A stretch of 64,000 bases of DNA from an uncultured Candidatus Melainabacteria bacterium (GCA_934691935.1 CAKUTH010000001.1:222967-286966); one strand, 5' to 3'. Positions 1 to 64,000 are shown, numbered from the stretch's first letter. The notes: generated from the sequence alone by a model not told the origin. Numbers and translations are program-made.

Positions 1-51
1 ATAACATTTGCCCATTTATACCATTTGCAGTTATAATCATTTCTTCAACCA
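1..51 (-). CDS. 5' end of a minus-strand gene continuing beyond the window start (N-terminus MVEEMIITANGINGQML...)
   Basis: Reverse complement of 1-51 reads ATG GTT GAA GAA ATG ATT ... in an open frame to the window edge; product unknown. Confidence 0.2.
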
Positions 52-67
52 TATTATTTATTCCTTT

Positions 68-802
68 CTATATTTCATTTCCATCAACTATTAATTTTGT
101 AGGAGTAAAGGAGAAATACAAATCTCCGCTTTGTCTGCTTATAGCCTTTATTTCAGAATAATATTCATCTTCATAAAATGACATATCTATATCCGCTTTA
201 GCTTTTTTAGGAATAATTTTTGTATTTTTAATTTTAAAATCTCCAAGATTATTATCCAATTTATCGCTTATACTGATAATTCCCTCAAAAGCTTCTATAT
301 CTATATCTTTAAGATTTTCTATTTCAGCAGTTATAATTAAATTACTTTGATAATTGGAAGTTTTAACTTCCCATGTATAATTATCAAATTTTAAATATCC
401 ATCCCTTATTTTTTGTTTTTCTGCACTAATAATTTTTTGTTGTTCGGCTTCCTTGTTTTCTTCTTCTAAATTTTTTTGTATTTTTTTAATCATCTGATTA
501 AAACTTTTTCCTTCGAGGTAATCTATTTTATCTTCATTATCACCAAGTGATGCTAATTCTGCCATTGCAATTACAGCTTGAACTTTCTGATAATCATCTT
601 TTGAACTGTTTTTTCTTATTCTTTCAATTACATTGTCATAATTTTTTCGTGTTACTTTGGTATTCATAGGATTTGTTAGTAGCTTAAATGTTAAAACAAC
701 AAATGATAAAATAATTAATGAACAAATAATATAAGTTATAATTTTCCACTTACTAACTATAAAATCTTTAATTTGTGTAAATATAATTTTTAGGTTTTTC
801 AT
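68..802 (-). CDS. hypothetical membrane-anchored protein (one N-terminal TM helix, coiled-coil/Lys-Glu-rich ectodomain)
   Basis: 244-aa ORF. Hydrophobic segment IITYIICSLIILSFVVLTF near the N-terminus. No recognisable catalytic motif. Divergent from the XRE gene. Confidence 0.5.
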   Translation of the reverse strand: MKNLKIIFTQIKDFIVSKWKIITYIICSLIILSFVVLTFKLLTNPMNTKVTRKNYDNVIERIRKNSSKDDYQKVQAVIAMAELASLGDNEDKIDYLEGKSFNQMIKKIQKNLEEENKEAEQQKIISAEKQKIRDGYLKFDNYTWEVKTSNYQSNLIITAEIENLKDIDIEAFEGIISISDKLDNNLGDFKIKNTKIIPKKAKADIDMSFYEDEYYSEIKAISRQSGDLYFSFTPTKLIVDGNEI

Positions 803-961
803 ATTTTTACCTTTCTTGCATTCAAATGCAAATTTTGATTAATTTTATTTTGCAATATGCACATATACTTGCATAAAGGTAAAAGAAATTCAACTTATTT
901 TGCGGTTAAGGTTAATTCATTTTTACAAGTATTTCATAAAGAATATATTGTGAGGTGAAAA
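803..961. promoter_or_regulatory. divergent promoter region with TGCA-type inverted repeats (TTGCATTcaAATGCAA at 816-831; TATGCA...TGCATA at 856-875), candidate operators for the adjacent XRE regulator
   Basis: Inverted repeats read directly from the sequence. Location lies between divergent starts at 802 (-) and 962 (+). Confidence 0.3.
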
Positions 962-1282
962 ATGTCTGAATTAAAAAAGCTTTTAGGAAAAAGGATTAGA
1001 GAAATAAGAGTGGCGAGAAACTTAACACAAGAAGATTTATCAGAATTAACTGATATAGGCGCTTCTAGTATAAGTAAAATTGAAAGCGGTCATTTTCATC
1101 CTACTGATGAAAACCTTGAAAGAATTGCAAAAGCCCTAAACGTTGAACCTTACAAACTATATATGTTTAATCATCAGAAAGATACAAAAGAACTCCTGCA
1201 AGACATCCAAACAAAGCTAAACAAAGCAACAGATGAGGAAATAAAACTGGCTTATAAAGTTTTGAACGGGATTTTAGATTAA
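962..1282 (+). CDS. XRE-family (Cro/C1-type) helix-turn-helix transcriptional regulator
   Basis: 106 aa. LGKRIREIRVARNLTQEDLSELTDIGASSISKIESG is a canonical HTH_XRE. An RBS-like GAGGTG lies upstream. The 3' end overlaps the convergent 809-aa gene by 4 nt. Confidence 0.8.
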   Translation: MSELKKLLGKRIREIRVARNLTQEDLSELTDIGASSISKIESGHFHPTDENLERIAKALNVEPYKLYMFNHQKDTKELLQDIQTKLNKATDEEIKLAYKVLNGILD

Positions 1283-3708
1283 TTTTTTTTTTGAAACTCT
1301 GATAAAATATTAGAGTATTCGGAAATATCATTATGATCAATCCAATGTCTTGCAAAATGTGGAATATCATTTTCTTCTAACTGATCAAAATAAAAACTTT
1401 GTTGAGGTTTATCTTGTGGTTTATATTGAATTATGAAATCGCTTAGTAGAGTAAATATTTCAGAGTGTTTATCATTTTTAGATAAAAGTAGGTTTATCAA
1501 ATTAATTCCTTGATATAAAATCTTTTTATTCTTTAACTTTTCAAAATAAATAATTATATTTTGAATTAAATTTTTAATTATTTCCTTATTTCGCATATCT
1601 GCATTATTATAAGCTTGTACAGCTAAATTTACAAAATGTACAAAATCTTCTATATATAAACTAGGAAATGTTTCTGAGTTAGTATATTTTTCTAAAATAC
1701 TTAAGAAAATAGAGTAGAGTTTTTCTAATAATATACTAGATGCATCTAATAGTAATTCTTTTTGATAATTAGTAGCATTTATTCTTCTAATAAACAAAAA
1801 TATGCATTTTTGGATATTATTTAAAGCTTCTGAAATTCTATTTATACTAATAGTATTATTACTATCAAATAGTGTTTTTGCTGAACTTTCAAACAAATCA
1901 AGAAAATTAGCTATGCAATTAAAACTTCGTTCGAAATACACATTATCGTCAAAATCATAAACTAATATAGCATTATAAACTTGATCTAAGGCATTTACAT
2001 AATGCGTAATCAATGAAGAACCGTTAATTATAGCATTTTTATAAGGGGTCTTAATATATGGAGAATTGTTTAATATATCTGTAACAGATTTCAAATTCAA
2101 ATCTCTACCAATATTATTAAAAAACGTAGAAAAATCACTTGTATATGTATTATATGTTATTAGTAATTCAAAAGTTTTTACAAAAGCTTCTTTAACTTTG
2201 TTTTCAATATAATCTGTATCTATAGACATTTTTTCTATTAAATTGTACATAGCAATATTATAAAAAATGTTAATTAAATCGGTAATTATAAGGCTTATAA
2301 GATTGATACACCAAGCATTGTCTGTTACTTTTTTTGCATTGTTTAATCTCCAAATAATTTCAGCTAACGCACTTAAATCCTCTACTACTCCTGTTGCTTC
2401 ATTTATTGAGTGATTAAATATAAGTTTATGAATAAACTTTCGTAAAGAAATAATTGCATCACGAGGAGCAGAAGTGTTTTCTAAATTTATTGAAATTATA
2501 ACAAATTCTTGTGCATTTTTTTGAAAGGCAAAAAAACCAATAGTTTGTATAGTATGAAAGCTATTTTCATCAGTTTTTTCATTTATTGCACAAATACCGA
2601 TTTTCTCATTTAAATCAACAATATGTTCTGGAAATGACTGATATTTTAACTTCACAGATAAAATAAATAAATCTTTAATTTTATATGCAAGAAACTGGTA
2701 AAATTTTGTTTCAAAATCATTTTTATATAATTGATTATAGGTTCTTACAATATTAATAAGAGCATTATTACAAGTTAAAAAGTCATTTAAATTATTTGCT
2801 CTCAAGAAATTTTCAGCTTGTCTAAAAATTGGTTCTACTTGTTTTTTTAATTCTTCTATTGTTGTTTCTGAAATTGTATAGTATTTTTTTCTATTAATAC
2901 CCCAAAGTTTATATTTAATAAAATATTTTATCCCTTTTTTATTCACATCGTTAATAAGAGTTTTATCGGAAGAAATCTTCCAACTTTTAATAAAATTAAT
3001 AGTATAGATTTCATATAGTTTAAGAAGAGTATCAAAATTCATCATGAAAGATATATTAATTGCAATTGTTATTAATTTTAAAACAAGATAAATTGATGCT
3101 ATTAGGACTAATAAATCAATAAAATTATTTGAGCCTTTATAGTAAAAAATAAATGATGCTGTTGTATAAATAGCTAATATTATGAATAAGAAAATATTTG
3201 TATTTTTCCATTGCTGAAATATAGACTTAAAATCAGAATATTTGTTTTCAAAGTGTTGTAGTGTAGCAAATAAAATAGTTAAAACAATAGATGATACTGT
3301 AATAACAATTCCGATAGTTTCAAATACGGGATGTTTATTATTATTTAAAGCTGTTGGAATATTCCAATATGCATAAATATAATATACAAATAAAAATGAC
3401 ATGCTAACATCAAGTATTTTGTCAATAAATTTTGTTATTCTGAAAGGTTCTTTATTTAAGTTATGCAAAAATTTATAAATATTGTTGATAATTAAACTAT
3501 TAAAAGATGTGTTTTGCCTATATATTTCAATTAATATAACAATAGGAATTGCGATAAGAATGGCATAAATTGTAAAGCAATTAAATAAATGCAAATAATA
3601 CATTATCCCGACTATACTAATAGTTATAATAGTTCCTAAGAACAAATAAACTAAGTTGATAAGAATTTTACAACACAAAGAATTTATATTTATTTCAAAA
3701 TTATTCAT
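1279..3708 (-). CDS. large membrane protein: about 6 predicted N-terminal TM helices (first about 230 aa) plus an approx. 570-aa helical soluble domain of unknown function. Third gene of the SIR2 operon.
   Basis: 809-aa ORF. Several hydrophobic stretches (IINLVYLFLGTIITISIVGIMYY, IYAILIAIPIVILIEIY, IGIVITVSSIVLTILFATL, IFLFIILAIYTTASFIFYY, LLVLIASIYLVLKLITIAINI). The start ATG overlaps the stop of the upstream 104-aa ORF (ATGAATAA, 8-nt overlap). Very low GC. Confidence 0.7.
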   Translation of the reverse strand: MNNFEININSLCCKILINLVYLFLGTIITISIVGIMYYLHLFNCFTIYAILIAIPIVILIEIYRQNTSFNSLIINNIYKFLHNLNKEPFRITKFIDKILDVSMSFLFVYYIYAYWNIPTALNNNKHPVFETIGIVITVSSIVLTILFATLQHFENKYSDFKSIFQQWKNTNIFLFIILAIYTTASFIFYYKGSNNFIDLLVLIASIYLVLKLITIAINISFMMNFDTLLKLYEIYTINFIKSWKISSDKTLINDVNKKGIKYFIKYKLWGINRKKYYTISETTIEELKKQVEPIFRQAENFLRANNLNDFLTCNNALINIVRTYNQLYKNDFETKFYQFLAYKIKDLFILSVKLKYQSFPEHIVDLNEKIGICAINEKTDENSFHTIQTIGFFAFQKNAQEFVIISINLENTSAPRDAIISLRKFIHKLIFNHSINEATGVVEDLSALAEIIWRLNNAKKVTDNAWCINLISLIITDLINIFYNIAMYNLIEKMSIDTDYIENKVKEAFVKTFELLITYNTYTSDFSTFFNNIGRDLNLKSVTDILNNSPYIKTPYKNAIINGSSLITHYVNALDQVYNAILVYDFDDNVYFERSFNCIANFLDLFESSAKTLFDSNNTISINRISEALNNIQKCIFLFIRRINATNYQKELLLDASSILLEKLYSIFLSILEKYTNSETFPSLYIEDFVHFVNLAVQAYNNADMRNKEIIKNLIQNIIIYFEKLKNKKILYQGINLINLLLSKNDKHSEIFTLLSDFIIQYKPQDKPQQSFYFDQLEENDIPHFARHWIDHNDISEYSNILSEFQKKN

Positions 3709-4015
3709 CGTCTTTTATTAGCATACTCCTACCATTTTTATTTATTGTATATAATGTTATAAAATGAAATATAATTGTTGCTAAAGTTGCAAAAAAACAC
3801 CAAATTATAGCAAACCAAAATAAGACAGGTTTTAAGTTAAAAGAAAGAGTTAAATTTATTTGTAAGTTGTTTATCAAAAAATAAATAAATTTAATCGTAA
3901 TTATATAAAAAATTGTAGCTATTAGTATAGATAAAAAATCTAATATAAATAATTCTAGAAATTCTTTTTTATTCTTTTTTATGATAGATATTAAATTAAC
4001 AAATTTCTCTTTCAT
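3701..4015 (-). CDS. small polytopic membrane protein (2-3 TM). Middle gene of the SIR2 operon.
   Basis: 104 aa. TM segments FLELFILDFLSILIATIFYIITIKFIYFLI and VLFWFAIIWCFFATLATIIFHFITL. An AAGGAATAT RBS lies 67 nt downstream of the SIR2 gene stop. Its stop overlaps the next start. Confidence 0.6.
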   Translation of the reverse strand: MKEKFVNLISIIKKNKKEFLELFILDFLSILIATIFYIITIKFIYFLINNLQINLTLSFNLKPVLFWFAIIWCFFATLATIIFHFITLYTINKNGRSMLIKDDE

Positions 4016-4082
4016 ACATATATTCCTTTTCTTAATTATAACAAAAATATACTTAAGAAAAGATTAATTCATTCATAATATT

Positions 4083-7000
4083 TTAGATTAGTTTTTTTAT
4101 TATATCCATTATTTCTTTATATTTTTTCTTATCAGTTATGTTTTTAAGTTGCTCAATAGACTTTTCTATAAATTTATCTCGTTCATTTTGATTATTTTGG
4201 AAGTATGTTTTTACACTATCTAACGATGATGGTTTGATATATCTTAAAATTTCTATGTTTATTTCACTAAAATCAATATCATCATAATGAGAACTAATTT
4301 TTATAATCATAAGATTATCATTATAATTTTCTTTGAAATTGTAATCCATAATTTGTTCAAAATAGTTTTCTTTATATGTATCCAAATCTTCAATTAAGTC
4401 ATATATAACTTTTTTACTTGTTAATTTATTATTTTTTATAAAGTAATCAATTAAACTTAATAGCTGAAGCAAAGTTACATTATAAGGGAAATACCCAACT
4501 CTGCCAGAATTAAAAACCAACTCATTTTTTAATAATAAAAGAACTTTTTGAACTAATTCTTTATCTATTTTTACAATTTTAGAGAATATAGATTGAAATA
4601 GAATATCTACATACTGCTTAGTTGAACAATTTTCTAAAAGATTATGAGCTATACCATATAAATCATCTTGCTCAATGATAAATGGGTATATATAAGTAAT
4701 AACAAATAATTTCCAATAAGGATCATTGTTTATTTTATTAACTAGTGATAGAAATTTCTTTTGATTTTTTAATTTATAAGAATTGTTAGAACTCTTTAAA
4801 ATACCACAAATGTGTCTTAACATACAATCGTAATTAAATGCTTTTGCAACATGAGCATCTATATTTATACTTTCTTCTATTGTTAAGTACAAGAGTTTTT
4901 CAAGTTGTTCACTATTAAGAAAATCTTTTTGAGGATGATTTTTATTATAAACATCAACCAAGAAATAATATATTGTTTTATTTTTCGTATTATTAAAATT
5001 AAACTTATTTTCAAGTTCATTATTATTAACATAATTAATTAATTTAATTAAATTATCAATGATTTCAAATATTTCTTCTTGGGAAAAATCAATTTTACTA
5101 AATAATTTAAAAAACAAGTGAAATTTACTATAAAAATTATTATCAATTTTATAATTAATAAATCCAGAAATAATATTTTTATATGCATTGATTAACCTTA
5201 TTTTATCAACATCTGGTTTGTGTAATTTTAAAATTGATGGAATATCCTTTAAATTTTTCTCTATATCCTTTTTATTGCAATTTTCAATAAGCATATAAAA
5301 ATCAAAATAATCGAAACTAGGAACAACATTTGTCCCCCACATGAGTTTTTCTTTGTTAGCATCAACTTCCAAACCTGTCAAATAACTTATAAAAATGCCA
5401 TCAAAAGCTTTACGGAAAATCTTTTTGTATTCTTCATAATATTCAAAAATATAAAAATTGTAATTACTATAAGCAAAAATCTCATTTAAATATCCATATA
5501 AATCATGTATATATGAATTAGAAGAACTACCCACATTTTTTACATATCGGTATGTCGTTGATAGCTTATCATAACTATCAGTTACATTACCATAAAGTTC
5601 TTTGAAAATATCAAAACTGGTTATATATTTAATAATATCTTTAATTTCACTAGGGATAAATCGTTCAATTAAATCTTCAATATTAATTTTTAAATATTGA
5701 TCTTTTATGTTTTCAATATCTTTATCATCTGATTTAAAATAATACTTATTGTGTAGTAGCTTTCCTAAATAAAACTGATTAAAGCTTGCAATTACATATA
5801 ATATAAAATTATTATTTTTATTAGCTTCATAGGAAATTTTTTCAAATTCGTAATAAGCCTCTTTGTGTTTTCCTAATTTTATCAATAAGTAAGCTTTTTT
5901 GAATATATTAACATTGTTTTCAGAATAATCAATATCTATATTTTTAAGTTCATTATTTATACCATCGGAATTGTATAATATAATATCTTTCAATTCTTCA
6001 TTATTTGATGGGATTGGTTCTGTAGAGTATATTTTAGACCAAATATATTCTATTTTAGTTTTTTCATCTTTTGATATTTTATATAAATTTCTTAAATCAT
6101 CTATTACATTTTGTAATTTATTCTCAATTACCGTATCTTTTTCAGTTGAGCGATATTTATTATAAATATCGTATATTTGTTTTTTTATATCATCTTCAAG
6201 ATAAGAGTTATCGTATAATAATTCCAAATATTTATCATTGGAAAGATTTTTATCTATTAATACTATTTTAAATTTTAGTTCATTTAAACTTTTTATAAGG
6301 TATGGTTTTAAACCATATAGGCCATATTGCATAAATACTTTTGGATTACATCCAAATACTTTAGCTAGAATATTATTGGGAATATAATTTAAGCACTCTA
6401 AATACTTTAATTTACGATAACAGTTTTCTATATATTCGGAATTATCGTTAGAAACATTCTTTTTCTGTATAAAGTATAGTAACTTAAATAGTCTTTCACC
6501 ATGTCCTTTTTCTAAGGCTTTGAGCTTATATTTTTTATTGTAATCAATTAAAATATCATCTGATACAAATTGTTTGATATCATCTTGAATTTCATCATAG
6601 TAAAGAGAAAAAATTCCCATTTCTTTTAAGTATTCAAATTTTACTCTTTTTTCTTCTTTTGATTTGTTGATATTTTTATATTCATCAGTATTCAATAAAT
6701 ATGCTGGCTGGCATGAATTACCTAATATATCATGTATCCATTGAAATAGTTTTCTAACATTTGCATCTTCAGCTGAAAAACCTAAAAAAAGAATTGTATT
6801 TGTTGCAATTAAGCCCTTTACAAATGTTTCAATTAATTTGAAATTATTTGAATATGTGTCATAATCTCGTTCTTTTAATACAATCTTATCAAGTTCTCCA
6901 TGCATCTTTATAATTAAATTATTATTAGGAGCAATGGCAAGATCTCTATCGCAAGAAACTTTTGAATAAGGTGTTTTTGCAATACTTTCAGCTGTTTTTT

Positions 7001-7421
7001 CTAACAAATCATCATAATTTGTCGTAATTATATGTTTGGGATCTAATTCAACAATTAAATAATTGATTGGATTTGGCTCCAGTTTATTAGAAAAGATATT
7101 GTGTAATTTATTATTGTATTCTTTTTCTCCAAATTCATTAAAGTAGTATTGCGGGATTTTTAAACACTCATCTGTATTATAGTGAATTTTGTGTTTTTTT
7201 AGAATTTCTACTTGTTCTTCTGTTAAAGTTTCTTCTAGTTCCTCTGGGATTATCTTTTTTTCAATACCCAAATCTTGAGCTAGTTGATTAACTAAATCAT
7301 TCCAACTTGGCAAATTTGAATTTTGTGAAACTCCAGCTCCAACAAAAACAATTAATTTCCCTTTTTGTTGTGCTTCTTGAATTTTTTTTATACTTGTTAA
7401 TGTAAAATTCCTTAAATTCAT
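4083..7421 (-). CDS. SIR2-family (SIR2_2; ThsA/DSR-like) NAD+-hydrolase-domain protein with a long C-terminal helical/TPR-like domain. Candidate defence sirtuin.
   Basis: 1112 aa. The N-terminal approx. 260 aa carry all SIR2_2 hallmarks: GKLIVFVGAGVSQNSNLPSWNDLV (Rossmann GAGxS + PxW), IITTNYDDLLE (catalytic Asn), IIKMHGELD (catalytic His) and ILFLGFSAEDANV. The remainder is a helical repeat region. An AAGGAAG RBS precedes the ATG. The gene is first in a three-gene minus-strand operon. Confidence 0.85.
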   Translation of the reverse strand: MNLRNFTLTSIKKIQEAQQKGKLIVFVGAGVSQNSNLPSWNDLVNQLAQDLGIEKKIIPEELEETLTEEQVEILKKHKIHYNTDECLKIPQYYFNEFGEKEYNNKLHNIFSNKLEPNPINYLIVELDPKHIITTNYDDLLEKTAESIAKTPYSKVSCDRDLAIAPNNNLIIKMHGELDKIVLKERDYDTYSNNFKLIETFVKGLIATNTILFLGFSAEDANVRKLFQWIHDILGNSCQPAYLLNTDEYKNINKSKEEKRVKFEYLKEMGIFSLYYDEIQDDIKQFVSDDILIDYNKKYKLKALEKGHGERLFKLLYFIQKKNVSNDNSEYIENCYRKLKYLECLNYIPNNILAKVFGCNPKVFMQYGLYGLKPYLIKSLNELKFKIVLIDKNLSNDKYLELLYDNSYLEDDIKKQIYDIYNKYRSTEKDTVIENKLQNVIDDLRNLYKISKDEKTKIEYIWSKIYSTEPIPSNNEELKDIILYNSDGINNELKNIDIDYSENNVNIFKKAYLLIKLGKHKEAYYEFEKISYEANKNNNFILYVIASFNQFYLGKLLHNKYYFKSDDKDIENIKDQYLKINIEDLIERFIPSEIKDIIKYITSFDIFKELYGNVTDSYDKLSTTYRYVKNVGSSSNSYIHDLYGYLNEIFAYSNYNFYIFEYYEEYKKIFRKAFDGIFISYLTGLEVDANKEKLMWGTNVVPSFDYFDFYMLIENCNKKDIEKNLKDIPSILKLHKPDVDKIRLINAYKNIISGFINYKIDNNFYSKFHLFFKLFSKIDFSQEEIFEIIDNLIKLINYVNNNELENKFNFNNTKNKTIYYFLVDVYNKNHPQKDFLNSEQLEKLLYLTIEESINIDAHVAKAFNYDCMLRHICGILKSSNNSYKLKNQKKFLSLVNKINNDPYWKLFVITYIYPFIIEQDDLYGIAHNLLENCSTKQYVDILFQSIFSKIVKIDKELVQKVLLLLKNELVFNSGRVGYFPYNVTLLQLLSLIDYFIKNNKLTSKKVIYDLIEDLDTYKENYFEQIMDYNFKENYNDNLMIIKISSHYDDIDFSEINIEILRYIKPSSLDSVKTYFQNNQNERDKFIEKSIEQLKNITDKKKYKEIMDIIKKLI

Positions 7422-7583
7422 TTAACTTCCTTGAAATAATAAAACAAAAGAATATTGTAATAGTTTTTATTATTATAATTATAGCAAAAACAAGTTATTT
7501 TATTTCAGTAATTGCTTTAATTCATAAAATTTATTAATTTCGTTTAATAATAGGTTCGAATTAAAATCTATTACCTGCCCCAT

Positions 7584-7617
7584 AAAATAGACTTCGACTT
7601 TTGTCGGAGTCTATTTT
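7584..7617. other. perfect 15-bp stem / 4-nt loop hairpin (AAAATAGACTTCGAC-TTTT-GTCGGAGTCTATTTT) inside a 410-bp non-coding region
   Basis: Inverted repeat read directly from the sequence (one G.U wobble). There is no convergent gene upstream on either strand for it to terminate, so its function is unknown. Confidence 0.5.
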
Positions 7618-7832
7618 ATATGTAAGATGAGGGAGAGAACCCATTACAAGACGGAGTCTTGTTTTGGTTCGAACGCGAGGTGGCAGAGGCTAAAGCACTT
7701 TCAAGTCAATTTTAGCTACACCCATAGAAAATGCTGTGACAAAAATCGCTATCTTTATTATTACATCTTGAAACAAAAAATTTGTCATGGTATAAATGCA
7801 ACTATATCAGATTACAGATTAGGGAATTTTTT

Positions 7833-8165
7833 ATGAAAATTGCAAAGATATCTTATGGTCAAAACTTTTGTGGCAATGAAAACAATAATAGAAAATCTTT
7901 TTTGGATAATTTACATAGCCACGTCAAAAATTCAGCTGACATGACAGACACGATACTTGTTTCAAGAACAATTTTCAAAGGCTATCTTGGCATAATGACA
8001 GGCACAACCCTTGTGACGCTTGCAGGACTAGTTAACAAAGCTAAGCATCCAAAAGTTTTCAAAGGCGTAATGGGAGCAGGACTAATTGCGTCATTATACG
8101 GCACTTGGGCTTTTGTCAGACCGTTTGTTTTAAAAGACGCAAAAGGCGTTGCAAAAACTAAATAA
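7833..8165 (+). CDS. small hypothetical membrane protein
   Basis: Internal ATG with an AGGGAA RBS (the ORF-track start at 7782 is probably too far upstream). C-terminal hydrophobic segments GTTLVTLAGLV and GAGLIASLYGTWAFV. Confidence 0.45.
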   Translation: MKIAKISYGQNFCGNENNNRKSFLDNLHSHVKNSADMTDTILVSRTIFKGYLGIMTGTTLVTLAGLVNKAKHPKVFKGVMGAGLIASLYGTWAFVRPFVLKDAKGVAKTK

Positions 8166-8166
8166 G

Positions 8167-9519
8167 CTACAAACTATTACTAAAGAAATCTACACCACCA
8201 AGAGCTTGATAAAGATTTATCATCGCGATTATTTCATTAATTTTTAATGATACTTCTTGCTTTTGAATTATAAGTTCAACTTCTTTTTTGTACAAAACAT
8301 CCAACAAATCTGATACACCAACCTGAATTTTTTGTTCTTCCAACGTCATATCTTGCTCACTCAAATTCAATCTTTCTTCAACTATTGAATGTCTTTTTGC
8401 TGTTGATTTGAGGGTATAAAGCGCATCGTTTGTTTCTTGAATAGATCTTAATATTGTTTTGTCATAATTTTGAATAGCAATTTCGTATTCATCTTTTTGC
8501 AATTTCAGCATCTGGATTTTTCTTCCACCAGTAAACAAGTCCCAAGTTGGTGCAAGCGCTAAGTTTGCAAGAAATTTGTCTGAGCTTGAAAGGTTGTAAG
8601 CGTTGAATCCTAAAGTTCCCACAATATTGAAACTCGGTAAAAGTTCTCTTTTTGCAACTCTTACATCTATCCCGATTTTTTCAAGATTAAGTTCCGATTT
8701 GACACAATCTGGGCGTTTTAAAATTACATCTGTCTGAATAGTTTCAGGCACAACGATTTTTGCTTTTATGTTATCATAACTCGTTCTATCAATTTGCGCA
8801 AACGACCTGTCTGAAAGCAAAACGCTAATTTGATTTTTCAAAACATCTTGTTTTTCAAGCAGATTATCTAATTCCTCTTTATAATTTGTCAGAGCCTTTT
8901 TTTCTTGGATTAAGTCATTAATATTTGCAGTTCCTAACTCATATTTTTCCTCAACAGCACCTATCACTTGCTTTTGTGTACTTATCAAATCTTTTTGCAA
9001 CGCAATTAATTTGTCAGCTTTTATCAAATTGTAATAATCTGTAGCAAACGCAGATGTCAAGTAAATGTATGCTGATTTTTCTTCTTGCTTTATCATTTCG
9101 TAACGTTTTTTCTGAGCTTTTGTTCGCAAAAAATTTTTACCGTAAATATCAATTTCATAATTATATGACAATGGCAAAAGAAAACGAGTTTCAGTATAAT
9201 CAGGGATTGTAAGTTTACCAAAGACTTCATCAGAAGAATGAAAAATCCTTCCAATATACCCGTCAAAACCAACGTAAGGCAACTGATTTGCTAACGAAAT
9301 TTTAACAAGCCTTTGTGCCTCTTGAACCTTTAGGGATGATGCTTTCAAGTCATTGTTGTTTTGATAAACCGTTGTAAGATTTTTTATCAAAACATCATCG
9401 TTAAAGTTTTGCCAAAATGGCAAATTTAAATATCCAATTAAATAGTTGTCGGCGTTTTTTGCGTACCCTGGCGAACACAACATAAGTATTAGGGTTAATG
9501 TATAAATAAACTTTTTCAT
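8167..9519 (-). CDS. TolC-family outer membrane efflux protein (OMF)
   Basis: 450 aa. Lipoprotein-like signal (LILMLCSPGYA). Pattern of two repeated coiled-coil/beta segments typical of the OEP family. Divergent from the MarR-EmrAB genes. Confidence 0.75.
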   Translation of the reverse strand: MKKFIYTLTLILMLCSPGYAKNADNYLIGYLNLPFWQNFNDDVLIKNLTTVYQNNNDLKASSLKVQEAQRLVKISLANQLPYVGFDGYIGRIFHSSDEVFGKLTIPDYTETRFLLPLSYNYEIDIYGKNFLRTKAQKKRYEMIKQEEKSAYIYLTSAFATDYYNLIKADKLIALQKDLISTQKQVIGAVEEKYELGTANINDLIQEKKALTNYKEELDNLLEKQDVLKNQISVLLSDRSFAQIDRTSYDNIKAKIVVPETIQTDVILKRPDCVKSELNLEKIGIDVRVAKRELLPSFNIVGTLGFNAYNLSSSDKFLANLALAPTWDLFTGGRKIQMLKLQKDEYEIAIQNYDKTILRSIQETNDALYTLKSTAKRHSIVEERLNLSEQDMTLEEQKIQVGVSDLLDVLYKKEVELIIQKQEVSLKINEIIAMINLYQALGGVDFFSNSL

Positions 9520-9654
9520 ATATTTCCTTCGTTATTATAATAACACAAAAATTAAAAAATAAAAGTATCTAGTTTATAAAATATTAATATTATTAACTTG
9601 TACCTATTGCAAATAAAAATTATTGAGTTATCATAATAACAGGAGAACCCCAAA

Positions 9655-10101
9655 ATGCTTAACGATATATTCATCAAACTAATCGGCAATGCAATTGTAC
9701 AAGCAGGCAGAGCTATCAAGGTACACAATCTTGAAATGTTCGCCAACAAAAACTTTAACATAACTCCAGAACAGTTTTTGGTACTGAGCATGCTTAACGA
9801 CGATGCTGAACTTTATCAAAACAAACTGTGCGAAGAATTATACAAAGATAAGTCAAACATGGCTCGAATCCTTTCTGTTTTGGGGAAAAAGGGTTTAATA
9901 GAAAAATTTCAAACAACAGAAAATAAAAAACAGGTTAATAAAATAAAAATTACCCCAAAAGGCAAACAGGTACGCGACGAAATTACTCCGATTATGAAAA
10001 ATTCTCGAGAGCACTATCTTGACGGAGTTACTCAAGACGAAATGTATACCTGCTTGAAAGTTCTCAGTAAAATACAAGAAAATTTAGCAAAAAAGGAATA
10101 A
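9655..10101 (+). CDS. MarR-family transcriptional regulator
   Basis: 148 aa. Winged-HTH core ITPEQFLVLSMLNDDAELYQNKLCEELYKDKSNMARILSVLGKKGLIEK. First gene of the efflux operon. Confidence 0.8.
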   Translation: MLNDIFIKLIGNAIVQAGRAIKVHNLEMFANKNFNITPEQFLVLSMLNDDAELYQNKLCEELYKDKSNMARILSVLGKKGLIEKFQTTENKKQVNKIKITPKGKQVRDEITPIMKNSREHYLDGVTQDEMYTCLKVLSKIQENLAKKE

Positions 10102-10103
10102 AA

Positions 10104-11168
10104 ATGGCAACAAATAAGAAATCGAAAGATTTTTTTAAGGAAGAAGCACTTAAACGTTTACAAGCAATAAAAAAGAGAAGAAAGAAAAAGAGAAAACCTT
10201 ATCAAAAGAAAAGAATTGTAATCCCTGCAACGATTATGACAATATTGTTGTTGTGCGGAATTCACTCGTTCTTAATCTCTTTAAAATACCAAAGCACCGA
10301 CGACGCTTTTATCGAAGGTAGACTAATTAACGTTGCACCGAGAGTTTCGGGGCAAGTTATTGAGCTATATTTTGATGATAACGATTTTGTAAAACAAGGA
10401 CAATTGCTTTTGGAACTTGACCCAAATGACTATCAAAACAAAGTTGACGAACTTGAAGCAAGCATAAAAGAAGCAAAAGCCAACACTGATACCTCATTCA
10501 ATGATACCGAAAAATCTCAGGCTGATTTGGCTCAAGCAAATAAAAACTTGGATTTTGCGAAAAAAGATTACGAAAGATACAAAAAGTTGTCCAAAGACGG
10601 CTTATGTACAAAACAAGAACTCGATAGAGCGGAAACAGCATATAAACAAGCCCTCGATAGAGAAAGAGCAATGGATGCGAGCTTGAAGTCATCTCAATCT
10701 AAACAAGACGCATCAAGTGCAAATATTGAAAAATTAGAAGCACAACTTGAACAAGCAAAGCTCAATTTGTCTTACACAAAAATCTACGCGCCACAAGACG
10801 GGAATATTTCAGCCAGAAATGTAGAAAAAGGGAATTATGTACAAGTAGGACAATCACTTACATCAATAGTTTCACCAAATATTTGGATAGTTGCAAACTT
10901 TAAAGAAACACAACTAACAAACATGAAGCAAGGACAAGACGTTAGTATAAAAATCGATACCTACCCTAGGAAAAGATTTAAGGGAAAAGTTGATAGTATC
11001 CAAAGGGCGTCGGGTGCGAAATCGAGTCTATTCCCGCCAGAAAACGCTGTAGGCAGTTACATCAAAGTAGTACAGAGAATCCCTGTAAAAATTAGGTTTA
11101 CAGAAGATATTTCCGACTACAATATCGCCCCTGGCATGAGCGTAATTCCAAAGGTTAAAATAAAATAA
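10104..11168 (+). CDS. emrA: HlyD/EmrA-family membrane fusion (periplasmic adaptor) protein
   Basis: 354 aa. N-terminal TM, long coiled coil, then a lipoyl/beta-barrel region (YTKIYAPQDGNISARNVEKGNYV). Stop overlaps the emrB start. Confidence 0.8.
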   Translation: MATNKKSKDFFKEEALKRLQAIKKRRKKKRKPYQKKRIVIPATIMTILLLCGIHSFLISLKYQSTDDAFIEGRLINVAPRVSGQVIELYFDDNDFVKQGQLLLELDPNDYQNKVDELEASIKEAKANTDTSFNDTEKSQADLAQANKNLDFAKKDYERYKKLSKDGLCTKQELDRAETAYKQALDRERAMDASLKSSQSKQDASSANIEKLEAQLEQAKLNLSYTKIYAPQDGNISARNVEKGNYVQVGQSLTSIVSPNIWIVANFKETQLTNMKQGQDVSIKIDTYPRKRFKGKVDSIQRASGAKSSLFPPENAVGSYIKVVQRIPVKIRFTEDISDYNIAPGMSVIPKVKIK

Positions 11169-12721
11169 TGGAAACCAAACCTCAAGAAGAAAAACAAATT
11201 CCATTGTGGCTAATGTCACTAATAGTTACAATGCCGACATTTTTCGCATTTTTAGCAACAAGCGCAACAAATGTTGCTCTACCGCATATTGCAGGATCGT
11301 TCGGGTCTACAAACGACGAAGCAAAATGGGTCGTTACGAGTTATATGATTGCAAACGGCATATTTTTACCGCTAACTGGTTGGCTGGAAAGAAGACTTGG
11401 ACGTTTAGATTTTTTAAAAATATTTATTTCATTATTCACTATCGGTTCAATTATTTGTGCACTTGCACCAAACCTGCTTATACTAATTCTTGGCAGACTA
11501 GTACAAGGTGTTGGGGGCGGGGTTTTAATGCCATTATCACAATCAATTCTACTGCAAGAATATCCACGCGACAGAAAAGGTGATGCCATGGCGGTTTTCA
11601 TCTTCGCCATAATGGTATCATCAATCATGGGTCCAACTGTTGGTGGTTGTTTGGTCGATTATTTTTCATGGCAATGGATTTTTATAATCAACATACCTAT
11701 CGGAATTTTATCATTAATATTAATCCCGTTGGTAATAAGAGATACGCAAAAACAACGCAAGAAAGAAAAAACTGACATCATTGGGTTTACTTTTCTTGTT
11801 TTGTGGTTGTTTTCAATGCAAGTTGTCTTGGACAAAGGTCAACAATACGGTTGGTTTGACTGCGACTGGATATGCTGGTTAAGTTTATTCTCCTTAGGTT
11901 GTATGATGTTCTTCGCAGTATGGGAACTCGAAACAAACGAACCAATTGTTAATTTGCGGGTATTTAAAGATTTAAACTTCGTTGTCGGGACAATTTTAGG
12001 GGCGTTAATCAATATTATGTCCTGTGTCACAATAATCCTCTTACCACAATTTTATCAAGGTTTGATGGGATATACAGCGTCCTTGACAGGTTTAGTTTTA
12101 GCAAGCAGGGTAATCGCCTGTTTTGCTCTCGTATTTATCGGGAAATTATGCCAAATATATGACCTAAGACTGCTTATTGCTATTGGATTTCTCTCAATCG
12201 GTTCATCAATTGCAATATGCACAAACCTGAACCTTCAAGTCGCTCCTGGAACAATTTTTATTTCAAACGTATTATTCGGAATTGGCACAGTATTTACGCT
12301 CGTACCTATTTCCGCACTGGCACTCGGTACATTACCGAAAGATAAAATTGCAGACGCGGCTGGTGTTCATAGCCTCTCAAAATGTGTGACTGGTTCAATG
12401 TTTACTTCACTTGCATCAAGTTTTGCAATCAGATTGGCACAAGTTCACCAAACGTATTTAGTCAAAAACATGTCTATTAACAACCCAATTTTTATAAAAC
12501 ATTTTATGGAACTAAAACACGCATTTATGGTTAACCACGCATCAATCACAGCCAGCAAACAGGCAAATGTAATACTTTACAAACAACTAATCGTTCAATC
12601 GCGCTTGTTTGCATTCACAGACATTTTTCAATTTGCAATGACTGTAACATTTCTAGCAATCCCTCTGATTTTCTTGTTAAAAGTAAGTTCAGACGCAAAA
12701 GCCCAAAAGAGTAAATCATAG
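11168..12721 (+). CDS. emrB: MFS DHA2-family (EmrB/QacA-type, 14-TM) drug:H+ antiporter
   Basis: 517 aa. Motif A-like LGRLDFLKI and GRLVQGVGGG. 14 hydrophobic segments. Translationally coupled to emrA. Confidence 0.8.
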   Translation: METKPQEEKQIPLWLMSLIVTMPTFFAFLATSATNVALPHIAGSFGSTNDEAKWVVTSYMIANGIFLPLTGWLERRLGRLDFLKIFISLFTIGSIICALAPNLLILILGRLVQGVGGGVLMPLSQSILLQEYPRDRKGDAMAVFIFAIMVSSIMGPTVGGCLVDYFSWQWIFIINIPIGILSLILIPLVIRDTQKQRKKEKTDIIGFTFLVLWLFSMQVVLDKGQQYGWFDCDWICWLSLFSLGCMMFFAVWELETNEPIVNLRVFKDLNFVVGTILGALINIMSCVTIILLPQFYQGLMGYTASLTGLVLASRVIACFALVFIGKLCQIYDLRLLIAIGFLSIGSSIAICTNLNLQVAPGTIFISNVLFGIGTVFTLVPISALALGTLPKDKIADAAGVHSLSKCVTGSMFTSLASSFAIRLAQVHQTYLVKNMSINNPIFIKHFMELKHAFMVNHASITASKQANVILYKQLIVQSRLFAFTDIFQFAMTVTFLAIPLIFLLKVSSDAKAQKSKS

Positions 12722-12758
12722 AGATTTATCCATTGGACTCATTTTATAAACATTATAC

Positions 12759-13385
12759 TTAAGACTCTTTCAGATGTTTTACGTGTTTATAAACATAAAT
12801 TACGCCCAACACTAGCACTATCAATACTATTGCGATATCGAATTTGTGCCAAAGATGTTTGAAGGCTTCCATATTTTGTCCCATTTTCATACCGACATAA
12901 ACCAGCGCATAGCTCCAAACCAAAGAGCCTAAAAACGTTAATGTGAAAAATACTCTTTTTTTAGCTCTCAAAATCCCTGCTGGCAAAGAAATAAATGTTC
13001 TTACAACAGGAAGCATTCTGCATACAAAAAATGCCCAATCGCCATATTTTTCAACCCATTTATCTGCTTCTTCCAAATCTTTGTGCGAAATTAAAAAATA
13101 TTTGCCATATTTTTCAACGAATTTTCTTCCGCCAAAAAATCCGAGATAATAAGATGGAATTGAGCCTAACACACAACCAAAAGCACCCGCCAACGCAGCA
13201 ATATGGAAATTCATTTCTCCCTTACTTACAATGTATCCTGCAAACGGCAATACAGCTTCACTCGGCAACGGAATATTGCAAGATTCAATTGCCATAAGCA
13301 AACTGATGCCCCAAGGTCCCATTACATTGATTATGTGCTCAATCATGTTTATCAAAAAAGTTAAAATTGTATTTACTAATTCCAT
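12759..13385 (-). CDS. DedA/SNARE-associated (TVP38) family membrane protein
   Basis: 208 aa. LPSEAVLPFAGY...G and the LPVVRTFISLPAG motif are characteristic of DedA. Confidence 0.75.
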   Translation of the reverse strand: MELVNTILTFLINMIEHIINVMGPWGISLLMAIESCNIPLPSEAVLPFAGYIVSKGEMNFHIAALAGAFGCVLGSIPSYYLGFFGGRKFVEKYGKYFLISHKDLEEADKWVEKYGDWAFFVCRMLPVVRTFISLPAGILRAKKRVFFTLTFLGSLVWSYALVYVGMKMGQNMEAFKHLWHKFDIAIVLIVLVLGVIYVYKHVKHLKES

Positions 13386-13389
13386 ATTT

Positions 13390-15114
13390 TTATTCCTTCA
13401 ATAATTTCTGTGCTAATTCACTTTCTGTTCTACCGTTTAGAGTTTTGCTGATTTTTTGTAATTTTTGAGCTATCAATTCCATATTGTCAGTCCATACAAA
13501 ATTATCAAGCACATATTTTTCAGCCTTTTCAAATTCTCCATCAATTTGTATTCTAATAATTTCAGCCAACATTTTCTTCGCGATAGGAACAACTTTGTCA
13601 ATGTTTACGTGAATTTTTCCATCAACGATATCGTAAGCTCCGTTTTCTGAAAAATATTTATTTTGCATAACTGTTCTAACCCTATGAGCCTGACTTAGCG
13701 TAGGTTTTGATTTCAAGAAATTATCAGTAACTGTTGTGACAATAATTTGTTTGCGTTGTTGTTCAGTATACATACCTAATTCAGTCAACAAATCAACAAA
13801 AGCCAAAGATCCCATATCAGCCTTATTTTCTTCAATGATATTTCTGTATTTACCTAGAGTTTCACAAGCCTTTTTAGGTCCAAGTGAGTGGGCATTTTCG
13901 TGTCCAATCGTAAACCAGTGATCAGCTTCATCAAGATAAAATTGATGCTGGTCTTTATCTAAAATTGCATCTAGCCTTTCTTGAAGTTTTTTCATATCAC
14001 TAATAAAACGAATTTGTCTGTGATAAACATTACGTCTGCCACCACCTATTTTTAATGACAATTTGTCATCATTTGGCAGGTTTTCGGCTAACGTAATTCC
14101 GCCACGATAAGCTCCAACGTCCCCGCAAACTGCGACTAAATCAACATCAACCATTGTTTGTTGAGTTTCTTTGTCAGTAGATATATTTTGTTCATATTCA
14201 TCGGCAAACGGCATATTTTTAGCAAGTGTAGGAAGATATTTTTTTATTGCCATCAAATCTTCCGTACCTTTTTTATTCACAATACCAACACGACCGCCAA
14301 GAAAATCTTTTGGGATTGGTGTAATTTCAAATTTTTCAAGTAAAGCTGATAACTCCTTGTTTTCAATGATTGTTCCAGTCATTTCATCTTCATAATTTTC
14401 TCTTGTGATAGTAAATTCTAACGGAGTGTCTTGCAATGTCGCCCATTTTTTATCCGCATAAGCATCTAACATCGGGTCAGCTGTTCTCAATGCCTTTGCT
14501 TGCAATTTCAAATATTCTGCAAAATCAGAATTTGTAGATGTTTCAGATGCTTTGTCGATTTCATCAGCCATTTTTTCAAAATCATCTTTGAATTTGTCAA
14601 TATAGTCAATTCCAACAAGCTCATCACCGCATCTTTCAACAACAGAACGCTGTGTGAGAATTTTTTTAACATCCTGAATTTTACCTTCATTTAACATTTT
14701 TGTTAAAATTTTGTGAAATTCTTCTTTTGACAAATCTTCTGGATAAACACCTTTGCCAGGTTTTTCTGTAATTCCTTTTGCCAAGTTAATTTTGTTTGAC
14801 ATAGTATCAATAGCATTTATCCCTTTTTGAGCATCAAACAATATTTTTGTAAGCTCAGCTTGTTTATTACCTTTTGCAATTTCATTGTCCAAAAATGCTT
14901 TGAATTCTAAATTGTAATGGCAATCCAATTGCATATTAATCTTTTCTAAAATATAACCAGCTTTTACCAAATGTTTAAGAGTTTCTTTATCACCGTCTTC
15001 AAGCGCCAAATATTCTGGGGCATCAACCTTTAGCATTTTTTTTGTAGTTAAATAATCTTTACTGGTGCGCTTTTCCAATTCTTCAATTGTCAGGTTCAAT
15101 TCAAACTCTCTCAT
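13390..15114 (-). CDS. zinc metallopeptidase, M49 (dipeptidyl-peptidase III)-like
   Basis: 574 aa. HWFTIGHENAHSLGP (HExxH) followed by EENKADMGS, which resembles the second M49 motif EExR/KAE/D. Family assignment is tentative. Confidence 0.5.
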   Translation of the reverse strand: MREFELNLTIEELEKRTSKDYLTTKKMLKVDAPEYLALEDGDKETLKHLVKAGYILEKINMQLDCHYNLEFKAFLDNEIAKGNKQAELTKILFDAQKGINAIDTMSNKINLAKGITEKPGKGVYPEDLSKEEFHKILTKMLNEGKIQDVKKILTQRSVVERCGDELVGIDYIDKFKDDFEKMADEIDKASETSTNSDFAEYLKLQAKALRTADPMLDAYADKKWATLQDTPLEFTITRENYEDEMTGTIIENKELSALLEKFEITPIPKDFLGGRVGIVNKKGTEDLMAIKKYLPTLAKNMPFADEYEQNISTDKETQQTMVDVDLVAVCGDVGAYRGGITLAENLPNDDKLSLKIGGGRRNVYHRQIRFISDMKKLQERLDAILDKDQHQFYLDEADHWFTIGHENAHSLGPKKACETLGKYRNIIEENKADMGSLAFVDLLTELGMYTEQQRKQIIVTTVTDNFLKSKPTLSQAHRVRTVMQNKYFSENGAYDIVDGKIHVNIDKVVPIAKKMLAEIIRIQIDGEFEKAEKYVLDNFVWTDNMELIAQKLQKISKTLNGRTESELAQKLLKE

Positions 15115-15302
15115 ATCAAATCTCCTTCTTATGCACTTATTATAGCATAAAAATGTATAAGTAACCGTAGTTCACAACTAGTTTTATGGCTTTAAATTTT
15201 AGAGATACTTAAACAAGTTCAATATGACCATATAGGTTAATATAAGTGTATAAAAGACCTTATTTAGTTTTGTAAATTATTCGGGATTTTGAGATTATAA
15301 AA

Positions 15303-15334
15303 GTTGAAAAAAATGTTAAAATATGTTACAATAG
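15303..15334 (+). promoter_or_regulatory. near-consensus sigma70-type promoter TTGAAA-17nt-TACAAT
   Basis: Read directly from the sequence. A roughly 105-nt leader follows, containing a stem (GGAAAATCCTTTA / TAAAGGTTTCC) and a 16-codon uORF, before the ATG at 15441. Confidence 0.4.
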
Positions 15335-15440
15335 TAGTAGGAAAATCCTTTATGAGGAGATTAAAGGTTTCCGACGAGTGTTATTCCCCGCACCACTCTT
15401 AAAACAAAAAGGTATCCAGTTACGAAATATTGGTGACGCT

Positions 15441-16697
15441 ATGGATACAATAATTTGCAATGAAAAAGATTACAGAAAAATAATTGAAACGGTGATTAAT
15501 GTTTCAATTATTGGAGCTTTAATTTTGTGTCAGGGGTTGTTACCTATATACGCAAATAATTTTAAAGTAGCGCAGATTTCAACCCCCGACTTTGATACTG
15601 GACAAGTCAAAGCACGCATTCTCAACGAAATTTCACCTGAGGTGCGACGCAAAAATTTTGATACAATGGTTCGGCAAAAATACCCGAAAGCTCTAATTTC
15701 TGATGTAACCAGCGGGGTAAAGCATATTAAACTTACAAAATACTATGCTGGTAAACCTGTAAAAATAAATGTTGTAGAAGTTGATATGAAACTTGCTAAA
15801 GATTTAGAGCTTACACCAGCGCTTTCCACAAATTCAAAACTTAATAGCAGAAGGTTAATTGGTACAATTGCTAAAAATAATAATGCTGTAGTGGCATTAA
15901 ACGGTACATATTTTAAACCCCAAACGGGTGTTCCTCTTGGAACTTTAATGATTGATAAAAAAATGTACACAGGTCCTATTTACGATAGGGTTGCTATGGG
16001 CATTTTTAATGATGGATTTGACATCGCTCGCGTACAACTAAACGCAACAGTAAAAGGCAGTGGTACTACAATTAAAGTTGATAACATCAATCAACCGAGA
16101 ATGCTTTCAACATACGTTCTTGCATACACTCCAGAATGGGGCAAAATTTCTCCTTACGCTCCAAAATACGGTATGAATTTACTTGTTGAAAACAATTTAA
16201 TCACTAAAGCGTCTGCAAACCCAATCGAAATTCCGCAAAACGGTTATGTAATTTCAGGTCCAAAACAAACCCTACAACCACTGTTAAAGAACAAAGATGC
16301 AAAATTAACAATAAAAACCAACCCAGAATGGAATGGGGTTAAACATATCATCAGTGGCGGTCCGTATCTTGTAAAAGACAACGAAATTTTTGTTGATATG
16401 ACAGCTCAAAAACTCGGAGCAATAGGCGGAAGAAACCCTCGCAGTGCAATCGGGTATACCTCAGACAACAATTTAATTCTTGTTGCTGTTGACGGTAGGG
16501 AAGGCAGTTCAATTGGTATGACACTTATGGAACTTGCCTCATTTATGAAATCTGCAGGTTGTACAAACGCAATGAATTTGGACGGTGGCGGTTCGACCGT
16601 TATGTATATAAACGGACAGGTTGTTAACCACCCTGCGCAAAAAGGCGGAATACCGCTTTCTAACGCTATCGTGCTTTCAAAAATCGAAAAAAGTTAA
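15441..16697 (+). CDS. phosphodiester glycosidase (NAGPA/DUF2233) family protein, signal-anchored
   Basis: The C-terminal half matches the NAGPA domain (HIISGGPYLVKDNEIFVD ... NAMNLDGGGSTVMY). The ORF track starts at an upstream GTG (15378); the ATG at 15441 is preferred. Confidence 0.65.
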   Translation: MDTIICNEKDYRKIIETVINVSIIGALILCQGLLPIYANNFKVAQISTPDFDTGQVKARILNEISPEVRRKNFDTMVRQKYPKALISDVTSGVKHIKLTKYYAGKPVKINVVEVDMKLAKDLELTPALSTNSKLNSRRLIGTIAKNNNAVVALNGTYFKPQTGVPLGTLMIDKKMYTGPIYDRVAMGIFNDGFDIARVQLNATVKGSGTTIKVDNINQPRMLSTYVLAYTPEWGKISPYAPKYGMNLLVENNLITKASANPIEIPQNGYVISGPKQTLQPLLKNKDAKLTIKTNPEWNGVKHIISGGPYLVKDNEIFVDMTAQKLGAIGGRNPRSAIGYTSDNNLILVAVDGREGSSIGMTLMELASFMKSAGCTNAMNLDGGGSTVMYINGQVVNHPAQKGGIPLSNAIVLSKIEKS

Positions 16698-16700
16698 GAA

Positions 16701-17108
16701 TTAACGACGGCTTACATTTTGTCCGATTATATCAGAAACCCAAGGGATATAACTAAATTGTCCCAAGAAAGCTGTTATTGCCAAATATAATACAAATGCA
16801 TAAATTACAACCTGAATTAATGAATATTCAAACAACAAAGGCATATTTAGCAAGAATGCAATTTGTGCAACGAGTTTGTTTATGAACGGAATTACACTCA
16901 ACATATTTGACAAAAATCCGATAAACAAAGACAATACCGTAAATCCAAGTGATATAAATATTGATTGAAAAATATGGTATTGTAAAAAAGGTTTCAATTT
17001 TGCGTTGGTAAACAAGCACACAATCAGCCATACAAACCCAATCATACCCATTGTAAAATACGACAATGATGCAACAACTCTATCAATTACACTTGGAAAT
17101 TCACGCAT
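16701..17108 (-). CDS. small integral membrane protein (4 TM)
   Basis: 135 aa, highly hydrophobic. Start overlaps the stop of the upstream TPR gene. Confidence 0.5.
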   Translation of the reverse strand: MREFPSVIDRVVASLSYFTMGMIGFVWLIVCLFTNAKLKPFLQYHIFQSIFISLGFTVLSLFIGFLSNMLSVIPFINKLVAQIAFLLNMPLLFEYSLIQVVIYAFVLYLAITAFLGQFSYIPWVSDIIGQNVSRR

Positions 17109-18154
17109 TACGCTCTCCTGTCGATATATTCATCGAGAACTTGAGTATAAATGAGCCTGTACTCATCATTTTCAGGCGCGATATTAATCGCAGATTTGTA
17201 AGACCCTATAGCTTCTTCAATTTCACCTTTTAAGTAATGAGCATTACCCAAAAGCAAATAAGTTTCGGCACTGTTAGGTTTTACCCTCAAGGCTTCTCTG
17301 TAAATATCGATTGCCATATCTATAAAATTGAAATTTGTATAAAGGTTAGCAAGTAAAATTCTTGCATCTATTTCTTTCGGACAAACTTCAATTGCACGTT
17401 TATACATTTCTACAGCCATGTCGTATTCACTAAATTCAGAAAGAGCGATAGCATAACAAATATACGCTTTATAGTTATCGCCATCCATTTTTAATGCTTT
17501 TTCGAAATAATTATAAGCCTTTTCGCGCTCTTTCATCAAAGTTAAAGTGTTGCCGATACAAATCGCAACGATTTTATTATCTGGATTTAGAACAAAAACT
17601 TTTTTGTAAAGTTCCAATGCTGTAGCATAATCAAACAATTTAAAACAAACATTACCCATATCAATCAATGCTGTTAAGTTTTCAGGGTCAAGCGACAACG
17701 CTTTTTCATAATACGCTTTAGCTTCGATATAATCTTCATTATCTTGGTATAAAAGCGCGATAGCATTGTAAATTTCAGGGTTTGTAGAATTCAAATCAAT
17801 AGCTCTATTGTAATAGAATAACGCTTTTGGGAAATTTTTCCATTCGGCAAAGACATTACCCATATTGTAATAAATCAAGAAGTTTTTAGGGTTCACTTCT
17901 AAAGCTCTGTTGTAGTAAGAAAGCGATTTTCTGAAATCTTTTTCATAAAACCACATAGTTCCCATACCTACAAGTGCCTGAACATCATCAGGTTTTATTG
18001 TCAAAAGGCTCTCCAAAACCGACATAACCTTGTCATAATCTTCAATTTGGAGATAAAGTTCAGAAAGTTTGTGGTAATTTTCCACATTCTTCGGATCTTT
18101 TGCCATCAATACGACTAAATCATTAATTTTGTTGTTAATTTCTTCTCTGTTCAT
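17108..18154 (-). CDS. tetratricopeptide (TPR) repeat protein
   Basis: 348 aa with repeated Ax2Yx2Ax3 / LG...P 34-aa units throughout. Confidence 0.75.
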   Translation of the reverse strand: MNREEINNKINDLVVLMAKDPKNVENYHKLSELYLQIEDYDKVMSVLESLLTIKPDDVQALVGMGTMWFYEKDFRKSLSYYNRALEVNPKNFLIYYNMGNVFAEWKNFPKALFYYNRAIDLNSTNPEIYNAIALLYQDNEDYIEAKAYYEKALSLDPENLTALIDMGNVCFKLFDYATALELYKKVFVLNPDNKIVAICIGNTLTLMKEREKAYNYFEKALKMDGDNYKAYICYAIALSEFSEYDMAVEMYKRAIEVCPKEIDARILLANLYTNFNFIDMAIDIYREALRVKPNSAETYLLLGNAHYLKGEIEEAIGSYKSAINIAPENDEYRLIYTQVLDEYIDRRA

Positions 18155-18157
18155 TAT

Positions 18158-18275
18158 TTATTTTTCCGTTTTGTTATATTCACCATTAATTTGTTTATTC
18201 AATTTATAGTTAAAAACAGTAACCATAACTGTTAAAAACGCCAAAAAAGCATAAAAAACTATATCGTTCGCGCTC
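18158..18275 (-). CDS. possible 39-aa single-TM micro-protein (MSANDIVFYAFLAFLTVMVTVFNYKLNKQINGEYNKTEK)
   Basis: Not in the ORF track because it is under 60 aa. ATG overlaps the stop of the 77-aa ORF (ATGA). Stop lies 3 nt before the TPR gene start. Confidence 0.3.
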
Positions 18276-18507
18276 ATTTTATCAAGCCCTCCAATAAAAC
18301 ATCAATTTTATTATTTATAGAGAAAATATTTGAAACAAATACAAAATCATAGTACACACCAATAATAGCCAATGGTAATATTTTTATAAGCGATACATTC
18401 ATAAAAAATAAACCAATTATTCCGCCAGTCAAAACCACAACTATTGTGAACAGACTTGCTCTCAATGAAATTAGATTTTTTATTTTTTCTTTATAATACT
18501 CTCTCAT
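18274..18507 (-). CDS. small membrane protein (2 TM)
   Basis: 77 aa, hydrophobic (LFTIVVVLTGGIIGLFFM, ILPLAIIGVYYDFVFV). Confidence 0.4.
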   Translation of the reverse strand: MREYYKEKIKNLISLRASLFTIVVVLTGGIIGLFFMNVSLIKILPLAIIGVYYDFVFVSNIFSINNKIDVLLEGLIK

Positions 18508-18594
18508 ATCATATATTTTACACCATTTTTAATATTTTGCAATAATGTTAAGTAAAATAAAGAAAAGCTCCTAATAAAGGAGCTTATTACGTTA

Positions 18595-18987
18595 TTAAAA
18601 ATCTCTATAATCTTTTGAAATTTCTTTCCACTCGTCCTCGGAAACGCTGAAAGCATTACTCCAAAATTTTTCAATGGCATAAGTTGCACGCTCATCTCGG
18701 TGTAAGATATGCACAATAACATCGCCATAATCAAGCAAATTCCAACGATTTTTCAAATCATTTTCAACCCTTAACGGAGCTCTCTGAAATAAATCTTTAA
18801 TTTTTTCTTTCGTATTATTCATAAGAGCTTTTACTTGCGGGGTGGAATCACCAGTTACGATTACGAAATAATCCGCAAGCGACGAAACATTGCTGATATT
18901 CAATATTGTAATGTCTTTTCCGAGTTTATCATCCAACAAACCTGCAATTACACAAGCTAATTTTTTTGAGCTTAATTCTTCTGTCAT
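18595..18987 (-). CDS. rsfS: ribosomal silencing factor RsfS (Iojap family)
   Basis: 130 aa. DITILNISNVSSLADYFVIVTGDSTPQVKAL ... DYGDVIVHI is the Iojap signature. Confidence 0.85.
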   Translation of the reverse strand: MTEELSSKKLACVIAGLLDDKLGKDITILNISNVSSLADYFVIVTGDSTPQVKALMNNTKEKIKDLFQRAPLRVENDLKNRWNLLDYGDVIVHILHRDERATYAIEKFWSNAFSVSEDEWKEISKDYRDF

Positions 18988-19007
18988 TTTTGTTCCTTTT
19001 TACCAAA

Positions 19008-19442
19008 TTATTCTATCATATCAATTCTGCGTTTATGTCTACCGCCTTCAAAACCTGTTTTTAGCCAAATATCAACAATATCCAAGGCTAAATGTTCGCC
19101 AATAACGCGTTCACCAAGACACAAAATATTTGCGTTGTTATGCGCTCTACAAACTCTAGCCGAATAAGTATCACCGCAAAGAGCCGCTCTAATTCCGCGA
19201 ACTTTGTTCGCTGCAATTGACATTCCAATACCAGTTCCGCAAACCAAAATTCCTCTGTTGAATTCACCTGATGCAACTTTTTTAGCAACTTTTTGAGCTA
19301 TTTCAGGATAATCACAAGATTCTCTTGTATATGTACCAACATCTTCAAACTCAATATTACGAGCTTTCAGATAATCAATAATAGCTTCTTTATAATGAAA
19401 TCCGCCATGGTCAGAACCGATTACAACTTTTAAATCTTCCAT
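19008..19442 (-). CDS. rpiB: ribose-5-phosphate isomerase B (RpiB/LacAB family)
   Basis: 144 aa. IGSDHGG, ILVCGTGIGMSIAANK, CLGERVIG motifs. Confidence 0.9.
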   Translation of the reverse strand: MEDLKVVIGSDHGGFHYKEAIIDYLKARNIEFEDVGTYTRESCDYPEIAQKVAKKVASGEFNRGILVCGTGIGMSIAANKVRGIRAALCGDTYSARVCRAHNNANILCLGERVIGEHLALDIVDIWLKTGFEGGRHKRRIDMIE

Positions 19443-19577
19443 ATAAACACCTCTTTCTGCTATAATACCGCGGAATCTTCACGCGAACTTGAATTAATTA
19501 TACACGATTTTTTTACAATTTTCAACCACTTATAAAAAAGAATTTTATCTTGCATGTTTTTGTGATATAAAGATTTT

Positions 19578-20306
19578 ATGATTGAATTTTTAGGGTTATG
19601 CGTTCAAAACTTAATAAAGAGTATAAAATACCTTTTTCAGGTCAGGTTTTCAGCGGTTCTGGCGCAAGCAGCGTCTATCAGTTATGATTCATTACCAATA
19701 TCATTGATAATAGCGTTTATTGCATCAGCCGTTATTGCAATCCAAGTTTCAAAACAATTTTTGATGAGTGGTGCAGAAGCCTATATTGGCGGGACTATTG
19801 CAGTCGTTATGATTAGAGAAATCGCCCCTGGATTTGTAGCTTTGGCAATCGGAGCAAGAGCGGGTACCGCAATTTCGGCAGAAATAGCTAATATGCAAGT
19901 TACAAGCCAAGTAGATGCCATGAAAACCCTAAAAGTTGACCCTGTAGGTTATTATTTTACACCGAGATTACTTGCCTCTACAATAACAGTTCCAATGGTA
20001 GTTTTGTTGGCGGAATTTATCGGGATTGTAGGCGGAATGTTTGTTTCACAAGCAACTATTGACTTGCACCCTGCAAGATATATGCATTCGGCGTGGCTTT
20101 GGATTTCAACAAGAGATATTTACATAAGTCTTTTTAAATCAGCCATATTCGGTTGTTTAATCGCACTTGTTTGCGCGACACAAGGCTATAGCACAAAAGG
20201 CGGTGCCAAAGAAGTTGGAATGTCTACAACGCAGGCTGCAATCCTTTCAACAGTTTATATGTTAATCGCAGACTTCTTAATCAATTTGGTCTTTTACATA
20301 CTTTAA
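19578..20306 (+). CDS. MlaE/YrbE-family ABC transporter permease
   Basis: 242 aa. Permease signature IREIAPGFVALAIGARAGTAISAEIANMQVTSQVDAM. Confidence 0.75.
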   Translation: MIEFLGLCVQNLIKSIKYLFQVRFSAVLAQAASISYDSLPISLIIAFIASAVIAIQVSKQFLMSGAEAYIGGTIAVVMIREIAPGFVALAIGARAGTAISAEIANMQVTSQVDAMKTLKVDPVGYYFTPRLLASTITVPMVVLLAEFIGIVGGMFVSQATIDLHPARYMHSAWLWISTRDIYISLFKSAIFGCLIALVCATQGYSTKGGAKEVGMSTTQAAILSTVYMLIADFLINLVFYIL

Positions 20307-20311
20307 GCCAA

Positions 20312-21694
20312 TTAGACCAAATATTTTTGCACTGTTTCTTTAGAGAACACTTCAATACTATCTTGTGAATGGATGAATATTAGGCAGGATATAATTGATT
20401 TAAGCGTTTCAAAATCCGAAAAAGATAATTTATATCTCAAATCTTCCATATTATTTGCCAAAAATTCCATGATAATAGTTTTGTTATCAAACACAAGGCT
20501 TGAAAAATAATCAAACGAATCCTTTGTCTTTATCCCTTCAAGATAAATAATATCTGGCGACTGGAATTCGATAAAGCGCGAAGCTTTGTCCATATTAAAC
20601 CCGACATTTTCATTCAATTCGCACTGATGAACATTTTTCAAATTGTATTTAGCAATACTTTCAAGCGTCATGACATTTTTATTTTGATTAGCACATTCTA
20701 AAAGCAAAGAATAAATAATATGGGTTTTTCCACTCAACGGAGAACCACAAACAATAATTATTCCAGGATTATTTAGTGCTGATTTTATTACATTCAAATT
20801 ATTTTCAGATTTAATAATTTTATCAAGTTGTCTTGGCGGTTTGTATATTTTTAAGAAAATTCTTTCGCCCATAATTGTAGGGAACGTAGAAATACTTACG
20901 ATAATATTTATATCATCAACTTTAAAACTCAATTTGCCAAGTTGCGGGACTTCGCTGACAGAAGCATCCAACTCTGCAAGTGTTTTTAATTTTGCAGTAA
21001 AAGATGTCGCAAGAACATGCGGAATATTACCTTTATTCAAGATTTCCCCATCTTTTTTGAAATTAACAGCTAAGCCATCATCTTCATGCCTGAAAGTAAC
21101 CTCATGAACATTTTCTAAAATTGCTTGCTTAAGGATGGCACGAATAATTTTTTGAATATGGGCATCGGACAAATCTTCATTATGCAATTCATCACGCCAA
21201 TCATAGTCAACGTCATTGTTTGTAAAGATTTCACCGACATTTTCGTCATCTTTGTAGTATTCATTAATTTTTTTGAGAATATTACTTTCTGATGAAATAA
21301 CTGGCTCAATTGAGCATTCTGCGGTTTCAACAACCTTATCAATTGCGAACAAATCCAACGGGTCAGCCATTGCCACCGTCAAAGTATCTTCAATTTTAAA
21401 AAGCGGAATAATTTTATATCTTTTGGCATCTATTGCACTAATATATTTCAGGCATTTGGGATCAAGCGTGTAATCCTCAAGATTTACATACGGAATGTGC
21501 AACTTAGCTTCTAAAAATTTTAGAATATCATTTTCAGACAAAACACCAGAGTTTATCAATGCTTGCCCAATATTAATATTTTGCGCAGTTGCAATCTCTT
21601 GAGCTTGCTCTATAGTTTCGTAAGGCACAAGCCCAGCTCTTACAAGGTCATATTTTAATTTTTCAAGAGTTTTATTAGTTACTGTAGTTTCCAT
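20312..21694 (-). CDS. PilB/GspE-like secretion ATPase, short form (T2SSE_N domain + Walker-A ATPase core)
   Basis: 460 aa. N-terminal GSPII_E_N-type domain. Walker A CGSPLSGKT and Asp box SPDIIYLEGI. Lacks the extended C-terminal region of canonical PilB. Confidence 0.6.
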   Translation of the reverse strand: METTVTNKTLEKLKYDLVRAGLVPYETIEQAQEIATAQNINIGQALINSGVLSENDILKFLEAKLHIPYVNLEDYTLDPKCLKYISAIDAKRYKIIPLFKIEDTLTVAMADPLDLFAIDKVVETAECSIEPVISSESNILKKINEYYKDDENVGEIFTNNDVDYDWRDELHNEDLSDAHIQKIIRAILKQAILENVHEVTFRHEDDGLAVNFKKDGEILNKGNIPHVLATSFTAKLKTLAELDASVSEVPQLGKLSFKVDDINIIVSISTFPTIMGERIFLKIYKPPRQLDKIIKSENNLNVIKSALNNPGIIIVCGSPLSGKTHIIYSLLLECANQNKNVMTLESIAKYNLKNVHQCELNENVGFNMDKASRFIEFQSPDIIYLEGIKTKDSFDYFSSLVFDNKTIIMEFLANNMEDLRYKLSFSDFETLKSIISCLIFIHSQDSIEVFSKETVQKYLV

Positions 21695-21696
21695 AA

Positions 21697-22059
21697 TTAT
21701 TTTAAATATTTTTCTGCTATTCTAACGACTTCATCTAAATCAAACGGTTTTGTAATATATTCATCTGCACCAGTTTCTTCCCCAATAAGTTTATCTTCTT
21801 CTTGGGAACGCGCAGTTACCATCAAAATCGGAATATTTTTATATTTCGCATCATACTTTAGCAATCTGCAAATTTTATAACCATTCATTTTTGGCATCAT
21901 AACATCGAGGATTATCAAATCTGGCACAAGCTCTTTTGCAAGGCGCAAACCATCTTCGCCGTTATATGCACAATAACAAGTAAAATTAGCACTTTCAAGT
22001 ACAAACTTTAAACTTTCTACAATATCTTGTTCGTCATCTACAATTAAGATTTTTTTCAT
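21697..22059 (-). CDS. stand-alone response-regulator receiver (CheY-like) protein
   Basis: 120 aa. ILIVDDE ... LIILDVMMP ... KPF receiver motifs. 2-nt gap to the downstream ATPase gene. Confidence 0.85.
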   Translation of the reverse strand: MKKILIVDDEQDIVESLKFVLESANFTCYCAYNGEDGLRLAKELVPDLIILDVMMPKMNGYKICRLLKYDAKYKNIPILMVTARSQEEDKLIGEETGADEYITKPFDLDEVVRIAEKYLK

Positions 22060-22202
22060 ATTCTCCCCTTCAGTTACATTATATCATATCAGGGAACTTC
22101 TTCTAGTATTTTTAATATTTGTTAATATTTCACAAAAATTTGTCAATAAAGTTTATTCACAAGTGTTGTGTCAATAGTGTAAAAATTTTGAAAGGTAAAA
22201 AT

Positions 22203-23021
22203 ATGGGAATCCTCAACAATGTAACAAAAACAATCGAACCGATGTTTAGATTTAGCGATTGGGAAACAATGGGGGCTCACGTAAGAGCACAAGATACCAG
22301 AACGACAGAACAATTATTGGCAAATATTGATTATTTTGCAGAAAAATTACCTGAAGTAGCAAAATTCAAAAAAGAATTAAAAGCAATGTCACCAGAACAT
22401 TTAGGTTTAGCATCCGATATTTGTGAATTAGGAACTCGCCACGAAAAAATAGCTACCCATATTGACATTAGAAAAACAGCTCCAAACAAAAAAAGTTTGT
22501 TGGAATTTTTGATAGAAAAACTTCCGATAGCATCAAAAGAAAACCCAGAAGCCCTAAACTTTTCAAAAGAAGTTATCAACAATACAGATACTATAGCTTC
22601 TAAATACTTTTTAAGCTCATTTGCACCAATATTTGAACATCCAGAGGCTAGCAAACACTTGAGTGCAACCAAACCTTTGGTAAAAGACATTGCAGAAGCA
22701 ACACTTCAAGGCGGTTTCAGAATGGATTTTGAAAAAGAAAATAACTTCGTAAATTCATTATGGCAATTCATAAACCCGAAAGTTAACCCTGAAAATATTG
22801 AGGTTCTTGATAAAACTCTAAAAACAGTTAAAAATTTGCCAAAATCTTGCGATAAATTAAACTGTATAATCGACAGCGATACTATTATTAACAGCAAAAT
22901 TCATTCTGCTAAAATGAAAGAAAATCTTTCAACATTCACAGAAATCGCAGAAAACTTAAGCAAACAAACAAATGAAGTCAATTTGTCTGATTTTATGACC
23001 AAAAACGTCAATTTGGATTAA
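22203..23021 (+). CDS. hypothetical protein
   Basis: An internal ATG (MGILNN...) with an AAAGG RBS is preferred over the track start at 22119. No recognisable motifs. Confidence 0.4.
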   Translation: MGILNNVTKTIEPMFRFSDWETMGAHVRAQDTRTTEQLLANIDYFAEKLPEVAKFKKELKAMSPEHLGLASDICELGTRHEKIATHIDIRKTAPNKKSLLEFLIEKLPIASKENPEALNFSKEVINNTDTIASKYFLSSFAPIFEHPEASKHLSATKPLVKDIAEATLQGGFRMDFEKENNFVNSLWQFINPKVNPENIEVLDKTLKTVKNLPKSCDKLNCIIDSDTIINSKIHSAKMKENLSTFTEIAENLSKQTNEVNLSDFMTKNVNLD

Positions 23022-24672
23022 CTGGGATAACAAAATAGAACTTTGAACCCTTATTTAGTTCACTGTCACACCAAATTGCACCTTTATGGGCATCCAAAAG
23101 TTGTTTTGCTATAGGTAAACCTAATCCTGTACCGCCAGCTTTTCGAGATAGTGAATTCTCTATCTGTGCAAATTTGTCAAATGCACGTAGCAAGTCTTTG
23201 TGCGCTATACCAATTCCTTCATCAGCTACGCAAACCTGCACATAATCACCTGACAAATTCTTAATTTCAGGTTTAAAAGTATCGTTAATTTTCAAATCAA
23301 CTGCATTTACAAGTTTTGAAGAAATTGTGATAGTCTTGCCTTCTGTCGTAAATTTAATCGCATTAGAAACAAGGTTTGTAAGCACTTGTTCCAATCTTTG
23401 AGAATCTATATTTGTATCAGGCAAATCCTTGGACTCATCTGTTACCAAAGTCAAACCTTTGGATTTTGCAACTTCTGACAACGCTGTTTTTACATAGCCT
23501 ATAACTGTATTGATATTTGCTGGTGCAAATTTAAAATCCATTTTTCCAGCTTCAACTTTAGATAAATCAAGAAGGTCATTTATAATTCCAGATAATCTTT
23601 GAACATTACGCTTTGCCATTCCAAAAAACTTTTCGGCAGATGATGTGACTTCACCACACCTGCCACCTGATAAAATATCAAGCGAATTCTTGATAGATGT
23701 TAAAGGTGTTCTCAGTTCATGCGAAACTATTGAGATAAATTCCGATTTTAAACGCTCTAATTTTTCCAGTTTTGCGTTTGTTTCAATAAGCTCTTGATAC
23801 AAAGTAGCACTTTTTAGGGGCAACGCTACCTGTTGCGCAATTGTTTGAAAACAAGTTGCATCATCAGGCGTAAATGAGTTCTCCTTAAAAATTTCAACGA
23901 ACCCGAAATTTGTATCTCCAAGTGAAATTTTGGCTAACATATTATCATATTGAAAAAGAGTGAACGTAAATCTGCTTGCTGGATACTTTATATGTTTTTC
24001 AACCTTCAATGTATCAATATCAAAGGGAATTGGAGTATTTGCAAATACTGAATTAAAATTCAAAATAGTGCGCATTTTTATCGCCGAAATTAGCTCGTCC
24101 GACAATTCATACAAAGAATTTAAAATCAAAACAGGTTCTTCATTGCACAACGAAAGAGTGCTTGTAAGAGAAAAACTCAAAGCCTTATCCATTCCCTCAA
24201 TCATGTATTGAATAAGTTTATTTTTATCCAGTGTTCCTGCAAACTGAGAACTTGTTGAATAAAGAGCATTCAATCTATACAAGCTATCTGCCAAATCTTT
24301 GTTTGAACTTGCTAACATATCAAGTGCATTTTTCATCCTTAAATTTACATTAACAGTGGAAATTATTAAGTCCTCTGCAGTGTTATAAGTTAAAAATGCA
24401 TTTGCGAATTTGCTAAGATCCTTGTCTAACTTATCTTTTACCAAAAAAATCATGACTGTGTTTTCACTAGTTTGTTTGATTTTTTTACTCAATTCCTTCG
24501 CGTTATGAAGATTTGCATCAATGAAAACAATATCTGGTAATGTAACTTTTAGAGCATCGAAAAACAGTGAAGTATCACTCATACTAATGTATTCATAAAT
24601 ACTTTTTGCAAAAATTCCGTCAAATTTTTCAATCTGCTCTTTATTCTCTGATACAAACAAAATCTTAATCAT
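23008..24672 (-). CDS. sensor histidine kinase with N-terminal receiver-like domain
   Basis: 554 aa. H-box ISIVSHELRTPLTSI. N, G1 and G2 boxes (LVSNAIKFT, DEGIGI, GGTGLGLPIAKQL). Confidence 0.8.
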   Translation of the reverse strand: MIKILFVSENKEQIEKFDGIFAKSIYEYISMSDTSLFFDALKVTLPDIVFIDANLHNAKELSKKIKQTSENTVMIFLVKDKLDKDLSKFANAFLTYNTAEDLIISTVNVNLRMKNALDMLASSNKDLADSLYRLNALYSTSSQFAGTLDKNKLIQYMIEGMDKALSFSLTSTLSLCNEEPVLILNSLYELSDELISAIKMRTILNFNSVFANTPIPFDIDTLKVEKHIKYPASRFTFTLFQYDNMLAKISLGDTNFGFVEIFKENSFTPDDATCFQTIAQQVALPLKSATLYQELIETNAKLEKLERLKSEFISIVSHELRTPLTSIKNSLDILSGGRCGEVTSSAEKFFGMAKRNVQRLSGIINDLLDLSKVEAGKMDFKFAPANINTVIGYVKTALSEVAKSKGLTLVTDESKDLPDTNIDSQRLEQVLTNLVSNAIKFTTEGKTITISSKLVNAVDLKINDTFKPEIKNLSGDYVQVCVADEGIGIAHKDLLRAFDKFAQIENSLSRKAGGTGLGLPIAKQLLDAHKGAIWCDSELNKGSKFYFVIPVNPN

Positions 24673-24710
24673 AATATAATTTTAGCAGGAGAAAAGATTA
24701 GGGCAAATTG

Positions 24711-26921
24711 TTAATTTTTCTTTTTAGTTGTTTTATTATGTTTTGCCTTACCATTGTTGCGACGCGGTGCGTTCGGTAACGAATAAGATGTTTGAACACG
24801 TTTCACAGAATAAACATCAGGAATAGCTTGTATACCCAAGATAACTTTTTTTAATGTATCAATGTTATCTAGTTCCAAACCAAGTTCAATAATACCTATC
24901 TTCCCGCTTTTTGATTTAACATTTGCATAAGTAATATTTGTATTGTTATCCGATACAGATGCAACAATGTCTTTCAACAAACCCATTTTCTCTGCAGTTT
25001 CAATTCTAATAGTTGTATTATAGGTTTTATTAACATTGTCCCCAGACCAGCTAATTTGCATTAATCTTTCTGGTTCAATGTGGTCTAATGTTTGACAATC
25101 GACACGATGAACAGTTACCCCTTTTGCACGGGTGACAACACCAACAATAGGCTCTCCAGGAATCGGAGAACAGCATTTAGCTATCGAGTACAAAAGTCCC
25201 TCAAGCCCAATAATATCCTTTTCTGATTTTTTCTTAGCAACACTACCATGGAATTCTGGTGTTCTTTGCACTTCTGACTTTTTAATTTTATTAATTACTT
25301 TATTTACAGTGGTTTCACCATATCCTAAAGCTGCAAACAAATCATCAGTCGACACATAATTCATCTGTTTTGCAATTCTGTCAAACTCTCCACTTTTCAT
25401 GTGTTCATCAAACACAGCTTTTGTTAACTCATGTTCTAAGTTTGAACGCCCTGCATCAATATGTTCTTCTCGATTGTTTTTCTTAAACCACTGTTTTATT
25501 TTTGAAGCTGCCTGCTTTGTTACAACAAAGTTTAACCAATCCAAACGTGGCGCAGGAGTTTTTGAGGTTAAGATTTCAACAATGTCGCCGTTGTGCAATT
25601 TTGTATCAAGTTGCGCAATACGGCCATTAACCAAAGCACCAACGGTTTTGTTACCGACTTCTGAGTGAATTCTGTACGCAAAATCAACAGGAGTAGCGTT
25701 TACAGGCAAATCAAATACATCGCCGTTAGGTGTAAATGCAAAAACTTGATCCGAAAACAAATCTATTTTTACAGAATTTACATAATCCTCAGCCGAAGTA
25801 ACATCCTTATTATATTCAACGAGTTTGCGCATCCACGAGAACTGAACATCCGAAGGGTTATTCGCCTTTTGAGAGCCCTTTTCTTTATATCTCCAGTGCG
25901 CCGCAACCCCATATTCCGCAATTTCATGCATTTCCCAAGTTCTAATTTGAACTTCCAACGGCTTTGAACGAGGTCCAATTACAGAGGTGTGCAAGGATTG
26001 GTAGCCATTGCCCTTTGGCATTGCAATATAATCTTTAAAACGCCCTGGAATTGGCTTAAATTGAGAGTGAATCAATCCCAAAACTTCATAACATTCTTTT
26101 TCGCTATCCACAATTACGCGAACTGCCGTAATATCGTAAAGGTCATGGAATGCTATGTTCAAGCGTTTCATTTTGCTATAAATACTGTAATAGTGCTTTG
26201 CACGACCTGTAATTTGCGCATTTATACCACTTTTCTTTACATCTTGCGAAATCTTATCAATAAGAAGTTTTACCGTTGCTTCTCTTTCAGCTTTTGTCTG
26301 CGCAACCAATTGTGCAATCTCAAAATATTTATCAGGTTCTAAATACCTCAATGATAAATCTTCAAGCTCAGCTTTAATTCTTCCGATACCTAAACGGTTT
26401 GCCAAGGGTGCAAAAATATCAAGAGTTTCACGCGCAATTTTTTGTTGTTTGTTTGCAGCCATAAAGTTTAGGGTTCGCATATTATGTAATCGGTCGGCAA
26501 GTTTTAAAAATACAATTCTGATGTCACTTGCCATTGCGATAAACAAACGCCTAAAGTTTTCAGCTTGACGCTCCTCTTTTGATTTGAATTGCAATTTACC
26601 AAGTTTCGTAACCCCTTGCACCAAAGTCAAAACATCTTTTCCAAAAAGTCGTTCAATTTCTTCAGGTTTTGTATCGGTATCTTCCAAAATATCATGTAAA
26701 AATGCAGCCATAAGTGTATGACTGTCAACTTTTAAGCCAACTAAAATTTTTGCGACCTCGACAGGGTGAATGATATAAGGTTCTTCAGATATTCTGTACT
26801 GTCCTTCGTGAAGCCTTTTGGCAAACAAAAAAGCCTTCTCTATTTCTGCAATCTCATTCTCATCTCTGTTTTGTGCAATTAGTTCTTTTTTTATATCTTC
26901 AAAAAGTGGTTTTTCGCTCAT
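24711..26921 (-). CDS. relA: bifunctional (p)ppGpp synthetase/hydrolase RelA/SpoT
   Basis: 736 aa. HD hydrolase motif (HDILEDT), synthetase domain, TGS and ACT regions in the canonical order. Confidence 0.9.
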   Translation of the reverse strand: MSEKPLFEDIKKELIAQNRDENEIAEIEKAFLFAKRLHEGQYRISEEPYIIHPVEVAKILVGLKVDSHTLMAAFLHDILEDTDTKPEEIERLFGKDVLTLVQGVTKLGKLQFKSKEERQAENFRRLFIAMASDIRIVFLKLADRLHNMRTLNFMAANKQQKIARETLDIFAPLANRLGIGRIKAELEDLSLRYLEPDKYFEIAQLVAQTKAEREATVKLLIDKISQDVKKSGINAQITGRAKHYYSIYSKMKRLNIAFHDLYDITAVRVIVDSEKECYEVLGLIHSQFKPIPGRFKDYIAMPKGNGYQSLHTSVIGPRSKPLEVQIRTWEMHEIAEYGVAAHWRYKEKGSQKANNPSDVQFSWMRKLVEYNKDVTSAEDYVNSVKIDLFSDQVFAFTPNGDVFDLPVNATPVDFAYRIHSEVGNKTVGALVNGRIAQLDTKLHNGDIVEILTSKTPAPRLDWLNFVVTKQAASKIKQWFKKNNREEHIDAGRSNLEHELTKAVFDEHMKSGEFDRIAKQMNYVSTDDLFAALGYGETTVNKVINKIKKSEVQRTPEFHGSVAKKKSEKDIIGLEGLLYSIAKCCSPIPGEPIVGVVTRAKGVTVHRVDCQTLDHIEPERLMQISWSGDNVNKTYNTTIRIETAEKMGLLKDIVASVSDNNTNITYANVKSKSGKIGIIELGLELDNIDTLKKVILGIQAIPDVYSVKRVQTSYSLPNAPRRNNGKAKHNKTTKKKN

Positions 26922-26976
26922 GGTATAATTATCATACAGATTTTTTCAAAATTTTTCAAGTAGGTAAAGGTAAAAA

Positions 26977-27252
26977 ATGCTAAAAGAAACAAAAGACGGT
27001 ATTATTTTGACACTTAGAATTTCTCCAAATGCGTCCAAAAATGAGATTATACAAGAAGATTCAGGGCTAAAAGTTAAAATTACCGCTCAACCAATAGACG
27101 GCAAAGCCAACAAAGCCCTAATAGAATTTTTATCAAAAAATTTCAAAATTCCTAAGTCATATTTCAAGATAATCAGGGGCGAAACCGCTAAAGACAAGAC
27201 AATACTCATCTCTAATACAGATATAGAATATTTGTTAAAATTTATTAAGTGA
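26977..27252 (+). CDS. DUF167 (YggU) family protein
   Basis: 91 aa. LRISPNASKNEI ... AQPIDGKANKALIEFLSK matches the DUF167 pattern. Confidence 0.7.
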   Translation: MLKETKDGIILTLRISPNASKNEIIQEDSGLKVKITAQPIDGKANKALIEFLSKNFKIPKSYFKIIRGETAKDKTILISNTDIEYLLKFIK

Positions 27253-27450
27253 ATACGTATTCTTTAAATCTTCATGGTAAAATACGCGTATGACAATACA
27301 GATTACTTTAAAATTTAAACATCAACATCATAGCGTCCTTGAGGGGCTATGGAGTTGATTGTGTTTTGAAGTTTTAATATTCAATTCAAGAAACTGCCTC
27401 TCAAGGAAAATTTGTGAGGTAGTTTTTTTAGAATTGGAGAAAATAGACAA

Positions 27451-28683
27451 ATGGCATTAGCAAATATAATTTCAGCTATTGGAAATAATAGCAGTGTATA
27501 CCCCCTCATAGTCCGCGATTGTGGCATCGAAGTCCCTACAAAAATAGCCCTTACTTATTATCAAAATAAGCAAGAGTCTAAAGAGATTGCGTATCTCGGA
27601 GCTAGAGAAAGATTTATTGATGAATACTCATCCTCAGCAGTTTGGCTTGGTGGAATTCCTTTGGTCGGCTGGATGTGCGACAAATTAATACAAGCAAAAG
27701 GTTTCAATTCAAAAGTAAATCTCAAATTATTTAACGCGAAATCAGATTTACAAGGTATTGACTATAATATTAAAAAATTCAAAGATATTGCTCCAGATGC
27801 AGTAAAAGACTTGGTTAAAGCAAAAGAAAATAAAAAACTTTACGAAAAACTACTCGCTGGCAAATTTATTGCTTCTACTGGTATTCCGATTTTATTTATG
27901 GGATTTATTCTCCCTAAATTAGTTTTTGCATCGTCTGCTAAAAAAATTGAAGCACTTAGAAAAAAAGAAGCTGAGAAAAAACAGGCTAACTTTGTGCAAA
28001 AAGATAAGTTTATAAACTTTACTGGTGCAAACTGGGTGCAAAAAATAGCAAATTTTTCAGCGCAAGACAAAATGGCTGTAACCGACGGTGGATATTCAAT
28101 CGGCAGAGTTGCAACAGCACGCAATAAAAATGAAACAATTGATATTTCTTTCAAAATGGCAGGTATGATGTTTTTGAACTATGTCGCGCCAAAATGGATT
28201 GAAAAAGGCTTAAACAAACTTACAGGTGTAGAACTCGACCCAATTATCCTTGCTGATGAAGATTTTTTATCTAAAATAAATAAAAACACTCTAAAATTAC
28301 CAAAAACTGACAGCGCAAAGGATTTGTTTGACTTCATTGACGATATTAAAAACAAGGATACATTATTTATAAAATATGCAAAGAAGTTTGAAAAAATCAC
28401 GATGCTTGATGACAACATCAGAGATCCTCGCGCATTTGTTGATACAGAAGCACTTGGAAAATTCAGAAACGATTTAGAAAAATTTGCCAAAAAAGTAAAA
28501 CTTGGCGGAGAAGGTGTCTTAAAAAAAGCGAAATTTGCAAAATCAGCCAACATTTTAACAAACATTACCTTAAGTAGTTTCTTGCTTGCTTATGCACTTC
28601 CAAAAGCTCAATTCGCATTTAGAAAACTTGTTACTGGTTCTGATTTAGAACCAGGACTTGCACCAGCTAAAAAAAATATTTAA
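27451..28683 (+). CDS. hypothetical Lys-rich protein with two hydrophobic segments
   Basis: 410 aa. No recognisable domain. Preceded by a 198-bp leader containing palindromes. Confidence 0.45.
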   Translation: MALANIISAIGNNSSVYPLIVRDCGIEVPTKIALTYYQNKQESKEIAYLGARERFIDEYSSSAVWLGGIPLVGWMCDKLIQAKGFNSKVNLKLFNAKSDLQGIDYNIKKFKDIAPDAVKDLVKAKENKKLYEKLLAGKFIASTGIPILFMGFILPKLVFASSAKKIEALRKKEAEKKQANFVQKDKFINFTGANWVQKIANFSAQDKMAVTDGGYSIGRVATARNKNETIDISFKMAGMMFLNYVAPKWIEKGLNKLTGVELDPIILADEDFLSKINKNTLKLPKTDSAKDLFDFIDDIKNKDTLFIKYAKKFEKITMLDDNIRDPRAFVDTEALGKFRNDLEKFAKKVKLGGEGVLKKAKFAKSANILTNITLSSFLLAYALPKAQFAFRKLVTGSDLEPGLAPAKKNI

Positions 28684-28686
28684 CGA

Positions 28687-30348
28687 TTAAATATCAAATA
28701 ATCTGTGCAAACGAGTTTGAATATCTTCTTCATCTAAATCTTGAGTAACCTTGTTCAAATCAATCGCCATTTGATAGTAATGTGCTGAGTCATTTGTAAA
28801 TCCCATAGCTTGAGAGGCTCTGCCTGCGTTAAAATAAGCAAGAGTGTAACTTGGATTTAGCTCAATTGCGGTTTCAAAGTATTCAAGAGCTTCTTCTGCA
28901 TCATTCAACCCATCAAGATAAAGGATTCCAAGATTATTGTGAGCATATTCATTTTCAGGATTTAAGTCAATCGCTTTGTGGAACGAAACAAGTGCTTCTT
29001 CCAAATAATCATTTTCCCACAAGGCGATACCTGCTTTTGAGTACCCTCTGTAATCATCTGGATTAAGCATAATCGCGTCGCAATAAGTTCTAATTGCGCT
29101 ATCCAAATCATAGGTTGCCATATACGTATCACCAAGCGCTAAATATAATTCATAATTATTCGGATCAAGAATTAACCCAGCCTGATAGGTTGAAATACCA
29201 GCCTCAATATTTCCTTTAATTTCAGTGTAAATAGACCCAAGAGCTTGGCAGACAATAGATGTCCATTCTTTGTCAGGGTTGATTGAAATAGCTTTTTGAT
29301 AGTGTTCGATAGCATCATCATATAATTCAGCCTTTGAATAAGCATAAGCAAGTGAATTATTGTAAAATGGATTTTCGCTATCGTTATCAACAGCCAACTT
29401 AAACGCACTTATTGAATTGATTTTATCTTCTTTATTCAAATACAAGTGTCCCAATTCATAATAGATTTGAGCAGTATCTAAATTGAACTCTAAAAGTCTT
29501 TCGTAACAATCAATTGCATCATCAACATTTTCAGGGAAGTAAGTTTGCAAAACTGTTGCCAGCTTAACCAAAACTTCTCGGTTTTGTGGGTTTTGTTCAA
29601 GCACTTTTCTATAGCAATCAACTGCAAAATCTAATTCTTTATTTTTAAGAGCTATATCGCCAATTTTGTTATAATAAATTTCGCCATGACTCGTTGCAGT
29701 AACAGCTTGCTTATACAAATTCTCAGCAGTAGGGTACAGCTTGAATTTTTCTAGGAATTTCCCAACTGTATTGTAAGTAAACACTGAAAAATCGTCTGAA
29801 ATGTTTTTATAAAACATTTTCATCGACGGCTTATCCCATGCCAGCATTATGCTACCCGAGATGAAATAATATAAGAAATTAAAATAATCTGTAGCTTTTG
29901 CTTCTTGAGAATTTATTTTCTGCAAAATTGACTGCGATAATATTAATCTTGGGCGAGCTGATTTCATTTTTCCCATTCTTATTGCAGATTTAAACTCTTG
30001 TTCTGCGGATTTGAAATCATTTGCCAATTTCATGAAAAATCCAGTGTACAAATGTGCATTAAGATTTTGTGGAGCTAATGAAACTGCAGTTTTACATTGT
30101 TCTATAGCTGTATCCAAGCTAATTTGCCCTTGTTCCCACATTAAAGTAGCAAGCCTGTAATACGCTTCAGGCATCGCTGGGTCGTACTTAACAGCGTCAA
30201 TATAAGCCTCGATGGCTTCTTGCAAATCGCTATTCTGCAAACGCACCAAATATTTTTCGTGTGCATTTCTGGCTTTTTCTAGTGCAATCTTAGCTTTATC
30301 AGGGTTTGCTGACTGTATCGATTGTAGTAAAATTTGTTCTGACATCAA
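28687..30348 (-). CDS. tetratricopeptide (TPR) repeat protein
   Basis: 553 aa of tandem TPR-like units (AxxYYxLG...A...Y/F..A). Confidence 0.75.
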   Translation of the reverse strand: MMSEQILLQSIQSANPDKAKIALEKARNAHEKYLVRLQNSDLQEAIEAYIDAVKYDPAMPEAYYRLATLMWEQGQISLDTAIEQCKTAVSLAPQNLNAHLYTGFFMKLANDFKSAEQEFKSAIRMGKMKSARPRLILSQSILQKINSQEAKATDYFNFLYYFISGSIMLAWDKPSMKMFYKNISDDFSVFTYNTVGKFLEKFKLYPTAENLYKQAVTATSHGEIYYNKIGDIALKNKELDFAVDCYRKVLEQNPQNREVLVKLATVLQTYFPENVDDAIDCYERLLEFNLDTAQIYYELGHLYLNKEDKINSISAFKLAVDNDSENPFYNNSLAYAYSKAELYDDAIEHYQKAISINPDKEWTSIVCQALGSIYTEIKGNIEAGISTYQAGLILDPNNYELYLALGDTYMATYDLDSAIRTYCDAIMLNPDDYRGYSKAGIALWENDYLEEALVSFHKAIDLNPENEYAHNNLGILYLDGLNDAEEALEYFETAIELNPSYTLAYFNAGRASQAMGFTNDSAHYYQMAIDLNKVTQDLDEEDIQTRLHRLFDI

Positions 30349-30453
30349 TGAGCTCCAATAAGATGTGTGTTTTCTTTCATAAATAATCTTTCGACATTAT
30401 TTATTCTAATCTTTACAAAACTTAATTAATATCATCTACATGGAGTATAAATT

Positions 30454-31677
30454 TTACTTATTTGAAAACGAATAAACGATTTCTCGATTGTATTCTTCTC
30501 CAGCTTTCAAAATACCTTTTTCTTTAAAATTTTCAGTATTTATTGCGTTCGGATAAAATTGAGGTTCTACACAAAACGAAGAACGTTTTTCATAACGACT
30601 TCTACTCTTTCCTTCAGGTTGCGCGGATTTGCCTAAATGGTTGGCAGTATAAAACTGAAACCCTGAAAGATTTGTCGAAACTTTCATATTTATTCCTGTT
30701 TTTTCAGATAAAACATCTGCGACCTCAACCAAACTCTTGCCATCATAGTTATCTACGCAATAATTTTGGTCAAACCCTGTACCTATTTTTATTTGTTCAT
30801 GCTCTGAATTTATAACATCTCCGATTTTTTTAGGTGTTTTAAAATCAAAAGGCGTACCTTCTACATCCGCAATCTCTCCTGTTGGGACTGCGATTTCACT
30901 ATTAACCGTGTATTTTGAAGAATTCGGTAACTTTACAATATGGTCTAAAACAGAATTTTCTGAAGTATTTTCAGCTCCATCAAGATTAAAATAGGAGTGA
31001 TTTGTTAAATTCACAATGGTATCTTTGTCAGTTTTTGCGCTATATAAAACGTGAAGTCTGTTTGCATTATCAAACTTATACGTAACATGCATTTCAACAT
31101 TCGCAGGATAACCATTTTCCATATCTTTTTTAGTATAAGAAAATTCAATACCGTCTTTTAAAGGTTTTGCTTTCCAATTCTTAACATCAAGTCCCTTGCT
31201 TCCACCGTGAGAATGCGTTTTCCCGTTATCTTTATTACATTCTAAAGTATATTCTTTTCCATTCAATATAAACTTGCCGTCGCTGATTTTGTTTGCATAA
31301 GGTCCAATTGTACCACCAGCATGCCCGACAGGTGCAGTTTCATAAGGAGTTACATTATTGTATCCTTGAGTTACATCAACCATTTTTCCATTTTTATCTG
31401 GAACTTTTATGGACGTGATAGTTGCACCAAATGTAGATAAATCTACACTTGCGCCATTTTTATTTTTTATTGTGTAAAGGTATGTTTTTTCACCAGATTT
31501 TAATGTACCAAAAGATTTTTTGCTTATTTCCATGCCTGAATAATCATTTACATCTTGTACAGTTTTGACGTAAGTGTCTTTCATTGGCTCTTGTTGTAAA
31601 AAAGCTGTTTGTACAATTTTGTGAGAAATATTATTGTTTGGGTTAAACATCACGTGTGGATTAAAATCTATTGGCAT
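30454..31677 (-). CDS. aldose 1-epimerase (galactose mutarotase) family protein
   Basis: 407 aa. Conserved THSHGG and NLTNHSYFNL segments. Confidence 0.75.
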   Translation of the reverse strand: MPIDFNPHVMFNPNNNISHKIVQTAFLQQEPMKDTYVKTVQDVNDYSGMEISKKSFGTLKSGEKTYLYTIKNKNGASVDLSTFGATITSIKVPDKNGKMVDVTQGYNNVTPYETAPVGHAGGTIGPYANKISDGKFILNGKEYTLECNKDNGKTHSHGGSKGLDVKNWKAKPLKDGIEFSYTKKDMENGYPANVEMHVTYKFDNANRLHVLYSAKTDKDTIVNLTNHSYFNLDGAENTSENSVLDHIVKLPNSSKYTVNSEIAVPTGEIADVEGTPFDFKTPKKIGDVINSEHEQIKIGTGFDQNYCVDNYDGKSLVEVADVLSEKTGINMKVSTNLSGFQFYTANHLGKSAQPEGKSRSRYEKRSSFCVEPQFYPNAINTENFKEKGILKAGEEYNREIVYSFSNK

Positions 31678-31714
31678 TACATACTCCTTTTTTCTTTATT
31701 TTAGCATAAATTAT

Positions 31715-33097
31715 TTAAACCAAAATTTCTTGCTCACATTTGTAAATAACATATCCCAAATTTGCTTTTGGCGGTTTCTTTAAATATTTCCGCTTTGTAT
31801 AAATTACACTAACCTTTGAGGACAATGAGCCTTTTGAATATTTTTTTGCAAGTTTTGCACACTCAAATATTAATTTGTCAGATGGATTTTCGCATTTCAA
31901 AAGAACGTGAGAACCCGCACAATCTCTTGTATGAAACCATAAATCTTCATCTTTGGATAACTTTGATACAATGTAGTCGTTTTGTCTGTTATTTTTTCCG
32001 ACATAGACATCAAAACCTTCTATTTGCAACGGTTCAATCATCACTTTTTTTGTAGATTTAACTTGCTTTTCTGGTTCAATTTCTGATTTTATTTCTAATA
32101 ACTCGTCCATATCGTTCGCCAATTCCAGCGAATAAAGAATTTGTTCATTATATTCAATATTTTCTTTAAGTTTTAACGACATCTCCTGCATTTTTTCATG
32201 TGCAGTTTTAGATTTGTTATACAACTTATAATACCTGTTAGCATTATCTTTCAGGGTTTTTGTTTCATCAAGTTCTATTGAATTTTCACAATTATTTTCG
32301 TAATCATAAACATTTATCGTTTTTAAATAATCTTTATTGTTATAAAGATTTGCCATTATCAAATCGCCATACAACCTGTATTTATCATAATCTTTATCGT
32401 TAGCTGATTGTATTTTTTTTAGAGATGTTTTATCTTTTTTAATTTTTTTATTTACAATTTGCGCGCAATCGGATTTTACCCTTTTGATTTTATCGTCACT
32501 AATTATTTGCGCATAATATGAATCAATTTCTGACGGCAAAATATTCTTATCCGCACAATACCAACTGTTTGGACGTCCTGACGGATAAACGTAAGGCAAT
32601 CCCCCAGCCATTTCACGTTCTCGACTTTTTTCAGCTCCGACATTATGCGCACAGCCTAAAATTATATTCGTATCGTAATTGTATAAAATAACATTGGAAT
32701 ATTTTCCCATAAGTTCAATTGCCAAGCACAAATAAATTTTTTCAGACAACTCATTATATGTTTCTATATAAAACTCCAAAATCCTTTCGAACTCAGGTTG
32801 TTCAACATGTGATATAACCGCATTTTCTAAATATTTTCTTAAAAGCATACAAAACATTGGCGGTTTTTGAGGGATTTCAATAAACCGTTTTAACTCATTT
32901 TCCTTACTCATGAAACACACATGATAATATTGAGGGTTAATATTTATATAAAATTTCCTTGATTCACCTTTGTTTCTGATTACAAACACAAAATCTCGTC
33001 TTGTCGGTTGCTGAATTTTTTGTATCCTTGCACCCGTTAAAAAATCCGAATTTTCCCCTATCCAATTTTTGAGCATCAAGCTATTATAATTAATCAT
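31715..33097 (-). CDS. NFACT-family protein (FbpA/RqcH-like; NFACT-N plus NFACT-R/DUF814)
   Basis: 460 aa. N-terminal FbpA-type domain (LTGARIQKIQQP...VFVIR). C-terminal DLWFHTRDCAGSHVLL ... YTKRKYLKKPPKANLGYV (NFACT-R). Confidence 0.65.
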   Translation of the reverse strand: MINYNSLMLKNWIGENSDFLTGARIQKIQQPTRRDFVFVIRNKGESRKFYININPQYYHVCFMSKENELKRFIEIPQKPPMFCMLLRKYLENAVISHVEQPEFERILEFYIETYNELSEKIYLCLAIELMGKYSNVILYNYDTNIILGCAHNVGAEKSREREMAGGLPYVYPSGRPNSWYCADKNILPSEIDSYYAQIISDDKIKRVKSDCAQIVNKKIKKDKTSLKKIQSANDKDYDKYRLYGDLIMANLYNNKDYLKTINVYDYENNCENSIELDETKTLKDNANRYYKLYNKSKTAHEKMQEMSLKLKENIEYNEQILYSLELANDMDELLEIKSEIEPEKQVKSTKKVMIEPLQIEGFDVYVGKNNRQNDYIVSKLSKDEDLWFHTRDCAGSHVLLKCENPSDKLIFECAKLAKKYSKGSLSSKVSVIYTKRKYLKKPPKANLGYVIYKCEQEILV

Positions 33098-33166
33098 ACA
33101 AATAGTTTACAATGAATTAAAGTCATAAACAAGTAAAAAAAATACATACAACTAGCAAAAAAAATT

Positions 33167-33937
33167 TTGTTTGGATTTATAATGAATATGAACATATTAA
33201 AAATAAACCAAAAAGCATTATTTTACCCTCAAAAAATCGCAAAGGGAACTCAAGCAGAACGACTTCTAAAAGCAACAGCATCTAGCATAGATGTATTTAA
33301 AGAATTACGCTACGACTTTGTAAATAGAGAAATTAAGGCATCAGACGTAAAAAGAGGTCTAAAAAAAGTTGCTGGCAAAGATATCGGGGTAAGAATTGAA
33401 CTTAAAGACACACCTAATAGCACAAAGACTGGAGTTTACGGAACTACAACTGGACTCAAGGGGTATGTCCTACATTTACAAAACATTTTCTATACAAAGA
33501 AAATTTCTCAAGGGCAATTACCTGTAATTATGCAACGAATAAATGAAATGTTTATTTTTGCATTCAATCCAAAAATCATAAAAAGAGAAGTTTCGATTTT
33601 TTCCAAAAGGCAAGACCTTAAAGCATGCAATGAATTTTTTACAGAATACATAAGCGGTAAAAAAAGTCCTACTGACAAACTCTTAAACAAATTATTAAGC
33701 AAAAAACCAGTCGAAGAACAAATCAATTTATTACAATTGCTCCGATACAAAACAATGACAAAACTTGGTTTGGCACAAGCTGAGTCAACCTTAGACAGAC
33801 ACATTTGCAAATTTGAAAACAGTCATATTATTAACAAAAATTATGATAAGAAAATTCAAGATTTGAATTCAAAATTAGAAATTTTGAATAACAAACTCGC
33901 GCAAATCATTAAAAAAGAAAGAGCAAAAATGTCTTAA
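33167..33937 (+). CDS. hypothetical protein with C-terminal coiled coil
   Basis: 256-aa ORF. No recognisable motifs. Confidence 0.4.
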   Translation: MFGFIMNMNILKINQKALFYPQKIAKGTQAERLLKATASSIDVFKELRYDFVNREIKASDVKRGLKKVAGKDIGVRIELKDTPNSTKTGVYGTTTGLKGYVLHLQNIFYTKKISQGQLPVIMQRINEMFIFAFNPKIIKREVSIFSKRQDLKACNEFFTEYISGKKSPTDKLLNKLLSKKPVEEQINLLQLLRYKTMTKLGLAQAESTLDRHICKFENSHIINKNYDKKIQDLNSKLEILNNKLAQIIKKERAKMS

Positions 33938-34046
33938 GATTGTATTTCAATTTTTGACAATTAAAATTTCACCATTATTTAAGCCCATTCATTATATTGA
34001 CATAACTAGAAATATAAACTATAATTGAGCAAAAGGAGAGTTTAAA

Positions 34047-34472
34047 ATGGCGTTATGGGAAATTTTTGTGGTTGCAGGTCTTGTGTTTGTCATTCTTGAA
34101 ATGCTTGTACCTTCAATGTTCTTTTTAAATCTTGCTGTCGCAGGGTTTGTTACTGCGGTTGTTTCATTATTCATAGGCAATTGGGTTACTTTGATACTAA
34201 TTTTTGTAGTTTTATCATTGCTTTCAATTTTATTACTTCGTCCGATTCTTTTGAGAACAAAAGAAACAAAAGAACAACAAACTGGTATGGAAGGCAAATA
34301 TATCGGGAAAATCGTTAAAGTAATTGAACCAGTTGACAGATTTCATGGCGCAATAACTGTGTATGATGAAAGATGGGATGCTCGTTCTGATTGTGATGAA
34401 CCAATTCCTGCAGGAACAGAAGTTAGAATTGTAAAATACGACAGTTTAGTATTAACAGTAGAGAAAATTTAA
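34047..34472 (+). CDS. NfeD-family membrane protein (OB-fold C-terminus)
   Basis: 141 aa. N-terminal TM helices plus C-terminal beta-rich domain. Immediately upstream of an SPFH gene, the classic pairing. Confidence 0.7.
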   Translation: MALWEIFVVAGLVFVILEMLVPSMFFLNLAVAGFVTAVVSLFIGNWVTLILIFVVLSLLSILLLRPILLRTKETKEQQTGMEGKYIGKIVKVIEPVDRFHGAITVYDERWDARSDCDEPIPAGTEVRIVKYDSLVLTVEKI

Positions 34473-34495
34473 CATAACAGAAAGGACATAATAAT

Positions 34496-35467
34496 ATGAG
34501 CTTTATTTTATTAATTTTACTTGTAGCACTATTGATATATGTATTTAAAGGGATTATCATTGTGCAACAGCAACAACAAGTTATCATTGAAAGAATGGGA
34601 CGTTACGAAAAAACACTTAGCGCAGGTCCTAACTTTATTTTTCCAATTTTAGAAGCTCCAAGAGGCATTTTGAAAAAAGTTTCACAAAAGAACTTTGATG
34701 GCACTGGATATTATTACCTTAAACCTGTTGATAGAATTGATTTAAGAGAACAAATGTACGATTTTCCTCGCCAAAACGTAATCACAAGAGATAACGTTTC
34801 TATAACAATCAACGCGTTGATTTATTTCCAAATCGTTGATGCAAAAAGTGCTGTTTATGAAATCGAAAATCTGCCTGAAGCAATCGAAAAATTAACTCAA
34901 ACAACATTAAGAAACCTTGTTGGACAAATGGATTTGCAAGAGACTTTAACATCTCGCGGTAAGATTAACGATGAATTGAGAACTACTCTTGATGAAGCTA
35001 CAAACAAATGGGGCGTAAAAGTTAACCGTGTTGAAATCCAAGACATTTTCCCACCAGCAGACATTCAGGCTTCAATGGATAAATTAATGAAAGCTGATAG
35101 AGAAAAGAAAGCTACTATCACTGAAGCTGAAGGTTTGAAAGAAGCCGCAATCAGAAAAGCTGAAGGTGAAAAAGAAGCTGCTATTCGCTCTGCAGAAGGT
35201 GCAAAACAAGCAGAAATATTAAGAGCAGAAGGTATTGCCCAAGCTCGTGTAATTGAAGCAAATGCTGAAAAAGAAGCAATTCAAAGAATTATTGATGCAT
35301 TGTCAGACAAAGGTCAACCTGATAAATACTTAATTGCAATGAAATATTTAGACACCATGACCGCAATAACAAGTGGCGAAAACAACAAGGTTGTTTATAT
35401 GCCTTATGAAGCAACTGGAATATTATCATCAGTTGACGGCATCAAACAAATGTTTGATAAAAAATAG
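34496..35467 (+). CDS. SPFH/band-7 (stomatin/prohibitin-like) domain protein
   Basis: 323 aa. N-terminal TM, SPFH core and C-terminal Ala/Glu-rich coiled coil. Confidence 0.85.
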   Translation: MSFILLILLVALLIYVFKGIIIVQQQQQVIIERMGRYEKTLSAGPNFIFPILEAPRGILKKVSQKNFDGTGYYYLKPVDRIDLREQMYDFPRQNVITRDNVSITINALIYFQIVDAKSAVYEIENLPEAIEKLTQTTLRNLVGQMDLQETLTSRGKINDELRTTLDEATNKWGVKVNRVEIQDIFPPADIQASMDKLMKADREKKATITEAEGLKEAAIRKAEGEKEAAIRSAEGAKQAEILRAEGIAQARVIEANAEKEAIQRIIDALSDKGQPDKYLIAMKYLDTMTAITSGENNKVVYMPYEATGILSSVDGIKQMFDKK

Positions 35468-35483
35468 ATATTAGATTTTCAAC

Positions 35484-35516
35484 AAATAAGGAGAACTTTT
35501 CTCCTTATTTGTTTTT
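35484..35516 (+). terminator. rho-independent terminator (AAATAAGGAGAA-ctt-TTCTCCTTATTT + GTTTTT)
   Basis: Perfect 12-bp stem followed by a T-tract, 17 nt after the SPFH stop. Confidence 0.7.
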
Positions 35517-35528
35517 AGGGATAAAAAC

Positions 35529-36203
35529 TTGAGCAATATTTGTATATTAATACCAGCTTATAATCCTGACGAGCGGTTAATAGAGCTATATACGGAGTTA
35601 AAGAACATATTTAATATAGTAATTGTGGATGATGGAAGTGTAGACAAAACTATATTCAATGTCATTAATCCGAAAAATATCGTAGTTCATTCTAAAAATA
35701 TGGGCAAGGGTGAAGCTCTAAAAAACGGCATGAAGTACATTATAGAAAATTTCCCAAATACCAAAGGTATCGTAACCGCAGATTGCGACTTGCAACATAG
35801 TATCCCAGACATCATAAAACTAGCAAATCAATTGAATACTTCTCCAGATAAATTATATTTTGGAAGCCGAGATTTTTCCATGAAAAATGTTCCATTTCGA
35901 AGTAAAATCGGAAACATTTTGATGTCAAAATTCATAAAAATTATACATAAAATAGACGTTAAAGATACACAAACAGGGTTACGCGGAATTCCTATCGATT
36001 TTGCAAAACATATTTTAAAACTCGGCGGTTCTGACTTTTCGTTTGAAACTGAAATGCTGATTGAAACAAAGACATATAACATTCCAATTAAAGAAATTTC
36101 AATAAGCACTTTATACACTCAAAACAATAAGCACAGCCATTTTAATCCAATAAAAGATTCATATAAAATTGTAATATCGGCATTGGAGAAAAAAGATGTT
36201 TAA
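35529..36203 (+). CDS. family-2 glycosyltransferase (DPM1/ArnC-like)
   Basis: 224 aa. ILIPAYNPDE ... VIVDDGS ... DCDLQH motifs. The track start is a TTG. Confidence 0.75.
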   Translation: MSNICILIPAYNPDERLIELYTELKNIFNIVIVDDGSVDKTIFNVINPKNIVVHSKNMGKGEALKNGMKYIIENFPNTKGIVTADCDLQHSIPDIIKLANQLNTSPDKLYFGSRDFSMKNVPFRSKIGNILMSKFIKIIHKIDVKDTQTGLRGIPIDFAKHILKLGGSDFSFETEMLIETKTYNIPIKEISISTLYTQNNKHSHFNPIKDSYKIVISALEKKDV

Positions 36204-37398
36204 AAAACCCGAATTTATTTTTATTATATTTGCTCTTATATTCGGATTTTTTATGCTTTTTATCACCCCCAAATTTGGAGTATCTGATGAACCTGCACAT
36301 TTTATCAGAGCAAAAGAAGTTTCACAAGGAATACTTTATAATAATTTACCAGAAAATAGAACCGATAATTACCAATACCATGGGGCAAGCGGTTATTCTC
36401 CAGTAATGTATTCTTTTGCTGGTGTCACACTAAAACTTACACAAAAATTTAATGAAGATTTTCAGTTTTACGCAGGCAGAATCGCAAATTTGATTGTATG
36501 GATATTACTCATAGCACTAGCCATTCACATAACACCGATTTTTAAGTGGGCATTTTTTGTAACAGCACTTTTGCCTATGTCTGTGTTTGAAGGAATGTCA
36601 TATTCCGCAGATTCATTTAGCAATGCCTTTGCGTTTTTATATTTTGCCTACATATTCAAATTAATCTTTAACGAAAAGAAATTTTCCTATAAAAAAGATT
36701 TTTTATTACTTCTGTTATTCAGTATTACTGGAGCTTTAAGCAAAGGAATCATACTGCCTTTATTGTTAGTGCCTTTCATACCTATCAAAAAACATAAATA
36801 CTTAATTTTTACGACTTTAATAATTTCTGCAATAGCTACAGGATGTTTATGGTCACATTATAATTACGTTGCGCTTGCGAAAAATGTTAATTATTCTTAC
36901 AACCAAAACTACATAATACATCACCCAATAGAATTCGGCAAATTATTAATCAAAACATATTGTCAAAATGGTACGCATCTATATGGACAAGCATTAGGAA
37001 AACTCGGATGGCAAAAAATTCCATTAAATAATATCTCTTATGGTTTAATAACTCTTACTCTTATGATGTCATTAATATTCTTGCCAGAGAAATATCGTAT
37101 TGATAGAAAACTCAAATTCTTCGGCTTAATTATTTCTATAATTTATACAATAACACTAAGTTGTCTTATGTATTGTATGTGCAACACGCCAAACGATATC
37201 AGGATTATAGGTTTGCAAGGCAGATACTTCCTGTCTATGTTTCCTGCTTTATTCTTGACATTTTACATTGGAGTAGAAAACAAACATCAAAATCTCATAA
37301 AAATTTTTATTACAATCATTTGTTTTGTGATTTTATGCCAAACTTGCTTTAAATTATACGATATTTTGCAACTTGGAGAACAACTCTTTTTTATGTAA
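36196..37398 (+). CDS. polytopic membrane protein, possible GT-C-type glycosyltransferase (DUF2142-like)
   Basis: 400 aa with about 11 TM segments. 8-nt overlap with the upstream GT2 gene. Confidence 0.5.
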   Translation: MFKKPEFIFIIFALIFGFFMLFITPKFGVSDEPAHFIRAKEVSQGILYNNLPENRTDNYQYHGASGYSPVMYSFAGVTLKLTQKFNEDFQFYAGRIANLIVWILLIALAIHITPIFKWAFFVTALLPMSVFEGMSYSADSFSNAFAFLYFAYIFKLIFNEKKFSYKKDFLLLLLFSITGALSKGIILPLLLVPFIPIKKHKYLIFTTLIISAIATGCLWSHYNYVALAKNVNYSYNQNYIIHHPIEFGKLLIKTYCQNGTHLYGQALGKLGWQKIPLNNISYGLITLTLMMSLIFLPEKYRIDRKLKFFGLIISIIYTITLSCLMYCMCNTPNDIRIIGLQGRYFLSMFPALFLTFYIGVENKHQNLIKIFITIICFVILCQTCFKLYDILQLGEQLFFM

Positions 37399-37488
37399 AT
37401 AACAATTTTCTTTACATTAGTTTTATTTTTCCCTTGTTTTTGGTAATATAAAAGTAACTCTGTAGAGAAATAAGAAAAGGAAGATAGA

Positions 37489-39267
37489 ATGATTAAAACA
37501 AGACTAAAGGATCATAATTGTGGAGAGCTTAATCTTAACAATTTGAACGAAGAAGTCACACTTTCAGGTTGGGCTTCAACTATCCGTGATTTGGGCGGTA
37601 TTTTATTTGTAGAATTGAGAGATAGAACAGGATTTTTCCAACTTGTTGCAAACCCTCAAATTAACCCTGATGTACATAAAGTTTTTGAAAAACTTAGATC
37701 AGAATACGTTATAACAGTAAAAGGAAAAATTTCAAAAAGACCTGAAGAAACTTACAACGAAAAATATCCTACAGGTCAGGTTGAAATGTACCCAACTTCT
37801 GTGGAAATCTTGTCAGAAGCTAAAACTTTACCATTTGTTTTGGATGATGAAAATGTTTCCGAAGACGTTCGTTTAAAATACAGATACTTAGATATTAGAC
37901 GTGAAGGCATGCTACATAACTTGACATTACGTCATAAAATCTGTCAAGCTGCAAGAAACTATTTGAATAATCAAGACTTTTTGGAAGTTGAAACTCCTAT
38001 TTTGATTAAAACAACTCCAGAAGGTGCGAGAGATTATCTTGTTCCATCACGTGTACAAGAAGGTAAATTCTATGCGTTACCTCAATCTCCGCAAATTTTC
38101 AAACAATTGTTGATGGTTGGCGGTATTGAAAGATATTATCAAATTGCGAAATGTTTCCGCGATGAGGATTTACGTGCTGACAGACAGCCTGAATTCACTC
38201 AAATCGACCTTGAAATGTCTTTTGTAGAACAACAAGATGTAATCAAATGTGTTGAAGGTTTGATTGTTGATACCTTCAAAGCTGCAGGTGTTGAAGTAAA
38301 ACCTCCGTTTATCCAAATGCCTTGGCAAGAAGCTATGGATAGATTTGGTTCTGACAAACCTGATACTCGTTTTGGATTGGAATTGTTTGATATAGGCGAT
38401 ATTATTTTGCAATCTGAATTCAAAATTGTTAGAGATACTCTTGAAAACGGCGGCATCGTTCGTGGTATTAGAATTCCTGGTGGAGCTAAGTTCTCAAGAA
38501 AAGACATTGATGATATTACAAAACTTGCTGTATCATTCGGTGCAAAAGCTCTTGCAAACATTATTTACAATGAAGATGGCACTGCAAAATCACCTGTACT
38601 AAAATTCGTTACAGAAGAACAAGCTCAAGCTATCAAAGATAGAGCTGGTGCTGAAAACGGCGATATCATCTTCTTTGTAGCAGATAAACCAAAATTAGTT
38701 TACGATATTATGGGTAGATTAAGACTTTATTTCGGTAAAAGATTAGACTTAATCGACGATAGCAAACACAATCTACTTTGGGTTGTTGACTTCCCTATGT
38801 TTGAATGGTCAGACGAAGAAGGTAGATTTATGGCAATGCACCACCCATTCACATCTCCTTGCATCGCAGATTTAGATAAATTAAAATCTGGCGACTTGGG
38901 CAACGTAAAATCTATCGCATACGATATAGTTTACAACGGAACTGAATTGGGCGGTGGTTCTGTTAGAATTCACTCATCAGAAGTTCAAAGCGCAATCTTC
39001 AAGGCTTTAGGCTTAACAGAAGAAGAAGCTAAAGAAAAATTCGGATTTATGGTAAACGCTTTACAATACGGTACTCCACCACATGCTGGTTTGGCTATCG
39101 GTTTAGACAGATTGGTTGCGTTGCTATGCAGAACTGAAAGCATCAGAGATGTAATTGCATTCCCGAAAAACTCAGGTGCTAAAGACCTTATGAGTGATGC
39201 TCCAGGAGAAGCATCTTTACAACAGTTGAGAGAATTGCATTTAAAAAGCACTGCTCACAATCAGTAA
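37489..39267 (+). CDS. aspS: aspartate--tRNA ligase
   Basis: 592 aa. Class II motifs (FRDEDLRADRQPEFTQID; GGGSVRIH; GLAIGLDRLV). Anticodon-binding OB fold at the N-terminus. Confidence 0.95.
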   Translation: MIKTRLKDHNCGELNLNNLNEEVTLSGWASTIRDLGGILFVELRDRTGFFQLVANPQINPDVHKVFEKLRSEYVITVKGKISKRPEETYNEKYPTGQVEMYPTSVEILSEAKTLPFVLDDENVSEDVRLKYRYLDIRREGMLHNLTLRHKICQAARNYLNNQDFLEVETPILIKTTPEGARDYLVPSRVQEGKFYALPQSPQIFKQLLMVGGIERYYQIAKCFRDEDLRADRQPEFTQIDLEMSFVEQQDVIKCVEGLIVDTFKAAGVEVKPPFIQMPWQEAMDRFGSDKPDTRFGLELFDIGDIILQSEFKIVRDTLENGGIVRGIRIPGGAKFSRKDIDDITKLAVSFGAKALANIIYNEDGTAKSPVLKFVTEEQAQAIKDRAGAENGDIIFFVADKPKLVYDIMGRLRLYFGKRLDLIDDSKHNLLWVVDFPMFEWSDEEGRFMAMHHPFTSPCIADLDKLKSGDLGNVKSIAYDIVYNGTELGGGSVRIHSSEVQSAIFKALGLTEEEAKEKFGFMVNALQYGTPPHAGLAIGLDRLVALLCRTESIRDVIAFPKNSGAKDLMSDAPGEASLQQLRELHLKSTAHNQ

Positions 39268-39283
39268 TTCTAGAAATTATACA

Positions 39284-39318
39284 TAAAAAAAGAACCCAAT
39301 ATGGGTTCTTTTTTTTAT
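39284..39318. terminator. bidirectional rho-independent terminator (A-tract AGAACCCA-ATAT-TGGGTTCT T-tract)
   Basis: Perfect 8-bp stem flanked by A7 and T8. Lies between convergent aspS and the 39332-39652 gene. Confidence 0.8.
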
Positions 39319-39331
39319 AAAAAATTTTTAT

Positions 39332-39652
39332 TTAGATTTTTTCACCTTTACTTTTTTGCCATTTTCCTTTTGTCATAACATCATTAAATTTATTGATAAT
39401 TGCTTTGCAAAAATCACTTCTGTGTCGCGCATCTTCGTATGGAAAACTTAAATCTACAAAATTTCCATTTTCAAAAGTTGCGATACCGCTAATTTCTTTT
39501 CCATTTGGGATTTTTGCTGAAACTTGGATTATGTCTGGATGTTCAGGCATATTAGAATATGCTGTTTTGTATAATTTGTTCATTACTTGTGCAATATTTC
39601 TTGCCGCACCTTTTGGATTGTTTCCTTGAAAGCTAACTGGTTGTATTTGCAT
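39332..39652 (-). CDS. hypothetical protein
   Basis: 106-aa ORF. No recognisable motifs. Confidence 0.4.
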   Translation of the reverse strand: MQIQPVSFQGNNPKGAARNIAQVMNKLYKTAYSNMPEHPDIIQVSAKIPNGKEISGIATFENGNFVDLSFPYEDARHRSDFCKAIINKFNDVMTKGKWQKSKGEKI

Positions 39653-39738
39653 TTTTTCCCCTTTTTAAATTATTAAACCTCAAAAAAAATAATTTTGCTA
39701 ATATTTTACGTAATATTAATTTGTAATATAATAAAAAT

Positions 39739-40641
39739 ATGCAGATATATAAAGAACTGAACAAAAACCCTAATTTATCACTAGCACTTGGATTTTTTGA
39801 CGGCGTCCATTTGGGACACAAAGCTGTCATTGAAAGTGCAGTTGAATTTGCCAAGAAACATGGTAACAAATCTGCAGTTATAACGTTTTCGGATCACCCT
39901 TGTTGTTATTTTTGGGGAGTTTGTCCTCAATATATACTTTCGCGCGAAGCAAGAGAAAAAAAAATTGCCCAACTTGGTGTTGATTACCTGTACGAACTTG
40001 AATTTGAAAGTATTGCAGGCTTGACGGCACAAGACTATTTAAAGGATGTTTTGGTAAATTATTTTACACCGCTTTCTATTTCTACAGGCTGGAATCACAA
40101 TTTTGGTTGTAACAAATCTGGTAATGTAAAATTTTTGCACAACAATTCTAAAAAATACGGATATGAATACTTTGAACTCACACCTCAAAAATTTAATAAT
40201 GAAATAATAAGTAGCACTTCAATCCGAAAACTCCTCGCCAAAGGTAATATTGAAAAAGCGAATGCTATGCTGGACTACAAATTTTCGATAAAAGGAAAAA
40301 TTGTAAAGGGTAATCAAATCGGCAGAAAAATTGGTTTTAAAACGGCAAACCTTGAATATCCGCCAGAGTTAATCAATTTGCCATTCGGAGTTTATTCTGT
40401 TGATGTTACTTTTCAATCAACTCCATCTACAGTAAAGCATAGGGCAATTGCAAACTTTGGAACTCGTCCGACTGTCAATGGTTCACGGGCAATTTTAGAA
40501 GTGCATATTCTTGATTTTGACAAAGACATTTATGGTGAAACAATTATTGTAGAATTCAACAAAATGATACGCACCGAAAGAAAATTTTCTTCTCTCGATG
40601 CGCTAAAAAATCAAATAATACTTGATATAAAATCTATCTAA
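39739..40641 (+). CDS. ribF: bifunctional riboflavin kinase / FMN adenylyltransferase
   Basis: 300 aa. N-terminal FAD-synthetase fold (LALGFFDGVHLGH). C-terminal riboflavin-kinase motifs (GRKIGFKTANL, PTVNG). Confidence 0.9.
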   Translation: MQIYKELNKNPNLSLALGFFDGVHLGHKAVIESAVEFAKKHGNKSAVITFSDHPCCYFWGVCPQYILSREAREKKIAQLGVDYLYELEFESIAGLTAQDYLKDVLVNYFTPLSISTGWNHNFGCNKSGNVKFLHNNSKKYGYEYFELTPQKFNNEIISSTSIRKLLAKGNIEKANAMLDYKFSIKGKIVKGNQIGRKIGFKTANLEYPPELINLPFGVYSVDVTFQSTPSTVKHRAIANFGTRPTVNGSRAILEVHILDFDKDIYGETIIVEFNKMIRTERKFSSLDALKNQIILDIKSI

Positions 40642-41327
40642 TAATCCATTGTCCAGCCATCATTTACAATCTTGCTAAAACAGCCTGCACCATATGTACG
40701 TTCTTCACCCAAACAGTAATCAGACCAATCATTATTGTAGCTTTCAGCGACTTTGCCATCACTATATAGATCAATTTGGAATAAATCTCTGCCAAGTATA
40801 TTAGGACCTTTTTGACCGTTTATATCAACTTGCATCAGGTATGCACCGTGCCAATCTAAATCAGTAACTTTTTCCTCACTTCCATCGCCATTGATTTGCG
40901 TCCAGGTTCTACCCTGCGCATCAAACACTGAAATTGAAGCTCCATTAGCCAATGACAAAGCTACAATAGGAGTTTCCAGAGTAAAATCTGAACCACTTAG
41001 TGTTTCATAACTATCCGCGAAACAAGGAGTTAGACTTGCGCCACAATTGTTGACAACTTTAAAATAATCATTAAAAAAGTTAGCTACATTCTCTGGTTTA
41101 TTTGCACTGTAACGAGTTTCATCTAATGAAATTGCATTGCTATCTTGGATTGCAGTTTCAGTAGCTTGCGACAATAAACTTACAACAGATTGTAGTTGTG
41201 TAACATAAACTTTGCGTTGATGATTATTTACCAGAGTAGGAATAGTCATTGCAGAAACCACCCCAATAATACCAAGAGTAACCAAAACTTCTGCCAACGT
41301 AAAGCCTTTGCTATGACTATGTTTCAT
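40638..41327 (-). CDS. type IV pilin-like protein (prepilin N-terminal cleavage/methylation domain)
   Basis: 229 aa. MKHSHSKG|FTLAEVLVTLGIIGVVSAMTIPTLV. Shares DINGxKGPNIxGRDLF and a C-terminal GWTMDY motif with paralogs. Confidence 0.8.
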   Translation of the reverse strand: MKHSHSKGFTLAEVLVTLGIIGVVSAMTIPTLVNNHQRKVYVTQLQSVVSLLSQATETAIQDSNAISLDETRYSANKPENVANFFNDYFKVVNNCGASLTPCFADSYETLSGSDFTLETPIVALSLANGASISVFDAQGRTWTQINGDGSEEKVTDLDWHGAYLMQVDINGQKGPNILGRDLFQIDLYSDGKVAESYNNDWSDYCLGEERTYGAGCFSKIVNDGWTMDY

Positions 41328-41406
41328 AAATAAATCTTGCTCCCATAATAACTGCCGTATTTCTATTATAAACTATGTTTAGTGCTTTTTCAAGTCTTGC
41401 AATTCA

Positions 41407-42102
41407 TTAATAATTCATTTGCCAGTTGTCATTCAGAATTCTATCAAAACAACCAAGCCCACCGCTCGTACAATGTTTAGAATACTCTTCTCTTACTGCA
41501 ACTTTATCCATTTCACTTTCAGGTTTCTTTGTCATATCATATAACGCTAACCCAAAAACAACCATAAATGAATCCACCAAATTTCTACGATTTGACACTG
41601 CCAAGTTAAAGAAATCTCTACCTGCAATATTCGGACCCTGAGCACCGTTAACATCTGCATAAATAAGTAAAATATTGGCCCCATATATAATACACATTGA
41701 ATATCCGCTAGGGGTTGAAAAACAATACCCTTCTTTTTCACTCGGATTGAAAACATCAGTACTTAAGTCTGAACCATCCATAGTTTTATAAGACGATGCA
41801 AAACAAGGCGTTGCTGTTTCTGAGCAAACTCTTGCTGTTTTATATTCTGCCTGAACAAAATCTGCAACTTTATCCTGATTTCTCACACCTGCTTCCATTA
41901 AATTTATAGCATTTCTTGAGGTTGTATATCCCCCAACAGCCTGATTGAGTTCATTATAAACCTTGTGAAGTTGCGTAACATAAACCGTGCGTTGATGGTT
42001 TTTCACCAAAGTTGGAATTGTCATAGCAGAAACCACCCCAATAATACCTAGAGTAACCAAAACTTCTGCCAACGTAAAACCTTTATTATTCTTATATTTC
42101 AT
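41407..42102 (-). CDS. type IV pilin-like protein (paralog)
   Basis: 231 aa. MKYKNNKG|FTLAEVLVTLGIIGVVSAMTIP. DVNGAQGPNIAGRDFF. C-terminal NWQMNY. Confidence 0.8.
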   Translation of the reverse strand: MKYKNNKGFTLAEVLVTLGIIGVVSAMTIPTLVKNHQRTVYVTQLHKVYNELNQAVGGYTTSRNAINLMEAGVRNQDKVADFVQAEYKTARVCSETATPCFASSYKTMDGSDLSTDVFNPSEKEGYCFSTPSGYSMCIIYGANILLIYADVNGAQGPNIAGRDFFNLAVSNRRNLVDSFMVVFGLALYDMTKKPESEMDKVAVREEYSKHCTSGGLGCFDRILNDNWQMNY

Positions 42103-42294
42103 AGATAAATTATACTCCCATAATTATAGTCACATGTATAGTATAAACTATATTTTGAGGTATTTCAATTCTTTTACAAACAAAAATCGTTACAAAGTAA
42201 ATAAAAATTTACGTTATGAAACATTTTGAATCATGGAGCATGGTTTATGATACATTAGAGAATGTAAAAAGATTATTTTATAGGAGATTAATGA

Positions 42295-42927
42295 ATGTCG
42301 GAATATTTGAGCAAAGAAGAGATTAAGCAATGGAGAAGCTCACTTGAAAAGATTACATTAGAAGAATTTGCTGCCAGATTAGGGAAAAAAATCGAAGAAG
42401 CTAAACCTACTAACGATTTAGTTGATATTGTGTTGAAAGGCAAACCTGTTGTTTCTACTGAACCTGAGTGGAAAAACAACCACGCAGAAAGATTGAGTGC
42501 TATCGCTGAACGTGCTTATGAACGCGAACAACAAATTGCTCCAACTCCATTTTCTATTCATAAAATACAACTTGATGAAGAAGTTGCACCAAAAACTTCT
42601 GAAAAAGCAGTAAAGGTAGAAAAACCAAAAGCTACTAAAAAAGTTGCAACAAAAGAATCTGCAACAACAGTAGCAAAAGCTCCTAAAACAAATTCGTTAA
42701 AAGATGACGTTAGAGTCGTTTTCAAAAAAGCTCTAACTGATAGAGAACAAAAAGTTTTCGATCACTTCGCTCAAAACAAAGGTAAAATCGTTTATGCTAA
42801 AGATTTAGCTGGAATTCTTGATTTACCTAGGGATTATGTATACAAATACATTAAAAATTTGAGAGCTAAAATCGAAGGCGACAAACTCGAAAACGCTGAT
42901 AAAGGCGGATTTATACTGAACATATAA
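42295..42927 (+). CDS. putative DNA-binding protein with C-terminal sigma-70 region-4/LuxR-like HTH
   Basis: 210 aa. AGGAG RBS. The C-terminus LTDREQKVFDHFAQNKGKIVYAKDLAGILDLPRDYVYKYIKNLRAKI resembles sigma region 4. The N-terminal half is Lys/Ala-rich and low-complexity. Confidence 0.5.
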   Translation: MSEYLSKEEIKQWRSSLEKITLEEFAARLGKKIEEAKPTNDLVDIVLKGKPVVSTEPEWKNNHAERLSAIAERAYEREQQIAPTPFSIHKIQLDEEVAPKTSEKAVKVEKPKATKKVATKESATTVAKAPKTNSLKDDVRVVFKKALTDREQKVFDHFAQNKGKIVYAKDLAGILDLPRDYVYKYIKNLRAKIEGDKLENADKGGFILNI

Positions 42928-43011
42928 TTTAAACTTCATAATCTATTCACACAAAAAAGGAGTTCTTCAAAAAAGAGCTCCTTTTATCATTATTACCTTA
43001 CATCATATCAA

Positions 43012-43692
43012 TTAATATGTCATTTCCCAGCCATCGTCAATTATTTGTCCTAGGTAGCTTTCATCTCCTGGAGAAGCAACGACATCACCATTCGGTCTGA
43101 CATCCATAAAGAATAAATCTCTACCGTAAATATTTGGACCTTGTGTTCCATTTATATCTACCTCAATAGAAATAACAGCACCTGCGGCTGCACCTGCGTT
43201 ATTAATCACATCATCTTCATTTACATTTCCGTCGGCGTTAACATCACTATCTGCAGGACGTTGGCTTGCCAGTCCAGTACTAAGACAAATTGCAGCTCCA
43301 CTTGGCAAAGTCGCTGTAACATCACATTCCCAACCTACTAATGATGTATCATCTGAGCCATCCATGTGGGCGTAACTTGAAGCGAAACAACCAACATATC
43401 TTCCATTGCAATTTTTTGCTATTTTAAAATAATTATTCACGAAATTTTCCAATGCAGTTTTATTACCAATTAGACGAGATTCACTCATACTAACCAATCG
43501 GTTATCCGTCATAAATGTTTGTACCGCCTGTCCAACTTCATTATACACTTTGCGCAATTGAGTAACGTATACCTGACGTTGATAATTTTTCACCAAACTT
43601 GGGATTGTCATAGCAGAAACAACTCCAATAATCCCTAAAGTAACCAAGACTTCCGCCAAGGTAAAACCAAAATGTTTGTTAATTTTTAGCAT
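43012..43692 (-). CDS. type IV pilin-like protein (paralog)
   Basis: 226 aa. MLKINKHFG|FTLAEVLVTLGIIGVVSAMTIPSLV. DINGTQGPNIYGRDLF. C-terminal GWEMTY. Confidence 0.8.
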   Translation of the reverse strand: MLKINKHFGFTLAEVLVTLGIIGVVSAMTIPSLVKNYQRQVYVTQLRKVYNEVGQAVQTFMTDNRLVSMSESRLIGNKTALENFVNNYFKIAKNCNGRYVGCFASSYAHMDGSDDTSLVGWECDVTATLPSGAAICLSTGLASQRPADSDVNADGNVNEDDVINNAGAAAGAVISIEVDINGTQGPNIYGRDLFFMDVRPNGDVVASPGDESYLGQIIDDGWEMTY

Positions 43693-43704
43693 AAATAATC
43701 CTTT

Positions 43705-45102
43705 CTACTTTCTCAATAATAAATTTATTCCCGCTGTAAAGTAACTTTTAACTTCTGCAAACGAACGAATTCTTGTCAACATTTTTAAAATATACAGAGG
43801 TCTTAAATAAAATCTTTTTATAGCTGATTTATGCAACTCAAAAACTCTATCACGCGTCAAATTATGAGTATTAACTGCTGGGTAAAAATACGCATTTTCA
43901 AAAGAGGTTTCCTTGTCAAACAAATCATGCTCTTTGGCATATTCGTAAAATCTTGAACCAGGAAGCGGTGTCGCAGTATAAAAACTGATAAAATCGCTAT
44001 CCAGTTCAATAGCAAATCTAATCGTTTCTTCAACAGTTTCTTCACTTTCCCAAGGCAAACCGATTACAAAATAGTTATAAATTCTAATTTTTGCATCTTT
44101 AAAGGTTTTCACTGTACGTCTTACATCATCAAGAGTGATTTTTTTACCCATTTTTTCAAGCATATATTGAGAACCGCTTTCTACACCAATGCTTACTAAG
44201 CGACAGCCCGATTTATACATCATTTTTGCCATTTCATCATCTGCAGTATCGGCTCTTGTATTTGCAGACCAAGTTATTTTCAAACCACTGTCAATAATTG
44301 CCTGACACAACGCCATAGTCCAGTTTTTGTCCAAATTAAAAATATCAGACCAAAACACAAAGTTTGTAATATTGTATTTTTCAACGCATTCTTTTAATTC
44401 TTCAACAATATTTTCAACACTTCGTCTACGAACCTTAGCTCCCGAAACAGGTGTTGCTAAGCAAAAGAAACAATGGAACGGACATCCGCGCGCAACTTTT
44501 ACAACCGCTTGAACCTTATTGTTGTCTGGACGTCTGTAAATTGTATTATCTACAAGATGACGTGCTGGGAACGGAATTTCATCAAGATTATCAATAAAAG
44601 GTCTAACACCAGAGAATTTAATCTGTCCATCTTCCCTGTAATAAATTCCCAAAGGTTTTTCAACCCCTTGTAAAATCTCTTTTAGAGTATCTTCCGCTTC
44701 GCCAAAAATCACAATATCAAGCGCTTCATGATTTTTCAAAATATCTTCCGATTTAGTTAAAAATATCGCGCCTTTCGCTATTGTCACAACATTTGGCAAT
44801 ATATCTTTTGCAATCTTTAAAGCATCCAAATCGTGTTCTAAAGTCGGTGTTGCAACATTTACAACCAAATAATCTGGTTTAAATTCTTTCAAATCTTCAA
44901 CCAAATCTCCGCCCTGACTATAATCACAAATTTTTGCCTCAAATCCTTCTTTTTCCGCCACTGACGCCAAATACATCAAATCAGTAGGAGGCAATGGCGG
45001 GATTACCAACAACTCTTTTGTCGGCTGTTGACATCTGTCCTCTCTGTTAAGAACTGGTGAGGGTGGGTAAATCAAAAATATTTTTTTCTTGTTATCAGAC
45101 AT
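43705..45102 (-). CDS. B12-binding-domain radical SAM protein
   Basis: 465 aa. N-terminal cobalamin-binding-like region. CxxxCxxC cluster motif (GCPFHCFFC). Confidence 0.75.
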   Translation of the reverse strand: MSDNKKKIFLIYPPSPVLNREDRCQQPTKELLVIPPLPPTDLMYLASVAEKEGFEAKICDYSQGGDLVEDLKEFKPDYLVVNVATPTLEHDLDALKIAKDILPNVVTIAKGAIFLTKSEDILKNHEALDIVIFGEAEDTLKEILQGVEKPLGIYYREDGQIKFSGVRPFIDNLDEIPFPARHLVDNTIYRRPDNNKVQAVVKVARGCPFHCFFCLATPVSGAKVRRRSVENIVEELKECVEKYNITNFVFWSDIFNLDKNWTMALCQAIIDSGLKITWSANTRADTADDEMAKMMYKSGCRLVSIGVESGSQYMLEKMGKKITLDDVRRTVKTFKDAKIRIYNYFVIGLPWESEETVEETIRFAIELDSDFISFYTATPLPGSRFYEYAKEHDLFDKETSFENAYFYPAVNTHNLTRDRVFELHKSAIKRFYLRPLYILKMLTRIRSFAEVKSYFTAGINLLLRK

Positions 45103-46480
45103 TTTGAACCTTTTCTTTAATTGTATTTGCTAAAACAGTTGCAATAGCCAAGCATACTGCACCGATTATAAATGCGTATTCCCAATGGTAATTAATATAT
45201 TCAGATCCCATAGTAAATGAGCATTTTGAAATTACCCACGCAACTAATGTACAAACAAACACTTGAGGACCTGCAATGAAGATATTAAAAATTCCCATAA
45301 CAGAGCCTTCAGTACCTTTTTTAATAAATTGAGAAAGCATTGCAAACGGCAAAGCACAAATACTTGCCCAACCGATACCTGCCAATCCCATCAAACATAC
45401 AACAGCTTTTGGATTTTTTGAGAAAAACATTCCCATATACGCCAAAATCATTGTGAGTAATGAAATTATATGGACTTTTTTGTTTGAATATTTAGCTGAT
45501 AAAATTCCGATTGGAATTGCAACCAAAAAACAAACCAAATTGAATACTGCAAAACAAATAGAAGAAAAATTTGTTCCAGCAAGAGTAGCATTCGCATACA
45601 ACTCTTTTGTACTGTTAAGCGCAGTTGTTAAATCTGGCACACAATAAATTGTATGAACAGCATATTGCGTAAAGAAAATCATCATACACATAGTGCCAAT
45701 CCACGTAAAAAATTGCATTGTACAAATTTTTGAAACTTCAGGCGACATCGCAAAAAAGTCTTTTAAAGATTGCCAAAATGACACATTACTATGTTCTGTT
45801 TCTTGCACATCTTCCTGTTTTTCTGATTTTTTACCTTCTTTTATTGTTACACAAGTCCATATCATACCAAGTGTAAACGCCAAACCTGCCATCACAAATT
45901 GCGCTGGAATAGACATTTGATACCCGAACGCCCATTTCAAAAACGGTGCAGTACCAGCAGCCACAACTGAACCCAAACCGATTGCCAAACTTATATAAGA
46001 ATTTGCCAATGAATGTTGTTCTTCTGGCACAACGTCAGGAACTAAAGCTCTATAAGGGCCTTGAGCAACATTTACGCATGCATCAATTACCCAAATCATT
46101 ATTGCAGCAATAAGCAATGCCGTTAAAGCAGGTAACTCAATCCCTGTGATTTTTTGCAAAACATTTGCAACAGATGCTGAATTTGGAAAAATCCACAAAG
46201 CCAAAGATGCCAATATTGCGCCACCTAACAAATATGGTCTGCGTCTGCCTAACGGTGAAACAGTTTTGTCACTCAACGCACCAATCAACGGTTGAACCAC
46301 CATGCCTGTAAAAGGCCCTGCAAGCCAAATTAATCCGTAGATAAAAGGCGAAGCTCCCAACCCTTCTGTCACAGGCCCTGAAAGGATTATTCTCATCTGC
46401 CAAGCAAATTGTAATCCAAAAAATCCCAATGCAAAATTTAAGAATTGAGCAGTTGTAAATTTTTTCATTTCATTATTCAT
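45095..46480 (-). CDS. MFS transporter (GPH/sugar-cation symporter-like, 12 TM)
   Basis: 461 aa, 12 hydrophobic segments. 8-nt overlap with the upstream radical SAM gene. Confidence 0.65.
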   Translation of the reverse strand: MNNEMKKFTTAQFLNFALGFFGLQFAWQMRIILSGPVTEGLGASPFIYGLIWLAGPFTGMVVQPLIGALSDKTVSPLGRRRPYLLGGAILASLALWIFPNSASVANVLQKITGIELPALTALLIAAIMIWVIDACVNVAQGPYRALVPDVVPEEQHSLANSYISLAIGLGSVVAAGTAPFLKWAFGYQMSIPAQFVMAGLAFTLGMIWTCVTIKEGKKSEKQEDVQETEHSNVSFWQSLKDFFAMSPEVSKICTMQFFTWIGTMCMMIFFTQYAVHTIYCVPDLTTALNSTKELYANATLAGTNFSSICFAVFNLVCFLVAIPIGILSAKYSNKKVHIISLLTMILAYMGMFFSKNPKAVVCLMGLAGIGWASICALPFAMLSQFIKKGTEGSVMGIFNIFIAGPQVFVCTLVAWVISKCSFTMGSEYINYHWEYAFIIGAVCLAIATVLANTIKEKVQNV

Positions 46481-46545
46481 TTAATCTCTCCCCAAAAATT
46501 ATCTATACAATTTTAGCCCGAACCAAGCCCGTAGTCAACAATATT

Positions 46546-47427
46546 TCAATATATTTCAATCAATTCTTTCAGCACTTTATTGTAAGGAACATCAATGTTA
46601 TGTTTTTTGCCAAGTTTAATCATTACACCAGCAAAAATATCGACTTCAGTTTTCCTGCCAGCTTCGACATCCTGAAGCATTGAAGTTTTGCCTTCTGGAC
46701 ACATCTTATTCAAACTCAAAAGAGCTTCATCCACCATTGTTTCGGTATTTTTTACCCCTTCCGCTTTCGCAATCGTTTGAACCTCTTTCATGACATTTTT
46801 AACAAACGACATACAACGTTCGTTGTTAAGCATTTGTCCAAATGTATAACCCAAAAGCGCAGTAGTTTGGTTTGAGGACACATTCAACATATATTTTAGC
46901 CACATTGAATGAATTATATCATCAGGAATATCATAGTTTATACCTTTTTTGTCAAAATAATTTTTGACTCTCTCAATATTTTTGTTATCATCAGGTGAAC
47001 CAAAAACTATTGTGTTCACCCCGTCTTGCGTAATATGTCGACCAACCCTAACTGCGCTATGCCCGATAAAATAAGAATAAAGCACCTTATCTGCGCCATA
47101 TTTATCTATCAAAAGTTTTTCACTCGTAACTCCATTTAGCAACGATAAAATTACAGTATTTTCTCCAACAAAATTTTTGATATTTTCAACAGCTTGTTCA
47201 AATCCATCAGATTTTGTCGCAATAATAATCAAATCAGCTTTAAATACATTATCATCAGGCAAAATATAATGAGGATTTAATAATTCTCCATTAAAATATG
47301 TAGGATTTTTCTTATATCTTTCTAATCGGTCTTTGTCTACAAGAACTCGTGCATCCTTTATTTTAGCAACATAAATGCTACCTATAGCTCCGAGTCCGCA
47401 AATTAAAATATTCTTTATCTCTTTCAT
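46546..47427 (-). CDS. panE: 2-dehydropantoate 2-reductase (ketopantoate reductase)
   Basis: Rossmann ILICGLGAIGSIY. C-terminal MLQDVEAGRKTEVD signature. The track start (47463) is a TTG; the internal ATG (MKEIKNIL) is preferred. Confidence 0.8.
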   Translation of the reverse strand: MKEIKNILICGLGAIGSIYVAKIKDARVLVDKDRLERYKKNPTYFNGELLNPHYILPDDNVFKADLIIIATKSDGFEQAVENIKNFVGENTVILSLLNGVTSEKLLIDKYGADKVLYSYFIGHSAVRVGRHITQDGVNTIVFGSPDDNKNIERVKNYFDKKGINYDIPDDIIHSMWLKYMLNVSSNQTTALLGYTFGQMLNNERCMSFVKNVMKEVQTIAKAEGVKNTETMVDEALLSLNKMCPEGKTSMLQDVEAGRKTEVDIFAGVMIKLGKKHNIDVPYNKVLKELIEIY

Positions 47428-47526
47428 ACAATAAACTTTAACATTTCGTAACCCAAAAAGCAATTTCTTAAGAAAAAAATACTTTATATAAGAGTAGTGT
47501 AGTTAAATTTGTAGTGTAGTAACTTA

Positions 47527-48309
47527 ATGGGATTTGAAATCAACAGACCGCTAAGTGTGGGCGGAATAAATCCGAATATTTACGTTAACCAAAACCACAA
47601 GTACAATAGTGGCTTTGGCAATACTTTGAACGCTGATACATTTGAGCAAACCTCAATTGACAGGTTCACAACTGAAACTGCAATAAAAAGAATGATTGCA
47701 AACAACCCGAGGGTAAGAAATATAGTAAGCCAATACAACCCTGAGTTAAAACTTAACCTAATAGAATTGAAAGAACTTTTGGAAAACCATGCCATAGATA
47801 CTAAAAATATTACAAAAGGTATAGTTGAAAATTTACCTTATTCAATACAAACAAAAATTGATTTAAAAGCAATTCAAGATGCATCTTATTTGCATGATTT
47901 AGGCAAAGTTTTAATACCTTCTGAAATTTTGAACAAACCCGCCAAACTTGATGAACGTGAGCAAAAAATCATGCAAACACATTCTGAAGTAAGCTATGAA
48001 TTATTGAAAAACAGCGGTTTAAATAACAAAACACTTAGCCTAATCCGCAACCACCACCAAAACGCGAAGCATACAGGCTATCCGTGGGTTAACAAAGACT
48101 TTAACGCAGATATAAATTTGCAAATTTTATCAATTGCCGATAAATACTCTGCATTGACTGAAAATAGGATTTATAAAGCTCCACTAACCCCAAAAGAAGC
48201 TCTGACAATAATTTACCAAGACGTAAAAGAAGGTAAATTACATCCAATAGTTTTCAAAGCACTAGTAAATTACGCCAAAACCACAACCCCTGAACGTGTT
48301 GTTGTGTAG
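47527..48309 (+). CDS. HD-GYP domain protein (probable c-di-GMP phosphodiesterase)
   Basis: 260 aa. HDLGK ... HH ... GYP motifs. Confidence 0.7.
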   Translation: MGFEINRPLSVGGINPNIYVNQNHKYNSGFGNTLNADTFEQTSIDRFTTETAIKRMIANNPRVRNIVSQYNPELKLNLIELKELLENHAIDTKNITKGIVENLPYSIQTKIDLKAIQDASYLHDLGKVLIPSEILNKPAKLDEREQKIMQTHSEVSYELLKNSGLNNKTLSLIRNHHQNAKHTGYPWVNKDFNADINLQILSIADKYSALTENRIYKAPLTPKEALTIIYQDVKEGKLHPIVFKALVNYAKTTTPERVVV

Positions 48310-48328
48310 AATAGCTACAAATACGTAA

Positions 48329-49177
48329 TTAATAATTTATCTTCCAACCGTCACGCATAATCATATCAATGCAAGAATAACCAGTTTCTTTGCATTGTGC
48401 CTTTATATAACTTTTGGGAGCTCCATATCCCCAAGGACGTACTGCATTCTTGTCAAAATCAACATAGAAAAAAAATACATCTTTGCCAATAGTATTTGGT
48501 TGCTTTGTGCCGTTTATATCTACATAAACATTTTGACGAGATGTGTACACAGGGTCGTGCTTAACTCGATTTCCTTCTTCATCGTATTCATCATGCCAAG
48601 TCATAATATTAACATAATAAGTTGTTCCATCTGCAGTTGAGAAAAATACTCTGCCATATCTAAAATCAGTATAAATACTAATATCTTGAAGTAAGCCATT
48701 ATAATATTTATACATTGATTTATTATCATTAAGTTTTGGATTACGTACAGTAATAATTTGTGCCCCTTTGAAATATGGCATCCAATAAGTACCGAAAAAC
48801 TCTTTAACGTCACTCTCTGTCACCTTTGAGCCCGACTGAAGTCCTACAGGTCCATTATCCGCAATAGATTTTTGAACAACTTGTCCAAGAGTTGAATATG
48901 CTTTTTTAAGCTGAGTTACAGTAACCTGTTTTTTGTAATTTTGAATTACACTAGGCAACGTCAACGCCGCCACAACTCCGATGATACCAAGGGTGATTAA
49001 AACTTCTGCTAATGTAAAGGCTATCTTGCGACTTTTTCTGGCACATTTTCCCTCTACCTCAAGGGGCGAGGATAATATATGGTCATTCTGAGGGACGAGG
49101 GAAAAGTTTCGTAACTTCTTACTAACTTCCTTACTTCCTAACTTACTTACATTGGAGCTTAAAGCCCCCCCCCCCAT
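48329..49177 (-). CDS. type IV pilin-like protein (paralog) with an unusually long (about 53 aa) leader beginning ATG + G10
   Basis: ORF is continuous from the ATG at 49177 through ...KIA|FTLAEVLITLGIIGVVAALTLPSV. DINGTKQPNTIGKDVF. C-terminal GWKINY. No alternative in-frame ATG/GTG/TTG lies closer to the FTLAE motif. Start is uncertain. Confidence 0.6.
   Translation of the reverse strand: MGGGALSSNVSKLGSKEVSKKLRNFSLVPQNDHILSSPLEVEGKCARKSRKIAFTLAEVLITLGIIGVVAALTLPSVIQNYKKQVTVTQLKKAYSTLGQVVQKSIADNGPVGLQSGSKVTESDVKEFFGTYWMPYFKGAQIITVRNPKLNDNKSMYKYYNGLLQDISIYTDFRYGRVFFSTADGTTYYVNIMTWHDEYDEEGNRVKHDPVYTSRQNVYVDINGTKQPNTIGKDVFFFYVDFDKNAVRPWGYGAPKSYIKAQCKETGYSCIDMIMRDGWKINY
49165..49175. repeat. homopolymeric C11 (G11 on the coding strand) tract immediately 3' of the ATG of the pilin-like gene. 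Candidate slipped-strand phase-variation site.
   Basis: 11 consecutive C in a genome that is mostly A/T. Embedded in the palindrome CCCCATGGGG. Confidence 0.6.
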
Positions 49178-49339
49178 GGGGTTCTATCCCTTGTGGTGCA
49201 AGGGTTTTTAAGTGTATGTAAATCTCTTAAATCTTCCATCTCGTCAACTCCGTGTTCTATATCCATATATTTATTATGACATATTTGGCAAGATTTTTCA
49301 AGAGTGGCGGGCTACATTACGCAACTTCTTACTTTCTCT

Positions 49340-49636
49340 CTAAAAATGCATGTCAAATGAGGACGGTGAGCCATTGACCTTTTCGTCTTCCATACGCATT
49401 GCAGAACCAATTGTAAAACTTTCTGCAAAAAGTTTATTGATTTTATACGTCAAATCCCCACTAAAAACTTCTTCATTTTCTTCTAAAAATTTGAACAACG
49501 GTTCTGTTGGAGATTTTACCAAATTTCCAATTGTATCTCCAGCTTGTTTTAATGTTCGTTCACCAAACTCTGGAACTTTTACGTTCATGCCAAACGGTTT
49601 ATATGGTCTGTTAAATGAAGCACCTGTATCTGCCAT
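49340..49636 (-). CDS. hypothetical protein
   Basis: 98-aa ORF. No recognisable motifs. Last gene of the HNH-like operon. Confidence 0.4.
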   Translation of the reverse strand: MADTGASFNRPYKPFGMNVKVPEFGERTLKQAGDTIGNLVKSPTEPLFKFLEENEEVFSGDLTYKINKLFAESFTIGSAMRMEDEKVNGSPSSFDMHF

Positions 49637-49718
49637 AATTATATCCTTTTTTATATATAAATATAATCGGCAGGTTTTACAGAATTATTTAATAATCTAT
49701 GACAAACTTTTACAATTG

Positions 49719-50819
49719 TTAATAAATTTCTTTTGGAGGCAAGCCAAATTTTAATCTGCTTATATCTAAATCAATAACCCCGCCACTAGCACGATACAAC
49801 GCCTCTTTCAACTTAATTACATATTCAGAATTAACGCTTGTCACACCTTTGTTTACAAGTTTAATTATTTGATTTATCTGTTTTTGAGCATTTTGGGGCA
49901 TATCAGGGTGAGCTTTAATTTGCTCAATCATTGGACGACAACCTCTTTCCCAGTTATCTTGCGCACATTCAATTGCATAGTTATATACACTATCTGCACC
50001 ACCTTCTGCACGAGGTTTTATATGTTCAATCGTGCCAACAGAGCGTTCGAGTAATCTTACAGCTATTTCTCGATTACTTTTTCTTGCGTATTTAATAATA
50101 AATGCTTCAAATTCTGTTGTAGAAGAAGGTAATTTTTCTGCTAATGCTAATAAATTTGTTTGATGAACTGTACCTAAATCTTTTGAATATTTATATATTT
50201 GCCCGATAAACTTTTTCCTTCCAAATGTAACTTTTGGAACTCGTCCATACATTTCGTCATAACTTTGTTGTAAAATTTCATCCAACTCCGTCAATTTTTC
50301 TTTCGGCAAATGCTTTTGAGAATAATCGTATATTTCTCCAAAAATTTCACTTTGTTTAGCAATAAGTTTTACTTCTAAATTTTTAGTCTTTGTTGCCAAT
50401 AATTTTGACAAATTCTTTTCAGGATATTCTTTTTCCAAGCTAACCAAGAGTCTAAAAACCTTTTTTTCTAACGGTTTCATGTATTTTTCAAAATAACCTA
50501 ACGTTTTAAGTATTTTATGAGAAGAACCATTGAACAACTTTTTCGAGTCCATTTCTGAAATCACATTAGGGTCAATCATTCTTTTCCCGCAACAAAGGCA
50601 TGTAACACCTTGCCCAGCAAGTCTTGTAACCGCATTACGCCCATTTGAAGAATATACTCTTACTCTTGGAATTTTGCCTGTAAATTCTACAGTATCGGCT
50701 GCCAGTTGAGTATTCGCATACAGAGGATAGTTTTGTTTGTTATTCTCTACATTATTGACCTGTGGTTTAAATAATAATATTGGATTAATTCGCATACAAA
50801 TACAATACGCGTAATTCAA
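49719..50819 (-). CDS. HNH-nuclease-like protein with N-terminal CxCCG zinc-finger-like motif (paralog A)
   Basis: 366 aa. TCLCCGKRM near the N-terminus. C-terminal VGTIEHIKPRAEGGADSVYNYAIECAQDN resembles the HNH beta-beta-alpha-Me motif. Shares the C-terminal GG(V/I)IDLDISRL with the neighbouring paralog. Confidence 0.55.
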   Translation of the reverse strand: MNYAYCICMRINPILLFKPQVNNVENNKQNYPLYANTQLAADTVEFTGKIPRVRVYSSNGRNAVTRLAGQGVTCLCCGKRMIDPNVISEMDSKKLFNGSSHKILKTLGYFEKYMKPLEKKVFRLLVSLEKEYPEKNLSKLLATKTKNLEVKLIAKQSEIFGEIYDYSQKHLPKEKLTELDEILQQSYDEMYGRVPKVTFGRKKFIGQIYKYSKDLGTVHQTNLLALAEKLPSSTTEFEAFIIKYARKSNREIAVRLLERSVGTIEHIKPRAEGGADSVYNYAIECAQDNWERGCRPMIEQIKAHPDMPQNAQKQINQIIKLVNKGVTSVNSEYVIKLKEALYRASGGVIDLDISRLKFGLPPKEIY

Positions 50820-50846
50820 AAATTTTGCTATTTTATTAAAATTTGG

Positions 50847-51794
50847 TTACAATCGACTAATGTCTAAATCAATAATTCCGTCAGAATGAAAATAAAACAT
50901 ATTTTTCAAATTTTCGATATATTCTCGCTTACATACACCTTCCTTACACAACAAAATCAATTTATCCATCTGAATTTGAGCATTTTCTGGCATATATGGA
51001 TTTTCTTCAATTTGAACACTCAATGGATAATGGTGTCTGGAATTGTTGCAATAAGTACATTCAAGAGCAAAGTTTAGGGAATTATTTTCTCCATTCATGC
51101 ATTTAGGTTGAAGATGTTCAAAAGTTCCAACCGCAGGGTGAACGAGATTAAGAGCGATTATTCGCGAACTTTTTCTGGCATTTTTAACAACAAAAGCGCA
51201 AACTTCATCACTAGATCTTGGCAAACGCCGTGCAATAGTAATTATTTCCTCTTTTATTTTTTTGTTTTCAATATTTTTACAAATATTTTTGAGTTTGTGA
51301 ATAAAAATCCGCCTGCTAAAAGGTTTGTGTGGTTCGGGGTCAAATATAATATCATTAGTTTTTATGATTAATTTTCGTAATGCTCGTGCCGTTTTTTTAG
51401 GTAAAACTCGTCTGTAAAAACTGATTTTATTAAATATTGAGCTTTGAATTTTTACAAGAGCAAGTTCATGTACATCTTTTTTTAATTCTAAAAGTTCTTT
51501 GAAATTTTTGTTTGGATATTTTGTCGCCATACTTTTAAACATATTAAACACCTGCCTTTCTACAGGGTGCATAATATTTTCAAAAGGTTCTAAAACAGAT
51601 ATTGCATCTTCAGCACAACCTGATAATCTGATATCATCCAACAACTGTGTATAAATATCAGGATGCAACATTTCCATACCGCAACACGGGCAAGGTATGT
51701 GAAAATTGAACAAATTCTTCAACTCACGACGCGTGAGCGGGATTTCTTTGCATTTAAAAGAAATATTTTCAGCTTTTACAATTTTCTTTTCCAT
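50847..51794 (-). CDS. HNH-nuclease-like protein with N-terminal CxCCG zinc-finger-like motif (paralog B)
   Basis: 315 aa. CPCCGMEM. VGTFEHLQPKCMNGENNSLNFALECTYCNNSRHH (H..P...G...N...C..CN..H). C-terminal DGIIDLDISRL. Confidence 0.55.
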   Translation of the reverse strand: MEKKIVKAENISFKCKEIPLTRRELKNLFNFHIPCPCCGMEMLHPDIYTQLLDDIRLSGCAEDAISVLEPFENIMHPVERQVFNMFKSMATKYPNKNFKELLELKKDVHELALVKIQSSIFNKISFYRRVLPKKTARALRKLIIKTNDIIFDPEPHKPFSRRIFIHKLKNICKNIENKKIKEEIITIARRLPRSSDEVCAFVVKNARKSSRIIALNLVHPAVGTFEHLQPKCMNGENNSLNFALECTYCNNSRHHYPLSVQIEENPYMPENAQIQMDKLILLCKEGVCKREYIENLKNMFYFHSDGIIDLDISRL

Positions 51795-51824
51795 TTCAAA
51801 TATATTATTCCCAGATTTTAGGAA

Positions 51825-52457
51825 TTATATATTCAAATTAACAAATTTTTCTTGTTCGCCTACATTTGTAATTTTTAGAGAACTTATCTTTTTGGGGTCA
51901 AATTGAAAAATATTTGCTGACGAGAAAAATGCTGGTCTACCAAAATATTTATATGGAGTTATATCCATCTTAACCCCTTGTGGGAAAAGTTTATCAAGCA
52001 TTTCCTGCAATTTTCCAACAACACGATTTGGAATAACTTCAAGCCCATTTCCTTTATCCACACCTCTAAGATTTAAAAATACTCTAGGCTCATAATTTTT
52101 ATTCATTTTGCCAATATTAGCTTTCAAAAGTTTTGCAATTGCTGCAACCTGTTCATTTATAGCAATTGGTGTATAATGCGACATAACAGACAAAAATCTA
52201 TTGTTGTTTAATTTCGTAATAACATTTATAGAATTGCAACCAGAAAGACTATCAGTGTAAATTGTTGTGACACCATTTGATGAGATTTCTTTTGCTATCG
52301 CTTGGTTCATTGCGCATCTTGCAACACTTTTATCACCATTCACAGTTTTTCTAAACAAAACCATTTCTGGCATAGAAAATGTTGCTTCAATATTTTGTCT
52401 TGCCACTGTTGAAATTTTTTGCGGGATAAATGATCTTGTTAAATTTGTTATTGCCAT
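51825..52457 (-). CDS. hypothetical protein (first gene of the HNH-like operon)
   Basis: 210-aa ORF, 30 nt upstream of paralog B. No recognisable motifs. Confidence 0.45.
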   Translation of the reverse strand: MAITNLTRSFIPQKISTVARQNIEATFSMPEMVLFRKTVNGDKSVARCAMNQAIAKEISSNGVTTIYTDSLSGCNSINVITKLNNNRFLSVMSHYTPIAINEQVAAIAKLLKANIGKMNKNYEPRVFLNLRGVDKGNGLEVIPNRVVGKLQEMLDKLFPQGVKMDITPYKYFGRPAFFSSANIFQFDPKKISSLKITNVGEQEKFVNLNI

Positions 52458-52607
52458 AATAGACTTAATGCACGTAAAAAATTTTTTTTGACAAATTAAG
52501 AAATAAATGTTTAGAAATATGTACTATTTTCTTTTTTGAGTTATAATTATCGTGAACATTAGAAGTGTATAACTATAAACGTACAAAGCTGTACGAGAAA
52601 GGTAAGT

Positions 52608-54749
52608 ATGACAATACCAGAATCTAAAAAATTCGAGCTTGAAATCGGCGGTAAAACAGTTACAATAGAAACTGGGAAATACGCTAAATCTACTAATGGT
52701 TCAGTAACAGTAAGATGCGGTGATACAATGTTATTTGTACACTGTGTTGTTTCTAAAGAACCACGTGTAGGTATCGATTTCTTCCCATTATTAATTGATT
52801 ACGAAGAAAGAATGTCCTCTATAGGACGTATCCCTGGCGGGTACAACCGTTCTGAAGGTAAAGCAAGCGACAAGGCTATCCTTGTTTCTCGTTTGATTGA
52901 CAGACCTATCAGACCACTTTTCCCTAAAGGATACAGAAATGATATACAAATTGTAGCTCAATTATTCAGCTACGACCAACAAAACCAACCTGATACATTG
53001 GCAATGTTAGGTGCATCTTGCGCTTTAATGTTATCAGGAGCTCCTTTTGAAGGCCCTATCGGAGCTGTTAGAGTTTCTAAAGACGAAAATGGCAACATGA
53101 TTGCTAACCCTACTCACCAACAAGCTGATAAATCTGACCTTGACATCGTTGTTGCAGGTACTCACGACTCAGTTATTATGGTGGAAGCAGGTTGCAAATT
53201 CGTTACTGAAGACGATATTATGAACGCTGTTGAATTCGCTCAAGTAGAAATTAAAAAACAATGTGAAGCTCAAGTGGCATTTGCAAAAGAATGCGGAGTT
53301 GTAAAAGAAGAATTCGTAAACCCTTACGATACTACAGAAATCAAAAAAATCATTGAAGAAACTGCTCACGACATGATTTTTGATGCTTATCACAATTTTG
53401 ACAGAGCGTATAGACAAGAAAAACTTGAAGAAGCTAAAAAACTTGTTAAAGAAAAAATTGACGCTTTGCCAGATGATGATTACAGCAAAAAAATCATGGA
53501 AGAAACTGGTATCGACTTTGTTGCAGAAGAATTCAAAAATGCAGAAAAACATATTATGCGTACAATGATTTTGGATGAAGGCGTTAGAGCTGACGGAAGA
53601 AAACCTCACGATGTTCGCCCAATTTGGTGCGAAGTTGGCGTTATTCCTCGTGCACACGGTTCTGCCGTATTTACAAGAGGTCAAACTCAAGTTCTTTCAG
53701 TTGCAACCCTTGCTGGTCCTGCTATGAAACAAGAGCTCGACGGAGTTGATCCTGAAACAGAAAAAAGATATATGCACAAATACATCTTCCCTGGATTTTC
53801 AGTTGGTGAAGTTAAACCTCTTAGAGGTCCTGGCAGACGTGAAGTTGGTCACGGAAACTTGGCTGAACGTGCGAATGTTCCTGCACTTCCATCTCAAGAA
53901 GAATTCGGATACACAATCCGCGTAACTTCCGATGTATTAGAATCTAACGGTTCTACTTCAATGGCATCAACTTGCGGTTCTTCAATGGCTTTGATGAACG
54001 CTGGTGTTCCTGTAAAATGTATGATAGGCGGCGTAGCAATGGGTATGATTACCGAAGCTGGCAAAGAACCTGTTGTATTAACTGACATCCAAGGTATTGA
54101 AGATTTCCTTGGTGATATGGACTTCAAAGTTACTGGTAACGACACTGGTATTACTGCACTTCAAATGGATATGAAGGCAAAAGGTATCGCAAATGATACA
54201 TTGCGTCGCGCTTTGGCACAAGCTAAAGAAGGTAGATTGCATATCTTAAGCAAAATGAGAGAAGCTATTACTCAACCTGGACCAATGTCACCATTCGCTC
54301 CAAGCATATCTACAATGACAATACCTACAGAAGATATTGGAACAGTAATCGGACCTGGCGGAAAACAAATCCGTGCAATTATTGATGCTTCAGGTGCTGA
54401 AATCGATATCCAAGATTCTGGTGTTGTAACTATTACATCTAACGACCAAGAAGGTGCTGAAATCGCAAAAAGAATGATTAGAGAACTTACTTTCAAACCT
54501 GAACAAGGTATGATTTTGAAAGGAAAAGTTGTTAGAATTATTCCGATTGGCGCATTTGTAGAATTAGCACCAGGCAAAGACGGTATGGTTCACATTTCAC
54601 AAGTTTGCAACGAACGCATTGAAACAATTGAACCACATCTTCAAATCGGTCAAGAAGTCATCGTTAAAGTAATCAAAATTGATGACAAAGGCAGAGTAAA
54701 CCTTACTATCAAAGGCGTTACTGAAGAAGAAAAAGCATCTGTTCAATAA
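52608..54749 (+). CDS. pnp: polyribonucleotide nucleotidyltransferase (PNPase)
   Basis: 713 aa. Two RNase-PH-like domains, KH (GPGGKQIRAI) and S1 (GKVVRIIPIGAFVEL) at the C-terminus. Confidence 0.95.
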   Translation: MTIPESKKFELEIGGKTVTIETGKYAKSTNGSVTVRCGDTMLFVHCVVSKEPRVGIDFFPLLIDYEERMSSIGRIPGGYNRSEGKASDKAILVSRLIDRPIRPLFPKGYRNDIQIVAQLFSYDQQNQPDTLAMLGASCALMLSGAPFEGPIGAVRVSKDENGNMIANPTHQQADKSDLDIVVAGTHDSVIMVEAGCKFVTEDDIMNAVEFAQVEIKKQCEAQVAFAKECGVVKEEFVNPYDTTEIKKIIEETAHDMIFDAYHNFDRAYRQEKLEEAKKLVKEKIDALPDDDYSKKIMEETGIDFVAEEFKNAEKHIMRTMILDEGVRADGRKPHDVRPIWCEVGVIPRAHGSAVFTRGQTQVLSVATLAGPAMKQELDGVDPETEKRYMHKYIFPGFSVGEVKPLRGPGRREVGHGNLAERANVPALPSQEEFGYTIRVTSDVLESNGSTSMASTCGSSMALMNAGVPVKCMIGGVAMGMITEAGKEPVVLTDIQGIEDFLGDMDFKVTGNDTGITALQMDMKAKGIANDTLRRALAQAKEGRLHILSKMREAITQPGPMSPFAPSISTMTIPTEDIGTVIGPGGKQIRAIIDASGAEIDIQDSGVVTITSNDQEGAEIAKRMIRELTFKPEQGMILKGKVVRIIPIGAFVELAPGKDGMVHISQVCNERIETIEPHLQIGQEVIVKVIKIDDKGRVNLTIKGVTEEEKASVQ

Positions 54750-54767
54750 CAAATGCAACTAATATAG

Positions 54768-54802
54768 AAAAAAGGATTGGCAGAATTGCCAATCCTTTTT
54801 TT
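54768..54802. terminator. rho-independent terminator (GGATTGGCA-gaat-TGCCAATCC + T7), A-tract on the other side
   Basis: Perfect 9-bp stem 25 nt after the pnp stop. Could serve the convergent 54820 gene as well. Confidence 0.8.
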
Positions 54803-54819
54803 ACTTTTAATCATATTAA

Positions 54820-56964
54820 TTACATTGGAGCGTACGTTTCTAACGCAAATGCCAAGATAATTTGTTCCATTTTAGCTTTTTTCATCTCTTGAGAAGCATC
54901 TTTATCTAACAAGAACCTTGCTGAACCTCCAAATTCAGTTATATATTTAATTAAGTTATCTTTAAGTTTTGGCGAATTACTTTCTTTTAAATATTGTGCT
55001 ATTGAATTTATCATTTCAGATACTTGAGTATTGTAATTTTGGAACGGAGATTTTTTAACATTGTAATTTCTCAACATTTCAAAAAGTTTTAATGAAATCT
55101 TTCTAATTTCTTGCGTTGATAATGGTTTTTTATACATATCATATTTTGCATTAATAATTGATTTGTTTTGAAGAATATAGGAGCGTATTTTAGGGTTATT
55201 TATCATATCGCTACCTGTATAATAAGGTAAATCAACAATAATTATTTTTGAATCAATACCCGTTGACGCACTTAAAAGTATTTCACTCAATGATTGCTGA
55301 GCTGCGCGGATTTCATTTTTTGGCGCAAATTTTGCAAATTCATCCTGTATTTTTTTATCCAATTCATTAACTCTATCCAAAGGCATCAGTCTATCATCAT
55401 CTGGCGGATTAACTCCTGCTTGTAATAAGGATTTTGTTAGAATGTAAGAACTATCTATATCTTTATTATTTTTAATAAAGTTAATATATTTTTTAGCGAA
55501 ACTCGAAGGCATAAAATATGTTTCATTCTTTAAAATTTCATCCAATGCTTCATCCATTTTTCCCACAATTGAAATTGACCCTTGGTCTGTTTCAAATCTG
55601 TATTCATCGACATCAAATTTAGCCTTTGCATCTTCTAACGCGTCATCAAAAGTCAATGGGACTTGCTTATCTTCAGTTTGTACATCTGCAACTTGTTCTT
55701 CCTTCAAGATTTCATTCAAAAGATGTTTTTTATCTTCCTCGCTCAAGTTTGCAAACATATCTTCATATTCATCTTGAATTTTATTATGCTCATCTATTTG
55801 CGCAAGACGATTTGGTTTTATTCCGTGTGCATATTCCAAAAGAGCTTTAAAATCGTCATTTTGACCATCAACGCCATAGTCATCCATAAACATTTTTATT
55901 GTTTGTTTCATAATCACAGAACGCCAATAACGTCTATCATCATCTGCCCAATAAGCATCGAGTTTTTGTTTTTGCGATTTAGTAAGATTATCTTGATTTT
56001 CAAAGAATTCTCGCATTTCTGGTGACACATGCAATTTTTCTAACACGATTGAATTTATTTCACCTAAATATTTTGCGACAAAATTCAATTGCGCTTCGTC
56101 TTTAATATTTGATTTTTTTAATTGTTTTTTTGTTTCAGAAACACTGCCATTACCTTTGCTCATTGCATCAGTAAGTTTATCAAGTTCCCAATCCTTTATC
56201 CCATCAAATCTTCCGCGTTGTTTTGGCGCAGTATGAGAGGAATGAACTGGTGATTTTGTAGATGCAATTTTGTTTAAATCTTTTTCAATAGGTTTGCGAG
56301 GGGTGTATGTGTAATTGAAATTTGACCTATTGTGAGTAAACGATTTCCAAAACGCATTATTAGGGAATTTTATTCCATAAGCACTAAGTGTATCGTATTC
56401 AATCGGACTCAAACCGTCGTAGTAAACTGATTTGTCCTTTGAAAAATCTTCATTAATTTCTTTTAAGGTTTTACCTTCAACATAAATTTTCTTTAAAATA
56501 TAGTGACCAAGATTATCCTTACCATTTTTAAACAAAGAATGTCCTTCATCCTTCATTAAATCAATTTCAGCAAGAATTCCAGCTCTTGCTTTTCGATTAG
56601 GTTCATCTGACAAGTTTTTAAACAATGGTTCTTTTGGAAAAATTCTTTTTACTTGTTCTAAGTTTTTAGTTTCGTTTATATCATCAAACACAAGTGCCAA
56701 CATTTGTTGAGGTGGCATGTGCTGTCTATCTTCATAATCAGCATTCAAGTATTGCTTCATTGTTTCTGGCATACCTGTTTTATTCCAAACACAAGAATAA
56801 AAATCCTCTGGAGTTCTAAACAACCTGCCAGTAAAGGTCAAATCGTTATAGGCAATAGGATTGTATGCGTAATTTTGTGTTTTTGCAGTATTTTGTTGTC
56901 TGTTTTTTTGTTTTGTTTGTTTTAGATTTAAAAAAATATATTGTGTAATTGCTTGTATTTTCAT
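54820..56964 (-). CDS. large hypothetical protein, no recognisable domains (ORFan)
   Basis: 714-aa ORF, acidic/Lys-rich, no TM segments. Start context AGGAGAAAATAAATG. Confidence 0.5.
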   Translation of the reverse strand: MKIQAITQYIFLNLKQTKQKNRQQNTAKTQNYAYNPIAYNDLTFTGRLFRTPEDFYSCVWNKTGMPETMKQYLNADYEDRQHMPPQQMLALVFDDINETKNLEQVKRIFPKEPLFKNLSDEPNRKARAGILAEIDLMKDEGHSLFKNGKDNLGHYILKKIYVEGKTLKEINEDFSKDKSVYYDGLSPIEYDTLSAYGIKFPNNAFWKSFTHNRSNFNYTYTPRKPIEKDLNKIASTKSPVHSSHTAPKQRGRFDGIKDWELDKLTDAMSKGNGSVSETKKQLKKSNIKDEAQLNFVAKYLGEINSIVLEKLHVSPEMREFFENQDNLTKSQKQKLDAYWADDDRRYWRSVIMKQTIKMFMDDYGVDGQNDDFKALLEYAHGIKPNRLAQIDEHNKIQDEYEDMFANLSEEDKKHLLNEILKEEQVADVQTEDKQVPLTFDDALEDAKAKFDVDEYRFETDQGSISIVGKMDEALDEILKNETYFMPSSFAKKYINFIKNNKDIDSSYILTKSLLQAGVNPPDDDRLMPLDRVNELDKKIQDEFAKFAPKNEIRAAQQSLSEILLSASTGIDSKIIIVDLPYYTGSDMINNPKIRSYILQNKSIINAKYDMYKKPLSTQEIRKISLKLFEMLRNYNVKKSPFQNYNTQVSEMINSIAQYLKESNSPKLKDNLIKYITEFGGSARFLLDKDASQEMKKAKMEQIILAFALETYAPM

Positions 56965-57063
56965 TTATTTTCTCCTATTCTTTGAAAGAACATAAAGAAA
57001 ACTTTTTGCTAGTAAATTAAAAATCTTTTACATTTTTGTGCTAAACTCAAATCGGAGGGAATT

Positions 57064-58110
57064 ATGTTAGATGTAATTACAATTGGAAGTGCGACAATGG
57101 ATGTATTTGTAGAAAGCGACGACGCAAACATTGTTTCTGTATATACAAAGAATAAAAAATCAGAATTTATGAGTTACCCTTATGGCGCAAAAGTCGAAAT
57201 TGAAGATTTCACCTCTCAAGTCGGCGGTGGCGGTGTTAACACTGCTTGTAATTTCGCAAATCTTGGATTTTCCACAGGTGTAATTTTTAAAATAGGTGAC
57301 GATATTTATTCGGACGGGATTTTAGAAAGTTTTAAAGATAAAAATATTGATTTAACAAATATTGTACAAGACAGCACTGTAAGTACTGGTTTTTCTATCA
57401 TTTTGGTAAGTTTCCAAGGCGACAGAACTGTTTTGGCTCACAGAGGTGCAAACGCCCAAATAAAGAAAACAGATATTAATTTTGAAGCTATCAAAGGGGC
57501 AAAACTTCTTTATATTGCACCGCTTAACGGTAATAGTACAAAGGTTTTGGATGATATTGTTAATTTTGCAAAAGAAAATAATGTAAAAGTTTGCTTCAAC
57601 GCAGGTTCATCCAGCCTCAAAAAAGGATTTAATTACCTAAAAAAAATCCTCGAAAATGCTCATGTTGTAGTGCTTAATAAAGAAGAAGCTACAATGGCAA
57701 CACAAATTCAGGTTCGACCTGACACTAAAGACGAGCATTTTTCGGAAGAACTTATTCACCCTGACATAAAAGAAATGTTCAAAAAGCTCAAAGTTAAAGA
57801 TTATCAGGTTATCGTAATTACAGACGGTAACAATGGTGCTTACGCATACGACGGCAAATCTTTTTATTTCTGCCCTGTCTTTAACGGTCCTGTAACTTCA
57901 ACACTTGGAGCTGGAGATGCTTTTGCTTCAACTCTTTGCGCTGCATTGTGGAAAAACGGCCCAGACATCGGCAAAGCCTTGATGTACGCCTCTGTAAACT
58001 CTGCAGGAGTTGTATCTAAATTCGGAGCAACGCAAGGGCTTATGAAATTCGAAGAAATCGAACAGAAGTTAAAAGAAAACCCTAATTACACATACAAAAA
58101 AGACTCTTAA
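57064..58110 (+). CDS. PfkB-family carbohydrate kinase (ribokinase-like)
   Basis: 348 aa. GGGGVNTA glycine motif and C-terminal GAGDAF anion-hole motif. Confidence 0.8.
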   Translation: MLDVITIGSATMDVFVESDDANIVSVYTKNKKSEFMSYPYGAKVEIEDFTSQVGGGGVNTACNFANLGFSTGVIFKIGDDIYSDGILESFKDKNIDLTNIVQDSTVSTGFSIILVSFQGDRTVLAHRGANAQIKKTDINFEAIKGAKLLYIAPLNGNSTKVLDDIVNFAKENNVKVCFNAGSSSLKKGFNYLKKILENAHVVVLNKEEATMATQIQVRPDTKDEHFSEELIHPDIKEMFKKLKVKDYQVIVITDGNNGAYAYDGKSFYFCPVFNGPVTSTLGAGDAFASTLCAALWKNGPDIGKALMYASVNSAGVVSKFGATQGLMKFEEIEQKLKENPNYTYKKDS

Positions 58111-58126
58111 AAAAGAGTCTTTTTTA
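58096..58126 (+). terminator. rho-independent terminator overlapping the kinase stop codon (AAAAGACTCTT-aaaa-AAGAGTCTTTT + T-tract)
   Basis: Perfect 11-bp stem that includes the TAA. Confidence 0.75.
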
Positions 58127-58142
58127 TTATTATTTTTTTCAA

Positions 58143-58910
58143 TTAATCTTCTATTTCAGGAAGAATTTTTTCGCGATAAATTTGTACCGCGCAATAATTC
58201 CAAATCATCTGAATGATAAAAGCAGAGTATCCAATCAATATTCCACATAAATATGTTGATAATGTAGAATTACTATTTTCACCCAACGCAAACAGAACAG
58301 TAATTATTACGCATGGTATTAATGCAATTATCCACAAAAGTATGAATGCTAAACCACATACTACAACTGTTCCGAAAGAATGTTTCATACAATCTATTGG
58401 GAATGTATATCTAAACAAGCCTTTACGATTAAAATCTTTTGCGTAAGCGATGAACACAAATTGGATAAACGGATACCAAATAAAAAACATTATAATCAAG
58501 CCAATCCAACCTATAATTGGAATTATTCCGACAATATACGTTAGTATTACCCATAATACCCAAACAAATATCAAAGGAAATGCCTTAAAAAATGTTCCAA
58601 TAGGTTTTTCATCTATCTCAGGAAGAATATTGTCCTCGTAATCATTATACGCATTATGCATAAAACGGAAGCTATACCCACAAAAATATATACCTATAAC
58701 GAGCATGATTACAATGCCCCCAATTACTGTTGTAAAATCTGGCAATCCCGCTGTAGGTCCTTTAGATAGCGTCTCTTTTAATATTTCAAAATGCGTTTGC
58801 ACCACTGACGAAATGCCAACCAACGCAAATAAACTAATATGCTTAAACAATACATTAGGACCAGAAAAAATCTTCTTAATTCCATCTACAATCAATTCAA
58901 AAACATTCAT
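58143..58910 (-). CDS. hypothetical integral membrane protein (about 6 TM)
   Basis: 255 aa, strongly hydrophobic. Confidence 0.5.
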   Translation of the reverse strand: MNVFELIVDGIKKIFSGPNVLFKHISLFALVGISSVVQTHFEILKETLSKGPTAGLPDFTTVIGGIVIMLVIGIYFCGYSFRFMHNAYNDYEDNILPEIDEKPIGTFFKAFPLIFVWVLWVILTYIVGIIPIIGWIGLIIMFFIWYPFIQFVFIAYAKDFNRKGLFRYTFPIDCMKHSFGTVVVCGLAFILLWIIALIPCVIITVLFALGENSNSTLSTYLCGILIGYSAFIIQMIWNYCAVQIYREKILPEIED

Positions 58911-59007
58911 AATTCCTCGCTTTCACAACCATTAAAAACTGAATGGATTTATTATAGCAGTTTTTCTGAGAATTGCAAGATATATTTTTTTCTTGTAAAA
59001 TCTTTTT

Positions 59008-60090
59008 ATGGATACAGAAATCAAACAACAATATAATGTTTTAAAAAATAGATTTGAAAAAATTAATACATTTGATGTAAAGTCAGAAAAAGAAGAATTG
59101 GCTAAACTTGAAGAAAAAATGCAAACCCCTGAGATTTGGTCAAACCAGAAAAAAGCATCAGAACTCGGTTCACAAATTAGAGATATTAAGGATAATTTGG
59201 AATTTATAGAAAAATGGCAAGGTGTACTCGACGATTGCCAAGTCGCGCTTGACATTGAAGATGCTGACTTGTTGAATGAATCTGCACAAAATTTAAAAGA
59301 AATGGAAATCGCACTTGATAAATTTGAAGTTAAGCAAATGTTATCAGGCGAATATGACGATGCTGACGCAATTTTAACTATTAACGCTGGTGCTGGCGGT
59401 ACTGACGCTCAAGATTGGGCAAGTTTATTATTGAGAATGTATATGCGCTGGGCTGAAAACAAAGGGTGGAAAGTGGAATTGTTGGACAAACTTGATGGAG
59501 ATGAAGCTGGTATAAAATCTGCAACCATAAAGGTGACTGGCAAATTTGCTTTTGGTTACGCAAAGGCTGAAAAAGGCGTGCACAGGCTTGTTAGAATATC
59601 ACCGTTCAACGCTAACGGAAAACGTCAGACAAGTTTTGCTTCAGTTGAAGTTTCTCCAATCATTGAGGACTTTGAAAAAACTATCATAATCCCACCAGAA
59701 GAACTTGAAATTGATACAATGCGCTCAGGCGGTGCTGGCGGTCAAAATGTTAATAAAGTAGAAACAGCCGTAAGAATTTTACACAAACCTACAGGCATTG
59801 TCGTAAAATGCCAACAAGAACGTTCTCAACTTCAAAACAAAGAAAATGCGATGCAAATTCTTGCATCAAAACTTTTGGCTATCAGACAAGAAGAACACGA
59901 AAAGAAACTTGCAGAGCTTAAAGGCGAAAACGTTGACATAAATTTCGGTTCACAGATACGTTCATACGTATTCCACCCATACAAAATGGTAAAAGACCAC
60001 AGAACTGGCTATGAAGTCGGCGATGTTGATAAAGTCATGGATGGAGATTTAGACGGATTTATTGAGGCTTATCTAAAAACATTAAAGTAA
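59008..60090 (+). CDS. prfB: peptide chain release factor 2
   Basis: 360 aa. SPF tripeptide (RISPFNANG). GGQ motif ([16 protein letters not shown]). Continuous ORF; no programmed +1 frameshift is needed. Confidence 0.9.
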
Positions 60091-60091
60091 A

Positions 60092-60856
60092 TTACAAGCT
60101 AGCGCCATGCAAATCTGTTCCACCTGTTTTTATTAAATCATATTTGTCAGCGATTTTTTCAATATGCTCAATTGTTGAAAAACGCATATATTTACGCCAT
60201 CTTGGATACGGGTAATAAACTTCAATACCGTCCAAGCCAAAAGATTTCAACTTTTTTACAAATCTATCAAGACTTAAAGCCCAACAACAGGCTGGATGTG
60301 CAAGAACAGCAATTCCGCCAGCATTATGGATTGCATTGATTAATTTTTTAATATCACGAGTTGAAAAAAATCTGATAATATCAAGCTCAGTTTCTTTTTT
60401 TGATTTTGCGCAAAAATCCTGCAATTCCGCATTTTCAACATCCACTCCATAAGCTAACAAGTGCATAAAAACATATCCGCACCAAACATCAAACTCAACA
60501 GCAGGGATTAAAATATCATCTTTTACAACCTTATGCGCTTCCATTGTATTATGGTCGCAAATCGCAATTTTTTTATAACCTTTTTCTTTGGCTTGAGCTA
60601 CAATAGAGCTCGCATCTGCTTTTCCATCAGAAAAAGTTGTATGTATATGTAAATTTACTCTGTTATTTTCAAAATCTTCTTTGCTGAAATCTATTATTTC
60701 TTCACGATAAGGTCTACTCACTTTTCTATACTCACTATTCACATAATTATTTTTGTAATAAAATAAGTTTACAACAAAAAGGAGTGATATGGCAAACAAA
60801 AGAGTTTTATCAATATTTTTTGAAGGGTTAAAAATATTTGTAATTAACATACACAA
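60092..60856 (-). CDS. PHP-domain (polymerase/histidinol-phosphatase-like) metal-dependent phosphoesterase with N-terminal hydrophobic segment
   Basis: VNLHIHTTFSDGKA ... AICDHN ... LAHP motifs. The annotated start overlaps the divergent neighbour by 68 nt, so one of the two starts is probably wrong. Confidence 0.6.
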   Translation of the reverse strand: MCMLITNIFNPSKNIDKTLLFAISLLFVVNLFYYKNNYVNSEYRKVSRPYREEIIDFSKEDFENNRVNLHIHTTFSDGKADASSIVAQAKEKGYKKIAICDHNTMEAHKVVKDDILIPAVEFDVWCGYVFMHLLAYGVDVENAELQDFCAKSKKETELDIIRFFSTRDIKKLINAIHNAGGIAVLAHPACCWALSLDRFVKKLKSFGLDGIEVYYPYPRWRKYMRFSTIEHIEKIADKYDLIKTGGTDLHGASL

Positions 60857-61781
60857 ATTCTTGCTCTATATGGCATTCCCTGTATTGGGTCAAGTTGCAG
60901 GTTTATTTTTGGTATTTGGCGCAACATTTTGGTTTACACAAAATTATCAGGATTTAGTCATTAAATACCCTGCACTAAACGACATGTCAACTATGCTAAT
61001 TTGCAGTATCGCACTGGTTATTCCTGGACTTTTAATTTTAGTGAAAGCCCTTTGGGATTATTTGGTTGCCTTTGGCGCAATAAATTCTATGGTTGAAGGT
61101 TACCAAAACACTGGCAGAGTATACGATTTTAGGGCGCATAACGAAGTTGTATGGAAAAAAACTTTTTCTTTTATTGCTATATGGTTCATAATCGGAATTT
61201 TCTCTATCCTTGCAATAATCCCTATATTCTGGATTTTTGCACTTATATTTTTTGTATATTTTGTACTGGTATTTCAAGTATTTACGTTCGAAAACGGGTT
61301 GTCACCAATTGGTTATTTTAAACGTAGTTTTGAACTAATAAAGGGTAATTTTGCGAGAACTTTTCTTTTAATGGCTATTTTAGGATTGTTCACATATTGC
61401 CTGTTACCTTCTGGATTATCGGTAATTTTTGATTATTTTAATTGGACAAACTCATTGTCGAAAATATTTGAAAGCTGGGCTTATACATTGCCTTTAGAAA
61501 CTGTAGAACAGTTTGGAATAACTCCTCAAATTATTGGAGAAAATATTGTCAAGGAATTAATACTTTTTGTCATGATAGGTTTTACGCTTCCATTAAGAAG
61601 TATTTGTTGGACGCTTTGGTATAACAATTTTGCAGAGCCACAAACGGTTGAAAAACCTAAAAAGAAAAAACGTACTACTGCAAAAAAGACCCAACAATTA
61701 CCAAAGACTTTTAAAATAGAAAAAAGGGGTATCGACCCTGAAATTATCAGACGCGCAAGATTAGAGGACGATGAATACTAA
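60789..61781 (+). CDS. hypothetical integral membrane protein
   Basis: 330 aa. AAAAGGAG RBS before the ATG at 60789. An alternative start is at 60867. Multiple TM segments. Basic C-terminal tail. Confidence 0.5.
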   Translation: MANKRVLSIFFEGLKIFVINIHKFLLYMAFPVLGQVAGLFLVFGATFWFTQNYQDLVIKYPALNDMSTMLICSIALVIPGLLILVKALWDYLVAFGAINSMVEGYQNTGRVYDFRAHNEVVWKKTFSFIAIWFIIGIFSILAIIPIFWIFALIFFVYFVLVFQVFTFENGLSPIGYFKRSFELIKGNFARTFLLMAILGLFTYCLLPSGLSVIFDYFNWTNSLSKIFESWAYTLPLETVEQFGITPQIIGENIVKELILFVMIGFTLPLRSICWTLWYNNFAEPQTVEKPKKKKRTTAKKTQQLPKTFKIEKRGIDPEIIRRARLEDDEY

Positions 61782-61996
61782 TGTTTATTTGCAAAAATTG
61801 TAAATCTGTAGATAAATTTGAATTAATGTTCTCTCCTGATTATCAAGGCGAGAAAAGGTTTTCGCAAGAATACAACAAAAATGGTAACATAGAAATCACA
61901 GTCGACGGGTACAAATTTGTCCCTGACTTACAATTTATGAACGAACATGCTGTATGCAAATACTGCGGACAAATTTACATGTGGGATTATGAATAA
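61781..61996 (+). CDS. small zinc-ribbon protein (CxxC ... CxxC)
   Basis: 71 aa. CKNC at the N-terminus and CKYC at the C-terminus. ATG overlaps the upstream stop (TAATG). Confidence 0.45.
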   Translation: MFICKNCKSVDKFELMFSPDYQGEKRFSQEYNKNGNIEITVDGYKFVPDLQFMNEHAVCKYCGQIYMWDYE

Positions 61997-62031
61997 CCCC
62001 TCAAAGCGCGACTTACTTACGAAAGGGAATT

Positions 62032-62736
62032 ATGAAAAGAGAATTCAGACAAAACAACGAAACAAGAGAAATTAAATTCACAAAAGATTTTACAAAACAT
62101 GCCCTAGGCTCAGTTCTTGTAGAATTTGGAGATACAAGAGTTATTACAACAGCATCTGTCGAAGAAGGCAAACCTAAATGGATGGACAAAGATGAAAAAA
62201 GAGGTTGGGTAACAGCAGAATACTCACTTCTCCCATCAGCACCTAACACAAGATGTCAAAGAGAAAGAACTAAAATTTCAGGTAGAACTCAAGAAATTCA
62301 AAGACTTATCGGCAGAAGTCTAAGAGCTTGTGTTGACTTAGAAAAAATGCCAGACCTAACCATTACAATTGATGCTGATGTAATTCAAGCTGACGGTGGA
62401 ACTCGTACAGCAAGCATTTGCGGTGGATTTTTGGCACTAAAAATTGCTATCGAAAAACTTCTTGCAAACGGAACTTTAAAAGAAAACCCTATCATTGAAC
62501 CAATTGGAGCAATCTCTGCTGGTATCATCGACGGAGAAGTTAGACTTGATTTAGATTACATTGAAGATTCTCACGCACAAGTTGATAGCAATATTGTTTT
62601 GACTAAAAGCGGGAAAATTATTGAGTTTCAAACAACTGCAGAAGGTGAACCTTACGAGCAAGAGCAAATGATTAAGATTTTTAACGTTGCAAAAGAAGGA
62701 ATTGATAAAATCATTGCAATGTATGAAAAAATTTAG
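62032..62736 (+). CDS. rph: ribonuclease PH
   Basis: 234 aa. Motifs GSVLVEFGDTRVI, CQRERT and DADVIQADGGTRTASI. Confidence 0.9.
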   Translation: MKREFRQNNETREIKFTKDFTKHALGSVLVEFGDTRVITTASVEEGKPKWMDKDEKRGWVTAEYSLLPSAPNTRCQRERTKISGRTQEIQRLIGRSLRACVDLEKMPDLTITIDADVIQADGGTRTASICGGFLALKIAIEKLLANGTLKENPIIEPIGAISAGIIDGEVRLDLDYIEDSHAQVDSNIVLTKSGKIIEFQTTAEGEPYEQEQMIKIFNVAKEGIDKIIAMYEKI

Positions 62737-62797
62737 TACAATTACACAATAACTATCAAAAAGTACTAGTAGACGTTTATCGTCGGAAAGGACAAAA

Positions 62798-63241
62798 ATG
62801 AAAAAAAACTTATTTATTTCAGCATTAGTGCTAATGATTGCAAGCTCTACAGCAGTGATGGCTGCAGACAACTCAACTTACACTGGACAATTTATTAACA
62901 AACACACTCAAGCTATAACTAATAAAGAAAAACAACTTCAACAACAACAAAAAGCTAGACAAGAAGCTCAAGCTAAACAAAAAGCTGATTTGCAAAAACA
63001 AATCAAAGCTAAACAAGATGCCCAAGCAAAGCAAAAAGCTGAGTTGCAAAAGCAAATCAAAGCTAGACAAGAAGCCCAAGCTAAACAAAAAGCTGAGTTG
63101 CAAAAACAAATCAAAGCTAAACAAGATGCTCAAGCAAAACAAAAAGCTGATTTGCAAAAAAAATATGAAGCTGACAAAAAAGCTAGACAGCAAAGAGTTG
63201 AACAAAAGAAAAAACAATGGAATGATTTAATGAAATTCTAA
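62798..63241 (+). CDS. secreted Lys/Gln/Ala-rich tandem-repeat protein
   Basis: 147 aa. Signal peptide MKKNLFISALVLMIASSTAVMA. Four copies of a roughly 20-aa unit QAKQKA(D/E)LQKQIKA(K/R)Q(D/E)A. Confidence 0.7.
   Translation: MKKNLFISALVLMIASSTAVMAADNSTYTGQFINKHTQAITNKEKQLQQQQKARQEAQAKQKADLQKQIKAKQDAQAKQKAELQKQIKARQEAQAKQKAELQKQIKAKQDAQAKQKADLQKKYEADKKARQQRVEQKKKQWNDLMKF
62958..63166 (+). repeat. approx. 60-bp direct tandem repeats (about 3.5 copies) inside the CDS
   Basis: caagctaaacaaaaagctga(t/g)ttgcaaaa(a/g)caaatcaaagct(a/a)(a/g)acaag(a/a)(t/a)gc recurs with a few substitutions. Confidence 0.7.
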
Positions 63242-63290
63242 ATATTTAAAAAAGCGTCTTAAAGGCGCTTTTTTTGTGTTAAAATCAAGT

Positions 63291-64000
63291 TATGCAAACA
63301 TTAACTCAAACACTTACTGGCGCACAAGCCATTATACAAACCCTAAGCAACCTCAATATAGATACCATATTTGGTTATCCTGGTGGGGTTGTATTGAATG
63401 TATATGATGAACTTGCCAAACAAAATTCTATTCAGCATTATCTTGTACGCCATGAGCAATCTGCTGTTCACTGTGCAGAAGGCTATGCAAGAGTGACAGG
63501 TAAATGTGGCGTAGTCGTTGTAACCTCAGGTCCTGGAGCTACAAATATTGTTACTGGGCTTGCAAACGCGTATCTTGATGGATTTCCGCTACTTGTCATT
63601 ACAGGTCAAGTATCTGCAGAATTGTTGCACCAAGACGCTTTTCAAGAAGTTGATATTATTGATATTACAAAATCTTGCACTAAAAAGAATTTTCAAGTCA
63701 AATCAATTGAAACTCTGCAAGATACACTAATCGAGGCTTATAACACTGCAACAACAGGCAAAAAAGGACCAGTTGTTGTTGACATTACGAAAAATGTTTT
63801 TTCTCAAACTATAGAGTTCAAAAACTTAAATCTAACCACACCAGAAAACAAAAAACAAGATTTTGATATTCAACAAGCAATTCAAGCTATTTCAAACTCT
63901 CAACGACCTGTCATTGTTACTGGTGGGGGCGCAATTGATGCTTCGGCACAAGTCCAAGAATTCGCAAAAAATTTAAACATGCCTGTTGTTTCAACAATGA
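63291..64000 (+). CDS. ilvB: acetolactate synthase large subunit, 5' part (runs off the window end)
   Basis: Opens with ATG and stays open to the end. TPP-enzyme N-terminal domain (GYPGGVVLNVYDEL ... HEQSAVHCAEGYAR ... VTSGPGATN). Confidence 0.85.

Follow-up and report, generated by a model that had tools for sequence, protein, structure and literature searches.

A predicted DSR2-family NADase gene and a rare membrane-protein gene pair, probably two independent modules in the cargo slot of an integrative island from Melainabacteria

Near the start of the window, i.e. the whole 64,000-nt stretch of DNA that was analysed, three co-oriented genes on the minus strand encode proteins of 1112, 104 and 809 aa (Table 1), and their ORF coordinates agree with the original prediction. 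DNA of about 21% GC is rich in stop codons, so ORFs of 809 and 1112 codons cannot be chance, and conserved homologues were found for both products. The genes are tightly packed as had been described, with an AAGGA ribosome-binding site (about 4028..4024) inside the 67-nt spacer between the SIR2 gene and the small gene, and an 8-nt overlap of start and stop (ATGAATAA) between the small and the large gene. Downstream, the 809-aa gene converges on an XRE-type regulator gene, overlapping it by 4 nt with overlapping stop codons. The predicted low-GC block beside this regulator is real, as GC content is 0.20-0.26 in window positions 1-7600 vs 0.30-0.38 across the other 56 kb.

Table 1. Coordinates of the features of the locus within the window and what each assignment is based on.
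Feature	Position	Strand	Basis or remark
Low-GC integrative island, part within the window	1..7583	.	L001 backbone, GC profile
XRE-type HTH regulator, element backbone	962..1282	+	Pfam HTH_3, E=1.7e-17
Large membrane protein gene, 809 aa	1279..3708	-	ORF call
All-helical alpha-solenoid of the 809-aa protein, after linker	residues about 281-809; nt 2868..1282	-	AF2 model
TM region of the 809-aa protein, about six helices	residues 11-222; nt 3708..3034	-	AF2 model
Small membrane protein gene, 104 aa	3701..4015	-	ORF call
Spacer between SIR2 gene and small gene, 67 nt	4016..4082	-	sequence
Second extended -10-like box TGTTATAAT in the 67-nt spacer	4043..4035	-	sequence
SIR2 cassette, about 3.4 kb	4050..7475	-	blastn breakpoints of L001 vs L012 and L013, junction sequences
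DSR2-family SIR2 gene, 1112 aa	4083..7421	-	ORF call
Codon of catalytic H174	6902..6900	-	1112-aa gene
Codon of catalytic N135	7019..7017	-	1112-aa gene
SIR2 NADase domain, N-terminal	about residues 1-290 of the 1112-aa protein		followed by middle and C-terminal alpha-solenoid domains
TGCTATAAT box in leader	7486..7478	-	sequence
Element leader, left end of island, 108 nt	7476..7583	-	92% identical to L012/L013 positions 9572-9679

The island extends beyond the first position of the window as far as a large serine recombinase, as can be followed on the identical contig L001 (window position = 13709 minus L001 coordinate). The backbone order in L001 is XRE, 244 aa, DUF4429, 177 aa, MerR-like, 54 aa and serine recombinase, beyond which lies a conserved chromosomal flank; at the other end, similarity to the related locus L017 stops at window-equivalent position about 7619. 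Whichever cargo gene occupies the slot, the backbone XRE gene (88-96% identical) is convergent with it and directly borders it; this neighbour is the 809-aa gene in L012-L017 and SIR2 in L025-L027.

Sequence profiles and structure models identify the 1112-aa product as a full-length member of the DSR2 family and a predicted NADase. Its translation contains the motifs FVGAGVSQNSNLPSW, ITTNYDD (N135), IIKMHGE (H174) and LFLGFSAEDANV, which confirms the proposed DSR/ThsA-type SIR2 signature, both catalytic residues (Asn and His) being intact, and the domain also held up in a profile search (Pfam SIR2_2, E=1e-22, residues 129-259). Both N135 and H174 are invariant across 40 homologues and line up, within TTNYD and KMHG, with the DSR2 motifs in a phmmer search of the PDB, where DSR2 was the best match (E=9e-32) and this single-sequence search reached the SIR2 part only. 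The helical C-terminal region had been described as DSR2-like, and homology indeed spans the full length: positions 5-1036 of a 40-sequence family profile correspond to residues 22-1003 of B. subtilis DSR2 (E=2e-100), and the same profile matches the C-terminal-only DSR2 construct 8ygk (E=1e-20). Moreover, the top 46 Foldseek matches of the AF2 model (pLDDT 86) are all DSR2 chains, with TM scores of 0.64/0.72 against full-length chains (E=1.8e-26, ~1170 columns). The PADLOC Dsr2 HMM was absent from the matches of the full-length protein (E<=0.1); it (PDLC02184) matches an N-terminal fragment of the 86-89% identical SIR2 homologue in L032 (2e-18). In the structural alignment the 1112-aa protein is only ~17% identical to B. 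subtilis DSR2; what triggers it may therefore differ from a tail tube protein. [quoted passage not shown]

The two downstream genes encode membrane proteins. Two TM segments were found by hydropathy in the 104-aa protein, within the predicted range of 2-3, and form a hairpin behind a Lys-rich N-terminus. Similarly, the proposed 6-TM N-terminus of the 809-aa protein corresponds to 5-6 segments within residues 1-225 (hydropathy, AF2 helices). The soluble domain that follows in the AF2 model (pLDDT 81.5, pTM 0.73) adopts an alpha-solenoid fold, is probably cytoplasmic according to a positive-inside reading of the loops, and contains no enzyme fold detectable by structure comparison. The best-conserved part of the large protein is TM4-TM6, with 75% mean pairwise identity vs 52% in the C-terminal solenoid. 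Neither protein matched a family in Pfam, PADLOC, NCBIfam or PHROG, and the 809-aa protein had no sequence match in the PDB. The large protein belongs to a rare family, with 28 clusters in a set of 1.84 billion (1.84e9) representatives and 20 clusters at 90% identity, and a small 2-TM gene lies directly upstream of the large gene in every member examined, including L028 and L030. This pairing persists at 25% and even down to 14% identity, with the two genes always adjacent and usually overlapping.

The pair and the SIR2 gene occur together as well as apart among 37 loci fetched and compared by tblastn, two of which (L001, L002) are contigs identical to the window. Both were present in three relatives (L017, L031 and L032, the SIR2 gene being disrupted in the last), while 20 loci had the pair without SIR2 and eight had SIR2 without the pair; the other four hold a pair-family member with no SIR2 gene within the available sequence, in two of them the sequence breaks off on the 5' side of the pair, and in the other two the partner gene is too diverged for tblastn. 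SIR2-free pairs were found at L003-L016 and L020-L024, among them a pair of 88% identity whose element has the same backbone, and all pair homologues at <=63% identity lack a SIR2 gene. Conversely, an 89%-identical SIR2 gene stands alone at a different locus with spacers of 550-770 nt on both sides (L033-L037), and a 67%-identical one fills the same cargo slot of the same backbone with no membrane genes (L025-L027). These partner-free genes fit DSR2 as a single-gene system without an obligatory partner, and SIR2 homologues number more than 1100 vs 20 clusters for the pair. The combination recurs where the 809-aa proteins share at least 77% identity: besides the window, L017, L031 and L032 have it, as do probably two more clusters, judged by contigs of equal length. 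Identities to the window differ between the modules (SIR2 87% and 809-aa 95% in L017; 89% and 78% in L031), and L032 encodes an 812-aa protein identical to that of L031 despite its disrupted SIR2 gene. The association is thus facultative in both directions, and the prediction of a triad conserved across genomes fails. A few close relatives have SIR2 next to the pair, so the absolute form of refutation that had been proposed, that they never co-occur, does not describe these loci either.

The junctions explain how the arrangement in the window is built. Pair-only elements (L012-L015), otherwise 92% identical, lack the SIR2 cassette, and the 108-nt leader that is located 5' of SIR2 in the window lies directly 5' of the small gene in them. 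L001, L012 and L013 part ways immediately upstream of ATGGGGCAGG, and the 67-nt spacer is near-identical to the pair-only leader in the alignment from the box through the ATG. Stand-alone SIR2 loci carry the same box as the leader 5' of SIR2, and there is one TGnTATAAT box per module, one for SIR2 and one for the membrane pair. SIR2 thus sits as a discrete cassette within the leader of the pair. Comparison at the DNA level shows that this gene recombined, together with its own promoter-like box, into the leader at the shared TTTTTGYTATAATTA box, by which each module retained one copy of the box. The three genes had been called almost certainly co-expressed, and tight packing speaks for this, but the wording is too strong because the pair keeps a TGTTATAAT box of its own in the spacer. 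A scan of the spacer found no terminator-like site between SIR2 and the small gene, so transcription may continue from SIR2 into the pair; such read-through is no sign of functional dependence.

At least five kinds of mobile elements have the pair as cargo, at integrase-proximal accessory positions and in neighbourhoods with integrases, primases and Mu/Tn7-like genes. Neighbours of defence or toxin-antitoxin type comprise PDC-S26 PDDEXK with an AAA_15 ATPase, GmrSD, AlwI, SLFN_AlbA_2, HipAB (adjoining the pair in L021) and Imm_superinfect, the last encoded on tyrosine-integrase elements that carry the pair. The distant member L030 has an apparently ordinary chromosomal neighbourhood in a complete genome.

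We consider it probable that the locus consists of two independent modules, a DSR2-family SIR2 gene and a membrane pair, stacked in a mobile-element slot. Judged by sequence, the SIR2 gene is of a known kind of single-gene anti-phage NADase, and the pair represents an uncharacterised family that usually occurs without SIR2. The original prediction of one undescribed three-gene system, with the membrane proteins as obligate sensor or effector partners of a DSR-like NADase, gave way to the finding that each module occurs alone. It could draw on the co-oriented and closely spaced genes, on the missing terminator and on the recurrence of the combination in L017, L031 and L032, but such an obligate triad is highly improbable given the 88%-identical pair-only copy, the 89%- and 67%-identical SIR2-only copies, the absence of SIR2 from every pair homologue at or below 63% identity, the single-protein nature of the DSR2 family and the insertion of SIR2 as a cassette with a duplicated promoter box. 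Autonomous modules might still cooperate, being partly co-transcribed and kept together by selection within the element lineage because they provide layered or synergistic protection, e.g. NAD+ depletion plus a block at the membrane. Co-localised defence systems commonly complement each other, which counts for this reading, as do the lack of a terminator between the modules and the persistence of the arrangement (L017, L031) although the 809-aa proteins differ by 22% and the SIR2 proteins by 11-13%. On the other hand, common descent and recombination can explain this persistence, the identities being mosaic, while SIR2 is decaying in L032 beside an intact pair, and the same backbone also occurs with the pair only or with SIR2 only. 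Selection for cooperation seems unlikely, even if keeping SIR2 and the pair together may bring some selective advantage within the clade of at least 77% identity.

Whether the pair acts against phages is a separate matter. Context and architecture make it a plausible candidate for a defence or exclusion module, and we tentatively suggest that it could be an undescribed, enzyme-free and membrane-anchored system against phages or mobile elements, with a solenoid sensor and a TM-core effector, layered behind the DSR2 NADase under a partly shared leader. If this is true, integrative elements spread the pair system as their cargo in Melainabacteria and in a small number of other lineages. Alternatively, the pair might serve mobile elements in another way or have a host-interaction or envelope function, with its placement in accessory slots being incidental; it may for instance be an addiction or toxin-antitoxin-like module with the small TM protein as a holin-like toxin. 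This would agree with the lack of a defence-family match (PADLOC) and of an enzymatic domain, with the chromosomal setting of L030 and with the HipAB genes of L021. It is nevertheless somewhat unlikely, as the pair neighbours integrases in at least five unrelated types of elements, amid restriction, Abi-like and SIR2 genes, which is typical for defence or exclusion cargo, as a membrane core that is better conserved than the solenoid fits a sensor-effector design, and as a protein of ~810 aa is large for an addiction module.

If the two modules are independent, they would represent cargo arranged head-to-tail in a small serine-recombinase integrative island, of which they fill the variable slot; the host is a Candidatus Gastranaerophilales (Melainabacteria) gut bacterium. 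By analogy to published DSR2 work, the SIR2 protein would form a tetramer and bind, through its C-terminal alpha-solenoid, a structural protein of the phage, which for B. subtilis DSR2 is the tail tube; binding would turn on NAD+ hydrolysis and abort the infection, and no partner gene would be required. The 104-aa and 809-aa proteins might form an inner-membrane complex whose variable solenoid senses an invader protein by binding it, while the conserved TM4-TM6 core and the hairpin carry out the response, which would be abortive infection through membrane permeabilisation or superinfection exclusion through a block of DNA entry.

Among known systems, DSR2 is represented by the B. subtilis 29R protein (PDB 8k98, 8wy8, 8z18 and others). 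The likeness lies in a single polypeptide of ~1000-1100 aa, with an N-terminal SIR2 domain containing Asn and His followed by alpha-solenoid domains, and in close homologues that stand alone in defence islands. The 1112-aa protein differs in being ~107 residues longer than the solved DSR2, at ~17% identity, in its host, a melainabacterium and not a Firmicute, and in having an unrelated pair of membrane genes downstream. Thoeris ThsA has a closely related SIR2 domain, with PADLOC ThsA1 as the best HMM (6e-30) and PDB ThsA entries at 1e-26 to 1e-31 with the 1112-aa family profile. However, only residues 86-264 within the SIR2 part match (positions 60-239 of the 478 in the profile), and the C-terminal 800 residues are DSR2-like; ThsA was rejected, as the protein has no SLOG/STALD domain and its neighbours gave no TIR (ThsB) or SLOG hit. 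DSR1 was rejected with an NCBIfam Dsr1 equivalog score of only 20.5 bits over residues 15-73 (cut-off 1400), and PADLOC Dsr1 matched the N-terminus only (0.0021). SIR2-HerA, SPARSA (SIR2-pAgo) and SIR2-STAND (Avs) were likewise discarded, since neither the protein nor its neighbours had HerA, pAgo or STAND hits (Pfam, PADLOC). For the membrane pair, Kiwa (KwaAB) and Zorya (ZorAB) offer an analogy, with adjacent small and large inner-membrane genes, a large non-enzymatic cytoplasmic extension and a location in defence or mobile-element hotspots. Membership was rejected, as PADLOC found no KwaA, KwaB, ZorA or ZorB match. The pair also lacks a MotAB-like signature and an associated nuclease, and its fold is an alpha-solenoid, where those systems have a DUF4868 domain or a long coiled-coil tail. 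Superinfection-exclusion proteins of the Sie/Imm type from prophages and satellites, to which no homology of the pair was detected, are similar in being small or polytopic inner-membrane proteins whose genes lie beside an integrase or repressor gene within an integrated element; they are far smaller than the 809-aa protein with its solenoid of ~530 residues, and the pair has a conserved two-gene organisation.

The three minus-strand open reading frames (ORFs) were recovered by ORF calling exactly where the original prediction had placed them, and what it had observed in the sequence was confirmed. The 1112-aa product carries every SIR2 motif that had been quoted (GAGVS…LPSW, TTNYD with N135, KMHG with H174, and LGFSAED), and Pfam SIR2_2 matches its residues 129-259 with E=1e-22. 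A spacer of 67 nt, with an AAGGA ribosome-binding site in it, separates the SIR2 stop from the small gene, which in turn shares the start/stop overlap ATGAATAA with the large gene. Hydropathy and the helices of the AF2 models agree with the transmembrane (TM) content described earlier: the 104-aa protein has two helices, and residues 11-222 of the 809-aa protein contain about six. The low-GC block next to an XRE regulator was likewise borne out, GC being 0.20-0.26 in window 1-7600 vs 0.30-0.38 in the other 56 kb. The chromosomal efflux cluster adjoining the island (window 8167..12721; GC 0.32-0.38) is ordinary, and neither tRNA or tmRNA genes (ARAGORN) nor Rfam families at the gathering threshold were found across the 64-kb window (1..64000).

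Positions of the cargo genes, promoter-like boxes and neighbouring efflux cluster in the window
Feature	Position	Strand	Remarks
SIR2 gene, 1112 aa	7421..4083	-	ORF call
Small gene, 104 aa	4015..3701	-	ORF call
Large gene, 809 aa	3708..1279	-	ORF call
XRE-type HTH gene	962..1282	+	convergent with 809-aa gene, 4-nt overlap
TTTTTGYTATAATTA box before SIR2	7486..7478		within 7490..7476
TTTTTGYTATAATTA box before small gene	4043..4035		within 4047..4033
TolC-like OEP	8167..9519	-	efflux cluster beside island
MarR	9655..10101		efflux cluster beside island
HlyD-type membrane fusion protein	10104..11168		efflux cluster beside island
MFS transporter	11168..12721		efflux cluster beside island

The 1112-aa protein is a member of the DSR2 family with intact catalytic residues, and close copies of it stand alone. 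Used as a single query, it has B. subtilis DSR2 as its best PDB sequence match (E=9e-32), residues 3-248 aligning with residues 22-251 of the DSR2 chain, including both catalytic motifs. A word-index search returned 1164 homologues, mostly SIR2 proteins ~1000 aa long that are found in genera such as Bacillus and Clostridium, and a family profile built from 40 homologues spans DSR2 residues 22 to 1003 at E=2e-100 and also matches 8ygk, a DSR2 construct without the SIR2 domain (1e-20). Moreover, a Foldseek search of the PDB with the AF2 model (pLDDT 86.2) gave DSR2 chains for all of the top 46 matches, with 8z18_A in first place (E=1.8e-26, TM 0.64/0.72, ~1170 columns). ThsA HMMs cover only the SIR2 part of the protein, the Dsr1 equivalog reaches 20 bits vs a cut-off of 1400 bits, and HerA, pAgo, STAND, TIR and SLOG domains are absent from the protein and its neighbours. 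A DSR-type NADase wired to membrane partners, as originally proposed, would be a new defence architecture, but the evidence points to a divergent, otherwise ordinary DSR2-family gene beside a separate module. The original interpretation is supported in part: it was right about the SIR2/DSR2 type and about the island context, whereas a three-gene system and a novel membrane-coupled NADase find no support.

DSR2 works as a tetramer; when the phage tail tube protein is bound by its C-terminal sensor domain, NAD+ hydrolysis that depends on N133/H171 is activated (PMC10981675). By analogy with the B. subtilis protein, a phage protein would bind the C-terminal solenoid of the 1112-aa protein and switch on a tetrameric NADase, resulting in abortive infection; the trigger itself may differ because the structural alignment to DSR2 has ~17% identity. 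Candidatus Gastranaerophilales are uncultured, non-photosynthetic gut relatives of cyanobacteria, and to our knowledge next to nothing has been described of their phage biology. The SIR2 gene is a divergent new member of the known DSR2 kind in these organisms, and extends DSR2-family defence to them.

The conserved triad expected of a three-gene system did not hold up when genomic contexts were fetched over the whole identity range of the 809-aa family (20 clusters at 90% identity) and tallied by tblastn at all 37 loci. The pair occurs without SIR2 at 41% identity (L003-L006, L023 and L024, following a serine recombinase in L003 and L004), at 55-63% identity in primase-carrying satellite-like elements where a tyrosine integrase adjoins it (L007-L010, L016, L020, L022), at 62% identity with adjacent HipAB (L021), at 78% identity downstream of a Toprim gene (L011), and at 88% identity on the window's own backbone (L012-L015). 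Conversely, a SIR2 homologue 67% identical to that of the window (P0028) occupies the same slot of the same backbone without the pair, abutting the XRE gene directly and preceded by a 449-aa ORF (L025-L027). Another, 89% identical (P0024), is found on its own at another chromosomal site on five contigs (L033-L037), separated by 550-770 nt from the genes on either side; a UvrD-PDDEXK protein, a WCX-domain protein, HipAB and type I Methylase_S are among the products encoded nearby. Among the 37 loci, SIR2 adjoins the pair only in the window (and the identical contigs L001 and L002), L017, L031 and L032. Each module can therefore occur with or without the other. It had been held against the original prediction in advance if the genes never co-occurred; they do stand side by side in L017, L031 and L032, but the underlying triad is not conserved, and this distribution contradicts an obligate three-gene system, which we consider highly improbable.

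L031 and L032 encode identical 812-aa proteins, but in L032 SIR2 is in two ORFs: a SIR2-domain ORF, cut by the contig end, and a 749-aa ORF (L032 1-3221, compared with L031 6278-9616). We rejected the reading of the latter as a different cargo replacing SIR2; it is 86% identical to residues 364-1112 of the window's SIR2 and represents the C-terminal portion of a SIR2 gene that has been disrupted, either through decay with the pair kept or through an assembly frameshift. The 449-aa ORF (L025 8644-9993; also in L026 and L027) stops 7 nt before the SIR2 homologue and has an RNHSVH motif (Rx4H, HEPN-like) near its C-terminus. Its product was suspected to be ApeA/HEPN-like and has no Pfam or PADLOC match; the ORF may be a further piece of defence cargo, or else may partner the DSR2 copy in these loci. 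The stand-alone SIR2 locus L033 also encodes a second, weaker SIR2_2 protein, type I Methylase_S and DUF5677 (1-456 and 2019-3215), with a further large serine recombinase just upstream, and is another defence-rich mobile island of the same genome group.

The junctions show that SIR2 and the pair were stacked through cassette insertion in the cargo slot of a mobile element. When the window contig L001 was compared by blastn with the pair-only elements L012 and L013, the 108 nt directly 5' of the small gene in the latter were found 5' of SIR2 in the window (92% identity; 7583..7476). Homology starts again at window 4049, 34 nt before the small-gene ATG, and the intervening 3.4 kb (7475..4050) comprise the SIR2 gene with its own 5' UTR. 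The box TTTTTGYTATAATTA, which is similar to an extended -10 element (TGnTATAAT), occurs at both cassette ends and also lies ~75 nt 5' of the ATG in stand-alone SIR2 copies (including L033 and L034). Each module has its own box in front, so each brings a promoter-like box, at which recombination took place. This makes the island a clean natural case of cassette stacking, with junctions resolved to the nucleotide. Since the box lies where the recombination breakpoints fall, cargo cassettes may be swapped at a common promoter box. We relied on conservation of TGnTATAAT across loci because a sigma-70/terminator consensus scan is uninformative in such AT-rich DNA (64 promoter-like sites vs 65 expected); the same scan gave no terminator in the 67-nt spacer. 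Transcription may read through SIR2 into the pair, and the pair may also be transcribed independently.

The XRE stop overlaps the stop of whichever cargo gene occupies the slot, i.e. the 809-aa gene (window, L012-L017) or SIR2 (L025-L027), and the 3' end of SIR2 (CTAATCTAAAAT) has microhomology to the complement of the XRE tail. We considered TAATCTAAAAT after the SIR2 stop as a relic of the XRE tail, implying an ancestral SIR2-XRE junction, and rejected this because stand-alone SIR2 copies share the C-terminus and 3' sequence; its contribution would be microhomology with the XRE tail at most. On the left, the island ends at about window 7583, where L001, L012 and L013 go into different flanks. 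On the other side it runs past the window start to a serine recombinase. The backbone common to the window and L012-L015 continues from the XRE gene beyond the window edge (window 68..802, minus strand, onward; L001 12907-17542) with a 244-aa single-TM protein, a weak DUF4429 protein, a 177-aa protein, a MerR-like 315-aa protein, a 54-aa ORF and a 562-aa large serine recombinase abutting a conserved response-regulator gene. The C-terminus of the recombinase differs with the flank, which suggests an attachment site inside the 3' end of its gene.

The pair forms a conserved two-gene membrane module in its own right. Searches of both proteins against Pfam, NCBIfam, PADLOC, PHROGs and PDB sequences gave only sub-threshold noise (FtsX 0.018, N_NLPC_P60 0.022, Cas11 0.026, S100-A9 0.29), and the 809-aa model had no significant Foldseek match in BFVD. 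An exhaustive HMMER search over 1.84 billion representative proteins, which found the distant members of the 809-aa family, yielded 28 clusters only, 10 of them at E<1e-30, and a third word-index search with a widened alignment returned the same 20 proteins without additions. The family takes in high-GC members of ~770-840 aa at roughly 14% identity. A small 2-TM gene lies directly 5' of the large gene in L028 (131 aa, 4-nt overlap) and L030 (90 aa), and because distant members keep it, the two-gene unit is ancient compared with its association with SIR2. In its AF2 model (pLDDT 81.5, pTM 0.73), the 809-aa protein has about six TM helices, then a linker of poor order at residues 246-276, and lastly an all-helical domain. 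Since the loops at residues 63-99 and 151-171 are rich in Lys/Arg, the positive-inside rule makes a cytoplasmic position probable for the solenoid, as well as for both termini of the hairpin protein. Mean pairwise identity peaks at 75% in TM4-TM6 and drops to its minimum, 52%, in the C-terminal solenoid. The most conserved feature, LQxFxNKYSDF, follows directly after TM4 on the presumed cytoplasmic side (residues ~150-160; window ~3260..3230) and is recognisable even at 14-25% identity, e.g. as IQFIAGSYSHRF and VQSITQRYPAQF.

At least five unrelated element types carry the pair: the serine-recombinase island, tyrosine-integrase/primase satellite-like elements, an integrase/Toprim element, Mu- or Tn7-like elements, and a second serine-recombinase element that also has a ParB-methylase. 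Among the genes nearby are those for a PDC-S26 PDDEXK protein with an AAA_15 ATPase, GmrSD, an EcoRI-type methylase, AlwI, SLFN_AlbA_2, HipAB and Imm_superinfect. In the tyrosine-integrase/primase elements (L007-L010, L016, L020-L022), a divergent gene of 238-255 aa is always located just upstream of the pair (e.g. L009 8849-9565, beginning MLDFILNTAKTT… and with a predicted TM segment); it matches no family, and homology to the 244-aa protein of the window could not be detected. The pair belongs to a rare, unannotated family with a confident model and a mobile, defence-gene-associated distribution. Unannotated families are numerous in mobile-element hotspots, which makes this one a lead rather than a surprise, and a reasonable candidate for experimental defence screening.

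How the pair might act can be sketched only tentatively. The two proteins would join in an inner-membrane complex in which the variable cytoplasmic solenoid would sense an invader protein, whereupon the conserved TM core and the hairpin would permeabilise the membrane or stop DNA entry. That this amounts to a new enzyme-free membrane defence system is possible, though we would not presume it. A non-defence role, e.g. in addiction or envelope function, is somewhat doubtful given the company of defence genes. Selection of the two autonomous modules together for layered defence is compatible with separable cassettes stacked in one slot and with their adjacency in a few loci, and seems rather unlikely to us with the modules so often apart. 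Among known systems, the pair fails the profile tests for Kiwa, Zorya ZorAB and Sie-type exclusion proteins, and its resemblance to all three is by analogy only.
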